From Nageia nagi (taxonomy: Eukaryota; Plantae; Pinophyta): a stretch of 64,000 nt of DNA. A model generated the notes under the pieces. The model saw nothing but the letters and a program-made list of their open reading frames with translations. It was not told where the DNA came from and did no database searches. The translations under genes and the position numbers were made by a program. The stretch lies in contig JBITNC010000001.1 of the NCBI GenBank assembly GCA_050084985.1, forward strand, positions 43,152,001 to 43,216,000, in the 5' to 3' direction. Of the stretch, positions 1 through 64,000 are shown piece after piece; within the stretch, counting starts at the first letter, position 1, and each line of letters starts with the position of its first letter.

Positions 1-3000
1 GCAACCAAGATAAACTTGTGCCCCTCACTATATGGAGTATTAATAATACCCATGAAATCCAAAGCCCACATTGAGAATGGCCATAGTGATGTAACATAGT
101 TCAACTCTTAATTAGGTGTTAATTTTATGTGTGCATGCTTTTGACATTGCTCACACTTCTTGACATGCTCACAACAATCATGTTCCATGGTGGGCCACTA
201 ATAACCCCTCCTAATTAACTTGGCATAAACTTATCTTCCATTGAAATGACTTCCACATGCCCCTCCATGAGCATGCTCTAATGCTGTTTCGATCTCCTCA
301 TCATGAAGACATCTCAAAAGGATACCATTAAATGATCTTTTATAAAGTATATCACCAATAATGACATATTTCATAGCAAGCCTTTTAATTCTAATTAGTT
401 CTTTCTTATGAGTGTAACATTAATAAAGTTATCTCTCAAATATTTGAATATGTGTTGGTACCAAGGACTTACCTCATAACCAACATTTTTAGCAACATAA
501 ACCATTTTCAGGTTCTTAGCAATTGATGGAGTTCCCAAGTTCTTAATAGTGAAAGTAATCTCCCTACCTTCTATCTCAATTGGTATAGGTGAAGCTACAC
601 TTGCCATTGCATCTACCAATCTATTATTATTCCTTGGAATGTTTTCTAATTGATACTCTTCAAAGCAAGTAAGGAATTTTGCAATAAGGACTTTATATGG
701 AATAAGTTTTTCATCCTTGGTGTTGTAGATCTCATTGACTTTATTCACTATTAGTTGTGAATTTTCATAAATATGCAAATGCATAACACCAATCTCTATA
801 GCTACTTTCAATCCTAATATGAGAGCTTCATATTATACTATATTGTTAGTACATTCAAATGATAGTTTGTATGACATAGGAATAACATCATTCTAAGGTG
901 ATATCAATGCTATTCCTGCTCCTAACCCTTGCATACACTATGATCCATTGAAATACATTTTCTAAAGTTTTGAAGCCTTTGAAAAAGGAACATCAATGAT
1001 CTTGTTATTTTCAAAATAAGACTACAGGTGGTCCTCTTTTGTACATTTTGTAATTTTTGCCAAAGCACATACATCCTAAAATTCTTCTTTGAGTTTTGTA
1101 CTATCTTTTATGGAAAACTTTACAACAAAATCTATAACTACCTACCCTTTAATTGATTTTTGTTTCACAAACTTGAGATCAAACTCTTAAATAGCATGAT
1201 CCATTTTGCTAACCTTCCATTGAGGCATGGTTTTAACATCAGATATGTTAATGGGTCTATATGAGTAAGTACATGTGTTGTGCTATTGATCATATAATGC
1301 ATCAACCTCTTAATAGAAACACTATACATTGACATAATTTCTCAATCGGTGTGTACTTGGTTTCATATTCTTTCAATGTTTTGCTAATAAAGTAGACTGC
1401 TCTTTCTTTATTATCTTCTTCCTTCTTTGCCAACATTACCCCAAATGCATGTTCTATAGCTGAGACATAGAGCCAAAGGTGTTCTCAATTCCTATATGGA
1501 GATAAGACTGGTGGATGTAGCAAATACTCTTTTATTTTATCAAACACTTCTTGACACTTAACATCCCATTTTAACTCAACTTCTTTCTTAAGTAAATGAG
1601 ACATAGGAGCTATATTATTTATTAATTGATAAATAAATCTTCTAATAGCTTGAATCTTACCTTGAAGGCTTCTCAATTGCTTGAGATTTGTAGGAAAAGA
1701 CATTTCTATGATAGCCTTAATCTTCTTTGGATCCACTTCAACCCCTCTCCTAGAGATAATGTGCCCCAAGAGTTTTCCTGATGATACCCCAAATACACAT
1801 TTTTGAGGCTTGATTCTTAACTTATACTACTTCATTATTTCAAATGCTATTTTTACATCCTTAACATGGTCTTCTTTATTCTTTGATTTTATTAAGATAT
1901 CATATACATAGACCTTTACAATTTTATGAATGAAGTCATGAAATATGGTTATCATTGCTCTTTGATATGTGGTCCCTGCATTCTTAAGATCAAATGGCAT
2001 TACTTTGTAGCAAAAGTTACCCCAAGGAGTTCTAAAGGCTATTTTATGCTAATCATTTTTCTTGATTTTGATTTGATTATATCCTAAAAATCCATCCATA
2101 AATGATAACATCTCATAACCTACCAAACTATCAATGATCATATCTATGCTGGATAGTGGGAAGTCATCTTTTGAACATGCTTTATTGAGATCTTTGAAAT
2201 CCATACATACTCTAATTTCACTTGTAGGATTTTTTTACTAGAACTACATTGGCCATCCATTCTGAATAATCAATGGGCCTAATAAAGCTAACTTCTAATA
2301 GTTTCTCAATTTCATTTTTGACTAGTAAAGAAACTTAAAAAGGTATTTTTCTTAGTTTTTGCTTTACAAGAATGGCTCCTTTCTCAACAACCAAGTTATG
2401 TACCACAAAATTTTTATCTAATCTAGGAATATCTTTATATTACTATGCAAATAATTTAGAATAATCATGAAAGGATTGAATCAACTCATTTTGCAAAGGT
2501 TCCTCAAGGAGCTTACTCTTTTTTAAGAGTTACATTAGAACCAATGTTAACCTCCTTTATCTCTTCATTCAACCAAGTTATCTCTAATTTTGATGGTGTG
2601 AGAAATTGTAACTCTCCCAACCCTTCAATTTTATCTTCCATAGATTCAACAAAGCAAGCATGTACATCTAGACAAATGTTTATGAGTCCTCTTTTCATGC
2701 CTAGCTGGATATTTAATTCTAGCATCCATATATTCTAAGAAAGCATCATAATTATCAAATAAGTCTATATCATGTATTGCATCTTCATCATCTATTTCAC
2801 ATTAAATAACAAAACAATTTTGATCATCTCTTCCCATTCATCTTCTTGCATTAATAACGGATAACTAACCTGACCATTGTGACCATCTCCACGATATGGA
2901 ATGATGCAACATTTATTTTCCTTTGTGATTTACTCTAAAGAGGATCATCAATGATCTTTATGGAGCCTAGAGGAAGCATGAGTGATCCTTTTCTTTAGCC

Positions 3001-4830
3001 TCCTACCATCTATCCAAGCCTCTCTTTGGATTGATGTTATTAACATTTGTGATGGTGTATGAACAAAACCCAATATCTTTAATGTTAATTCTTTGTAATG
3101 CTTTTATATAGATCTGATCATTCTTAGCTAGGATAGCCTCATATTTTACATCATATAGAACAAACCTCTCAAGTAGAACATAATTACACTACTTAGCTAT
3201 CTACTCATCTGCTTTTACCTTGTAAACATTTCCTTCAGAACAAAATTTGAAACATCTATGCAAAGTGGATGCTACTCCTTCTATGTCATTTATCCAAGGT
3301 ATTCTAAGAATGAAATTAAAATAAGGTTTTCCATTTGTAATTTACAAGAGGGTCTGAAGTACCTTATTTCATACTTTGATTGGAAGTGTAATGATTATTG
3401 CACATTTCTTTGGAACACCATCAAACCCCTTAACTCTCATGGTAGTCTCTTCTCTTAGAGGTAATAAATCTAGATCAAACTATGAAAGTAAGTAAGTGGT
3501 GGTAATATTCAAAGCTACCCCACCATCTATCAATGATCTCTTAACTGTATTACCAAAGATATTCACTTTAATAAATAATGGTGGATGTAACCAAGTTACA
3601 TCCTTGCTAGGCCTTTCACTAGGGTGAAAAGTGATAACATCTCCTTTACTCCAAATTTTTACCTTTTCTATAAAATTAGTATTGAGATGTTCTTATTTAT
3701 CTAACTATTCTTGAAAATTTGATTCATCATTTCTCTATGAGGTTCTGAAATTTGAAGTAATTCAAACAAACTAACCTTGGCTTATGTATTCTTAAGTCAC
3801 TCAATGAGGTCAAAACTTCTCAAGTCTTCAGGAGCTCTTTTTTCACATGTGATTAGATCTATTACTACTCTTGATCTTCCTCTTGTAAGTGCTACACATA
3901 CTTATTCATGAAAAATTACATTAATATGTTGCTCTTCCCCTATATCTTTAACTTCAGTAGGACACACAAAATCCATCCTCTATGAGCTTTTGTATTTTGT
4001 TTCTTAGGCATCCACATCCATCAGTGGCATGCCCCTTGGTTTGATGATATTCATAGTGTCTATCTTCCTTGTACCATGTTGGCCTCTTTGCTAACTCATC
4101 TTCCTCTTGCTTAGGTAAAGGTTGTAATAGTACTTTTACCATTAGATCTTTCAAGATAAACCTGGGAGTTATAGGAAACTTTATGAATTTCCTTTTTTTC
4201 TTTTCATTTTCTTTTTCTACTACATGAATGAATTTATCTTTCTTTGGTGATTATGGCTGCTTATCCTTGGCCCTGGGCTTGTCATCATCTCGATACTTCA
4301 TAAGCCCTAATTTCACAAGGAATTTTTCTTTTTCCAATAGCTTATATGTCATATTAGAAAATGCTAGATGTGTATAATCAATTATATAATATTGTAAGGA
4401 TAATATGATAGCATCCTTGAAGATATTGTTTACCTCTTTTTTTGTGAGCTTAGTTTTGATTTGTTGCAATGTGTTCATGGATTGCATGATAAACTTTTCA
4501 AGATTTTCATTACTACCTTGTCTCATAGCACATATATCTAAAACCATGACTTCATTCTTGATGTTATGCTTATACTATTCCAAAAACAAGTTGCTTAATT
4601 CTTAAAATGATGTAACTAACTTTTCAGGTAGAGAATAGAACCATTCACGAGCCTCTCCTTCCAAACTATGAGGAAAGAACTTCACCTGTAATCTTGAATC
4701 CATACTAATTTTTAACTCACACTCATCTTCAAACCCTTATAAATATCTTCTGAGATCTCCCTCCCCACTGAACTTATAGAACTTGGGATCTTTATAATCC
4801 AATGGTGGCATGCATAAATTGATCTCATTA
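1..4830 (-). mobile_element. Degenerate Ty3/Gypsy gag-pol, Tat/Ogre-type (gag-PR-RT-RH-aRH-INT), running off the left edge
   Basis: Minus-strand remnants: gag ~3950-4830 (knuckle-like HQTKGHATDGC), protease LIDGGVALNI ~3510-3540, RT with decayed YVDD (VYVYDILI ~1890-1915) and MGHIISRRGVEVDPKKIKAI, second RNase H 395-960 (SQLIVNKV..IPRNNNRLVDAMA), integrase HHCC ~140-270 and WPFSMWALDFMG ~50-85. Many stops and frameshifts. Confidence 0.92.
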
Positions 4831-5154
4831 CATAGAGGGCTATCGAACTCAATCAAATCACTTGGTTGAGTTGATCCTCTTGCTAATTGGTTAATCTATC
4901 TTTTCATACTCTCAATAGTAGTTTGAATGTGATCATTATTACTTCCATCACCATGGTCATCTCCTTCATTAGATGCTTCTAGTCCATCATGTTGAATATC
5001 TCCTAAGAACTCATCAAGATCTCTTTTTGAAAGACTTTGCAAGAATACTCTTAATTAATCCATATCTAAAACAACTCACCAAATCACTTATTAGTCCTAA
5101 CTAAAACCCTAAGGTTTTAGCACAACTACTTATGATTCATGTTGAGTTCACCAA

Positions 5155-5904
5155 ATTATTTATAAATAAAATGTATTCGAGAATGCAAATAAATGAATAC
5201 CTACAATCTCGAAGGATATTTGTAAATTCTTAGCTAATGGATAGCAATTTATAACAAGAAAAGCTGATATAGAAGATAATGAATAACTAGAATCAAAATG
5301 ACATCACCAGACAAGATTGAGTTTGTATACTTACCTCATGAAATGTACCTGATATCAATAAATGGAAGATAGCAATGAAGCCCTCAACAACCAATAGAGT
5401 TTGCACTCGAAGTCATGGAACAAGATGATCCAAAGAGAGGGTTGCAGGTGGTTTATTGCATGCTTAAAAGGAGCATTGATGGTCTTTTGTTAAATTCAAG
5501 TCCATTTCAAACCAACTTTGTGCCTCCACATGGACTCTTGATGATCTTAGTTTGATACTTAGATAAGCTAACAATCATCAAGATGCTCTCATAAGGAAGT
5601 ACACAAATTTAGCCTTGAATGATGATGTTAAGGGACACCTAAAAGACTACCATCATCAAAACTGATATGGAATCATGTATCTCCTTGATGTGAACTTACT
5701 ATTAAATTTATATTTATATAGATAATAATATGACCTACTCCTTAGGTCGATGTGTATCTACATAAACAAGAATATAGTAAGTCGATGATATATATTAACC
5801 ATATCCAAGATAACATTAATATTCATGAACTAGGTGTGTATAAGTGTGGGTACATATTTTCTAATGTATTAATTTAAATGCATAAATCAATTTTATATGA
5901 TAAC
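5155..5904 (-). mobile_element. Probable 5' LTR of the Tat/Ogre element
   Basis: Minus strand begins TGTTATCA at 5904, exactly where the Copia coding sequence is cut. A PBS-like TGGTGAAC follows at ~5146-5153. The partner LTR is outside the window, so this is unconfirmed. Confidence 0.5.
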
Positions 5905-7096
5905 ACTTATTCTTTTTAAAACATAGGTGGTTAGTGCATCTAGAGTTAACAATTCATTTAGTCAAGAAAGTGCGAGTAATAGAGTAAAGATTAGAAATAA
6001 AACCAACTTTAATATTCTTCTTCCCTTTGAAGTTCTTCATATTTTCATTTCCCTTGTTCTTTTCTTCTCTTTTCTATTTATAGCAATCAAATTATTTATG
6101 ACCATAGCCACCACAAAATTTATAATTACCATCAAATTTTTCTTTGGGATTTGGTTTGTTTTCCTTACCCTTTTCATCTCTTTGCTTGTAGTTGTTGTTG
6201 TTTCTCTTCTTTTCAAACTTCTTGGAGGTAATAGGAAAATATTTCTTTTGATGCTTGAAATTATTCTTCAAAAGAGTTTTAGTTTCTCCTAGAGCAATGT
6301 TATTATCCTTTGGAGAAGATATCAACACCTTTTTATTAAGATTTTTCTCATGCTTTAGAAGGAGCCTTGAAAGATTCTTGAGAAAGAATACTTCATCTTT
6401 ATCATCAAGCCTAGTTTTAATAATTATTATAAAGTTACTAAATTTTAAAGAATGATGAAGACCATAAACTCATCATTAATCCAATTATTGATATTATTCA
6501 AATAGATGGTAACATTTTCATCTTCCCTTTTATGAGATGCAAGCAACTTTTGGAGAAAGGTTAATCTTCTTGAAAGTTTGGATCTTGGATAGATTTTCTT
6601 GAGTCTATCCTAAGCTTCATATATAGAGGTTGATGAGGAGATCATAAGCACTTCATATAACATTCAACAAAAAATTATAGAGGTTGGAAACTCATTACTT
6701 TGTGTTGTAAGCCTCAAGTACCTTCTCATTTATAGGAACAACTAGGTTCTCATTAACTGTATGCCATAGTTTCTACTTGTAATTCATATTTCATCCGAGG
6801 TTTCCAAATACCATAATTGGAACCATCAAGAATGTGCTTGGGTAAGAAGGTGTCTTCCATTTTCTACATAAGAAGGTGAAAGTGTTAACCAATGTAAGCA
6901 TGTCAAATTAATTAACTATATATATTTGTTACATATTTATATTTGTTCAAATTAATTAACCATACATGATAAATTTGATTAAAAAAAGGCATGCTTAACT
7001 TGTTTAACAAAATTCACATGGTAAATATTTACCATAATATTTTCCATACATCCAACGTTTTGTCATAACCAAGTACCATAGTTGTAGAGAGGGATA

Positions 7097-7600
7097 TGAA
7101 GGGATTGAACCTTAAAGAACTCAATCCTATACTACCAAGATCTCTTGAAATCTCACTCAAATATCAATTTACTCAAAACATATCAATCTCACAAATTGAC
7201 ACAAGATATAAAATGATTCCTCCAACTAGGACTACATCCACTATTTAAGATCTTTCTTACTTCACAAAGATAACTCTCTTATAATACTTATATTTTCATC
7301 TCCTAATCACTATCCTAGAGTATAACTTTGCTTCACAAATTGGTGAGTGATCTCAAAGAGGGGACCTTTTATTTATAGGGCAAAAATCCCCCTTTAGATC
7401 TCCCTTTTAAATATTATAAAAAAGCATGACATGCTTCACCCTTTTACCCAAGGGGTATGCTCATGAGATGGAGTGTAGAACAAGTTACATTATCATATTC
7501 ACTTAAATACTTAAGGTATCTAATGATACCATTAAGTATTAGTGAATTTACAAAGAGAAACATTACAAAACCTTAAAATAATGCATTATACCTTACAACA
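7097..7600 (-). repeat. 3' LTR of Copia B
   Basis: TG...CA ends; colinear with 15062-15564 (9 substitutions counted by eye in the first ~125 nt). Confidence 0.92.
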
Positions 7601-8254
7601 CTCCCTCTTAATGCAATATTGGAATAGAGTGAAGAAAGAGAGAGTAAGAGAGATCTCCTCCATACAGATACAATTAGAGATGAGAATTTTTACATCTTTA
7701 TGAAGTAAGGAAGATATTATTTTGAGGCTCACTACTTTATCATTCTAATAAATGGTTTACAATACAATATTAACCATAACTAGTTTCAATGTACATAAAG
7801 TAGTCACCCAATTGAAAGTTGACATGATGAGTCTCTATGAGCTTGCACACCTAAAGTAAGTAACTTGCAAGCTATAAGCAGTTTCAATAACAAGATCAAG
7901 TAGATGCAACATATAGACATTCATATCAACAAGGATAAATGAATCAAATAATACCATCAAAAATTGATCAATGGTACACTATAAGTCATCACAAAGATGC
8001 CAAGCCAATACTCATAGTCATGACTATATACAAAATATGTGTTGATTATTATCACAAAATAGAGCATAACAAAATTGACATACGAGTTCCTCACACATGG
8101 ATAACTAAACAATGGTAAAAAATACATACAAGTTCCTCATGCAAAGCAAACTTACCATGAAGGTGTATAATAAAATCAACATTTATATAGCAAAAAATCC
8201 TCCTTAGGGTGAAGTTATCATCATAAACATGAATTTATCATAAGAATTCAAACT

Positions 8255-11200
8255 TCACTCCCCCTTGAGGTTGAGTAACTTCACCAACTTGATAATATCC
8301 CCAATCTTACTAAACTAAGCTTCAGTAAGGGGCTTAGTGAACAAATCAACGAAGTTCAAGGTGGATGGATAATACTCCAAGTGTATTATGCCATTAAGAA
8401 CCTTGTACTTGATGAAATAGGCTTGATTTCTACATGATTTGTTATTTGATGGAACATAAAATTCTTAGCCAAAGAAATAGCTGATATATTATCTAAAGAA
8501 ATTAGAGATGGGTCAGCTTGCTTATATTCAATTTCTTTCAAAAAAATCCTAAGCCAAATAGCTTCCTAAGCTACAATAGACATGGCTCGATATTCAAATT
8601 TTGTGGTGGAGAGAGAAATAATAGGTTGCTTCTTGAAAGCTCAAGAGATAGCACCTAAACCAATGCTAAACACATATACAGAAGTGATTTCTTATCATCT
8701 TTATCTCCTCCATAGTCAAAATCTTAGAACCTTGAGAGAATAAACAAGGCAACTTAGAATATTTGAAAGTGAGATCCTTTATCCCTACAACATACATCAA
8801 GATTTTCTTTAATAGCATTAAAATGCTTAACATATGGTTTCTACATGAATCATGCCATCAAATTCACTGCAAAGGTAATATCTAGCTTAGAAATAGTTAA
8901 ATAAAGAAGACTACCAATTATTTATCTATAAGTTGTAGTATTTGCCAACTAAGAGTTAGAGCTAAGGGAAATAGTGATTCCAAGAGAGACTAAGATCGTA
9001 ACATGTATACACTCTTCCATTCCAAACTTTTGCAAAATATCTGATATATACTTGGATTGAATAAGATAAGTACAATCCTTATATTGGTATACTTACGTTC
9101 CAAGGTAGTAGTGCAAGAGACCAAGATCAATCATTTCAAATGTTATATAAAGTTTGGATATGCACTCTTGAATTATTTTATCATTGTTCTTAGTAATTAA
9201 AAGATCATCCACATAAAAGAGAATCAAGACCACATCTTTTCCTTAATTAACCACATATAAATCGAAGTTAGAAAAGAACTTGAAGAATCTAATGTATGCA
9301 AAGTGTCTTGAAATCTTCTTATACTAGGCTCTAGGTGCTTGCTTAAGTCCATACAAAGACTTCTTAGCTTGTACATAAATGACTCTTTACCTTCCATAAT
9401 AAACCCTTCTTGTTGATTCATGTAGATTTCCACATCTAAGTCACTATTGATAAATGCATTCTTAATGTCAAGTTGAAAAACTTTCCATCCTTGATCTACT
9501 AAAGGAGCAAGGATTATTCTAATAATAGGCATCTTTACCATGGGAGCAAAGGTTTCCTCATAATCCACTCTATATTTTTGAGCAAAAGCTTTGGTCATTA
9601 TCCTTGCCTTTATTTTTCAATATCCCCAAATAAATTGAACTTGACCTTATAGATCCACTTATTTTGAATCACATTCTTCTCATTAGGATAAGGAACCAAG
9701 TTCTAGGTTTTATTTTTCATAAACATCTCATACTCTACTTTCATGGCTTCCATCCAACAATCAAGATTTGGAGATTCTTTGAATGATGATATTGTTATCA
9801 ACTTTGGTAAATAAAGATTTATTCAAGGTCATACTCCTTGTTATCCTTTATGTTGGAGAATTTTGCTCCTAGGGTGACTTGTCTACATCAATATCCAATT
9901 AGTTAGGTATAATTGATGAGTCATCTAGATTATCAATGTCCTCATTAGAAGTAGATTTCATAGGAAGTTCATTAAAATTTATATTCTTTGATATGAACAC
10001 TACTTTTTAGGATGGAGAATAGAGATTGTAGCCTTTATGCTAACTATCATAACCAACAAAGATGATTTTTTTAGCTCTTTTATCTAACTTTTCTTTTTCT
10101 TAAAAATAATGTATGATAATGCTTCACAACCAAACACCCTAAGGTGAGAAATGTTAGGTTTTATTTTTATCCATACCTCAAAAGGAGTTTTACTCCCAAT
10201 GACTTTTGTGGGACACCTATTCAAGGTGTAAATTGTAGTGCTCATAACTTCATTCCATAAGAAATAAGGAAGATTTTCCAACATACATCTAGCTATATCT
10301 ATAATTATTCTATTTTTCTTTTCACAACATTATTTTGTTGAGGAGTGTAAGGAATCGTAAATTATGTCTTAATTATAAATTTAGCATAAAAAATATTAAA
10401 CTCATTGTTGTTATATTCTCTTCCATTATTTAATCTCAACATCTTGATTTTAAGGTTAGTCTTATTTTAACAAAGGCCTTGAAATTTTTAAAACTCTCAA
10501 AGGTTTGATCTTTGTGCTCAAGTAGATAACCAAATGTCATCCTACTAAATTTTTTGATGAAGGTTAATATATAAGATGCTCCTCCAAGTGACTTAGTCTG
10601 AAATGAACCCATCAAATCTAAATACACAAGATGAAGATGTTGAGATACCCTTATTGCCTTATCTTTTTCATACTTTTATCTATTCATCTTGCCTAAGATG
10701 CATTTTTCATATAAACCAATTAAAGGTGAAATAAAAGGCAAACCTTACACAAGTTATTGATCTTTTATGACTTGAATACTATTGTGGTTAAGGTGCTCTA
10801 AACATCGATGCCAAAGATTATCTCTAGAACACATATTTGTAGCAAGACACATCTTTGTTGGAATTTGATCATAATGTAGAGATCATCTTTCACTGATACT
10901 TTAACTAACATGGTAAGTCCCTTCTTAATGCACCAAGAGTGTTGAGTCAAACTCAAATGAGTACCTTTTTTCTTACAACTTTAATCATGGAGAGAAGGTT
11001 CATCTTGATCTTAAGAACATAGAGCATATTTTCAAGAACCTTCCTATGAATCATCATACTTCCAATTTCTTAGACTTCAAGAATTGAATTATCACCTATC
11101 ACAATTTCATCCTTTTCTATACTTAATTTTTTTTTTCAAACTTATATTTTTCAAAGCATAGGTGATTAGTACATTAAGAGTCAACAATCTAATTAGATGA

Positions 11201-12150
11201 GAAGAAGCAAGTCATGGAGTAGAGCCCAACATTAAGTAAAGCTTTTATATTCTTCTTCCCTTTGAAGTTCTTCACATTTCTATTAGCCTTATTCTTTTTT
11301 TCTCTTTTCTTTTTGTAGCAATCAATTCTTTATGACCATAGATGCAAATAAAAATTATAATTTCTATCAAACTTTGTTTAAGATTTAATTTTCTTGCTTT
11401 ACCTTTTCCATCTCTTTACTTGAAGTATTTGTTGTTGTTATTGCCTTTCTTCTTATACTTATTGGAAGAACAAGGATAAGATTTCTTTTAATGATTGAAC
11501 TTCTTCTTGAAAGGAGTTTTGGTTGCTCCTAGAGCAAAATTATTCTCTTTTGAAGAAGAAATCAACACCTTTTTGTTAAAAGTTTTCTCATTCTTTAGAA
11601 GGAGCCTTAAAAAGTTCTCAAGTGAGAATACTTCTTCTTCATCATCAAGCTTAGTCTCAATAATAGTTACAAAGTTACTAAACTTTGAAGAAAGGTTTTG
11701 AAGAATTATGAATACCATAAACTCATAATTGATTTAATTACATCTATAAGGAGCAAGTTGGATCTTAAGATTAATGATTTTATTCAAGTATATGGTAACA
11801 TTTTCATCTTTCCCTTAACGAGATTGAAGCAACTTTTGGAGAATAGTGAACCTTCTTGAAAATTTAGATTCAAGGTAGATTTTCTTGAACCTATCCCAAA
11901 CTTCTTTTGTTGAGGTTAATGATAAAATCATAAGGAACACTTCATCTAACACTGCATAAAAAATCATGGAGGTTTCCAACTTATTCTTTGTATTGTATAC
12001 CTCAAGTTCCTTTTCATTTGTAGGAAAAACTACATCCTCATTAACTATGTACCATAACTTCCTTACTTGTAATTCAACATTCATTTGAGATTCTCAAATA
12101 CAAAAGTTGGAACCATCGAGAATGTGCTAGGGTAAGAAGGTGTCTCCCAT
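8255..12150 (-). pseudogene. Copia gag-pol pseudo-ORF of element B
   Basis: Start MGDTFLP..LDGSN at 12150; gag 11815-12084; integrase YLDLMGSFQTKSLGGASY 10436-10627 and HLRVFGC; RT DYEETFAPMVK..FQLDIKNAF 9224-9598; RNase H to ~8270. Interrupted by stops and frameshifts. Confidence 0.92.
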
Positions 12151-15061
12151 TTGCTACACAAGAATGTGAAAGTGTTAACCTTTATAAGCATGTGGTCTAG
12201 ATTAATCAACTTTACATGTTTAGTTTTAAACATCCATACATATTTAAATAAAGTAATCATACATTTTAAATTTGATAAAAGGACATGCTTACATTGTTAA
12301 AAAAGGTTCACATATGCAAAAGTTTACAATAGAAACCCATAATACATCCCATGTATCCAACACTTTTATCATCATCAAGTACCATAAATGTAAAGGGATA
12401 TTGTTGAGGCTCATTTTGTTGTTTAAAATGAGGCTTTCATTTGGATGCTCGCAAGGTGGAGCCTAGGTCCTACCAATCTTCAACCAGTTTGCCTTAGGCA
12501 GTAATATACTCTCACAATGAGGAGTACTAACTATTTTCTAAGGTTGTGACGTATGTTGGATCGACCAAATTATTAATCTTGATTAGGTTTCAAGTTATCC
12601 TTGTAAGTTATTAGGATAATCCCTGAATAGATGTGTAAACATATGGTATCACTACACATATGCTTGTCCACCTATTGGAGTTATGTTAAGACCAATAGAG
12701 TACTTAGGAAAAATTAAGAAAAAGGATTTTCACCATTTGAATTATTGGATTGAAGGCTCTAGTCTACCTTGTCCTCACCTTGTGGCTTCCCAAACAAATA
12801 ATATTGTGGAATCTACATGTAGGTGTGTTCATTTTAGGGGTTGCACATTCAATGTTTATGATTTTTGCATAAATAAATAAAACAAAGATGTGAAATATAA
12901 AGTAAAGTGCATAAAACATCATCCATTAATAATTTGAAACCTAAGAGTCTAATGGGTTTTGTTTACTAACCCTTAAAAGAAATCTTTACATAAGTCCATA
13001 TTTTGCACAACTTTATTTATAACTTTGCATAAAAAAATACTTAGAGAGGCATGAAAGATAAACATGCATCATTTTCACAAGTCTATTTTTGTAGACGAGT
13101 TTTATCAAGGTAAACATTTAAAATCAAAGTAATAGACATGCAAACATGCAATATTTGTATAAGGATCTAAAATTTTTAAGTAAAAAAAAAAAATTATAAA
13201 AAATTCCCCCCCTTTTTTTAACTTAAAAAAGTCTTAAAACAAACATGATCCCTAAATACAAAAGAATAGCATGCTAGTTTAAAGTAATACCTAAGTAAGT
13301 AATTATGAAAAAATTACACCAAGGGAAGAAATTGACCAAGGCAAAGTAAAATTTTAGCTCCAAGCAAAAAATAATTACTCTAAAATATAAATTTCTACTT
13401 AGGAGTTATCTTTCAATGTCAAGTGTAAAAATGACATTTTTAACTTTGATAGTAAGTAAAAAATTATATTTTTCCCATAACAAGAAATGAAAGTGTTAAA
13501 TACTACCTCCTATTTTTAACACTTTAAAGAAGATTAGCTATAGATTCATCACTTTAAACATATTCAAAAACTTAATGCAATTTAACTAAGGAAATTGCTA
13601 AACTTAGCAATTCCAAACCTCTTTTTTATTGCTAAACTTAGAAATTGCTAAAAAGATGTGCCCCCAATTAAAAAGAAGTACACCCCACAACAATAAATTT
13701 AAAATATTAAATGCAAAGTTGGAACCCCATATTCCATGCTAAGCTAATTAATGCTTAGTAAATGATGGCCTAAAAGGATTTATTACAAGCAATAAAAAAG
13801 TGTTAAAGCAAGTAAGGTTTGAGGTGCAAAAGAAAGGTTTGAGCATTTAATGTAAAGCAAAGAGACAGAAAAAGGAGTAAGGTAATAATAAAAAAGGAAC
13901 AACAAAAAATAGATATCATGGATTGAGGTGTAGGGGTGCAGTTTGAAGGAAGTCTAAAGAGAGAGGGAAGGTCGAGCAGTGCATGGAGAGGGTTGAGCAA
14001 TTGAAGGGGTTTATCACATGATGGTGGTGGCATATATCCTCGGCTATGAGGGGTTTGGAGGGGTTTTGTGGGTTTCAAAGCTCCATCTAATCTTTTTGTA
14101 TCTCAAAGGAAGATTCAACCTCATATCATGCATGGCCATCACTCTTAGAGCAAGCTACAGTGCCCACCTCCACTCATAGGTCATAGTAGCCATAGTCCCT
14201 CATGTTCTTAACCCTAACTACTAGCAAATAGAGCACCACCTTTAGAAGAATTTCCAAGATGACAAATTGGTTTTAAAGATTTGCACAACAATTTAGGATT
14301 TGATCACATGATCTAGACCTTACTTCGATGATAGTGCACATTCAAAAGATTAGGAATAGCAGCATTAAGATTGATCTTCCAAAAAAATATTGTAAACGTA
14401 TATTTCATTTTGCATCCCTTATAAAAAAATATGATTATATATTATAGAAATATCATATTTTTAGTTTTAAAAAAATAAATACAATCCTTGTATATATTGT
14501 ACACATCTCCCTCCCTTTTTTTGAGAGAAATACATATATCTTTTATAGAGAAAATGCAACCTTTTATTTTAACATTTCTACAAAGCAATTTATTTTTGAA
14601 TATATATGTATTGTAGGAAAAAAGGTAGCCTCTTTTTTTTCTTTTTTTTAATAAGCAAAAAAATAGCTTTTTAAGGTGAAAAACAAAAAAAATATCTCTT
14701 CCATAAAAGATATAGTATATTTTTTTGGAAAAGAAATGCAATTATTGTATATTATCCTCTTAAATAGAAAATATATCAATGTATTAAGCAATTTTGTAAA
14801 AAAATTGCAACTAATATAACATGTTAGTATAAATAAGAAAAAAATTGCATTATTTGCTATTTTGATCATATTTGGAAAAAAAGAAACTAACACATCTCAC
14901 AAAATATGTTAGTATCCTAAGAAATAGTTCAAAAATAATAAAGAAAGGAAGGATGTTATACCTTCACAATTCGTTTACCTCAAAAATGATGTACATGAAC
15001 CTTTAAGATGAAGATTCTCCAACAATGTGAAGAGGAGCCTCCAAGTTACTCTAATACCAAA

Positions 15062-15564
15062 TGAAAGGATTGAACCTTAAAGAACTCAATCCTAGACTAC
15101 CAATATCTCTTAAAATCTCACTCAAACATCAATTTAATCAAAACATATCAATCTCAAAAATTGACACAAGATATAAAGTGGTTCCTCCAACTAGGAGTAC
15201 ATCCACTATCTAAAATATTTCTTACTTCATAAAGATAACTCTCTTACAATACTTCTATATTCATCTCCTAATCACTATCCTATAGCATAACTTTGCTTCA
15301 CAAATTGGTGAGTGATCTCAAAGAGGGGGCCTTCTATTTATAGGCCAAAATCCCCCTTTGGATCACCCTTTTAACCATTATATAAAGGTATGACATGCTT
15401 CACCCTTTTACCTAAGGGGCATGCTCATGAGATGGAGTGTAAGACAAGTTACATTATCATATTCACTTAAATACTTAAGGTATCTAAGGATACCATTAAG
15501 TATTAGTTAATTTACAAAGAGAAACATTACAAAACCTTATGATAATGCATTATACATTCTAATA
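15062..15564 (-). repeat. 5' LTR of Copia B
   Basis: Direct repeat of 7097-7600; adjacent to PBS; followed by the TSD. Confidence 0.92.
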
Positions 15565-18445
15565 GGATAAAGGTAAGGCTTGTTTTCTTATCTAAAATTA
15601 GGATGCCCATAAGGTCAAGACCAGGTCTTATCAATCCTCAACTAGTTCACCTTAGTTAGTAATATAATATCACAAGGAGGAGTACTAACTATTTTTCAAG
15701 GTTATGACATATGTTGGATTGATCAAATTATTATCTTGATTAGGTTTCAAGTTATCCTCCTAGGTTATCAAGATATTCTTTAAATGGACATGTAGACATG
15801 TGATATCACTACACATATGACTATCCACCTATATGGAGTTATGTCCAAACCAATAGAGGACTTAAGGGAAATTAAGAAGTGTAAACTTTTTACCATTAAT
15901 CATCAAAATGAAGGTTGTATTCTACCTTTTCCTCACCTCATGGATCTCCAAATAAGTCATGTTACGGAACATATGTGCAAATGTGTTCATTTTAAGGGAT
16001 GCACCTTCAATATTTACAATTTACAAATATAAAGTAAATGTGCATAAATAAATTAAAGTGAATAAAAATGATACATCATCCAATAATACTTGAAACATAA
16101 GAGTCGAATGGGTTTTGTTACCAACCCTAAAAGGACCTCTTTACATAAGTTCTATAATTTTGCACAAGTTCACCTAAAATTTTGCATAAGTTCACTTTTT
16201 TTAAAGTAAAAAATATAAAGCCCCTCCCTTTTTCTTAAAAAATGAACTTTAGCACAAATTTCTCCACAGCATTGCAAATTAACCTTAGGAAAATTAACTA
16301 AGGAAATTAATGAGATATTTGCACTATAAAAAGATTAATAATCTTAATTACAATTTGACCAAAGCATTAAAGCTTTTACTTCAAGGCATTTATAAAAATA
16401 TCCCTCCCTTTTAATACTTAAAAACATTCATCCTCTTTCAATTTTAGCCTTAGAGGAAAAAATATTTACCAAGCAAAAAATTTACTCCTTATTTAAAAAA
16501 GTGCCATAAAAACAAATTATTCATTATCCTCTTTGCAATTTAAAAAAAATACCTCTCAAAAAATTTCTTTTACACTTTCATAAGTGTAAAAAAAAACACG
16601 CATTCCCCTTTTTAACTTCAAAAAATAATGCCATTTAAATTAATCTAACTCCAAAAAAAATGCAAGCACACCAAACCTCATAAAACTTTTGTCTTTCTAT
16701 GCTCAATAAAATTTATGAGCCTATAGGTCATTTAAGTTTCCTTATTGAATAAGAGGAAATGATTAAAAAGAGTAATTAAATTGATAAAAAAGAAATCATA
16801 CTACCAACATTTATGAGGAGGTTATGAATACCTACCAAACTTGATTTGTAAGAAAAGGTGTGCAATAAATTTTTGAGTGGCTTAAATGATTAAAAAAAAG
16901 AATTTACTTTAAAAAAGAGAGGTTTATTATATGAGGGATGGATCTAAGAAAAGGACATGGAAAGTTACCTAGATCTTTGTTTTGTTTGAAATCAAAAGGA
17001 GTTGGGGGTTGCGAGTCACCCGCTTGGTGGGGGCCATTAAAGGAAAATGTTGTGTCATGGGTTTTTTGGTGGCTATTGAACAGAGAGGAGGGGAAACTAT
17101 AGATGCAACCATTAGAGGGGTGGATGTAAGGATGGACTAAGCTAGGGATTTTGGCCCATGTTAGGCATAGGAGAGCTTAAGCCAGTCATGAGTGGAACCT
17201 ATTCATGTAGTTGAACCCATTGATTTATAATCAACATAACCCCTTATTCATTTATCCATACTAGATATTTTGAATAATTTCTATTTAATCATACAAATAA
17301 TAATTTACCTACCCTATGATCCTTATGACCCAAAACCTTACGTACTCTAAGCCCAACCCAATCATGTAGCATTGCCTATAGCTATAGCCCTATTGCTTTC
17401 TAGTTTACCATCTACCATGTCAAACTTGTAATCATAGCTTTATCGAGAGGGGAATTTCAACATGATGGATGGTAAGTGTTCATTATATTGGGTGAACTAA
17501 CACACTAGGTTACAAGATGGGATAATAATATGCTACCACTTCCTACAACACTGCTAGAGGAGTAGAGTGGTTGCATCGATGGAGGTAAGGGATTAGTGAT
17601 GAGGTAGCAGAGGTAATTGGATCACACCACCACCATGGAGGAGAGGGGTTTAGTGACATTAGCTAAGTCACATCTTTGCAACTTGATTCCAACTTCATTG
17701 AGGGGAGGAAGATGTGCAGTAGGGAGGCACTACCGCTGTAGGGGTGAGACCACCATGGTTAGGCCAAAAGATGGCTATCATAGCTGACCAAGGGTTGTTC
17801 ACTACGTAGCAGTGGTTGACCACCCTCTCCCCCTCACTTCTAATTATTTTATCTTAAAATTAAATAAAAACTTTCAAAAAAATATTATTTTTTAACCAAT
17901 ATTTTTAATTTATTTATTCAAAGGAATTAAAAAAAAAATCTTTTATTTTCCAACAACATATTGAAAAAAATAATGTGTATACTAACTCCCCTCATATAAT
18001 TTATTGCAAATATTTTATAAAAAAAAATAAATGCAAATACCCTCTATATTATTTTACATAAATTTTAGAGTAAAAAAAATTACAAATTTCAATATTTCTA
18101 CACAAAAGACAAGTGTAAAAAATTGTAATTTTATACTACCACAAACTTTAGTACATGCTCATAACAATATATTATTGTTACAATATAAGCAAATTTAAAA
18201 ATAAAAAAAAATTGCAACTAACATAAGGTTTAGTATGTAATAAATTATAACAACAATATATTGTTATATTAAGCAAATTGCTTAAAAGTTAACTAACAAA
18301 AAAATGTTAATATCAGAATAAAATAATCCAAAACCAAAAAATAAGAAGGAAGGAGGTTATACCTTCTTTTGAGTTTAACTCAATAGAATGAAAATGAACC
18401 TCCAATATATTGAAGAGAAACCTCCAAGATAGTTCTAATACCAAA

Positions 18446-18934
18446 TGAAGGATTTAATCTTAAATGACTAAAATCCTAATCTACCTAGATCACTTGAAAC
18501 CTCTCTTAAACATCAATACTCAAAGCAAAGACATAATAGCTAATCTCAAAAATTTAAAAAACATATAAAGTGGTTATTCTCATACAAGAGAGTACATCCA
18601 CTAACTAATATATTTCTCATTCATAAAGATAACTCTCTTACAAGACCTCTTTCTCCCTTGCCTAACACTAATCCTAGAGCATAACTTTGCTTCAAGTTTT
18701 GGTGAGTGATGACAATGAGAGGGTCATCTATTTATAGGTCAAAATCCTCCTTTAGATCATATGACATACTTCACCCTTTTACCCAAGGGCATGCTCATGA
18801 GAAGGAGTGTAGGAAAAATTACATTATCATATTCACTTAAATACTTAAGGTATCTAGGGATACCTTTAAGTATTGGTGAAATTACAAAGAAAAACATTAC
18901 AAAACCCTACAATCATGCATTATACATTCCAACA
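18446..18934 (-). repeat. 5' LTR of Copia A
   Basis: More diverged homolog of the B LTRs; TG...CA ends; adjacent PBS-like motif. Confidence 0.88.
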
Positions 18935-20000
18935 TGATTGTGCAAAAATAATTTCATAGAATAAAATGATTAGAATATATGCACATGAACTATTTTATCT
19001 AATGAAGTACTTGGGACCTAACTTTAGTAGCATAACCTTTGTATGTGTTCTACTTGTATGCAAAAAATAAGTATGCAAAATGTGAAAGAAAACATAAGCA
19101 CAAGAATTGTTTAACAAGATGCATGATGAAAATACAATTTTATGAACTAAAATGATTAGAAGATATGCATTTAAAATATTTTATCTAATGAAGCACTTGG
19201 GATCCAACTATAACAAAATAACCTTTGTATGTGTTCTAAATGCATGCATAATACATGTATGCAAAATGTGGAAGAAAACAAGAGGCCCAATAATTGTTTG
19301 ACAAGATGCATGATGTGAAAATAATTTCATAGATTAAACTGATTAGGATATGTACACTTAGAATATTTTATCTAATGAAGCACTTAGGACCCAATTATAA
19401 TAGCATAACCTTTGTATGTGTTATTGCATGTAGAATACTAGTATGCAAAATGTGGAAGAACACATGAGGCCAAATAATTATTTAAAAAGATGCATGATGC
19501 ACATATAATATCATGGAATAAAATCATTAGAAGGGTGCCCTTAAACTCTTTGATATAATGAAGCACTTGGGACCCTACTATAACAACATAACCTTTGTAT
19601 ATATTCTACTTGAATGCACAAAATAAGTATGCAAAATATGTAAGAAGATATGAGGAATAAGAATTATTTTACAAAATGCATGATGCAATAAGGAGAAATT
19701 TATGGATTTATCCAAGGCAATGAAGGAAAATATTTTTTTACATCCATCATGACTTGCCTATGAATCATATATTTCCTATTCACCTCTTTATAGTTTTGCA
19801 TTTGTTACTTGATGTGTTCCTTTCCATGGATTAGGAAAATTTAGAAATTTTATGGACTAAAATGTTATCAAATAATGCGCTTAAACTCTTCTATCCAATT
19901 AAGAAATTGGGACCCAATTTTAATAGCATAACCTTTGCATGTTATCTATTTGTAACCAAAAATAAGTATGTAAGATGTGGAAGAACACATGAGGCCCTTA
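18935..20000. repeat. Degenerate ~185-bp tandem repeat, 4 contiguous copies plus 1 after an interruption
   Basis: Motif ATAACCTTTG at ~19032, 19219, 19405, 19588 and 19928; shared AAGCACTTGGGACC and GTATGCAAAATGTG blocks. Confidence 0.85.
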
Positions 20001-20821
20001 AACAAATAGAAAGAGTTGTTGATTATTGACAACATATTATCAAGTGAATTTATGTGCCTCCATAAATTGCTATGGTATTTGTGTAAGCCTTATTTGTAAT
20101 ATTATAGAGTTATGGTATTGAACTATTTTTTAAGAAACTTGTATAATAGTAGAGTGAAGAGTTGGATAAGGAGGTGCAATAACTGCAAAGATGAAAGGAG
20201 AAATACTTAAAGATAATAGAACACACTTGAATAGTAAATGTTAGAGAAGGGATTACAAGTAAATTGGTACTTTGGTATGAAGAGAGTAGAGAAACTCTTA
20301 ATTATACTTGTATCTAACCTTTATCATTTTATGAATTTTTTTTATTTAGAATCATTATATCACCTTATGCCAATATTTACATCAACCATCTGGCTCCAAA
20401 TTGCAATAATTTCATGAAATACATTGATGTAGATTTTGCATTGCCCATAGATAAAAATACCAATTTTTTTTGGGTGGAGTTAGACCATGTTTTGTATATT
20501 TGACTATTAAAAATTATTGTCCATAATCCATATTTGATTATTAGAATTCTTTAGTGATAGAAATGAAAAGTATGGTCTATAAGGCTTTCAAAGATCATTT
20601 TTTTATATAATTCAACTAAATTTATTTTTCCTGCTAGGCACATAGTTGAAATGGGTTTCTTATAAAAAAATTCAAGATATTTATAAATAAAAAATATTAG
20701 AATATTTTAAGTAATGATTATATGTTTGTAATAATGTTTTAACATGAACTTTTATTTATTAAAGGACTAACATATTTTTCATGAAACATAACATAAATGA
20801 GTTTCTTATTAAAAAAATAGT

Positions 20822-21265
20822 CCTCAACAAAATGTAGTTGCATAGATTGCAATGATCACAAGATATGCACAAAATGATTTATCTAATAATTATCTAGAGA
20901 CCTTTAAGCAAATACAAATGTTTGAAGTAAATAAAACTTTTTTCTAGTATATACCACCATTGGAGCTCTAGAAGAAGATATGGATATATCTAAAAGAGTA
21001 GTTGAAGATGGATTTTCATTTGATGTTGTTGTTGTGAGTGTACTAGTAGAGATGCATGTAAAATGTCGAAGAATACAAAAGACCCTAAATGGATTTTCAT
21101 CAAATGTAATAAACATAAATGATATGTATAAAATAGGTTTTCTATTAATTCCCTAGATACCTTTAAGAAAATACAAATTTCTAGAGTAAATTTGAACTCT
21201 ACAATATTTTCCAATATTTTTGCATTATATTCCACCATAGAAGATGTATAAGAAGGTATGGGAAT
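20822..21265 (+). pseudogene. PLS-class PPR gene relic
   Basis: Reads PQQNVVA*IAMITRYAQN..LETFKQIQ..IGALEEDMDI..VEDGFSFDVVVVSVLVEMHVKCRRIQK, matching the PLS motifs (NVVSWNAMI..YAQNG; GALEQG; DVVV.SALVDMYAKCG). A second P/L motif follows at ~21130-21265. Confidence 0.85.
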
Positions 21266-22409
21266 TTTTATGATTGAAATAATAATTATTATAGTTATTT
21301 ATAGCATTCAATTGAATAAATTTATCATGAAAAATCAAAGTGATGAATATGATGACAATGAACTAATTGACCTTGACCTATCAAACTAGATTTACAAAAG
21401 ATACAAACCTGTACTTTACCTATCGTGATGAATGAAGGTGATATTCACCTAAAAGAAAATAAATGATAAGCATACCTAAATAATGGAGCTACCAATCCAA
21501 CCTCAACCCAACAATGACATTAGGATCCTAGTGATATCGCCTGACTACCTTTTTAGAATGTCTCACCCTTTTGATCGATGTTCTCATCACACCTTTAATG
21601 TTAAGAATATCATACATAAATGGATTGAAAAGATCATAAGCATGCAGAGCTCAATGTATAACAAAATTCAACTATGATAGGTGACATTGAGAAACACCGA
21701 TCAAGAATGACATAAGTATATTACCATCTATCAAGAATTTAGGATCATATTATAATTTCTTATGTATAACCCTTTCAACTTTATAGATGTAGGTCTAGTG
21801 CCAAGGCTTCCCCTTGGGCTTATGGTGATGTCGAGATGACCTATTATCATAAAATATAAAGGTATATGAGATTCCATAGTGATAAGAATACTTATTTAAT
21901 TAAATAAAAAAATTATTTTAAATACACAAAAGGATATTTTAATTAAATTAAAATTCCTTTTCAAGTGTTAAGAGATACCCCACTTTGAATATGATTTAAT
22001 TCTTTTAGGAAAGAAGATAATTAAAACATAAATTCAAAGTATAACAAGATAAGTAAGAAAATACTCATTGAAAAAAATTATTCATGGTGAAAGCTTTACA
22101 TGCCCCATATTTTCATCACTATTATGCCCTCTATTTGGCTTAATTGGAAAATGATGGACCTCATCATGGGAGCAATCCAAGGCAATGATAAAGGAACCTA
22201 AAAAGAAATTAGACAAGAAATATTTCATGCAAGATATCTCAAATATAGATATTAAATATTATAATATGTAAAGTATGTAAAGAAGAAGATATCAAACTTG
22301 TCCTTGATGACTCACCCAATAAGAGTATGAAGATAGATTGCTAATTTATATTGATTAGCTTAGATTCCCAATGCACCATGTTGCCATGGATTTTGATAAG
22401 ATTATTTCC

Positions 22410-22540
22410 ACCTTACAAGGAAACAAATGATAAGAATGCCCGTCCCTTATAGAGGAAGCAAATGATAAGAGTGCCCCTCCCTTACAAAGGAAGAAAATGA
22501 TAAGAATGTCCTTCCCTTACAGAGGAAGTTGATGATAAAA
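22410..22540. repeat. ~38-bp minisatellite, 3-4 copies
   Basis: CCTTACAAAGGAAG..AAATGATAAGAATGCCC recurring. Confidence 0.75.
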
Positions 22541-23088
22541 GCAATAATATGATATTAAATGTATTTTTAACATATGATAAGATATTGTAAATATCATTTA
22601 TGATAAACATAAAATAAAAATACTTTTGATATGATAAATGATGACATTTGATAAGAGATGACATGAAATATTATGAAAAGGGAAGGAAAAATAACAAAAT
22701 AGATTACCTTTTTTGTATACATACTATTGCTAAGAAGAAAATATTTCAAAAATTCAAGTTTTGGGTCTTTGTAATGCAGTGGCATCACTGGGTTCGTGTC
22801 TTATTTTCATAAAAAATTAGTAACCAAAAAATGAGAAAATATGTATATTTACAAAAATGATTATACATAAGACCTTTTCGGATGCATAACATTGATTAGA
22901 TTCCTTTATTCTTTACCTTCAATTATGGATAATTTATATGTACCTTTTTCATACTTTGTAATGACAATGTAAGGACCTATCTAGTTAGGTTCAAACTTAC
23001 ATTTATTTTCATTTTCTAAGGCTTTTGTATCAATAAGATTTTCTTTTAGGATTAGGTCACCTATATCGAACTCTTTAAGCTTGATCTT

Positions 23089-24400
23089 TGTTGGAATGTA
23101 TAATGCAATACTGTAAGGTTTCTTAATGTAATTCACTTAATACTTAAGGGTATCCCTAGATACCTTAAGTATTTATTGAATATGATAATACAATTTCATT
23201 AATACTTAAAAGGTAAGTATTCATAGATACCTTTCAGATATTTGTGAATATGATAATGTAACTTATCCTACACTCCATATCATGAGCATACCCCTTGGGT
23301 AAAAGGGTGATGCATGTCATAACATTGTACAATGATTAAAAAGGTGATACAAGGGAGGATTTTGGATTATAAATAGAGGGTTCTCTCATTGAGATCACTT
23401 ATTCAAATTTATAGCAAAGTTATGCTCTTATATAGGTTGTAGGAGAAGTGAGAAAGAGTTTTTATAAGAGAGTGCTCTTTGAGAATAAGATCTTAAATTA
23501 GTAGATGTACTCCCATGGTTGGAGGAACCACTTTTAGTGTCAACTTTGTGAGATTGGCTATTATATTTATACTATTGTGATGATGTTTTAGAGAGCTTTC
23601 ACGAGATATTGGTAGAATAGGGATTTAGTCTTGTAGGCTTTTATCCTTCAATTGGTATCAAAGCCATTCTTGGAGGCTTCTCTTCAACATATTGAAGATT
23701 CTTCATACTTCTTGGAGGTTCATTTGCATCCTTATTGAGTTAAAAGATTTGTGAATTTATAACATCCTTCCTTCTCTTCCTTTTATGTTGAATTTTGGAT
23801 TATTTCATTATGATACTAACATATTTTGTTATATGTTAGTTCTTTTTTTTTTGTTGCAAAATTTGCTTATAAGTAACAATATATTATTGTTATGCAATTA
23901 CATACACTAACATTCTTTTAGTAGTTAGAATTTATTTTGATAAAATTACCTAAAATGGAAATAATATATTGTTATGAAATTTATAAGAGTATAATTTTGT
24001 TGAAATATTTTTACCTTATAACCATTTTGGTATTTATCAAAAGAAGAAGATAAAACTTGCAAGTTTTTTTTCCTTTTTATACAATTTTCGTAAAATTGTT
24101 ATTTTTTTGTAAAAAAAAAATTAGATTGTATATAAGACAGGGGGACCTCTATAATTCTATTTTAACTAGTATACATCAATACAAAAATAATATATACATT
24201 AAAAAAACTATGGGGGCTTTATTTTTTAATTAAATATTTTTGAAATAAAAATAAAAAATCAAATATTGGGGGGCAATTTTGTTTGAAATTCATTTTTTAA
24301 ATTCAATTTTTTTTGGGCAACCTATGACTAACCAAACCCCCGCTTGTATCTCCCTCTTAGCCCCTTTAGATAATGGAATCGATTGCATCCCTTACAATAA
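23089..24400 (+). mobile_element. Truncated Copia of the same family: LTR 23089-23650, PBS, start of leader
   Basis: Reverse complement of the A/B LTR (TGTTGGAATG...CCTTCA); tRNA-Met PBS TGGTATCAAAGCC 23653-23665; following leader homologous to 18430-18150. Right boundary approximate. Confidence 0.85.
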
Positions 24401-24414
24401 TCTTGGAGGTAAAC

Positions 24415-24550
24415 TGAAGAAATTAACCCTTTTGAATTAACTTCTAATCTACCAATATCTCAAGAAGGCACTTTCAACATCAACACAATAGCATAATAAC
24501 TCAAGCCAATCTCATAAAAAACACAAGATATAAAGTGGTTCCTCCCTCCT
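24415..24550 (-). mobile_element. Fragment of a related LTR in opposite orientation
   Basis: TGAAG..CTACCAATATCTC..ACACAAGATATAAAGTGGTTCCTCC matches the start of 15062. Confidence 0.7.
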
Positions 24551-24589
24551 AGGTTTTTATTTTATGACATCATGACGCAAACTATTCTA

Positions 24590-24830
24590 AGAACCCCCTC
24601 ATGGCTGCTAGTAAGGTAAATATTTTAAAGTCTCCACTATCCACCTAACAACTTGTGGATAGTAGCATAACTCTAGCCAATTTGTAGCCTTGCTATGGTG
24701 TAATGGAATAACCAATGACATTCCAACCTAGGACCTCCAAGAGATCAATCAAAGCATTAATGAATGTGTTTTCCCCTTGGGGATTATAGTAAACATAGGT
24801 TAAGACACTAAAAAAATAATTCCAACAACT
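24590..24830 (-). mobile_element. Possible LINE endonuclease remnant
   Basis: LTYVYYNPQ and a frameshifted W..GDF motif resemble the APE motifs NVYAP and GGDFN. Weak. Confidence 0.25.
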
Positions 24831-27295
24831 ACTATAGATTCTTAATAATAAACCAACATTAAACCAATTATAGGAAAAAGATGTTAGAAAATTTATTGAG
24901 AAAAAAAAATAGAATAGATTCAGAAGAAGCTCACATAGTATAGAAACAAATATAATCTCCTCACGCCTTAATAAACATAATAAATCAAATAAATAAATAA
25001 TATTGAAATAATATTTTTCAAGCAACAAAGACTTCAAATATAATATTTAATTTCATCTATTATTGCCAATAAATCATTAAAATAATGCAAGTTAATTTTG
25101 CAACAATGCAAAATATTATAGTTCATCAAGGCCAAGAACCTTAATATATCATAAATTATTTAAATAAAGCTTCAAATCAGTAGATCATTAGAAGTTGGAG
25201 ATAGAGCCAAAATGTACAACTTGATGTTAATTATTGAATGGGAGCAAGAAATTCAACAAGGACTAGCTCATAGAGCTCTATTAATATAATAATTAACAAA
25301 ATCCAAAGAATAACAATCAAGGTCTTCTAGATCTTTGAAAGTTGAAATGATGACCTTAATCAATGGATGAATTACATACCATTTTTTATAAAGTAGCTAA
25401 TAACAAGGACGAATTTTCATATTGGTCATCTACTTTGGATGAAGATATATTCCCTAATTTTATGAATATATTAGTCTCCTTACATCTTTAAGTGAAGAAA
25501 TAGATTCTAACCCTGTATGTTAGTGATCTAGTATCAATATTAAGTGATATGGCTTTATAGCTCAAGAATAAGGTTATATAATTCTAGATTCTATGTTTTG
25601 TTCACAAAACTCCCCCAAAATGCTACAAAGTATACTTTTAATTTTTTTATTATTTATTAATAATCCTACAAAAGTAATTTTGAGCTTATATACTTTATTT
25701 CAAAGAATATTTTGAGGATGACATTAGCCAACCATCCCAAAAGCTTTGGTATTGTAATAAGGTCTCATTTATATAAAGTTAGAACTTAGTTATGTTGATA
25801 TCAACAAAAAACAATAAAAGTATGGGTATATCTAAGATTGAAAATATCATGAGTTGATATCATCCTTTCTTAAAGTTCAAATCCTTTAAAAAGGATAACA
25901 AAAAATGAAAAAATATAAGGTTAGAATTTGTAATAGTCCACATAATCATTCATTTCTTAATATTTTAACCGTCAAGAGAATAACATTATAATATTGAAGG
26001 TTTAAAACTCAATTTATCTTTGAAGAAAATGATGTTAGCCACATAAAATAATTAGGAACATTAATGATCCGTTTAGGATAAGTAGAGTAATTAGCAATGG
26101 AACTTCAACATAATTTTCAATCTCTTTCTTGATAAATATCTTTCATTAAAAATATAAACATAATAAATAAAAAACTTTAACATTAGATAACTCTTTTTAT
26201 GTGAAGCATATACAACCTTAACATCACCCCCTCGCACGGTTGGTTTTTTTTGACAGTGTCATATGTTAGCGCAAAATCGTCTTGAGATTATTTTTCTTTA
26301 AAAAAAATTAAGGATAAAAGCATTCAAATTTCACCTTACGATTCAAGTTCAAAACCCATCAAGATATTTTACTTGTTGCAAATCCAACACTTAACTATTT
26401 TTAACCATTTTTTTCTTATTTTTTTACATAGAAATATAATCATCAAGTAATTAACTTGATAAAATCGCCAAACAATTAAACCGTTGAATTTTTTTTTTTG
26501 TAGAAATATACATCATACATCCAAGATATGTGTTAAAGGAGCGATACAAAATCAGAATAATGTTAAACTCTTTTTATAATGAAACATATTTAAAATGATT
26601 ATAATACAAAATGTTGATGATGATATACATCACACCAATCATTCCTTAGTAAACATATATCCAACACCAAAATCACATTCATAATAATGAGCAATTAAAA
26701 TTTTAATTGAATTTTTTTTTTGTACCGTTGACTATTGATAAGAAAATATTTCTTTACAAGCAAAGGACATGTAACTAGTCGTAATATACATGGAGATAAG
26801 AAGTGGAATGGAGGAGGTGAAAGATCACACCCAAAATCGAATATTACGAATGAGTGGAAATGTATCACAAAATCTTAGTTGTAATAACCGTTTGAGTATC
26901 CGTTGGAGCCGAGCCTTACATCAAATGATCAGACACGTGTCACAAAAGCCTTATAGCTGTAATAGCGTGAGAGTATCCAAAGAAGAGTGCATTGGAGCTT
27001 GAGCCATAAGACGGTGAAGCTTCGAGATTAGAGGCTGTTTTGTTTTTTGGGCTAATGGATTCAAGTTTTGAGTAGCGTGGGTGAGAGAAATAGAGTTAAA
27101 TCATAGTAATGGGGTTCACATCTGAAATGTAGATGTAGACGAAGAGAAGGAAAAGGGAGGTAGTATAATGGGGGAGAAGAGGAAGAGCTTATGTTGGAGT
27201 TCACTTCATGTTAGCAGACTCTCATTTGAATGGCCAACGGACACAATCCTATTGATTATGGCTTTACCTCTTTGATAGAAGAGGAAGAGGAAGAG

Positions 27296-27529
27296 GTCAA
27301 GATAGAAATTGTGAGTCAGATATGATTTGATTTGAGTTCTCTGTGGCCTGTTTATGTGTGGAGGGGCGCCTCTCAGCAAGAAGTCCATTGAAGAGTTTAT
27401 GTCTCTCTTCCCCAATGTCTCATTAATGTAGGTAATGTGGACTGCCATTTTTGGTAGGCTTGCTTTGTATACATGTGAGATGGTGTTTTGATTTCCTTCA
27501 GGTTTTTGCAGGGTTATGGGCTTACAGAT
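27296..27529 (+). pseudogene. 4-coumarate:CoA ligase-like (acyl-activating enzyme) gene fragment with its 80-nt intron; repeated in every unit (e.g. 33805-34037)
   Basis: VKIEIVS(R)YDL/SSL..MCGGAPLSKKSIEEFMSLFPNVSLM(Q) | GT 27432..AG 27511 | GYGLT. The YDLSSL, GGAPL and QGYGLTE motifs and the phase-0 intron between Q and G are typical of plant 4CL/4CL-like genes. Frameshifts are present. Confidence 0.9.
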
Positions 27530-27639
27530 GAATTGCTTGCACATGGTGATCAAGATGAATTATTTGTGCACTCCTTTTCCAATTTGAGGTGTTGGTGCTC
27601 ACCATTCTCCACCCATGGCCTAGCCACCATTGCTGCCAG
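27527..27639 (+). pseudogene. TIR1/AFB: TIR1/AFB auxin-receptor F-box gene fragment (end of exon 1 with donor site); 12 copies in the window
   Basis: Composite of copies: EL.L(K)RMVITDE---LLAHSFSNLKVLVLT----FSTHGLATIAA--R|GT, versus TIR1-type [49 protein letters not shown]|intron. Several small deletions. Confidence 0.88.
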
Positions 27640-27995
27640 GTATGCAATATCTTTCTCTTTTTGTTTATTTGTTTTGTCCTTGTTACTTGTCTCTGGCTTC
27701 TGTGTCACTTGTTTTTGCTTGGTTTTGAGAGTTTTATTGGTGTTGGTTTTAGCAGTTGGTTTTTCTTTTGTCCTTCCTTGTTCATTAGATGTGATAGGAG
27801 ACTTTACTTCACCATTGCAATATGCTCATAGCTGTATGCATAATCCCATCTTAACTCACAGTGATTTGAATATTTGTGTAATATTTTTCTGGTATGAGAA
27901 AAATACTTTTGATATGTTTAAAGAAATTATGAAACATATCAAATAATTAAGCAAAAAGAAGTATCATAGATTGCACAGAATTCATGCTTTAGCAG

Positions 27996-28035
27996 GAAAT
28001 TTATAACCATGCCTTACAAAGACTAAATACATGTG
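27996..28035 (+). other. Unidentified 40-nt exon-like module (EIYNH/RALQRLNTC)
   Basis: Bounded by CTTTAGCAG| and |GTAATC; open frame; present in all units. Confidence 0.45.
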
Positions 28036-28811
28036 GTAATCAGTAGATATTATCAACACCAAAGAGAGAAAAAAAAACTAGCTCAACATAGTAGATAATA
28101 ACAATACCCCACTAAATAAATGTGGTAATCAGTAGGGATTATCGAGACAACATAGTATATAATAACAATATCTCACAACATTACGTACGACTGGGCTGAT
28201 TTAGCAATAACCTATATGTAAAGAAGGAAAGATCCACTAGAAGATGCCAGAGAACCAACCGAATGAAAATAGAGGGACTATGGGCAAGTATACCAGTAAA
28301 CAGTTGGAAACTTTCTTCATAAAGATGATTTTAATAATTAATATCACAATTTTCAAATTCACATATTTTTAAATTCAGTTGGAATTTGCAAAATGTTGTG
28401 CTTTTTAGGTTGTCCTGGAAGACTTGCATCACCATATTATCGAATTCTTTTTTACATTTGTTTGTTTTTGCCTAACTAGTTTAGCTTTATCTTCTAGTTT
28501 CTAATGCTCCTGTTGGGCTTGTATAATGTTTGTAACCAACTAATTTTTTATTTATTGTTTGACTAATTTTATTTATCATTGTTCTTTGACTTTTTCACAT
28601 CTTCATAAAAATAGTTAAGAAAAGAGGAAGTCCTCTTTTGTTTAAGTGATTTGTTTAGAATTCTTTTTCTTTTATAAGGAAAGCTTTTAAATTGAAAATC
28701 TGATTTCCTTGTGTTGTTGGCTCCATACTTATTTTTCATTTGTGTCGTATCCATCTTTTGTCTCTTAAGATGTTGTACTTTTATTAAATGATTTTTTACT
28801 ACAATAACTAG

Positions 28812-28967
28812 GAGTTGCCTTAGCTTTCCTTGATATCAAGAGTTATACTCTAGAGTTCATAGCTTTGCATGGTAGAGCTTTTGCTTACTCATGGTTATGT
28901 GGAAGCCATGTCAACAGTTTCTTATGCATACTATTATGTTCTTGTCCTCAAAGCATATTATGACCAG
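28812..28967 (+). pseudogene. Unidentified ~156-nt exon-like fragment
   Basis: TAG|...CAG|GTAC. Reads ELP*LFLDIKSYTLEFIALHGRAF/..THGYVEAMSTVSYAYYSVLVLKAYYDQ across a frameshift. Source gene not recognised. Confidence 0.55.
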
Positions 28968-28984
28968 GTACAACCCTTGCTTAC

Positions 28985-31566
28985 CTTGGCGCACCTTTGA
29001 AGACTTGTCAATGTTTGTATGATTTTGAGGGCTTTGTGAATTTCTTGAATACATGTCTCCTAGAAATAGGATTTTTGTATTCTCTTGGAATGGAAGAGGA
29101 CTAGTTGGGATGTTGTATGGTTATGGCTATGGGGATATCTTCCCACCTAAAGTTTAAACATAAGATTCAAATAAGAATGAATGGGTAGCTAGAGAGCAGC
29201 AGGCCTTTTCCAACTTTAAACCTAAAATAAAGATCATTGTAGGAATTCTGGTATCTTATTTACTAATAATAGAATCTTGTATTCCCTAAATCTATATCGT
29301 ATATATCACAAAAGATATCTATGTTTAAACTAAAAATCCATGTATATTTGTAAAGAAATAACCTTATTATCTATTTAGTTTTTTCTATTTCCTTGAAATT
29401 TGTATTTATCTCTATTTTTTGTTCACATACATCTCCAAATAATGCGAACAAATTGAAAAGTCAAGTGATTTCTAGGAATTTTAAGGTGATCATGCATTAT
29501 CATGGCTTCTTCCATCATTATATTTGTATGGAAGAGCCAACATATTTTGCATGATCAAGGCATATGGTATCTCCCATGCAAATCATAAGTTTATTTGATG
29601 TACTGAGCAAGCCAAAGCAATCAACCTCAATAAGTTCTGTACAATCCAAACTCATAAATTGGAATCTAAATTGAACCAATGTAGAAAAAATTCTTTAAGT
29701 GGCAAGGTTATTTTTGAGTAAAAAAGCAAACCAATGCATTGGAAAGCAGTAGAAGAATGTCCATGCTATTGTCAAGAAATTAAATTCGTACGCCACCCAA
29801 GCGAATAACCTTGAAATATTTATCACTATGTGGGTGTTCTCATTCATTATTTATTACTATCTGGGTGTTCTCATTCATTATTTATCACTATCTGAGTGTT
29901 TTCATTCATATTTTGGAGTCTGTTAGTACTTGCAATGAGCTCTTTGATCTTTTCTTTCAATCTAGCATTTTCTGCACAATACCAACCTACTCTTTCCAAT
30001 TGTGAGGCAATCACTATCTTCAAAGTGTCAATCTCATTTCATAGCATTTGGATATTTCTGATTCAAAATACAATGCATTTTGTTTCTCTCATTCATCAGC
30101 TTTTGCTTTGGATTCTAGGTAACCAGCGCTTGCAGCCTTTCGATTTTGTCTTCCAACAATTTTGCCTCTCATATTCATAAGATATAATTGAAGCAATATA
30201 TGCAACAATTTCTGTTAAAGGATTCCGCCTCAGTGCAAAGATCTAACAACTTATAGCTTAGTTCTCTTCCTTTTTTAGTAATTTTTTGTATCTTAGTTTG
30301 TATGTCTTCGACATTACTTTGTATGTTTCTTGCCAACTATTGAAGCATTATATGCAACAATTTCTGCATCAAAGGACTCCACCTCAGTGCAATGATCTAA
30401 CAACTTATGGCTTAGTTCTCTTCCTTTTTTAGTAATCTTTTGTATCTTAGTTTGCATGTCTTCCAATTTACTTTTGTATGTTTCTTGTCAACTTATTATT
30501 TATGCTCTCATCTTTTTCGATTTTATCAACTGAATTTTGGTTCATTTCATTGAATTTCGGTAATCAGCGCTTGCAGCCTTTTGATTTTGTTTTCCAACAA
30601 TTCTCCCTCTCATATTCACTGGATACAATTGAAGCATTATATGCAACAATTTCCGTGTTAAAGGATTCCCCTCAGTGCAAAGATCTAACAACTTATAGCT
30701 TAGTTCTCTTCCTTTTTTAGTAATTTTTTGTATCTTTGTTTGCATGTCTTCGACTTTACTTTTATTTTTTTTTTTAACTATTGAAGCATTATATGCAACA
30801 ATTTCCATGCTAAAGGATTCGACCTCAGTACAAAGATCTAGAAAGCTTATGGATTAGTTCTCTTCCTTTTTTAGTAATCTTTTGTATCTTAGTTTGCATG
30901 TCTTCGAATTTACTTTGTATGTTTCTTGTCAACTTATTCCTTATGCCCTCATCTTTTTCGATTTTATCAAGTGAATTTTGGTTCGTTTCATTGAATTTCG
31001 GTAACCAGCGCTTGTAGCCTTTCGGTTTTGTTTTCCAACAGTTCTCCCTCTCATATTCACTATATACAATTGAAGCATTATATGCAACAATTTCTGTGTT
31101 AAAGGATTCCACCTTAGTGCAAAGATCTAACAAGTTATAGCTTAGTTCTCCCCTTTTTTAGTAATTTTTTGTGTCTTAGTTTGCTGGTCTTCAACTTTAC
31201 TTTGTATGTTTCTGTTGTCAACTATTGAAGCATTATATGCAACAATTTCTGTGTTAAAGGATTCCACCTCAGTGCAAAGATCTAACAACTTATGGCTTAG
31301 TTCTCTTTCTTTTTTAGTAATCTTTTGTATTTTAGTTTGCATGTCTTCGAATTTACTTTGTATGTTTCTTGTCAACTTATTCCTTATGTCCCATCTTTTT
31401 TTATTTTATCAAGTGAATTTTGGTTCGTTTCATTGGATTTCTTCATCTTGTTTACTAACTTGGCCATATCCATTTTCAATCTACAAGTAATTTTATCATT
31501 TTGTGTTTGTATTTCTTGAATGTTTCCCTGAGGGTTGCTCATGGCTAGTCGAATAAAATTTCATTT
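28985..31566. repeat. Segment B0, truncated paralog of 55487-58035
   Basis: Colinear from CTTGGCGCACC to GCTCATGGC..ATAAAATTT. Confidence 0.95.
29910..31542 (-). pseudogene. Orphan coiled-coil ORF with internal repeats, copy 1 (frameshifted)
   Basis: Starts MSNPQGNI at 31542; six RNIQSKFEDMQTKIQKITKKGRELSHKLLDLCTEVESFNTEIVAYNASIV modules; broken into several ORFs in the track. Confidence 0.65.
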
Positions 31567-31589
31567 TTTTTAACAACTTATGGCTTAGT

Positions 31590-32045
31590 TCTCATTAATG
31601 CTATAATGTGGACTACTATTTTTGGTAGGCTTGCTTTGTATACATGTGAGACAGTGTTTTGATTTCCTTCAAGTTTTTGCAGGGTTATGGGCTTACAGAT
31701 GAATTGCTTGCACATGGTGATCACGGATGAATTACTTGCACACTCCTTTTCCAATTTGAAGGTGTTGGTGCTCACCATTCTCCACCCATGGCCTAGCTAC
31801 CATTGCTGTCAGGTATGCAATATCTTTCTCTTTTTGTTTATTTGTTTTATCCTTGTTACTGTCTCTGGCTTCTATGTCACTTGTTTTTGCTTGGTTTTGA
31901 GAGTTTTATTGGTGTTGGTTTTAGCAGTTGGTTTTTCCTTTGTCCTTCCTTGTTCATTAGATGTGATAGGAGACTTTACTTCACCATTGCAATATGCTTG
32001 TAGCTGTATGCATAATCCCATCTTAACTACAGTGATTTGAATATT
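31590..32045 (+). repeat. Internal fragment of unit A, A0-like haplotype
   Basis: Keeps the 10-bp TGTTTTTGCT and other A0 states that are absent from array units. Confidence 0.85.
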
Positions 32046-33361
32046 TGGTGTTGGTTTTAGTAGTTGGTTTTTCCTTTGTCCTTCCTTGTTCATTAGATGT
32101 GATAGGAGACTTTACTTCACCGTTGCAATATGCTCGTAGCTGTATGCATAATCCCATCTTAACTCACAGTGATTTGAATATTTGTGTAATATTTTTTTGG
32201 TATGAGAAAAATACTTTTGATATGTTTAAAGAAATTACGAAACATATCAAATGATTAAACAAAAAGAAGTATCATAGAATGCACAGAATTCATGCTTTAG
32301 CAGGAAATTTATAACCGTGCCTTACAAAGACTAAATACATGTGGTAATCAGTAGATATTATCGACACACCAAAGAGAGCAAAAAAAATTAGCCCAACATA
32401 GTAGATAATAACAATACCCCACAAAATAAATGTGGTAATCAGTAGGGATTATCGAGACAACATAGTAGATAATAACAATATCCCACAACATTATGTAAGA
32501 CTGGGCTGGTTTAGCAATAAGCTATATGTAAAGAAGGAAAGATCCACTAGAAGATGCCAGAGAACCAATCGAATGAAAATAGAGGGACTATGGGCAAGTA
32601 TACCAGTAAACAGTTGGAATCTTTCTTCATAAAGATGATTTTAATAATTAATATCACAATTTTCAAATTCACATATTTTTAAATTCAGTTGCAAACTGTT
32701 GTGCTGGTTAGGTTGTCCTGGAAGACTTGCATCACCATATATCGAATTCTTTTTTACGTTTGTTTGTTTTTGCCTAACTAGTTTAGCTTTATCTTCTAGT
32801 TTCTAATGCTCTTGTTGGGCTTGTACAATGTTTGTAACCAACTAGTTTTCTATTTCCTCTTTGACTAATTTTATTTATCATTGTTCTTTGACTTTTTCAC
32901 TATCTTCATAAAAATAGTTAAGAAAAGAGGAAGTCCTCTTTTGTTTAAGTGATTTGTTTAGAATTCTTTTTCTTTTATAAGGAAAGATTTTAAATTGAAA
33001 ATCTGGTTTCCCTGTGTTGTTGGCTCCATACTTATTTTTCATTCGTGTCGTATCCATCTTTTGTCTCTTAAGATGTTGTACTTTTATTAAATGATTTTTT
33101 ACTACAATAACTAGGAGTTGCCTTAGCTCTTCCTTGATATCAAGAGTTATACTCTAGAGTTCATAGCTTTGCATGGTAGAGCTTTTGCTTACTCATGGTT
33201 ATGTGGAAGCCATGTCAACAGTTTCTTATGCATACTATTCTGTTCTTGTCCTCAAAGCATATTATGACCAGGTGCAACCCTTGCTTACATGGAGATAGGA
33301 AATCCCAAAATCGAATATTACGAATGAGTGGAAACGTATCACAAAAGCCTTATAGCTGTAA

Positions 33362-33451
33362 TAACCGTTTGAGTATCCGTTGGAGCCTGAGCCTTACGAG
33401 GAATGATCAGACACGTGTCACAAAAGCCTTACAGGTGTAATAGCCGTTAGA
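33362..33451. promoter_or_regulatory. MSA-like (AACGG) cluster plus palindromic G-box, once per unit
   Basis: Minus strand TCAAACGGTTA (33362-72), TCCAACGGATA (33374-84) and TCTAACGGCTA (33441-51; exact YCYAACGGYYA); GACACGTGTC at 33410-19. Function untested. Confidence 0.5.
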
Positions 33452-36400
33452 GTATCCAAAAAAGAGTGCATTGGATCTTGAGCCATTTGTTCTCCCTCTC
33501 GTTGCTTTAAAGGATAATACGGTAAAGCTTCAATATTGGAGGCTATTTTGTTTTTTGGGCTGATGGATTCAAGTTTTGAGTAGGTATGGGCGAGAGAAAT
33601 AGAATTAAATCATAGTGATGGGGTTCAAATCTGAATTGTAGATGTAGATGAAGAGAAGGAAAAGGGAGGTAGTATAATGGGGGAGAAGAGGAAGAGCTCA
33701 TGTTGGAGTTCACTTCATGTTAGCAGACTCTTGTTTCGACGGCCAACGGACACAATCCTGTTGATTATGGTTTAACCTCTTTGATAGAAGAGGAAGAGGA
33801 AGAGGTCAAGATAGAAATTGTGAGCAGATATGATTTGATTTGAGTTCTTTGCGGTCTATTTATGTGTGGAGGGGTGCCTCTCAACAAGATGTCCATTGAA
33901 GAGTTTATGTCTCTCTTCCCCAACATCTCATTAATGCAGGTAATGTGGACTGCCATTTTTGGTAGGCTTGCTTTGTATACATGTGAGATGGTGTTTTGAT
34001 TTCCTTCAGGTTTTTGCAGGGTTATGGGCTTACAGATGAATTGCTTGCGCATGGTGATTACAGATGAATTATTTGTGCACTCCTTTTCCAATTTGAAGGT
34101 GATGGTGCTCACCATTCTCCAGCCATGGCCTAGCCACCATTGCTACCAGGTATGCAATATCTTTCTCTTTTTGTTTATTTGTTTTGTCCTTGTTACTTGT
34201 CTCTGGCTTCCGTGTCACTTGGTTTTGAGAGTTTTATTAGTGTTGGTTTTAGTAGTTGGTTTTTCCTTTGTCCTTCCTTGTTCATTAGATGTGATAGGAG
34301 ACTTTACTTCACCGTTGCAATATGCTCGTAGCTATATGCATAATCCCATCTTAACTCACAGTGATTTGAATATTTGTGTAATATTTTTTTGGTATGAGAA
34401 AAATACTTTTGATATGTTTAAAGAAATTAGAAACATATCAAATGATTAAACAAAAAGAAGTATCATAGATTGCACAGAATTCATGCTTTAGCAGGAAATT
34501 TATAACCGTGCCTTACAAAGACTAAATACATGTGGTAATCAGTAGATATTATCGACACACCAAAGAGAGCATAAAAAACTAGCTCAACATAGTAGATAAT
34601 AACAATACCCCACCAAATAAATGTGGTAATCAGTAGGGATTATCGAGACAACATAGTAGATAATAACAATATCCCACAACATTATGTAAGACTGGGCTGG
34701 TTTAGCAATAAGCTATATGTAAAGAAGGAAAGATCCACTAGAAGATGCCAGAGAACCAATCGAATGAAAATAGAGGGACTATGGGCAAGTATACCAGTAA
34801 ACAGTTGGAAACTTTCTTCATAAAGATGATTTTAATAATTAATATCACAATTTTCAAATTCACATATTTTTAAATTCAGTTGAAATTTGCAAACTGTTGT
34901 GCTGGTTAGGTTGTCCTAGAAGACTTGCATCACCATATTATCGAATTCTTTTTTACGTTTGTTTGTTTTTGCCTAACTAGTTTAGCTTTATCTTCTAGTT
35001 TCTAATGCTCTTGTTGGGCTTGTACAATGTTTGTAACCAACTAATTTTTTATTTCCTCTTTGACTAATTTTATTTATCATTGTTCTTTGACTTTTTCACT
35101 ATCTTCATAAAAATAGTTAAGAAAAGAGGAAGTCCTCTTTTGTTTAAGTGATTTGTTTAGAATTCTTTTTCTTTTATAAGGAAAGATTTTAAATTGAAAA
35201 ATCTGGTTTCCCTGTGTTGTTGGCTCCATACTTATTTTTCATTTGTGTCGTATCCATCTTTTGTCTCTTAAGATGTTGTACTTTTATTAAATGATTTTTA
35301 CTACAAAACTAGGAGTTGCCTTAGCTCTTCCTTGATGTCAAGAGTTATACTCTAGAGTTCATAGCTTTGCATGGTAGAGCTTTTGCTTACTCATGGTCAT
35401 GTGGAAGCCATGTCAACAGTTTCTTATGCATACTATTCTGTTCTTGTCCTCAAAGCATATTATGACCAGGTCAACCCTTGCTTACATGGAGATAGGAAAT
35501 CCCAAAATCAAATATTACGAATGAGTGGAAACGTATCACAAAAGCCTTACAGCTGTAATAACCGTTTGAGTATCTGTTGGAGCCTGAGCCTTACGAGGAA
35601 TGATCAGACACGTGTCACAAAAGCCTTACAGGTGTAATAGCCGTTAGAGTATCCAAAAAAGAGTGCATTGGAGCTTGAGCCATTTGTTCTCCCTCTCGTT
35701 GCTTTAAAGGATAATACGGTAAAGCTTCAATATTGGAGGCTATTTTGTTTTTTGGGCTGATGGATTCAAGTTTTGAGTAGTATGGGCGAGAGAAATAGAA
35801 TTAAATCATAGTGATGGGGTTCAAATCTGAATTGTAGATGTAGATGAAGAGAAGGAAAAGGGAGGTAGTATAATGGGGGAGAAGAGGAAGAGCTCATGTT
35901 GGAGTTCACTCATGTTAGCAGACTCTTGTTTCGACGGCCAACGGACACAATCCTGTTGATTATGGTTTAACCTCTTTGATAGAAGAGGAAGAGGAAGAGG
36001 TCAAGATAGAAATTGTGAGCAGATATGATTTGATTTGAGTTCTTTGCGGTCTATTTATGTGTGGAGGGGTGCCTCTCAACAAGATGTCCATTGAAGAGTT
36101 TATGTCTCTCTTCCCCAACATCTCATTAATGCAGGTAATGTGGACTGCCATTTTTGGTAGGCTTGCTTTGTATACATGTGAGATGGTGTTTTGATTTCCT
36201 TCAGGTTTTTGCAGGGTTATGGGCTTACAGATGAATTGCTTGCGCATGGTGATTACGGATGAATTATTTGTGCACTCCTTTTCCAATTTGAAGGTGATGG
36301 TGCTCACCATTCTCCAGCCATGGCCTAGCCACCATTGCTACCAGGTATGCAATATCTTTCTCTTTTTGTTTATTTGTTTTGTCCTTGTTACTTGTCTCTG

Positions 36401-39400
36401 GCTTCCGTGTCACTTGGTTTTGAGAGTTTTATTAGTGTTGGTTTTAGCAGTTGGTTTATTCCTTTATCCTTCCTTGTTCATTAGATGTGATAGGAGACTT
36501 TACTTCACCGTTGCAATATGCTCGTAGCTATATGCATAATCCCATCTTAACTCACAGTGATTTGAATATTTGTGTAATATTTTTTTGGGATGAGAAAAAT
36601 ACTTTTGATATGTTTAAAGAAATTATGAAACATATCAAATGATTAAACAAAAAGAAGTATCATAGATTGCACAGAATTCATGCTTTAGCAGGAAATTTAT
36701 AACCATGCCTTACAAAGACTAAATACATGTGGTAATCAGTAGATATTATCGACACACCAAAGAGAGCAAAAAAAACTAGCTCAACATAGTAGATAATAAC
36801 AATACCCCACCAAATAAATGTGGTAATCAGTAGGGATTATCGAGACAACATAGTAGATAATAACAATATCCCACAACATTATGTAAGACTGGGCTGGTTT
36901 AGCAATAACTATATGTAAAGAAGGAAAGATCCACTAGAAGATGCCAGAGAACCAATCGAATGAAAATAGAGGGACTATGGGCAAGTATACCAGTAAACAG
37001 TTGGAAACTTTCTTCATAAAGATGATTTTAATAATTAATATCACAATTTTCAAATTCACATATTTTTAAATTTCAGTTGTGCAAACTGTTGTGCTGGTTA
37101 GGTTGTCCTGGAAGACTTGCATCACCATATTATCGAATTCTTTTTTACGTTTGTTTGTTTTTGCCTAACTAGTTTAGCTTTATCTTCTAGTTTCTAATGC
37201 TCTTGTTGGGCTTGTACAATGTTTGTAACCAACTAATTTTTTATTTCCTCTTTGACTAATTTTATTTATCATTGTTCTTTGACTTTTTCACTATCTTCAT
37301 AAAAATAGTTAAGAAAAGAGGAAGTCCTCTTTTGTTTAAGTGATTTGTTTAGAATTCTTTTTCTTTTATAAGGAAAGATTTTAAATTGAAAATCTGGTTT
37401 CCCTGTGTTGTTGGCTCCATACTTATTTTTCATTCGTGTCGTATCCATCTTTTGTCTCTTAAGATGTTGTACTTTTATTAAATGATTTCTTACTACAATA
37501 ACTAGGAGTTGCCTTAGCTCTTCCTTGATGTCAAGAGTTATACTCTAGAGTTCATAGCTTTGCATGGTAGAGCTTTTGCTTACTCATGGTTATGTGGAAG
37601 CCATGTCAACAGTTTCTTATGCATACTATTCTGTTCTTGTCCTCAAAGCATATTATGACCAGGTGCAACCCTTGCTTACATGGAGATAGGAAATCCCAAA
37701 ATCGAATATTACGAATGAGTGGAAACGTATCACAAAAGCCTTACAGCTGTAATAACCGTTTGAGTATCCGTTGGAGCCTGAGCCTTACGAGGAATGATCA
37801 GACACGTGTCACAAAAGCCTTACAGGTGTAATAGCTGTTAGAGTATCCAAAAAAGAGTGCATTGGAGCTTGAGCCATTTGTTCTCCCTCTCGTTGCTTTA
37901 AAGGATAATACGGTAAAGCTTCAATATTGGAGGCCATTTTGTTTTTTGGGCTGATGGATTCAAGTTTTGAGTAGGTATGGGCGAGAGAAATAGAATTAAA
38001 TCATAGTGATGGGGTTCAAATCTGAATTGTAGATGTAGATGAAGAGAAGGAAAAGGGAGGTAGTATAATGGGGGAGAAGAGGAAGAGCTCATGTTGGAGT
38101 TCACGTCATGTTAGCAGACTCCTGTTTCGACGGCCAACGGACACAATCCTGTTGATTATGGTTTAACCTCTTTGATAGAAGAGGAAGAGGAAGAGGTCAA
38201 GATAGAAATTGTGAGCAGATATGATTTGATTTGAGTTCTTTGCAGTCTATTTATGTGTGGAGGGGTGCCTCTCAACAAGATGTCCATTGAAGAGTTTATG
38301 TCTCTCTTCCCCAACATCTCATTAATGCAGGTAATGTGGACTGCCATTTTTGGTAGGCTTGCTTTGTATACATGTGAGATGGTGTTTTGATTTCCTTCAG
38401 GTTTTTGCAGGGTTATGGGCTTACAGATGAATTGCTTGCGCATGGTGATTACGGATGAATTATTTGTGCACTCCTTTTCCAATTTGAAGGTGATGGTGCT
38501 CACCATTCTCCAGCCATGGCCTAGCCACCATTGCTACCAGGTATGCAATATCTTTCTCTTTTTGTTTATTTGTTTTGTCCTTGTTACTTGTCTCTGGCTT
38601 CCGTGTCACTTGGTTTTGAGAGTTTTATTAGTGTTGGTTTTAGAAGTTGGTTATTCCTTTATCCTTCCTTGTTCATTAGATGTGATAGGAGACTTTACTT
38701 CACCGTTGCAATATGCTCGTAGCTATATGCATAATCCCATCTTAACTCACAGTGATTTGAATATTTGTGTAATATTTTTTTGGTATGAGAAAAATACTTT
38801 TGATATGTTTAAAGAAATTATGAAACATATCAAATGATTAAACAAAAAGAAGTATCATAGATTGCACAGAATTCATGCTTTAGCAGGAAATTTATAACCG
38901 TGCCTTACAAAGACTAAATACATGTGGTAATCAGTAGATATTATCGACACACCAAAGAGAGCAAAAAAAACTAGCTCAACATAGTAGATAATAACAATAC
39001 CCCACCAAATAAATGTGGTAATCAGTAGGGATTATCGAGACAACATAGTAGATAATAACAATATCCCACAACATTATGTAAGACTGGGCTGGTTTAGCAA
39101 TAAGCTATATGTAAAGAAGGAAAGATCCACTAGAAGATGCCAGAGAACCAATCGAATGAAAATAGAGGGACTATGGGCAAGTATACCAGTAAACAGTTGG
39201 AATCTTTCTTCATAAAGATGATTTTAATAATTAATATCACAATTTTCAAATTCACATATTTTTAAATTCAGTTGCAAACTGTTGTGCTGGTTAGGTTGTC
39301 CTGGAAGACTTGCATCACCATATTATCGAATTCTTTTTTACGTTTGTTTGTTTTTGCCTAACTAGTTTAGCTTTATCTTCTAGTTTCTAATGCTCTTGTT

Positions 39401-42400
39401 GGGCTTGTACAATGTTTGTAACCAACTAGTTTTTTATTTCCTCTTTGACTAATTTTATTTATCATTGTTCTTTGACTTTTTCACTATCTTCATAAAAATA
39501 GTTAAGAAAGAGAAGTCCTCTTTTGTTTAAGTGATTTGTTTAGAATTCTTTTTCTTTTATAAGGAAAGATTTTAAATTGAAAATCTGGTTTCCCTGTGTT
39601 GTTGGCTCCATACTTATTTTTCATTCGTGTCGTATCCATCTTTTGTCTCTTAAGATGTTGTACTTTTATTAAATGATTTCTTACTACAATAACTAGGAGT
39701 TGCCTTAGCTCTTCCTTGATATCAAGAGTTATACTCTAGAGTTCATAGCTTTGCATGGTAGAGCTTTTGCTTACTCATGGTTATGTGGAAGCCATGTCAA
39801 CAGTTTCTTATGCATACTATTCTGTTCTTGTCCTCAAAGCATATTATGACCAGGTGCAACCCTTGCTTACATGGAGATAGGAAATCCCAAAATAGAATAT
39901 TACGAATGAGTGGAAACGTATCACAAAAGCCTTACAGCTGTAATAACCGTTTGAGTATCCGTTGGAGCCTGAGCCTTACGAGGAATGATCAGACACGTGT
40001 CACAAAAGCCTTACAGGTGTAATAGCCGTTAGAGTATCCAAAAAAGAGTGCATTGGAGCTTGAGCCATTTGTTCTCCCTCTCGTTGCTTTAAAGGATAAT
40101 ACGGTAAAGCTTCAATATTGGAGGCTATTTTGTTTTTTGGGCTGATGGATTCAAGTTTTGAGTAGGTATGGGCGAGAGAAATAGAATTAAATCATAGTGA
40201 TGGGGTTCAAATCTGAATTGTAGATGTAGATGAAGAGAAGGAAAAGGGAGGTAGTATAATGGGGGAGAAGAGGAAGAGCTCATGTTGGAGTTCACTTCAT
40301 GTTAGCAGACTCTTGTTTCGACGGCCAACGGACACAATCCTGTTGATTATGGTTTAACCTCTTTGATAGAAGAGGAAGAGGAAGAGGTCAAGATAGAAAT
40401 TGTGAGCAGATATGATTTGATTTGAGTTCTTTGCGGTCTATTTATGTGTGGAGGGGTGCCTCTCAACAAGATGTCCATTGAAGAGTTTATGTCTCTCTTC
40501 CCCAACATCTCATTAATGCAGGTAATGTGGACTGCCATTTTTGGTAGGCTTGCTTTGTATACATGTGAGATGGTGTTTTGATTTCCTTCAGGTTTTTGCA
40601 GGGTTATGGGCTTACAGATGAATTGCTTGCGCATGGTGATTACGGATGAATTATTTGTGCACTCCTTTTCCAATTTGAAGGTGATGGTGCTCACCATTCT
40701 CCAGCCATGGCCTAGCCACCATTGCTACCAGGTATGCAATATCTTTCTCTTTTGGTTTATTTGTTTTGTCCTTGTTACTTGTCTTTGGCTTCCGTGTCAC
40801 TTGGTTTTGAGAGTTTTATTAGTGTTGGTTTTAGTAGTTGGTTTTTCCTTTGTCCTTCCTTGTTCATTAGATGTGATAGGAGACTTTACTTCACCGTTGC
40901 AATATGCTCGTAGCTATATGCATAATCCCATCTTAACTCACAGTGATTTGAATATTTGTGTAATATTTTTTTGGTATGAGAAAAATACTTTTGATATGTT
41001 TAAAGAAATTACGAAACATATCAAATGATTAAACAAAAAGAAGTATCATAGATTGCACAGAATTCATGCTTTAGCAGGAAATTTATAACCGTGCCTTACA
41101 AAGACTAAATACATGTGGTAATCAGTAGATATTATCGACACAACAAAGAGAGCAAAAAAAACTAGCTCAACATAGTAGATAATAACAATACCCCACCAAA
41201 TAAATGTGGTAATCAGTAGGGATTATCGAGACAACATAGTAGATAATAACAATATCCCACAACATTATGTAAGACTGGGCTGGTTTAGCAATAAGCTATA
41301 TGTAAAGAAGGAAAGATCCACTAGAAGATGCCAGAGAACCAATCGAATGAAAATAGAGGGACTATGGGCAAGTATACCAGTAAACAGTTGGAAACTTTCT
41401 TCATAAAGATGATTTTAATAATTAATATCACAATTTTCAAATTCACATATTTTTAAATTCAGTTGAAATTTGCAAACTGTTGTGCTGGTTAGGTTGTCCT
41501 GGAAGACTTGCATCACCATATTATCGAATTCTTTTTTACGTTTGTTTGTTTTTGCCTAACTAGTTTAGCTTTATCTTCTAGTTTCTAATGCTCTTGTTGG
41601 GCTTGTACAATGTTTGTAACCAACTAATTTTTTATTTCCTCTTTGACTAATTTTATTTATCATTGTTCTTTGACTTTTTCACTATCTTCATAAAAATAGT
41701 TAAGAAAAGAGGAAGTCCTCTTTTGTTTAAGTGATTTGTTTAGAATTCTTTTTCTTTTATAAGGAAAGATTTTAAATTGAAAATCTGGTTTCCCTGTGTT
41801 GTTGGCTCCATACTTATTTTTCATTCGTGTCGTATCCATCTTTTGTCTCTTAAGATGTTGTACTTTTATTAAATGATTTCTTACTACAATAACTAGGAGT
41901 TGCCTTAGCTCTTCCTTGATATCAAGAGTTATACTCTAGAGTTCATAGCTTTGCATGGTAGAGCTTTTGCTTACTCATGGTTATGTGGAAGCCATGTCAA
42001 CAGTTTCTTATGCATACTATTCTGTTCTTGTCCTCAAAGCATATTATGACCAGGTGCAACCCTTGCTTACATGGAGATAGGAAATCCCAAAATCGAATAT
42101 TACGAATGAGTGGAAACGTATCACAAAAGCCTTACAACTGTAATAACCGTTTGAGTATCCGTTGGAGCCTGAGCCTTACGAGGAATGATCAGACACGTGT
42201 CACAAAAGCCTTACAGGTGTAATAGCCGTTAGAGTATCCAAAAAAGAGTGCATTGGAGCTTGAGCCATTTGTTCTCCCTCTCGTTGCTTTAAAGGATAAT
42301 ACGGTAAAGCTTCAATATTGGAGGCTATTTTGTTTTTTGGGCTGATGGATTCAAGTTTTGAGTAGGTATGGGCGAGAGAAATAGAATTAAATCATAGTGA

Positions 42401-45400
42401 TGGGGTTCAAATCTGAATTGTAGATGTAGATGAAGAGAAGGAAAAGGGAGGTAGTATAATGGGGGAGAAGAGGAAGAGCTCATGTTGGAGTTCACTTCAT
42501 GTTAGCAGACTCTTGTTTCGACGGCCAACGGACACAATCCTGTTGATTATGGTTTAACCTCTTTGATAGAAGAGGAAGAGGAAGAGGTCAAGATAGAAAT
42601 TGTGAGCAGATATGATTTGATTTGAGTTCTTTGCGGTCTATTTATGTGTGGAGGGGTGCCTCTCAACAAGATGTCCATTGAAGAGTTTATGTCTCTCTTC
42701 CCCAACATCTCATTAATGCAGGTAATGTGGATTACCATTTTTGGTAGGCTTGCTTTGTATACATGTGAGATGGTGTTTTGATTTCCTTCAGGTTTTTGCA
42801 GGGTTATGGGCTGACAGATGAATTGCTTGCGCATGGTGATTACGGATGAATTATTTGTGCACTCCTTTTCCAATTTGAAGGTGATGGTGCTCACCATTCT
42901 CCAGCCATGGCCTAGCCACCATTGCTACCAGGTATGCAATATCTTTCTCTTTTTGTTTATTTGTTTTGTCCTTGTTACTTGTCTCTGGCTTCCGTGTCAC
43001 TTGGTTTTGAGAGTTTTATTAGTGTTGGTTTTAGTAGTTGGTTTTTCCTTTGTCCTTCCTTGTTCATTAGATGTGATAGGAGACTTTACTTCACCGTTGC
43101 AATATGCTCGTAGCTATATGCATAATCCCATCTTAACTCACAGTGATTTGAATATTTGTGTAATATTTTTTTGGTATGAGAAAAATACTTTTGATATGTT
43201 TAAAGAAATTAGGAAACATATCAAATGATTAAACAAAAAGAAGTATCATAGATTGCACAGAATTCATGCTTTAGCAGGAAATTTATAACCGTGCCTTACA
43301 AAGACTAAATACATGTGGTAATCAGTAGATATTATCGACACACCAAAGAGAGCATAAAAAACTAGCTCAACATAGTAGATAATAACAATACCCCACCAAA
43401 TAAATGTGGTAATCAGTAGGGATTATCGAGACAACATAGTAGATAATAACAATATCCCACAACATTATGTAAGACTGGGCTGGTTTAGCAATAAGCTATA
43501 TGTAAAGAAGGAAAGATCCACTAGAAGATGCCAGAGAACCAATCGAATGAAAATAGAGGGACTATGGGCAAGTATACCAGTAAACAGTTGGAAACTTTCT
43601 TCATAAAGATGATTTTAATAATTAATATCACAATTTTCAAATTCACATATTTTTAAATTCAGTTGAAATTTACAAACTGTTGTGCTGGTTAGGTTGTCCT
43701 GGAAGACTTGCATCACCATATTATCGAATTCTTTTTTACGTTTGTTTGTTTTTGCCTAACTAGTTTAGCTTTATCTTCTAGTTTCTAATGCTCTTGTTGG
43801 GCTTGTACAATGTTTGTAACCAACTAATTTTTTATTTCCTCTTTGACTAATTTTATTTATCATTGTTCTTTGACTTTTTCACTATCTTCATAAAAATAGT
43901 TAAGAAAAGAGGAAGTCCTCTTTTGTTTAAGTGATTTGTTTAGAATTCTTTTCTTTTATAAGGAAAGATTTTAAATTGAAAATCTGGTTTCCCTGTGTTG
44001 TTGGCTCCATACTTATTTTTCATTCGTGTCGTATCCATCTTTTGTCTCTTAAGATGTTGTACTTTTATTAAATGATTTCTTACTACAATAACTAGGAGTT
44101 GCCTTAGCTCTTCCTTGATATCAAGAGTTATACTCTAGAGTTCATAGCTTTGCATGGTAGAGCTTTTGCTTACTCATGGTTATGTGGAAGCCATGTCAAC
44201 AGTTTCTTATGCATACTATTCTGTTCTTGTCCTCAAAGCATATTATGACCAGGTGCAACCCTTGCTTACATGGAGATAGGAAATCCCAAAATCGAATATT
44301 ACGAATGAGTGGAAACGTATCACAAAAGCCTTACAGCTGTAATAACCGTTTGAGTATCCGTTGGAGCCTGAGCCTTACGAGGAATGATCAGACACGTGTC
44401 ACAAAAGCCTTACAGGTGTAATAGCTGTTAGAGTATCCAAAAAAGAGTGCATTGGAGCTTGAGCCATTTGTTCTCCCTCTCGTTGCTTTAAAGGATAATA
44501 CGGTAAAGCTTCAATATTGGAGGCTATTTTGTTTTTTGGGCTGATGGATTCAAGTTTTGAGTAGGTATGGGCGAGAGAAATAGAATTAAATCATAGTGAT
44601 GGGGTTCAAATCTGAATTGTAGATGTAGATGAAGAGAAGGAAAAGGGAGGTAGTATAATGGGGGAGAAGAGGAAGAGCTCATGTTGGAGTTCACTTCATG
44701 TTAGCAGACTCTTGTTTCGACGGCCAACGGACACAATCCTGTTGATTATGGTTTAACCTCTTTGATAGAAGAGGAAGAGGAAGAGGTCAAGATAGAAATT
44801 GTGAGCAGATATGATTTGATTTGAGTTCTTTGCGGTCTATTTATGTGTGGAGGGGTGCCTCTCAACAAGATGTCCATTGAAGAGTTTATGTCTCTCTTCC
44901 CCAACATCTCATTAATGCAGGTAATGTGGATTACCATTTTTGGTAGGCTTGCTTTGTATACATGTGAGATGGTGTTTTGATTTCCTTCAGGTTTTTGCAG
45001 GGTTATGGGCTGACAGATGAATTGCTTGCGCATGGTGATTACGGATGAATTATTTGTGCACTCCTTTTCCAATTTGAAGGTGATGGTGCTCACCATTCTC
45101 CAGCCATGGCCTAGCCACCATTGCTACCAGGTATGCAATATCTTTCTCTTTTTGTTTATTTGTTTTGTCCTTGTTACTTGTCTCTGGCTTCCGTGTCACT
45201 TGGTTTTGAGAGTTTTATTAGTGTTGGTTTTAGTAGTTGGTTTTTCCTTTGTCCTTCCTTGTTCATTAGATGTGATAGGAGACTTTACTTCACCGTTGCA
45301 ATATGCTCGTAGCTATATGCATAATCCCATCTTAACTCACAGTGATTTGAATATTTGTGTAATATTTTTTTGGTATGAGAAAAATACTTTTGATATGTTT

Positions 45401-48400
45401 AAAGAAATTAGGAAACATATCAAATGATTAAACAAAAAGAAGTATCATAGATTGCACAGAATTCATGCTTTAGCAGGAAATTTATAACCGTGCCTTACAA
45501 AGACTAAATACATGTGGTAATCAGTAGATATTATCGACACACCAAAGAGAGCATAAAAAACTAGCTCAACATAGTAGATAATAACAATACCCCACCAAAT
45601 AAATGTGGTAATCAGTAGGGATTATCGAGACAACATAGTAGATAATAACAATATCCCACAACATTATGTAAGACTGGGCTGGTTTAGCAATAAGCTATAT
45701 GTAAAGAAGGAAAGATCCACTAGAAGATGCCAGAGAACCAATCGAATGAAAATAGAGGGACTATGGGCAAGTATACCAGTAAACAGTTGGAAACTTTCTT
45801 CATAAAGATGATTTTAATAATTAATATCACAATTTTCAAATTCACATATTTTTAAATTCAGTTGCAAACTGTTGTGCTGGTTAGGTTGTCCTGGAAGACT
45901 TGCATCACCATATTATCGAATTCTTTTTTACGTTTGTTTGTTTTTGCCTAACTAGTTTAGCTTTATCTTCTAGTTTCTAATGCTCTTGTTGGGCTTGTAC
46001 AATGTTTGTAACCAACTAATTTTTTATTTCCTCTTTGACTAATTTTATTTATCATTGTTCTTTGACTTTTTCACTATCTTCATAAAAATAGTTAAGAAAA
46101 GAGGAAGTCCTCTTTTGTTTAAGTGATTTGTTTAGAATTCTTTTCTTTTATAAGGAAAGATTTTAAATTGAAAATCTGGTTTCCCTGTGTTGTTGGCTCC
46201 ATACTTATTTTTCATTCGTGTCGTATCCATCTTTTGTCTCTTAAGATGTTGTACTTTTATTAAATGATTTCTTACTACAATAACTAGGAGTTGCCTTAGC
46301 TCTTCCTTGATATCAAGAGTTATACTCTAGAGTTCATAGCTTTGCATGGTAGAGCTTTTGCTTACTCATGGTTATGTGGAAGCCATGTCAACAGTTTCTT
46401 ATGCATACTATTCTGTTCTTGTCCTCAAAGCATATTATGACCAGGTGCAACCCTTGCTTACATGGAGATAGGAAATCCCAAAATCGAATATTACGAATGA
46501 GTGGAAACGTATCACAAAAGCCTTACAGCTGTAATAACCGTTTGAGTATCCGTTGGAGCCTGAGCCTTACGAGGAATGATCAGACACATGTCACAAAAGC
46601 CTTACAGGTGTAATAGCCGTTAGAGTATCCAAAAAAGAGTGCATTGGAGCTTGAGCCATTTGTTCTCCCTCTCGTTGCTTTAAAGGATAATACGGTAAAG
46701 CTTCAATATTGGAGGCTATTTTGTTTTTTGGGCTGATGGATTCAAGTTTTGAGTAGGTATGGGCGAGAGAAATAGAATTAAATCATAGTGATGGGGTTCA
46801 AATCTGAATTGTAGATGTAGATGAAGAGAAGGAAAAGGGAGGTAGTATAATGGGGGAGAAGAGGAAGAGCTCATGTTGGAGTTCACTTCATGTTAGCAGA
46901 CTCTTGTTTCGATGGCCAACGGACACAATCCTGTTGATTATGGTTTAACCTCTTTGATAGAAGAGGAAGAGGAAGAGGTCAAGATAGAAATTGTGAGCAG
47001 ATATGATTTGATTTGAGTTCTTTGCGGTCTATTTATGTGTGGAGGGGTGCCTCTCAACAAGATGTCCATTGAAGAGTTTATGTCTCTCTTCCCCAACATC
47101 TCATTAATGCAGGTAATGTGGACTGCCATTTTTGGTAGGCTTGCTTTGTATACATGTGAGATGGTGTTTTGATTTCCTTCAGGTTTTTGCAGGGTTATGG
47201 GCTTACAGATGAATTGCTTGCGCATGGTGATTACGGATGAATTATTTGTGCACTCCTTTTCCAATTTGAAGGTGATGGTGCTCACCATTCTCCAGCCATG
47301 GCCTAGCCACCATTGCTACCAGGTATGCAATATCTTTCTCTTTTGGTTTATTTGTTTTGTCCTTGTTACTTGTCTTTGGCTTCCGTGTCACTTGGTTTTG
47401 AGAGTTTTATTAGTGTTGGTTTTAGTAGTTGGTTTTTCCTTTGTCCTTCCTTGTTCATTAGATGTGATAGGAGACTTTACTTCACCGTTGCAATATGCTC
47501 GTAGCTATATGCATAATCCCATCTTAACTCACAGTGATTTGAATATTTGTGTAATATTTTTTTGGTATGAGAAAAATACTTTTGATATGTTTAAAGAAAT
47601 TACGAAACATATCAAATGATTAAACAAAAAGAAGTATCATAGATTGCACAGAATTCATGCTTTAGCAGGAAATTTATAACCGTGCCTTACAAAGACTAAA
47701 TACATGTGGTAATCAGTAGATATTATCGACACACCAAAGAGAGCAAAAAAAACTAGCTCAACATAGTAGATAATAACAATACCCCACCAAATAAATGTGG
47801 TAATCAGTAGGGATTATCGAGACAACATAGTAGATAATAACAATATCCCACAACATTATGTAAGACTGGGCTGGTTTAGCAATAAGCTATATGTAAAGAA
47901 GGAAAGATCCACTAGAAGATGCCAGAGAACCAATCGAATGAAAATAGAGGGACTATGGGCAAGTATACCAGTAAACAGTTGGAAACTTTCTTCATAAAGA
48001 TGATTTTAATAATTAATATCACAATTTTCAAATTCACATATTTTTAAATTCAGTTGAAATTTGCAAACTGTTGTGCTAGTTAGGTTGTCCTGGAAGACTT
48101 GCATCACCATATTATCGAATTCTTTTTTACGTTTGTTTGTTTTTGCCTAACTAGTTTAGCTTTATCTTCTAGTTTCTAATGCTCTTGTTGGGCTTGTACA
48201 ATGTTTGTAACCAACTAATTTTTTTTCCTCTTTGACTAATTTTATTTATCATTGTTCTTTGACTTTTTCACTATCTTCATAAAAATAGTTAAGAAAAGAG
48301 GAAGTCCTCTTTTGTTTAAGTGATTTGTTTAGAATTCTTTTTCTTTTATAAGGAAAGATTTTAAATTGAAAATCTGGTTTCCCTGTGTTGTTGGCTCCAT

Positions 48401-51400
48401 ACTTATTTTTCATTCGTGTCGTATCCATCTTTTGTCTCTTAAGATGTTGTACTTTTATTAAATGATTTCTTACTACAATAACTAGGAGTTGCCTTAGCTC
48501 TTCCTTGATATCAAGAGTTATACTCTAGAGTTCATAGCTTTGCATGGTAGAGCTTTTGCTTACTCATGGTTATGTGGAAGCCATGTCAACAGTTTCTTAT
48601 CCATACTATTCTGTTCTTGTCCTCAAAGCATATTATGACCAGGTGCAACCCTTGCTTACATGGAGATAGGAAATCCCAAAATCGAATATTACGAATGAGT
48701 GGAAACGTATCACAAAAGCCTTACAGCTGTAATAACCGTTTGAGTATCCGTTGGAGCCTGAGCCTTACGAGGAATGATTAGACACGTGTCACAAAAGCCT
48801 TACAGGTGTAATAGCCGTTAGAGTATCCAAAAAAGAGTGCATTGGAGCTTGAGCCATTTGTTCTCCCTCTCGTTGCTTTAAAGGATAATACGATAAAGCT
48901 TCAATATTGGAGGCTATTTTGTTTTTGGGCTGATGGATTCATGTTTTGAGTAGGTATGGGTGAGAGAAATAGAATTAAATCATAGTGATGGGGTTCAAAT
49001 CTGAATTGTAGATGTAGATGAAGAGAAGGAAAAGGGAGGTAGTATAATGGGGGAGAAGAGGAAGAGCTCATGTTGGAGTTCACTTCATGTTAGCAGACTC
49101 TTGTTTCGACGGCCAACGGACACAATCCTGTTGATTATGGTTTAACCTCTTTGATAGAAGAGGAAGAGGAAGAGGTCAAGATAGAAATTGTGAGCAGATA
49201 TGATTTGATTTGAGTTCTTTGCGGTCTATTTATGTGTGGAGGGGTGCCTCTCAACAAGATGTCCATTGAAGAGTTTATGTCTCTCTTCCCCAACATCTCA
49301 TTAATGCAGGTAATGTGGACTGCCATTTTTGGTAGGCTTGCTTTGTATACATGTGAGATGGTGTTTTGATTTCCTTCAAGTTTTTGCAGGGTTATGGGCT
49401 GACAGATGAATTGCTTGCGCATGGTGATTACGGATGAATTATTTGTCCACTCCTTTTCCAATTTGAAGGTGATGGTGCTCACCATTCTCCAGCCATGGCC
49501 TAGCCACCATTGCTACCAGGTATGCAATATCTTTCTCTTTTTGTTTATTTGTTTTGTCCTTGTTACTTGTCTCTGGCTTCCGTGTCACTTGGTTTTGAGA
49601 GTTTTATTAGTGTTGGTTTTAGTAGTTGGTTTTTCCTTTGTCCTTCCTTGTTCATTAGATGTGATAGGAGACTTTACTTCACCGTTGCAATATGCTCGTA
49701 GCTATATGCATAATCCCATCTTAACTCACAGTGATTTGAATATTTGTGTAATATTTTTTTGGTATGAGAAAAATACTTTTGATATGTTTAAAGAAATTAC
49801 GAAACATATCAAATGATTAAACAAAAAGAAGTATCATAGATTGCACAGAATTCATGCTTTAGCAGGAAATTTATAACCGTGCCTTACAAAGACTAAATAC
49901 ATGTGGTAATCAGTAGATATTATCGACACACCAAAGAGAGCAAAAAAAACTAGCTCAACATAGTAGATAATAACAATACCCCACCAAATAAATGTGGTAA
50001 TCAGTAGGGATTATCGAGACAACATAGTAGATAATAACAATATCCCACAACATTATGGAAGACTGGGCTGGTTTAGCAATAAGCTATATGTAAAGAAGGA
50101 AAGATCCACTAGAAGATGCCAGAGAACCAATCGAATGAAAATAGAGGGACTATGGGCAAGTATACCAGTAAACAGTTGGAAAATTTCTTCATAAAGATGA
50201 TTTTAATAATTAATATCACAATTTTCAAATTCACATATTTTTAAATTCAGTTGAAATTTGCAAACTGTTGTGCTAGTTAGGTTGTCCTGGAAGACTTGCA
50301 TCACCATATTATCGAATTCTTTTTTACGTTTGTTTGTTTTTGCCTAACTAGTTTAGCTTTATCTTCTAGTTTCTAATGATCTTGTTGGGCTTGTACAATG
50401 TTTGTAACCAACTAATTTTTTATTTCCTCTTTGACTAATTTTATTTATCATTGTTCTTTGACTTTTTCACTATCTTCATAAAAATAGTTAAGAAAAGAGG
50501 AAGTCCTCTTTTGTTTAAGTGATTTGTTTAGAATTCTTTTTCTTTTATAAGGAAAGATTTTAAATTGAAAATCTGGTTTCCCTGTGTTGTTGGCTCCATA
50601 CTTATTTTTCATTCGTGTCGTATCCATCTTTTGTCTCTTAAGATGTTGTACTTTTATTAAATGATTTCTTACTACAATAACTAGGAGTTGCCTTAGCTCT
50701 TCCTTGATATCAAGAGTTATACTCTAGAGTTCATAGCTTTGCATGGTAGAGCTTTTGCTTACTCATGGTTATGTGGAAGCCATGTCAACAGTTTCTTATG
50801 CATACTATTCTGTTCTTGTCCTCAAAGCATATTATGACCAGGTGCAACCCTTGCTTACATGGAGATAGGAAATCCCAAAATCAAATATTACGAATGAGTG
50901 GAAACGTATCACAAAAGCCTTACAGCTGTAATAACCGTTTGAGTATCTGTTGGAGCCTGAGCCTTACGAGGAATGATCAGACACGTGTCACAAAAGCCTT
51001 ACAGGTGTAATAGCCGTTAGAGTATCCAAAAAAGAGTGCATTGGAGCTTGAGCCATTTGTTCTCCCTCTCGTTGCTTTAAAGGATAATACGGTAAAGCTT
51101 CAATATTGGAGGCTATTTTGTTTTTTGGGCTGATGGATTCAAGTTTTGAGTAGCTATGGGCGAGAGAAATAGAATTAAATCATAGTGATGGGGTTCAAAT
51201 CTGAATTGTAGATGTAGATGAAGAGAAGGAAAAGGGAGGTAGTATAATGGGGGAGAAGAGGAAGAGCTCATGTTGGAGTTCACTTCATGTTAGCAGACTC
51301 TTGTTTCGACGGCCAACGGACACAATCCTGTTGATTATGGTTTAACCTCTTTGATAGAAGAGGAAGAGGAAGAGGTCAAGATAGAAATTGTGAGCAGATA

Positions 51401-53320
51401 TGATTTGATTTGAGTTCTTTGCGGTCTATTTATGTGTGGAGGGGTGCCTCTCAACAAGATGTCCATTGAAGAGTTTATGTCTCTCTTCCCCAACATCTCA
51501 TTAATACAGGTAATGTGGACTGCCATTTTTGGTAGGCTTGCTTTGTATACATGTGAGATGGTGTTTTGATTTCCTTCAGGTTTTTGCAGGGTTATGGGCT
51601 TACAGATGAATTGCTTGCGCATGGTGATTACGGATGAATTATTTGTGCACTCCTTTTCCAATTTGAAGGTGATGGTGCTCACCATTCTCCAGCCATGGCC
51701 TAGCCACCATTGCTACCAGGTATGCAATATCTTTCTCTTTTTGTTTATTTGTTTTGTCCTTGTTACTTGTCTCTGGCTTCCGTGTCACTTGGTTTTGAGA
51801 GTTTTATTAGTGTTGGTTTTAGCAGTTGGTTTTTCCTTTGTCCTTCCTTGTTCATTAGATGTGATAGGAGACTTTACTTCACCGTTGCAATATGCTCGTA
51901 GCTGTATGCATAATCCCATCTTAACTCACAGTGATTTGAATATTTGTGTAATATTTTTTTGGTATGAGAAAAATACTTTTGATATGTTTAAAGAAATTAT
52001 GAAACATATCAAATGATTAAACAAAAAGAAGTATCATAGATTGCACAGAATTCATGCTTTAGCAGGAAATTTATAACCATGCCTTACAAAGACTAAATAC
52101 ATGTGGTAATCAGTAGATATTATCGACACACAAAGAGAGCAAAAAAAACTAGCTCAACATAGTAGATAATAACAATACCCCACCAAATAAATGTGGTAAT
52201 CAGTAGGGATTATCGAGACAACATAGTAGATAATAACAATATCCCACAACATTATGTAAGACTGGGCTGGTTTAGCAATAACCTATATGTAAAGAAGGAA
52301 AGATCCACTAGAAGATGCCAGAGAACCAATCGAATGAAAATAGAGGGACTATGGGCAAGTATACCAGTAAACAGTTGGAAACTTTCTTCATAAAGATGAT
52401 TTTAATAATTAATATCACAATTTTCAAATTCACATATTTTTAAATTTAGTTGAAATTTGCAAACTGTTGTGCTGGTTAGGTTGTCCTGGAAGACTTGCAT
52501 CACCATATTATCGAATTCGTTTTTACGTTTGTTTGTTTTTGCCTAACTAGTTTAGCTTTATCTTCTAGTTTCTAATGCTCTTGTTGGGCTTGTACAATGT
52601 TTGTAACCAACTAATTTTTTATTTCCTCTTTGACTAATTTTATTTATCATTGTTCTTTGACTTTTTCACCATCTTCATAAAAATAGTTAAGAAAAGAGGA
52701 AGTCCTCTTTTGTTTAAGTGATTTGTTTAGAATTCTTTTTCTTTTATAAGGAAAGATTTTAAATTGAAAATCTGGTTTCCCTGTGTTGTTGGCTCCATAC
52801 TTATTTTTCATTTGTGTCATATCCATCTTTTGTCTCTTAAGATGTTGTACTTTTATTAAATGATTTTTTACTACAATAACTAGGAGTTGCCTTAGCTCTT
52901 CCTTGATATCAAGAGTTATACTCTAGAGTTCATAGCTTTGCATGGTAGAGCTTTTGCTTACTCATGGTTATGTGGAAGCCATGTCAACAGTTTCTTATGC
53001 ATACTATTCTGTTCTTTTCCTCAAAGCATATTATGACCAGGTACCACCCTTGCTTACATGGAGATAGGAAATCCCAAAATCGAATATTACGAATGAGTGG
53101 AAACGTATCACAAAAGCCTTACAGCTGTAATAACCGTTTGAGTATCCGTTGGAGCCTGAGCCTTACGAGGAATGATCAGACACGTGTCACAAAAGCCTTA
53201 CAGGTGTAATAGCCGTTAGAGTATCCAAAAAAGAGTGCATTGGAGCTTGAGCCATTTGTTCTCCCTCTCGTTGCTTTAAAGGATAATACGGTAAAGCTTC
53301 AATATTGGAGGCTATTTTGT

Positions 53321-53793
53321 TTTTTGGGCTGATGGATTCAAGTTTTGAGTAGCTATGGGCGAGAGAAATAGAATTAAATCATAGTGATGGGGTTCAAATC
53401 TGAATTGTAGATGTAGATGAAGAGAAGGAAAAGGGAGGTAGTATAATGGGGGAGAAGAGGAAGAGCTCATGTTGGAGTTCACTTCATGTTAGCAGACTCT
53501 TGTTTCGACGGCCAACGGACACAATCCTGTTGATTATGGTTTAACCTCTTTGATAGAATTTTTGGGCTGATGGATTCAAGTTTTGAGTAGCTATGGGAGA
53601 GAAATAGAATTAAATCATAGTGATGGGGTTCAATCTGAATTGTAGATGTAGATGAAGAGAAGGAAAAGGGAGGTAGTATAATGGGGGAGAAGAGGAAGAG
53701 CTCATGTTGGAGTTCACTTCATGTTAGCAGACTCTTGTTTCGACGGCCAACGGACACAATCCTGTTGATTATGGTTTAACCTCTTTGATAGAA
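53321..53793 (+). repeat. ~238-bp internal tandem duplication in the last unit
   Basis: 53321-53558 repeated from 53559 with small deletions. Confidence 0.85.
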
Positions 53794-55486
53794 GAGGAAG
53801 AGGAAGAGGTCAAGATAGAAATTGTGAGCAGATATGATTTGATTTGAGTTCTTTGCGGTCTATTTATGTGTGGAGGGGTGCCTCTCAACAAGATGTCCAT
53901 TGAAGAGTTTATGTCTCTTCCCCAACATCTCATTAATGCAGGTAATGTGGACTGCCATTTTTGTAGGCTTGCTTTGTATACATGTGAGATGGTGTTTTGA
54001 TTTCCTTCAGGTTTTTGCAGGGTTATGGGCTTACAGATGAATTGCTTGCGCATGGTGATTACGGATGAATTATTTGTGCACTCCTTTTCAATTTGAAGGT
54101 GATGGTGCTCACCATTCTCCAGCCATGGCCTAGCCACCATTGCTACCAGGTATGCAATATCTTTCTCTTTTTGTTTATTTGTTTTGTCCTTGTTACTTGT
54201 CTCTGGCTTCCGTGTCACTTGGTTTTGAGAGTTTTATTAGTGTTGGTTTTAGTAGTTGGTTTTTCCTTTGTCCTTCCTTGTTCATTAGATGTGATAGGAG
54301 ACTTTACTTCACCGTTGCAATATGCTCGTAGCTGTATGCATAATCCCATCTTAACTCACAGTGATTTGAATATTTGTGTAATATTTTTTTGGTATGAGAA
54401 AAATACTTTTGATATGTTTAAAGAAATTATGAAACATATCAAATGATTAAACAAAAAGAAGTATCATAGATTGCACAGAATTCATGCTTTAGCAGGAAAT
54501 TTATAACCGTGCCTTACAAAGACTAAATACATGTGGTAATCAGTAGATATTATCGAACACCAAAGAGAGCAAAAAAAACTAGCTCAACATAGTAGATAAT
54601 AACAATACCCCACCAAATAAATGTGGTAATCAGTAGGGATTATCGAGACAACATAGTAGATAATAACAATATCCCACAACATTATGTAAGACTAGGCTGG
54701 TTTAGCAATAACCTATATGTAAAGAAGGAAAGATCCACTAGAAGATGCCAGAGAACCAATCGAATGAAAATAGAGGGACTATGGGCAAGTATACCAGTAA
54801 ACAGTTGGAAACTTTCTTCATAAAGATGATTTTAATAATTAATATCACAATTTTCAAATTCACATATTTTTAAATTTAGTTGAAATTTGCAAACTGTTGT
54901 GCTGGTTAGGTTGTCCTGGAAGACTTGCATCACCATATTATCGAATTCGTTTTTACGTTTGTTTGTTTTTGCCTAACTAGTTTAGCTTTATCTTCTAGTT
55001 TCTAATGCTCTTGTTGGGCTTGTACAATGTTTGTAACCAACTAATTTTTTATTTCCTCTTTGACTAATTTTATTTATCATTGTTCTTTGACTTTTTCACT
55101 ATCTTCATAAAAATAGTTAAGAAAAGAGGAAGTCCTCTTTTGTTTAAGTGATTTGTTTAGAATTCTTTTTCTTTTATAAGGAAAGATTTTAAATTGAAAA
55201 TCTGGTTTCCCTGTGTTGTTGGCTCCATACTTATTTTTCATTTGTGTCGTATCCATCTTTTGTCTCTTAAGATGTTGTACTTTTATTAAATGATTTTTTA
55301 CTACAATAACTAGGAGTTGCCTTAGCTCTTCCTTGATATCAAGAGTTATACTCTAGAGTTCATAGCTTTGCATGGTAGAGCTTTTGCTTACTCATGGTTA
55401 TGTGGAAGCCATGTCATAGTTTCTTATGCATACTATTCTGTTCTTGTCCTCAAAGCATATTATGACCAGGTACAACCCTTGCTTAC

Positions 55487-58035
55487 CTTGGCGCACCTTT
55501 GAAGACTTGTCAATGTTTGTATGATTTTGAGGGCTGTTGTGAATCTCTTGAATACATGTCGTCCTAGAAATAGGATTTTTGTATTCTCTTGGAATGGAAG
55601 GGGACTAGTTGGGATGTTGTATGGTTATGGCTATGGGGATATCTTCCCACTAAAGTTTAAACATAAAATTCAAATAAGAATGAAAGGGTAGCTAGAGAGC
55701 AGCAGGCCTTTCCCAACTTTAAACCTAAAATAAAGATCATTGTAGGAATTCTGGTATCTTATTTACTAATACTAGAATCTTGTATTCCCTAAATCTATAT
55801 CGTATATATCACAAAAGATATCTATGTTTAAACTAAAAATCCATGTATATTTGTAATGAAATAACCTTATTATCTATTTAGTTTTTTCTATTTCCTGAAA
55901 TTTGTATTTATCTCTATTTTTTGTTCACATACATCTCCAAATAATGCGAACAACTTGACAAGCCAAGTTATTTCTAGGAATTTTAAGGTGATCATGCATT
56001 ATCATGGCTTCTTCCATCATTAAATTTGTATGGAAGATCCAACATATTTTGCATGATCAAGGCATTGGTATCTCCCATGCAAATCATAAGTTTATTTGAT
56101 GTATTGAGTAAGCCAAAGCAATCAACCTCAATAAGTTCTATACAATCAAAACTCATAAATTGGAATCTAAATTGAACCAATGTAGAAAAAATTCTTTAAG
56201 TGGCAAGGTTATTTTTGAGTAAAAATAGCAAACCAATGCATTGGAACAGCAGAAGAATATCCATGCTATTGTCAAGAAATTAAATTCGTAAGCCACCCAA
56301 GCGAATAACCTTGAATTATTTATCACTATGTGGGTGTTCTCATTCATTATTTATCACTATCTGAGTGTTTTCATTCATTTTTTGGAGTCCGTTAGTACTT
56401 GCAATGAGCTCTTTGATCTTTTCTTTCAATCTAGCATTTTCTGCACAATACCAACCTACTATTTCCAACTGTGAGGCAATCACCATCTTCAAAGTGTCAA
56501 TCTCATTTCATAGCATTTGGATATTTCTGATTCAAAATACAATGCATTTTGTTTCTCTCATTCATTGACTTTTGCTTTGGATTATGGGTAACCAGCGCTT
56601 GTAGCCTTTCAGTTTTGTCTTCCAACAATTCTGCCTCTCATATTCACAAGATATAATTGAAGCATTAATATGCAACAATTTCTGTGTTAAAGGATTCTGC
56701 CTCAGTGCAAAGATCTAACAATTTATAGCTTAGTTATCTTCCTTTTTTAGTAATTTTTTGTATCTTAGTTTGTATGTCTTCGACTTTACTTTGTATGTTT
56801 CTTGTCAACTATTGAAGCATTATATGCAACAATTTCCGCGTCAAAGGACTCCGCCTGAGTGCAAAGATCTTACAACTTATGGCTTAGTTCTCTTCCTTTT
56901 TTAGTAATCTTTTGTATCTTAGTTTGCATGTCTTCGAATTTACTTTGTATGTTTCTTGTCAACTTATTCCTTATGCCCTCATCTTTTTTGATTTTATCAA
57001 GTGAATTTTGGTTCGTTTCATTGAATTCCGGTAACCAGTGCTTGCAGCCTTTCGATTTTGTTTTCCAACAATTCTCCCTCTCATATTCACTAGATACAAT
57101 TGAAGCATTATATGCAACAATTTCCGTGTTAAAGGATTCCACCTCGTGCAAAGATCTAACAACTTATAGCTTAGTTCTCTTCCTTTTTTAGTAATTTTTT
57201 TTATCTTAGTTTGCATGTCTTAGAATTTACTTTGTATGTTTCTTTTGTCAACTATTTAAGCATTATATGCAACAATTTCTGCATTAAAGGATTGCACCTC
57301 AATGCAAAGATCTAAGAACTTATCTATTAGTTCTCTTCCTTTTTTAGTAATCTTTTGTATCTTAGTTTGCATGTCTTCGAATTTACTTTGTATGTTTCTT
57401 GTCAACTTATACCTTATGCCCTCATCCTTTTTGATTTTATCAAGTGAATTTTGGTTCGTTTCATTGAAATTCCGATAACCAGCGCTTACAGCCTTTCGGT
57501 TTTGTTTCCAACAATTGTCCCTCTCATATTCACTAGATACAATTGAAGCATTATATGCAACAATTTCCGTGTTAAAGGATTCCGCCTTAGTGCAAAGATC
57601 TAACAACTTATAGCTTAGTTCTCCTCCTTTTTTAGTAATTTTTTGTATCTTAGTTTGCATGTCTTTGACTTTACTTTGTATGTTTCTTTTGTCAACTATT
57701 GAAGCATTATATGCAACAATTTCCGTGTTAAAGGATTCCACCTCAATGCAAAGATCTAACAACTTATGGCTTAGTTCTCTTCCTTTTTTAGTAATATTTT
57801 GTATCTTAGTTTGCATGTCTTCAAATTTACTTTGTATGTTTCTTGTCAACTTATTCCTTGTGCCCTCAATTTTTCAATTTTATCAAGTGAATTTCGGTTC
57901 ATTTCATTGAATTTCTTCATCTTGTTTTCTAACTCGGCCATATCCGTTTTCAATCTACAAGTAATTTTAGCATTTTGCATTTGTATTTCTGGAATGTTTC
58001 CCTGAGGGTTGCTCATGGCAGTTGATAAAATTTTA
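55487..58035. repeat. Segment B1
   Basis: Paralog of 28985-31566; continues into unique sequence. Confidence 0.95.
56380..58016 (-). pseudogene. Orphan coiled-coil ORF with internal repeats, copy 2 (frameshifted)
   Basis: GCC-ATG-AGC start at 58016 (frame open to 58124); (module-module-tail)x3; C-terminal EIDTLKMVIASQLEIVGWYCAENARLKEKIKELIASTNGLQK. Confidence 0.65.
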
Positions 58036-58800
58036 TTGTTGGTATCCAAAGCTTTTTGAAGATGAATCTTTGTATTAATCTCCTCTTGATCCCTTCTTCC
58101 TCCTAAATCTTGATCAAGAAGCATAGTCCTTGTTGCTTTCCAAGATTTAGATGACTATGTACACCCACTCTAGACTTCTTCCATCAATTCTGAAACCCTT
58201 AGGTTTAGGATATTATTTTGTGACACGAGTGTGTGGCATTCTTCTTCCTTTCTTTCAATTTATTTTTGATATTTTATCACCTACGTATTTTCTTCACTCA
58301 GCTGTGAGACTTTTGCAGGGTTTTTATTAGTGTATTCTCTTAGCTTATTAATAACTCTATCCTTTCTGCCCTCAATCTAGACATTACTATTTCATATTGT
58401 CCAGTAATAGTATAGAGATGAATTGGTGTAATTCTTTTCAGAAGATAATAAAATCTCGTTCTCATATTGCAACGCTTCTACTACAATATTTATTTGGGCA
58501 TAATTTATGATAAATACTTATAGTAGACTTTGCCGAAGCTTTTACTCCCAAGCGAAGAAAGCATGATGCTATCAACCCTGTAAGAGATAGCATGGATATT
58601 AGTTGATTTTAATATTTTGTTTTATTAGTAGTCTAAACAATGTCTCTAATGGTCTCATAGATGCCAGGATAGAAAATAGACTTTTGACTCTTTGGTGAAA
58701 TTTTGTAATTATTCTGCATTTGAAACTCCCTCTTTGTAGAACGTGATATATGCATTTAGAAATATTTGTTGTGTACTCTTTCTAAAATTGCTTTCCCTGT

Positions 58801-58907
58801 TATAACTCCCTTGGTAGTATTCGCTGCTCTCGTGGCTCTCTCTGACACATGGGGGAATGAACAGATGGAGGAGGATGAAGAAAGCCTAGCAAGAATGACC
58901 TAATAAG
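58801..58907 (+). other. Unidentified decayed exon-like island
   Basis: YNSLGSIRCSRGSL*HMGE*TDGGG*RKPSKNDLIR|GTACGT. All three stops are TGA (compatible with CGA deamination); GC-richer than flanks. Confidence 0.45.
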
Positions 58908-60401
58908 GTACGTTAAATTCTCTACAATATTTTTTCATTTTATATTCTCTGTGACACATTTGTTAGTAGGTCACTAAGCTTTTTTATTACATTTGTGAAA
59001 TGTTGTATTAAGACTTTCTTTGTGATGATTCATTGGCTTTTTTTTTTACAAAAGCCTCTAGAAGCTAATCAAATATTATATTGAAATGCAGAAAGAAACA
59101 GTTGGTTGTGTGAAATATTTTGATGTTTTAATTGTTTGTTTGTATCAACTATTTCTACCTTGCTCTTACAGGATATCATTTACTAATTTTTTCTTTCTAT
59201 ATTTGATATAAACCCTTACATGCATAAATTCTCCTTAAATGACTTATTGTTTCACCCTTAATCTGTGAGATAAGAAGTAGAATTGTCAAAATTATTTTGG
59301 AGGGAATTGTTGGTAGGAATCAGTATTAGGGATCATTGATTCACTACAATTTCTCATTGGTTTAGCTTAAATTTAATACTCTCAAGCCTAAGCTTGAACG
59401 TTGAGTCTTTGAACACAGGGCCTAAGCCTGAATGGTTGAGCTTGAAGCTACTATGTTAATTTACAGTCACACTACCTTTGCTACTGTATCTACGTGTTGA
59501 TTTATACTTTACACTTTACTATCATCATCTTTATTACTAACCATTTATTACTAACCATTAAAGTCTGCATTGATGTTAAAAATATTTAAACTATTTTATG
59601 GTTTGAATCTAAGAAATTTCAATCTCAGAATCATCAAAGTTTGTTAGGCCAAAAATCCTCAGTGCTTCATTGGGTCTGGATATCCACATAGCTTCTGAAT
59701 CTCATGATGAATGCTTTATGCTATATGATATTTGGAAAAAATATATTTTTGAATATGAAATGTACAGTCCTTCAACAAGGATTGAACAGAATCCTGGAAA
59801 CTATGATTTGGTTAAAAAAGCCTATTAGAATAGTCATTCCAATATGAAACATAATGTGTTTATTACTATGTGAGAAATTGAGCTAGAAGTTGAGCATGTT
59901 TTTCATACGTGATCACATACAATCTCAACTAAGAGCCTAAGAGTAAGAGTAAGACAACTTGGCAAGCCCATTTTTCATATGTGATCAATATCATTATTTC
60001 ATAGGTGAGTTTTCAAACTCGACTCAATCAATACCATTATTTAATACGTGAATTTTCAAAATATGTTGATCCTTGGAGTAGCACTCATTTAGCATAATCA
60101 AAATGGCAGTAGGTATACTCTTTTATAGGAGTCTTAAAGGGAGTCACCCTTCCAAACAAGAAGCTGACTGACATCATGCTAGGTGTGCTAAGGATAATTC
60201 AAGGTGGAGGAAGCTGAATCTTCCATTGTTCGTGTTCTTCCATAGTACAAAAGTTACACTTGAAGGCTTTTCCTTATTGTATACTGTCTATTACACAGAT
60301 TGGTCTTGGAATGTTCAAGTTATTTCAAGTGACTAATTATTATGTTTTTTGAAAAAGCCCTTTACACATCCACTTTTCACCAAAGCTAAAACATTGAAGC
60401 A

Positions 60402-62175
60402 TATTGAGTATGGAAGTCTATCAGATGCTATTATTAAAAATCCACTCTTCTAGTAATGTTTTTTTTTTTAATTTCCTAAAACATAGCAGTGGAGTGTCTA
60501 TATATTTTGAGTATGGAAGTCCATCAGATGCTATTATTAAAAATTCACTCTTCCAATAATGGTTTTTTTTTTTTTAATTTCCTAAAACATAGCAGTGTTA
60601 CCTCCTTTTCATCCAACAAAAGGTAAGTTATCATGTGTCTTCTTTCCATTCTTGATAACAAAATTTTCTTTAGTCAGAGCCTTTGAAATAATAGACAACA
60701 AAAAAGATGGGCCAAAATTCATCTTTTCAGAAAGAGGAATACCAAAAGTAATTATTGCAGAACATAGGTATATATAAGCAGCTTATACACCGTGGAAAAG
60801 TGATAAAACTACCATTGTCCACAAAGGATTATCAAAAGCATTAGGGAATAAGGTCCAACATTTATGAGAATGGAAACCAAGCGGTTCATTGGGTCTTAGC
60901 ACCCCCAACTCGCAAGAGAAATTAATGGTAGTAGATAGAATCAAAATTTTTGGATGTTAGATTGGGATTCAGGGATTGGTTATTAGATCATTTCGTTACA
61001 TCATTCGACGATCAACCGATACAAGGTCAGAGATAGAAACTCATTAAGGTCATTATATCATTCCACTACATCATTCGACACTTACAAGGCCAGAAATAGA
61101 AACTCATTAAGACCATGAGCAGACTATATGGTTCCATCCATTTTAGGGCAAGTTATTAGAAGATCGCTTTCAACCTCTTGGACTAGAAGAAATTTCAGAA
61201 CATAATCAAAAATTTTATATATTGTACAGTAATATATACTTTTTCATCCAATAAGATAATTTATTAACTTGTTTATACATTTTTCAAAATTTTGGGTGAT
61301 GATAGAAAAGAAAAGGCCATATGGGTAAAGAATTATGTAGCTTAATTCTTATAATTTTGTTATTTTCGAACATAATCTAAAATTTTATGTAGAGTTGTAC
61401 AGTAAGAAATACTTTTTCATCCAATAAGATAATTTATTTACTTGTTGATTTATACAATTTTTAAAATTTCAAAATTTTGGGTGATGATAAAAAAGAAAAG
61501 GCCATACGGGTAAAGAATGACATAGCTTAATTCTTATAATTTTGATTTATTATGCTGTGTTCTTCTTTAAATTTTTTACTTCACACTAACCTCTTTTTCG
61601 AAATACTTTAGTTTTGTAGATCCACTTTGATTTATTTATTTTGTCTATACAAATATTCCTCTTCATCACTATCATGAGTCTGTGAAAATTGACTATGCAA
61701 TGCCCTTTCCCATTAGACTATAGACTATTTTACATTCTTGGAGATATGTTGCTGCCATTAGCATAACACTTAAATATGCTAGTATCTTATTGATCCTGCT
61801 TTTATAATAAATCATGTTTTTACCTTCATGACCCCCTTAATTGCATGGTGAAATTCTGGGTGGCTCTTGGTTGATTATGATGATTAAAAAAAAGGCCATA
61901 TGGGTAAAGAATGACATAGCCTAATTCACACTAATCTTTTTGTCCAAATACTTTAGTTTTGCAGATCCACTTTGATTTATTTATTTTGTCTATACAAATA
62001 TTCCTCTTCATCACGAGTCTGTGACAATTGACTATGCAATGCCCTTTCCCATTAGCATAACATTTAAATATGTTAGTATCTTATGAGTCCTGCATTCATA
62101 ATAAATCATATTTTTACCTTAATGACCCCCTTAATTGCATGGTGCCCTTTTGGGTGGCTCTTGGTTGATTATGGA
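60402..62175. repeat. Cluster of local tandem duplications (~100, ~60, ~170 and ~300-390 bp)
   Basis: 60402/60505, 60990/61055, 61195/61368 and 61490/61887 pairs visible directly. Confidence 0.85.
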
Positions 62176-63329
62176 TTCTTACAATTTATCTTTTATTTAA
62201 AAGAGGATTTCACACACCCAATAAGGAAAACCTCTTTATTTTTTCTGAAAGGACAAAGCTTTTTGAGAGAGAATTTGCCATGCTTACTGAAGATAAATTT
62301 CACTTATTCAGAAAATATGCTATATTATTATTTATTGGTCCTCAAGGACATGTGCTTTCTCTTCTCTTATTTCTCAATTCTGAATATAAAGAATTTAAAG
62401 CCCCTTTACATTTTCAATGAGTAATAATATAAGTAGCATTTTCCATAAAAAGTATCATCAGAATAGTTTTAATTCTTATCAGACTGGGTAAGAATGTGGA
62501 GAATTTTAAACCTTTTGGATTAGTGTTACAAAATCCTTATCCTTAGCAAATTAAGGATGAAATTACAATTTTGCTGCTAATTGAGCATGCATGATAGCTA
62601 AAATGAATAATGATATAAGAAGATTAGCCTTTTGTGTCAGAAGTCAGAACATATGATAGAATTTGTTCCTGTGTTGCATCATCAGTTATATTACAGCATA
62701 CTCATGAAACATCTTCACAAAATTCCTTAATAGTAAATGATGAATTTATACATAAGCATTCACCCATCCTTCTGAATATTCAATGACAAACAGATACCCA
62801 TCATGCTCACAAAAAAACTTGATAACATTTCTTACATTTTAAAAATAATATATGTATGTATTACCTTGGTGTGTATTTACAGGACATGATTATTTTATCA
62901 AGGTGCGACTGTCAAGTCATTTGTTACAACTCTTATTAGTTGATACATTCAATTGTTGTTCAGCAGTCTTTGAATTTTTAAGATTTACTTAACAACAAAT
63001 ATGTCCTCAATTCCTTTCTTTGATATGTTAATGGATTCTAGAATTTTGAATATTGGCGTACCAATTCTCCTGTTATACACTGAATTTTCTACTGACTGTT
63101 AAAGCATAAGTATTTGAAATTGTCATTTATTTACAGATATTTATCATTTCTTCCTTTTATGAATGATTATATTCTCTCTGAAAAACTTTATGATCTTAAA
63201 TTTTGACATGAATTATGTTTGTGTCCATTCATTCAACACTATACATTTTTAGCATGTGTTCATTTGTAAGGAATGCTTATAGTATTAATCTATGAATGTA
63301 TAATTATCTTCTACCACATTGGAATAAAG

Positions 63330-64000
63330 GGATATAATGCTCTCAAGGACTATTTTCCAACTATAGGGATGTTACCAAATCCTCAATGTTCAAATTCTGC
63401 TTGTCAAGAGCGTAGTTATATCCTTTTTTCTTCTATTTGGAAGAGTGAGTTTCAGGTCAGTACATATTTGAAATCGGCAATAAACTATTTATTCTTTCCC
63501 TTGAATAACAAGATATTAGCTATGAATTGCTAAAATTAATTAAATATAAATATGGACTTTTGTATTGCATTACAGCAAGAATATAGTTACCAATGAAACC
63601 TTAAGTACTTACCATTCCTTCTTGAATTTATTGTGGACCCACTTCATGTGAGTTTTTTTCTTTGACAAAATTTGTTAGTCTAAGAGATTTGGTCTTCAAA
63701 TGAACTTGATTGCCTAAAATTCCCCTCACCCTTGGAACTTTGTTGTCCTGAAATAGGAAAGCTTTATTTGGAGAAAGGCAAAAGCACATGTCATAGGTAT
63801 GTTGTCAGGATCTGATTAATTTCAGATTGATTTGCATGTCTCATGTGTGTTTCTAAAATCTAATAGTTATTTTTTCTCATCTGATCACTTCAATACATAT
63901 AGTTATCTTGTAAGTAATTATGCATTATAAGTATCTGATTTCGCTCTCCATAATACAGTGTTCTTGATGATGACAAATTGGAGGTCACAAACAACCGGTC
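63330..64000 (+). pseudogene. UBA5: UBA5 (UFM1-activating E1) 3' gene fragment with introns
   Basis: AG|GYNALKDYFPTIGMLPNPQCSNSACQER (63330-63414) matches the UBA5 motif GYNxLxDFFPTMxMxPNPQC. The next acceptor TTACAG|QEY is at 63576 and soon hits a stop. A possible later exon (S)VLDDDKLEVTNNR starts at 63959. Confidence 0.85.

Follow-up and report, generated by a model that had tools for sequence, protein, structure and literature searches.

A patchwork exon of F-box-like and 4CL-like pieces in Nageia nagi, probably part of a transcribed pseudogene amplified in tandem

Can a single plant exon take its acceptor from one gene and its donor from another, and if so, what kind of process would have put the two together? 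The question is raised by positions 27296-27645 of a 64,000-nucleotide stretch of the genome of Nageia nagi (the window, in what follows, along which all positions are counted). An initial annotation, made by reading the letters, saw there a 4CL-like piece that has kept its own intron, a switch to TIR1/AFB sequence in the following exon right after GYGLT and the letters GA, and an end at the native exon-1 donor of the second gene. It went on to propose that the pieces had been copied as DNA, by a Pack-MULE or a Helitron. We confirm that the mosaic of exons and intron is real. The hybrid exon and the copying at the level of DNA both stand, and the Pack-MULE or Helitron mechanism finds no support. 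That reading had missed the F-box sequence that lies also upstream and extends to 27207, a 2.2-kb unit that is present 12 times, and a splice to an exon at 58818. The features are collected in Table 1, in which, as in the text, a caret marks a joint or a splice site.

Table 1. Features of the chimera (solo copy) and of the tandem array that follows it.
Feature	Position	Strand	Remarks
Solo unit, 2.2 kb	26790..28984	+	self-BLAST; 95% identical to array units
Putative promoter-like leader	26790..27042	+	two ~75-bp direct repeats; CACGTG 26934-26939
Exon A, chimeric transcript	27043..27431	+	X4/X7 contigs; 5′ limit approximate
S1, F-box (TIR1/AFB-like) donor	about 27131..27207	+	5′UTR, ATG 27168, 13 codons (MGEKRKSLCWSSL)
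S2, filler	27208..27317	+	GAA-rich 3′ end; matches neither donor-type contig
S3a, 4CL-like (AMP-binding) exon, 3′ part, decayed	about 27318..27431	+	reading, Pfam, 758-nt contig
Retained 4CL-like donor intron, GT..AG, 80 nt	27432..27511	+	absent from X4/X7, present in X1/X2
Exon B	27512-27640	+	starts GYGLT, then TIR1-like text; ends CCAG^GTATGC
S3b, next 4CL-like exon, first 17 nt (GYGLT+GA)	27512..27528	+	donor-type contig matches 27508-27528
S4, TIR1/AFB-like F-box-LRR exon-1 3′ end up to donor	27529..27640	+	frameshifted, small deletions
U-rich intron start behind TIR1-type donor	27641..27842	+	A content 0.149; also seen unspliced (X4/X7)
Flank copy 1, ~2.6 kb	28985..31585	+	93% identical to 55487-58037; 441-bp x3 repeats 30118-31441 (TRF)
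Partial unit	31590..33288	+	begins at unit position 27418 inside 4CL-like exon; best-preserved TIR1-like reading
Head-to-tail array, 10 units	33289..55486	+	2191-2200 bp each; last 2429 bp
Flank copy 2	55487..58057	+	93% alike to flank copy 1
Exon C	58818..58908	+	ag^TATTCGC...ATAAG^gtacgt; spliced to exon-B donor in a relative

We have compared the 2,195-nt solo unit with public sequencing runs, four of which match (X1, X2, X4 and X7). No run has more than 29% of the words of the unit, and therefore the runs come from related organisms and not from this genome. The tool that we used labels X4 and X7 as "RNA?" and X1 and X2 as "DNA?", and these labels are guesses by the tool. We observe that intron-less joints appear only in X4 and X7, which cover just the exon-like parts, and that the contigs of the DNA? 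type, from X1 and X2, contain the chimera including its intron, at about 94% identity.

The contigs labelled RNA? represent three types of transcript. In the first, found in X4 and X7 with depths of 90 and 53, the whole chimera is represented: the exon A stretch 27077-27426 is contiguous, at about 94% identity, and is joined to 27507-27552 and onward. Because the letters TGCAG are repeated, the joint from 27426 to 27507 is the excision of 27432-27511. The second type is a 758-nt contig for the 4CL-like donor. It matches the window only at 27328-27424 and 27508-27528, where it reads ...SLTQ^GYGLT, and it does not resemble the window for 195 letters on one side and about 443 on the other; its exon junction coincides exactly with the position of the retained intron. 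The third type, for the F-box donor, is a contig of depth 290 that matches only 27161-27207 and 27604-27637. From these contigs it is seen that two separate expressed genes supplied neighbouring pieces, one giving way to the other at about 27528.

Most of what had been read from the letters is recovered in this way. The 4CL-like piece does carry its own intron, an 80-nt GT..AG intron that is excised in the contigs labelled RNA?; similarity to the 4CL-like transcript stops at 27528, which is the very position that had been given for the switch; and the transcript types of the relatives support an exon whose acceptor side is 4CL-like and whose donor side is TIR1/AFB-like. The TIR1/AFB-like part does run to a native exon-1 donor, at 27640^27641, which is used in a relative. 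Finally, an intron that is retained and can still be spliced means copying at the level of DNA and not retroposition, as the DNA? and RNA? contigs bear out.

The breakpoints of the mosaic lie at 27207^27208 and at about 27528. At the second of them, the origin changes between 27528 and 27534, and the similarity to TIR1 that is supported by a search tool begins at 27534. The S3a exon reads (R)YDL-SSLWPVYV-GGAPLSKKSIEEFMSLFPNVSLM(Q) once 5 duplicated nt (ATTTG) and one inserted nt are set aside. The solo copy has at 27357-27431 the sequence CGGAPLSKKSIEEFMSLFPNVSLM, and then TAG. In all array copies this codon is CAG (Q), so that the TAG of the solo copy is a later C>T change. The 80-nt intron of the solo copy is identical to that of an array copy. 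In exon B, the solo copy has an unbroken frame of 43 codons by accident only, through two 1-nt deletions that set it apart from the other copies; the array and partial copies have the TIR1-like text in a different frame, as VMGLQMNCLHMVITDELLAHSFSNLKVLVLT, followed by a shift, and then PFS(T/S)HGLATIA(A/T)R. Past the donor, the X4 and X7 contigs also run contiguously across 27605-27826. An internal duplication of 24-28 nt in exon B that the relatives seemed to lack was considered and dropped, as the loose end of the relatives at 27552 shows both stretches.

At the other end, the contigs match exon A from 27077, with 16-34 unmatched letters further upstream. The leader has a GC content of 0.415 vs 0.233 in the left flank, and the transcribed contigs start just downstream of it. 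Its two direct repeats of ~75 bp, at 26849-26999 and with the CACGTG in the second one, could be promoter elements that the copy took over from the F-box gene.

How well can the two donors be named? For the 4CL-like one, a 31-aa piece (27336-27428) finds AMP-binding (PF00501) as its lone Pfam family, with an E-value of 0.3 and 10.3 bits, vs a cut-off of 29.9. The match falls at positions 291-312 of the 384 of the profile, directly ahead of the GYGxTE block. The ten best named neighbours of the same piece in the ESM Atlas are all AMP-binding proteins, which we take as a lead only. The motif block GGAPL...QGYGxTE defines the 4CL-like or ANL (AMP-binding) family, and by direct reading the block is present here, with an intron before GYG; the separate transcript, SLTQ^GYGLT, has the same junction. 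These matches are sub-threshold but convergent, and they hint that 27318-27528 may come from a 4CL-like gene, a donor known only as the relatives' contig.

For the F-box donor, we have used the best-preserved copy, at 31663-31812. Among 177,635 PDB sequences its lone match is TIR1 (2p1m_B), with an E-value of 0.12; the alignment sets CLHMVITD...ELLAHSFSNLKVLVL against TIR1 residues 112-139, from the equivalent of 27534 onward. The ESM Atlas neighbours of this piece are plant F-box-LRR proteins. The contig of depth 290 adds its two loose ends. Past 27207 it continues as CTGATGAGCTTCTGGGACATATG..., which is in frame with the ATG at 27168 and gives MGEKRKS(L/S)CWSSL-PDELLGHMFS, the start of an F-box. 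For comparison with PDELLGHMFS, TIR1 residues 10-21 are PEEVLEHVFSFI in the PDB alignment. A complete TIR1/AFB receptor has an F-box and 18 leucine-rich repeats with the auxin/InsP6 pocket; the F-box motif is visible only in this loose end of the donor-type transcript, as the chimera has been left with ~13 plus 40 donor codons. Past 27637 the contig continues as CATTGCAGGAAACTA..., and reads IAAHCRKL, which we take to resemble the IAATCRNL of TIR1, the exon-1 boundary presumably being within the R codon. Judging from this loose end, the chimera appears to be short of 6 nt (CATTGC) just before its donor, relative to the donor-type transcript. By local alignment, the 5′UTR of the donor still resembles 27131-27160 (p 0.015), and the F-box transcript has no similarity to the window beyond 27207 or beyond 27637; both of its loose ends (the F-box motif region and the start of exon 2) are absent from the window. 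A sub-threshold match and loose ends of 30 letters suggest, tentatively, a TIR1/AFB-like gene as the donor of S1 and S4, with other F-box-LRR families possible.

Tests of family membership from sequence had to be performed on decayed pieces of 24-50 aa, the exons being searched separately. With five short pieces, phmmer against PDB reports either nothing or spurious matches to D14L/KAI2 and RACK1 (E about 1) and to NDUFA11 (E 2.4), and the NCBIfam profile search of the short pieces reports no match. A search for homologous proteins gave no candidate with three shared 5-residue words, within a length window that left out full-length donors. In a search of 1.84 billion protein representatives, the TIR1-like piece retrieved one spurious repeat protein (P0001).

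Where does the transcript go after exon B? Beyond 27639, the loose end of the X4 and X7 contigs matches 58818-58847 with one mismatch, where 0 such matches are expected by chance. This is exon C, and it lies beyond the array. The exon-B donor closest to it is at 54149, which makes an intron of 4.67 kb. In a relative, then, transcription of the chimera begins from the 5′ end of the F-box gene itself, and splicing takes place at the 4CL intron and from the TIR1-type donor to 58818-58908.

The 12 units (one solo, one partial, and 10 full) span 26.8-55.5 kb, in the order solo unit, flank, partial unit, the 10 full units, and the flank again, followed by exon C. The pairwise identity of the array units is 98.7-99.9%. 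Units are joined as GCTTAC^ATGGAGATA (GCTTAC^ATGGAG), with a 3-nt microhomology, TAC, that is common to the left flank of the solo unit; the ends of the latter are ...AATATAC^ATGGAGATA and ...GCTTAC^CTTGG. The transcript of the relative has in common with the array type 9 of 21 differences, and thus the chimera is older than the split between solo and array copies.

Some units have changed further. A tandem duplication of 235 bp (98%) in the last array unit, at 53321-53793, spans the region of the transcript start and the inherited ATG, and accounts for the unit's length of 2429 bp. In the partial unit there is another one of 136-144 bp (97%) at 31909-32184, in the intron-like stretch that follows exon B. 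A tandem repeat of 441-443 bp, present three times and with a 154-bp sub-repeat, occurs in each of the flank copies (30118-31441 and 56587-57913). On their minus strand these repeats have coiled-coil-like reading frames that stay open for as many as 197 aa, and for which Pfam reports generic coiled-coil matches only. Every unit here contains a segment of 1,054 bp (27843-28895) that some copies in the relatives lack: contigs of all four related runs, DNA? and RNA? alike, show a joint from 27842 to 28896/28898. Either this lineage has gained the segment or that of the relatives has lost it. Its ends show no evident inverted repeats or target-site duplication.

Does the chimeric RNA code for anything? 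The frame that starts at the inherited ATG closes after 32-35 codons. In the copy of the relative, the 4CL frame closes a few codons past the junction. The frames of the donor genes are all broken by stops and frameshifts, and no long ORF is left. When the solo copy is compared with the array, the exon segments diverge by 4.7-8.8%, vs 2.2-4.7% for the other non-exonic parts of the unit, the leader being the highest at 10.5%. With this divergence, and with substitutions that are mostly transitions, we conclude that the exons are not under constraint. Taken together, the early stop of the ATG frame, the broken frames, and the unconserved exons imply that the RNA is most likely non-coding and without a selected function. 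Two ORFs are open in most units, one of 116 aa antisense to the chimera (27206-27553, minus strand), and one of 136-152 aa that extends from exon B into the A-poor intron (27488-27946, plus strand); neither has a family match. The second is open because of the A content of 0.15 in 27641-27842.

What process, then, would have assembled the locus? F-box sequence is found also upstream of the 4CL-like DNA, so that the latter is an internal replacement in a partial F-box copy. We infer that part of a TIR1/AFB-type F-box gene was copied as genomic DNA. The copy would have comprised the upstream region, the 5′UTR, the ATG with 13 codons from the start of exon 1, ~35-40 codons from the end of that exon, the donor, and the start of the intron. 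While this copy was being made, or later, the inside of exon 1, with the F-box and the first repeats, would have been swapped for about 320 bp of foreign DNA, of which about 200 bp may come from a 4CL-like acyl-activating-enzyme gene: an exon end with the 80-nt intron behind it, plus 17 nt of the exon that follows. Breakpoints this abrupt, with no transposon ends, would fit break repair, either by end joining or by template switching with filler DNA. The 2.2-kb block would have been duplicated head to tail at the TAC microhomology, and expansion or homogenisation, probably by unequal crossing-over, would have led to 10 near-identical units next to one partial unit and an older solo copy; the segment made of unit and flank would have been duplicated as well. 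This account, of a transcribed and non-coding chimeric pseudogene that began as a break-repair patchwork in a partial F-box gene duplicate and was later amplified in tandem, is the one that we consider probable.

A different account keeps the transposon: a Pack-MULE, a CACTA-type element or a Helitron captured both gene fragments, and its ends have decayed, were lost in the duplications, or lie outside the window or the parts of it compared. Chimeric gene-fragment loci are common in plants, and Pack-MULEs, Helitrons and Tgm-Express typically carry multi-gene chimeras that have retained introns and are transcribed as chimeras (PMC13317346, PMC1947982). Like a Pack-MULE, this locus holds fragments of host genes, from several genes and with introns, and its surroundings are rich in transposons (RVT_2 and RVT_3 ORFs, LTR copies). 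It does not look like a processed pseudogene, with introns absent and a poly(A) tail, as the 80-nt intron is kept in the DNA. The retained intron rules out retroposition, but alone it does not point to a Pack-MULE or a Helitron. As for the traces that such elements leave, neither the piece nor the unit nor the locus as a whole is flanked by inverted repeats of at least 25 nt; when the left side (23.9-27.1 kb) is compared with the flank and with 55.4-64 kb, the matches are no longer than 21 nt and due to chance; and a strict Helitron scan of both strands of the 64-kb window, which accepts perfect hairpins only, reports 0 sites with a perfect GC-rich hairpin and CTRR(T). The unit ends are ATGGAG...GCTTAC, not the TC...CTRR of a Helitron, and they have no letters in common beyond TAC. 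As neither terminal inverted repeats nor Helitron ends turn up in the window, and hence no place at which a target-site duplication of 9-10 bp would sit, the proposal of a Pack-MULE or Helitron is not borne out. Moreover, one F-box gene supplied both outer segments, which have kept their native order and orientation as well as the transcription start of that gene; this looks rather like a gene duplicate with an internal patch than like stacked fragments. We find capture by a transposon unlikely.

Could the locus be doing something? It might be a functional regulatory locus, in which spliced lncRNA or small RNAs from promoter-bearing fragments act in trans on both donor genes. The chimera is spliced in a relative, with the depths given above, conserved GT..AG sites and a fixed downstream exon, and such depth and conservation of splice sites could indicate a function of the RNA; the array copies are held 99% alike; and siRNAs from the gene fragments of siren loci bring about methylation of related genes in trans (bioRxiv 10.1101/2021.06.10.447945). 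On the other hand, the exons diverge faster than most of the non-exonic unit sequence, recent amplification accounts equally for the high identity of the units, and an Rfam scan finds no family in the window. We rate this reading as quite improbable, and for the bolder version of it, in which the array is a selected device of twelve promoter-bearing decoys, with F-box 5′ end and 4CL-like sequence, whose RNAs tune the donors in trans, the chances are slim. Finally, the peptides could be merely 4CL-like and TIR1-like by chance, and the locus an ordinary non-coding repeat unit. The matches from sequence are all below significance, and many searches came back blank. However, two transcripts of the relatives each match exactly one part of the chimera, one of them with a junction at the retained intron; the lone Pfam match and the lone PDB match are to the predicted families and at mutually consistent positions; and the GC content is 0.41-0.47 in the chimera exons vs 0.23-0.32 in the flanking DNA outside the unit. 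We find a chance resemblance very hard to believe.

How does the locus compare with systems already described? Pack-MULEs, Helitrons and Tgm-Express (CACTA) have in common with it that unrelated fragments bearing introns are joined in DNA and give spliced chimeric transcripts (PMC13317346, PMC1947982), but here no transposon ends were found, the outer pieces are from one gene in native order, and the copies are in tandem and not dispersed in the window. The patches of filler DNA and the partial duplicates left by double-strand-break repair in plants are alike in their short genic inserts, abrupt breakpoints, and lack of transposon ends. The gene fragments of siren loci in Brassica rapa and Arabidopsis are non-functional themselves and can regulate their parent genes via 24-nt siRNAs (bioRxiv 10.1101/2021.06.10.447945). 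They share with this locus the non-functional fragments within intergenic, transposon-adjacent DNA, whereas here we have a spliced transcript of polymerase-II type (in a relative) and a 2.2-kb tandem array. Loci of the siren type are marked by 24-nt siRNAs that abound in reproductive tissue. Macrosatellite-like arrays born in place also consist of head-to-tail units of ~99% identity that meet at a microhomology, with an older, diverged copy nearby, but the unit here is a promoter-bearing chimeric pseudogene and not retrotransposon sequence.

The locus is thus of an ordinary kind for plants, a pseudogene locus with a decayed patchwork of two genes. It is a well-resolved case of an exon patchwork that was built and amplified with no transposon in sight: one relative shows the transcripts of both donors together with the chimera, the promoter and the splice sites are native ones put to new use, and a tandem burst comes later. 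Only if the RNA were shown to have a function would the case alter the current picture of gene-fragment chimeras.

The window is AT-rich plant DNA (GC 27-37%), and retrotransposon remnants occupy its first 24 kb. Upstream of the array there are a copia-type RVT_2 ORF (9224-9598) and an RVT_3 ORF (395-811), and an LTR-like repeat is found four times, at 7097-7567, 14876-15531 and 18396-18901 in the same orientation, and at 23089-23849 inverted. The four copies start with TGTTGG and have a mutual identity of 74-87%. Together with the RVT ORFs they are nested retrotransposon remains. A tRNA scan of the window reports no gene. At the end of the window, 63270-64000 on the plus strand has short exon-like stretches with ag/gt borders, for which Pfam has no match; these stretches (e.g. 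...CSNSACQERSYILFSSIWKSEFQ^gt) may be part of a gene downstream of exon C.

Follow-up and report, generated by a model that had tools for sequence, protein, structure and literature searches.

The locus analysed here raises the question of what a head-to-tail array of kilobase-sized units is when each unit carries pieces of two unrelated genes, how it was assembled and whether it does anything. An earlier note, made from the sequence alone, had described a recent macrosatellite of captured host-gene fragments that might act as a source of regulatory RNA or might equally be neutral. The array, its surroundings and its joints were examined within the 64-kb stretch of DNA that contains it, hereafter the window, and all coordinates refer to that stretch.

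The array and the older duplication around it

A BLAST search of the unit against the window, combined with an exact motif search, placed the array at 32045-55486, where 10.56 units are arranged head to tail over 23,442 bp. A leading partial unit (32045-33288, plus strand) corresponds to positions 27737-28984 of an older single copy, copy A, and is 98.8-99% identical to the other units. It is followed by ten full units, U1-U10 (33289-55486, plus strand), which start at 33289, 35486, 37680, 39871, 42071, 44270, 46462, 48660, 50859 and 53058. Full units are 2191-2200 bp long with the exception of the last, U10, which reaches 2429 bp because of a 235-bp internal tandem duplication (53321-53793, plus strand) found in that unit only. 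All ten unit joints are identical, CTTGCTTAC being followed directly by ATGGAGATAGGAAAT. Kilobase-sized units in head-to-tail order with defined, identical joints are the properties of a macrosatellite or long tandem repeat. The units differ from one another by 3-29 substitutions (mean 16.9, or 0.77%; closest pair 0.14%), so the description of a young array of about ten near-identical units is borne out. There were 56 substitution events among the units, 35 of them singletons and the rest common to particular subsets of units. Similarity among the units is also somewhat mirror-like, U5 resembling U6 and U4 resembling U7.

The array is nested in an older duplication of about 4.75 kb, comprising a unit and a flank F, whose two copies (26789-31565 and 53058-58037) are 93-95.6% identical and thus about 5% diverged. 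Copy A (26789-28984, plus strand) is a single unit, made of segments a and b, in its original upstream context. It differs from every array unit by about 100 substitutions (4.6-5%), distributed unevenly, with about 8% divergence over the initial 700 bp and about 3% thereafter. The first copy of the flank, F (28985-31565), consists of a 1.1-kb spacer and a 441-bp tandem repeat present three times (30118-31441), itself built from subrepeats of about 154 bp. The second copy, F' (55487-58037), has the same spacer and three-copy 441-bp repeat (56587-57913), is 93-95.6% identical to F and runs on into unique downstream DNA. Between F and the array lie a 24-nt filler (31566-31589, plus strand), which overlaps the start of the next segment by TCTC, and u' (31590-32051, plus strand), an older truncated piece of the unit equivalent to 27418-27879 of copy A. 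The fragment u' is 94.9% identical to A and only 91% identical to the array units; homogenisation with the array has therefore not reached it. Over 460 bp, copy A, u' and the array form a star-like pattern with 5, 14 and 12 private changes, respectively. The array thus has fixed differences, yet little internal diversity.

An open reading frame converging on the array had also been reported, and it does exist on the minus strand (57256-57849, with further open frames reaching 58154). This frame is coiled-coil-like and proved to be an open frame of the three-copy 441-bp repeat with its 441/154-bp periodicity. All Pfam matches of this frame were below their cut-offs, and a homologous-protein search with the 205-residue repeat ORF was empty, leaving a repeat-derived frame for which that search found no relatives.

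Gene-derived pieces and the shared splice donor

In copy A, an open piece resembling AMP-binding/4CL-like enzymes is found at 27336-27428 (plus strand). In U5, taken as an example of the array units, the equivalent piece (42626-42721, plus strand) ends in GGVPLNKMSIEEFMSLFPNISLMQ and is followed by GT at 42722. The next exon (42802-42931, plus strand) is chimeric: the AMP-binding motif GYGLTDE is fused to a TIR1-like stretch that reads RMVITDELFVHSFSNLKVMVL and continues past a frameshift as GLATIAT. This exon is bordered by an acceptor AG at 42800-42801 and a donor CAG/GT at 42931/42932.

The two families were matched weakly but specifically. The AMP-binding-like piece of copy A had PF00501 as its sole Pfam match (E 0.3), over 22 residues at profile positions 291-312, with 10.3 bits against a cut-off of 29.9. 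Because unrelated pieces also reach chance matches of E about 0.1, the support for this assignment lies in the predicted family being the one match obtained; the GYGLTDE motif is found in the exon that follows. About 28 residues of the other piece align to residues 112-139 of TIR1, which was the sole PDB match (E 0.12), and by eye about 15 further residues beyond the frameshift are presumably TIR1-like as well. The exons were searched separately rather than as a joined spliced model. Only the less decayed versions in A and u' matched the predicted families, the array versions of both pieces being blank in the PDB and Pfam searches. An intact TIR1/AFB gene is an open reading frame of about 590 residues encoding an F-box and 18 leucine-rich repeats; stops and frameshifts in the unit leave a fragment, not a gene. 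Likewise, a full PF00501 domain above the gathering score was not obtained and the AMP-binding/4CL-like piece is a fragment only. The earlier identification of 4CL-like and TIR1 pieces therefore stands, each predicted family being the sole match though a weak one (E 0.3 and 0.12). The "other exons" listed with them received no family support, giving chance-level unrelated matches only. The reading frames are broken and the array encodes no protein.

A homologous-protein search with the 152-residue ORF of copy A found nothing, the ESM Atlas search gave no usable match, and none of six window ORFs (0/6) was found by exact look-up in a protein collection. Neither the unit joint nor the 4CL/TIR1 fusion point was met with in two scans of metagenomes. 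A phmmer search of 1.84 billion representatives returned a lone match to a repetitive 1347-residue protein at 28% identity, which was rejected as spurious since it involved intron-derived residues only.

The GT donor following the chimeric exon is kept in 12/12 copies, at 27639/27640 in copy A and at 54149/54150 in U10 for example, and the claim that each unit has such a site holds. Its use was seen in assembled contigs, rather than reads, from two studies of a relative (organism B; X4 and X5) whose runs were guessed to be RNA. In these contigs the match to the unit ends at the donor, 54149, and the 30 letters that follow are found only at window position 58818, directly after an AG, with 0-1 mismatch. 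The corresponding downstream exon (58818-58909, plus strand; AG at 58816-58817, GT at 58910) is outside the duplicated block. This join was absent from the matches listed for the DNA runs X1 and X2. The donor is spliced to an exon past the array; therefore, the array amounts to repeated copies of the 5' module of a single transcription unit and not to an element that stands alone, which is new with respect to the earlier view of the locus. Possible read-through from unit to unit is represented by one guessed-RNA contig only, with 21 letters across a joint, short of the 31 letters set as the rule. At most, the array would supply a dozen identical donor-bearing copies of the same first exons to one non-coding transcript. 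Nothing found suggests that it has any effect past giving such a transcript, which is probably silenced.

Origin and growth of the array

The best explanation, to which we assign a probability of about 0.6, is a lineage-specific event in which a chimeric pseudogene, spliced and non-coding, had its 5' module amplified in tandem. This module consists of upstream DNA, two decayed exon pieces and the live splice donor, and the downstream exon lies past the array at 58818. The joints bear on how this came about. At the joint of segment b to segment a there is a 3-bp microhomology, TAC, with the sequence upstream of A. At the joint between F and u', where the filler lies, the stretch 31571-31593 exactly matches a motif of the 154-bp subrepeats about 290 bp away (for example 31283-31305), and the filler is therefore a templated insertion. 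The joint between u' and the array has GTGT/TTGGTGT microhomology and an overlap duplication of about 140 bp. All three classes of joint thus show 3-7 bp of microhomology or filler, as is expected of complex duplications formed through microhomology and templated insertion. The general mechanisms, FoSTeS/MMBIR or polymerase-theta end-joining with templated insertions, have been reviewed (PMC7407515).

These scars suggest template switching or end-joining as the likely origin, with unequal crossing-over as the later step. One complex duplication, through serial backward template switches or end-joining, may have built a skeleton of the form up-(a b F)-filler-(part of b)-(part of b)-(a b F')-down. 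Copy A, u' and the first b/a joint would have been made together, about 3-5% divergence ago. Much later, a direct repeat of 1.6 units would have grown to 10.6 units by unequal crossing-over or replication slippage. We infer this order of events from the joints and the divergence only. Another order, in which the array came first, the block was then duplicated and the first array collapsed, fits almost as well. Moreover, a single event does not account for the uneven divergence between A and the array unless there was gene conversion or a difference in rates.

The possibility was considered that gene capture by a Helitron, Pack-MULE or CACTA element brought the AMP-binding/4CL-like and TIR1-like pieces together and that the array arose from replication of the element, for example by Helitron rolling-circle read-through, or from its partial amplification. 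Two unrelated gene pieces are indeed fused at the DNA level here; an intron has been kept, and splicing of the pieces yields a chimeric transcript. Such fusions are typical of gene-capturing elements (PMC1947982, PMC5861414, PMC13317346). In addition, other genomes have structurally altered versions of the unit, whose 5' flanks differ and which include a form with a 1.06-kb deletion (joint 54342 to 52969); this could mean several dispersed copies. However, the ends of the complex do not look like those of an element. There were no inverted repeats within or around it (24-64 kb), scans for CACTA ends and for pairs of 12-mer terminal inverted repeats (TIRs) with a target-site duplication gave chance-level pairs only, so that no TIR pair with a target-site duplication rose above that level within the 64-kb window. 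The complex is not flanked by LTR-like repeats, repeats nowhere else in the window, and the unit pieces gave no Pfam retroelement domain. Helitrons begin with TC, end in CTRR after a subterminal hairpin and insert between A and T, and tandem Helitron copies abut end to start; the unit instead reads ATGG...TTAC (ATGGAG...CTTGCTTAC), and copy A continues colinearly past this supposed end into F. Microhomology or templated filler marks all of the joints, and capture of the fragments in the transposon sense is not supported. We regard an element as an unlikely source of the array. The original chimera may have been made by an old and now unrecognisable element, and a carrier transposon larger than the window may exist; the array itself needs none. 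The 1.06-kb segment missing from the copies in other genomes was also considered as an inserted element and rejected, as it has no TIR and a TA overlap only, which makes the shorter form a deletion variant. Retroelement remnants are present at 0.4-9.6 kb of the window and are unrelated to the array.

Contig depth in X1, the best-matching public DNA run, provided a measure of copy number, although a weak one. The summed depth was about 11 for the unit and likewise about 11 for the F' spacer, whereas the copy numbers in the window would predict an excess of about 6-fold for the unit. Since X1 shows no greater depth over the unit than over its flank, the expansion looks lineage-specific, with the relative appearing to keep the unexpanded state. 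The same absence of an excess would be expected if the assembler had over-expanded a duplication of one or two copies. However, X1 contains only 54% of the unit's sampled words and is probably from another accession or species. Artefactual expansion normally yields identical copies, and the units here are not identical: they carry the 56 substitution events, unit-specific lengths and the 235-bp duplication of U10. Variants that are unit-specific or partly shared therefore argue against an artefact, which we hold to be very improbable. Amplification of the 5' module in the lineage sampled here remains the preferred account.

Methylation footprint, function and comparison with known systems

Of the 24 C>T changes among the units, 20 are at CG or CHG sites, which make up 18% of C/G positions (p = 6e-12). 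The same bias is found in the older differences between A and the array. The array would accordingly have carried CG and CHG methylation in the germline, and the footprint is, as far as the substitutions tell, that of long-standing methylation predating the array. Ordinary plant repeats carry CG and CHG methylation. Because the older differences have the footprint equally, it reflects generic repeat or heterochromatin methylation and is not evidence for an array-specific epiallele.

The suggestion that the array regulates was weighed against these data. It could be a functional repeat, a copy-number-dependent source of lncRNA or siRNA acting through RdDM or in a paramutation-like manner, on the linked transcription unit or, in trans, on genes of the TIR1/AFB and 4CL-like types. 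Most plant tandem repeats of such a kind have no known effect. Tandem repeats as such do recruit RdDM, and paramutation can depend on them (PMC3798267, PMC1618421, PMC11166354). Here, the units are transcribed in the relative, a unit joint may be crossed by one of the guessed-RNA contigs, the CG/CHG mutation footprint indicates a methylated locus and copy number appears to differ between genomes. Nevertheless, the stretches that derive from genes are short, at about 30-45 codons each, and have decayed to matches of E 0.1-0.3; therefore, long perfect matches to functional genes are unlikely. No inverted repeats were found in 24-64 kb, nor were hairpins in a non-systematic look, the Rfam search of 26-64 kb returned no family, and the methylation footprint is older than the expansion. 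A regulatory role of this kind is thus very improbable. Slighter still is the chance of the fuller scheme, in which read-through or antisense RNA from a copy-number-variable, methylated and transcribed repeat feeds RdDM or siRNA production and either sets a heritable expression state of the linked transcription unit or silences TIR1/AFB-like or 4CL-like paralogues in trans. If it were true, gene fragments would here have given rise to an epiallele of a paramutation-like kind. Most likely the array is selectively neutral, neutrality being the default assumption, and of the options in the earlier note it is this one that fits best.

As it stands, the locus is of an ordinary kind, its history can be read cleanly, and function is not indicated. 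Its value is as a clear example of how a tandem array with kilobase units starts and grows in a plant genome, since 32 kb still contain the copy from which the array derives, its founding junctions, a fragment at the edge that escaped homogenisation and a young expanded core. Furthermore, it illustrates that a chimeric, non-coding transcript can have its live splice donor, and perhaps its promoter, multiplied by such an array. Should copy number prove polymorphic, a convenient natural test would be at hand of the effect of repeat number alone on methylation, small-RNA output and transcript level.

Three known systems offer comparisons. Like Pack-MULEs, maize Helitrons and the soybean CACTA element Tgm-Express (PMC1947982, PMC5861414), the locus combines unrelated gene pieces in one orientation with an intron retained, and the pieces are transcribed and spliced into a non-coding chimera, here as judged from guessed-RNA contigs. 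In contrast to those cassettes, TIRs, target-site duplications, CACTA ends and Helitron ends were not found in the window, and the amplification is local and head to tail rather than dispersed. Microhomology-mediated complex duplications are similar in that all classes of junction have 3-7 bp of microhomology or the 24-nt filler; the duplications here are nested and all point backwards, and the later expansion took place on kilobase-scale homology. The mechanism is read here from the sequence scars only. Finally, the maize b1 repeats (853 bp, seven copies), the distal repeats of pl1 and the Arabidopsis FWA repeats (PMC3798267, PMC11166354, PMC1618421) are, like this array, non-coding tandem repeats near a transcription unit, with likely DNA methylation, indicated here by the deamination footprint; copy number may vary here as it does there, as the contig depth in X1 suggests weakly. 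The present array differs from them in its 2.2-kb units with exon pieces and a splice donor, and in a methylation footprint that is not array-specific.

The array and the older duplication around it

The array was delimited by BLAST of the 2.2-kb unit against the window, by gapless repeat families and by exact motif search. A leading partial unit (32045-33288) is followed by ten full units starting at 33289, 35486, 37680, 39871, 42071, 44270, 46462, 48660, 50859 and 53058. The last position of the array is 55486. The coordinates and unit count proposed in the earlier note were thus borne out by the unit BLAST and the motif search. Full units are 2191-2200 bp long except for the last, which measures 2429 bp because of an internal 235-bp duplication (53321-53793). 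The joint sequence, CTTGCTTAC followed by ATGGAGATAGGAAAT, was present in 10 of 10 joints in the exact motif search. Any two units are separated by 3-29 substitutions (on average 16.9, or 0.77%). Of the 56 substitution events among them, 35 are singletons while the others are common to particular subsets of units, and unit-specific indels are also present. This pattern is the one expected of a real array and argues against an over-expanded assembly.

The similarity among the units (33289-55486) is partly mirror-like: the fifth and sixth differ at 3 positions, the fourth and seventh at 6 and the ninth and tenth at 11, and the second and ninth have 3 variants in common. Such an arrangement is not expected from simple block duplication; it may have arisen by gene conversion or by several rounds of unequal exchange.

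The array is nested inside an older duplication, 26789-31565 versus 53058-58037 (93-95.6% identity), each copy of which consists of one unit, in two parts a and b, and then a flank. The flank (F in the first copy, F' in the second) is composed of a 1.1-kb spacer and three copies of a 441-bp tandem repeat of ~154-bp subrepeats (30118-31441 and 56587-57913). The single upstream unit, A (26789-28984), differs from every array unit by about 100 substitutions (4.6-5%). This divergence is not constant along the unit: it is about 8% over the first ~700 bp (42071-42770 versus 26789-27480) and about 3% after. Gene conversion involving A and the array, or differing mutation rates, could account for this. 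Between F and the array lie a 24-nt filler (31566-31589) and a 462-bp truncated unit, u' (31590-32051). The latter is equivalent to 27418-27879 of A, to which it is 94.9% identical, as against only 91% to the array. Over 460 bp, private changes number 5 in A, 14 in u' and 12 in the array, a star-like pattern. A similarity search within the window found nothing else resembling this complex.

The window DNA is AT-rich (GC 0.27-0.37) and long ORFs are few. A decayed RVT_3 RNase H remnant (395-811, minus strand, E 2.7e-8) and decayed retrotransposon genes with RT-like, gag-like and copia-type RT-like pieces (395-4574 and 9227-9616, minus strand) occupy the left window end and bear no relation to the array. 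One dispersed repeat family, with copies of about 500-650 bp (7096-7600, 15017-15559 and 18400-18934, plus strand; 23112-23849, minus strand; 74-92% identity) has one inverted copy and is adjoined by a 186/370-bp tandem repeat (18941-19688).

Gene fragments and a probable spliced transcript in a relative

The chimeric exon of the unit joins an AMP-binding, 4CL-like piece to a TIR1-like piece. The open piece VLCGLFMCGGAPLSKKSIEEFMSLFPNVSLM of A (27336-27428) had PF00501, AMP-binding, as its sole Pfam match among 24,736 families (profile positions 291-312, E 0.3). The piece after a short GT...AG interval in A opens with QGYGLTDE, the motif next in order in AMP-binding enzymes. The stretch that comes next, in its u' version (CLHMVITDELLAHSFSNLKVLVLT), had Arabidopsis TIR1 as its sole match among 177,635 PDB sequences (residues 112-139, E 0.12). 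Past a frameshift, FSSHGLATIAT appears, by eye, to run on colinearly with TIR1. Chance matches at E~0.1 arise from unrelated pieces too; therefore, the support is that each time no family but the predicted one was matched, and the two assignments appear specific but are statistically weak. The more decayed array versions gave no match in the Pfam and PDB searches, and the reading frames of the unit carry stops and shifts. The other exons that had been proposed for the unit received no family support in the profile searches.

No protein relatives were found by homologue search, exhaustive protein search or exact ORF look-up. The sole match of the exhaustive search, P0001, a 1347-aa protein at 28% identity, was rejected as a repeat-inflated false positive because it is a tandem-repeat protein aligned to intron-derived residues. 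Metagenome scans for the unit joint and for the 4CL-TIR1 fusion point gave no match. The ORF described in the earlier note as convergent with the array does exist (57256-57849, minus strand, with open frames up to 58154) but is only repeat in open frame; its coiled-coil matches were sub-threshold only, and no homologue was found. The 441-bp repeat is open on the minus strand, where the coiled-coil-like frame, at most 205 aa long, has no homologues. Near the start of each unit there is a 57-bp direct repeat (42104-42160 and 42183-42239), the second copy of which contains the G-box/ABRE-like ACACGTGTC. This region, which is spanned by contigs from a relative's runs that are guessed to be RNA, may be the candidate promoter noted earlier.

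Sequencing runs were compared with the window over 52900-56580, all of them in the form of assembled contigs. Runs X4 and X5 come from two studies of a relative, organism B, and their RNA status is only a guess. Contigs of both follow the chimeric exon to 54149, a CAG/GTATGC donor, past which a further 58 and 118 letters no longer match. For the first 30 of those letters the window has a single match, 58818-58847 (0-1 mismatch), and 58818 lies directly after AG, opening a 92-nt exon that closes at GT. Because the contigs switch at the donor and resume right after AG, this is a GT-AG splice from the unit exon, over the unit remainder and F', to an exon outside the duplicated block, and it lends weight to the guessed RNA status of X4 and X5. 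Among the matches listed, neither DNA run (X1 or X2) had a loose end of this kind. The frame, read by eye, closes within a few codons past the splice, so that the transcript is predicted to be non-coding. The donor is intact in the ten units, in u' (3 changes) and in A; thus, what the array has multiplied is the 5' module of a single transcription unit. Additionally, X4 contains unspliced contigs, one of which (53037-53232) begins 21 letters before a unit joint. Although short of the tool's 31-letter criterion for joint crossing, this contig is a hint that the joint is present, and read through, in organism B.

Runs X1, X2 and X4 have in common a form of the unit in which 54342 is joined to 52969 and about 1.06 kb is absent. 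The missing segment is equivalent to about 54343-55400, and the overlap at the joint is no more than TA/TG. The form is a deletion variant in relatives or a pre-insertion state, and is probably a deletion, since the segment has no TIRs or transposon features. In X1, which contains only 54% of the unit's sampled words, summed contig depth, a weak measure of copy number, averaged about 11 over both the unit and the F' spacer, where the window copy numbers (11.6 vs. 2) predict about a 6-fold unit excess. X1 carries the A-type upstream flank, and its genome is suggested to have the unexpanded skeleton.

Junction scars, proposed history and methylation footprint

At the b/a joint there is a 3-bp TAC microhomology: the DNA upstream of A ends in ATATAC and the unit in GCTTAC. 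Beyond GCTTAC, both A and the last unit run on colinearly into the flank. At the F/u' joint, the filler and first u' bases (31571-31593) are identical to a motif of the 154-bp subrepeat (e.g. 31283-31305), found ten times and only within F and F', and because of this identity the filler is a templated insertion. Microhomology at the u'/array joint is GTGT/TTGGTGT, accompanied by an overlap duplication of ~140 bp. There were no inverted repeats in the 24-64 kb part of the window, no CACTA or TIR pairs above chance in the pair scan and no LTR-like flanks within the window, and the ends of the unit do not resemble those of Helitrons. Such scars point to template switching mediated by microhomology or to end-joining of the theta type (reviewed in PMC7407515), and not to transposition.

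In the simplest history, one replication or repair event with three backward switches (31565 to 27418, 27879 to 27737 and 28984 to 26789) would yield, all at once, A, F, u' and a direct repeat of 1.6 units, and unequal crossing-over would then expand and homogenise the repeat. A different order, in which the array came first, followed by block duplication and collapse of the first array, would fit nearly as well. Plant substitution rates in common use are 7e-9 to 1.3e-8 per site per year. At those rates the array would coalesce at roughly 0.3-0.55 My and A and the array would have split roughly 1.8-3.4 My ago, both figures being inflated by methylation-driven mutation.

Changes among units were polarised with A as outgroup. 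C:G>T:A changes fell at CG (6) or CHG (14) sites in 20 of 24 cases, although these sites make up 18% of C/G positions (binomial p = 6e-12). Per-site rates were 0.11 for CG, 0.16 for CHG, 0.006 for CHH and 0.0085 for A:T transitions, and CpG observed/expected was 0.40. CHG hypermutability is a mark of TE-type CG and CHG germline methylation, and the data point to the unit DNA having borne it. The same bias is found in the older A-versus-array and F-versus-F' differences; the footprint therefore predates the expansion and is not evidence of an array-specific epigenetic state. The role as siRNA source or epiallele that had been raised for the array is neither supported nor refuted, and the array is presumed to have no function or to be neutral.

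Comparison with known systems

The locus fits a microhomology-mediated complex duplication followed by unequal exchange, as judged from its sequence. With regulatory tandem repeats (PMC3798267, PMC1618421, PMC11166354) it is alike only in being tandem and probably methylated. The product resembles transposon-borne gene-fragment cassettes (PMC1947982, PMC5861414, PMC13317346), whereas the end features that define these are absent here.
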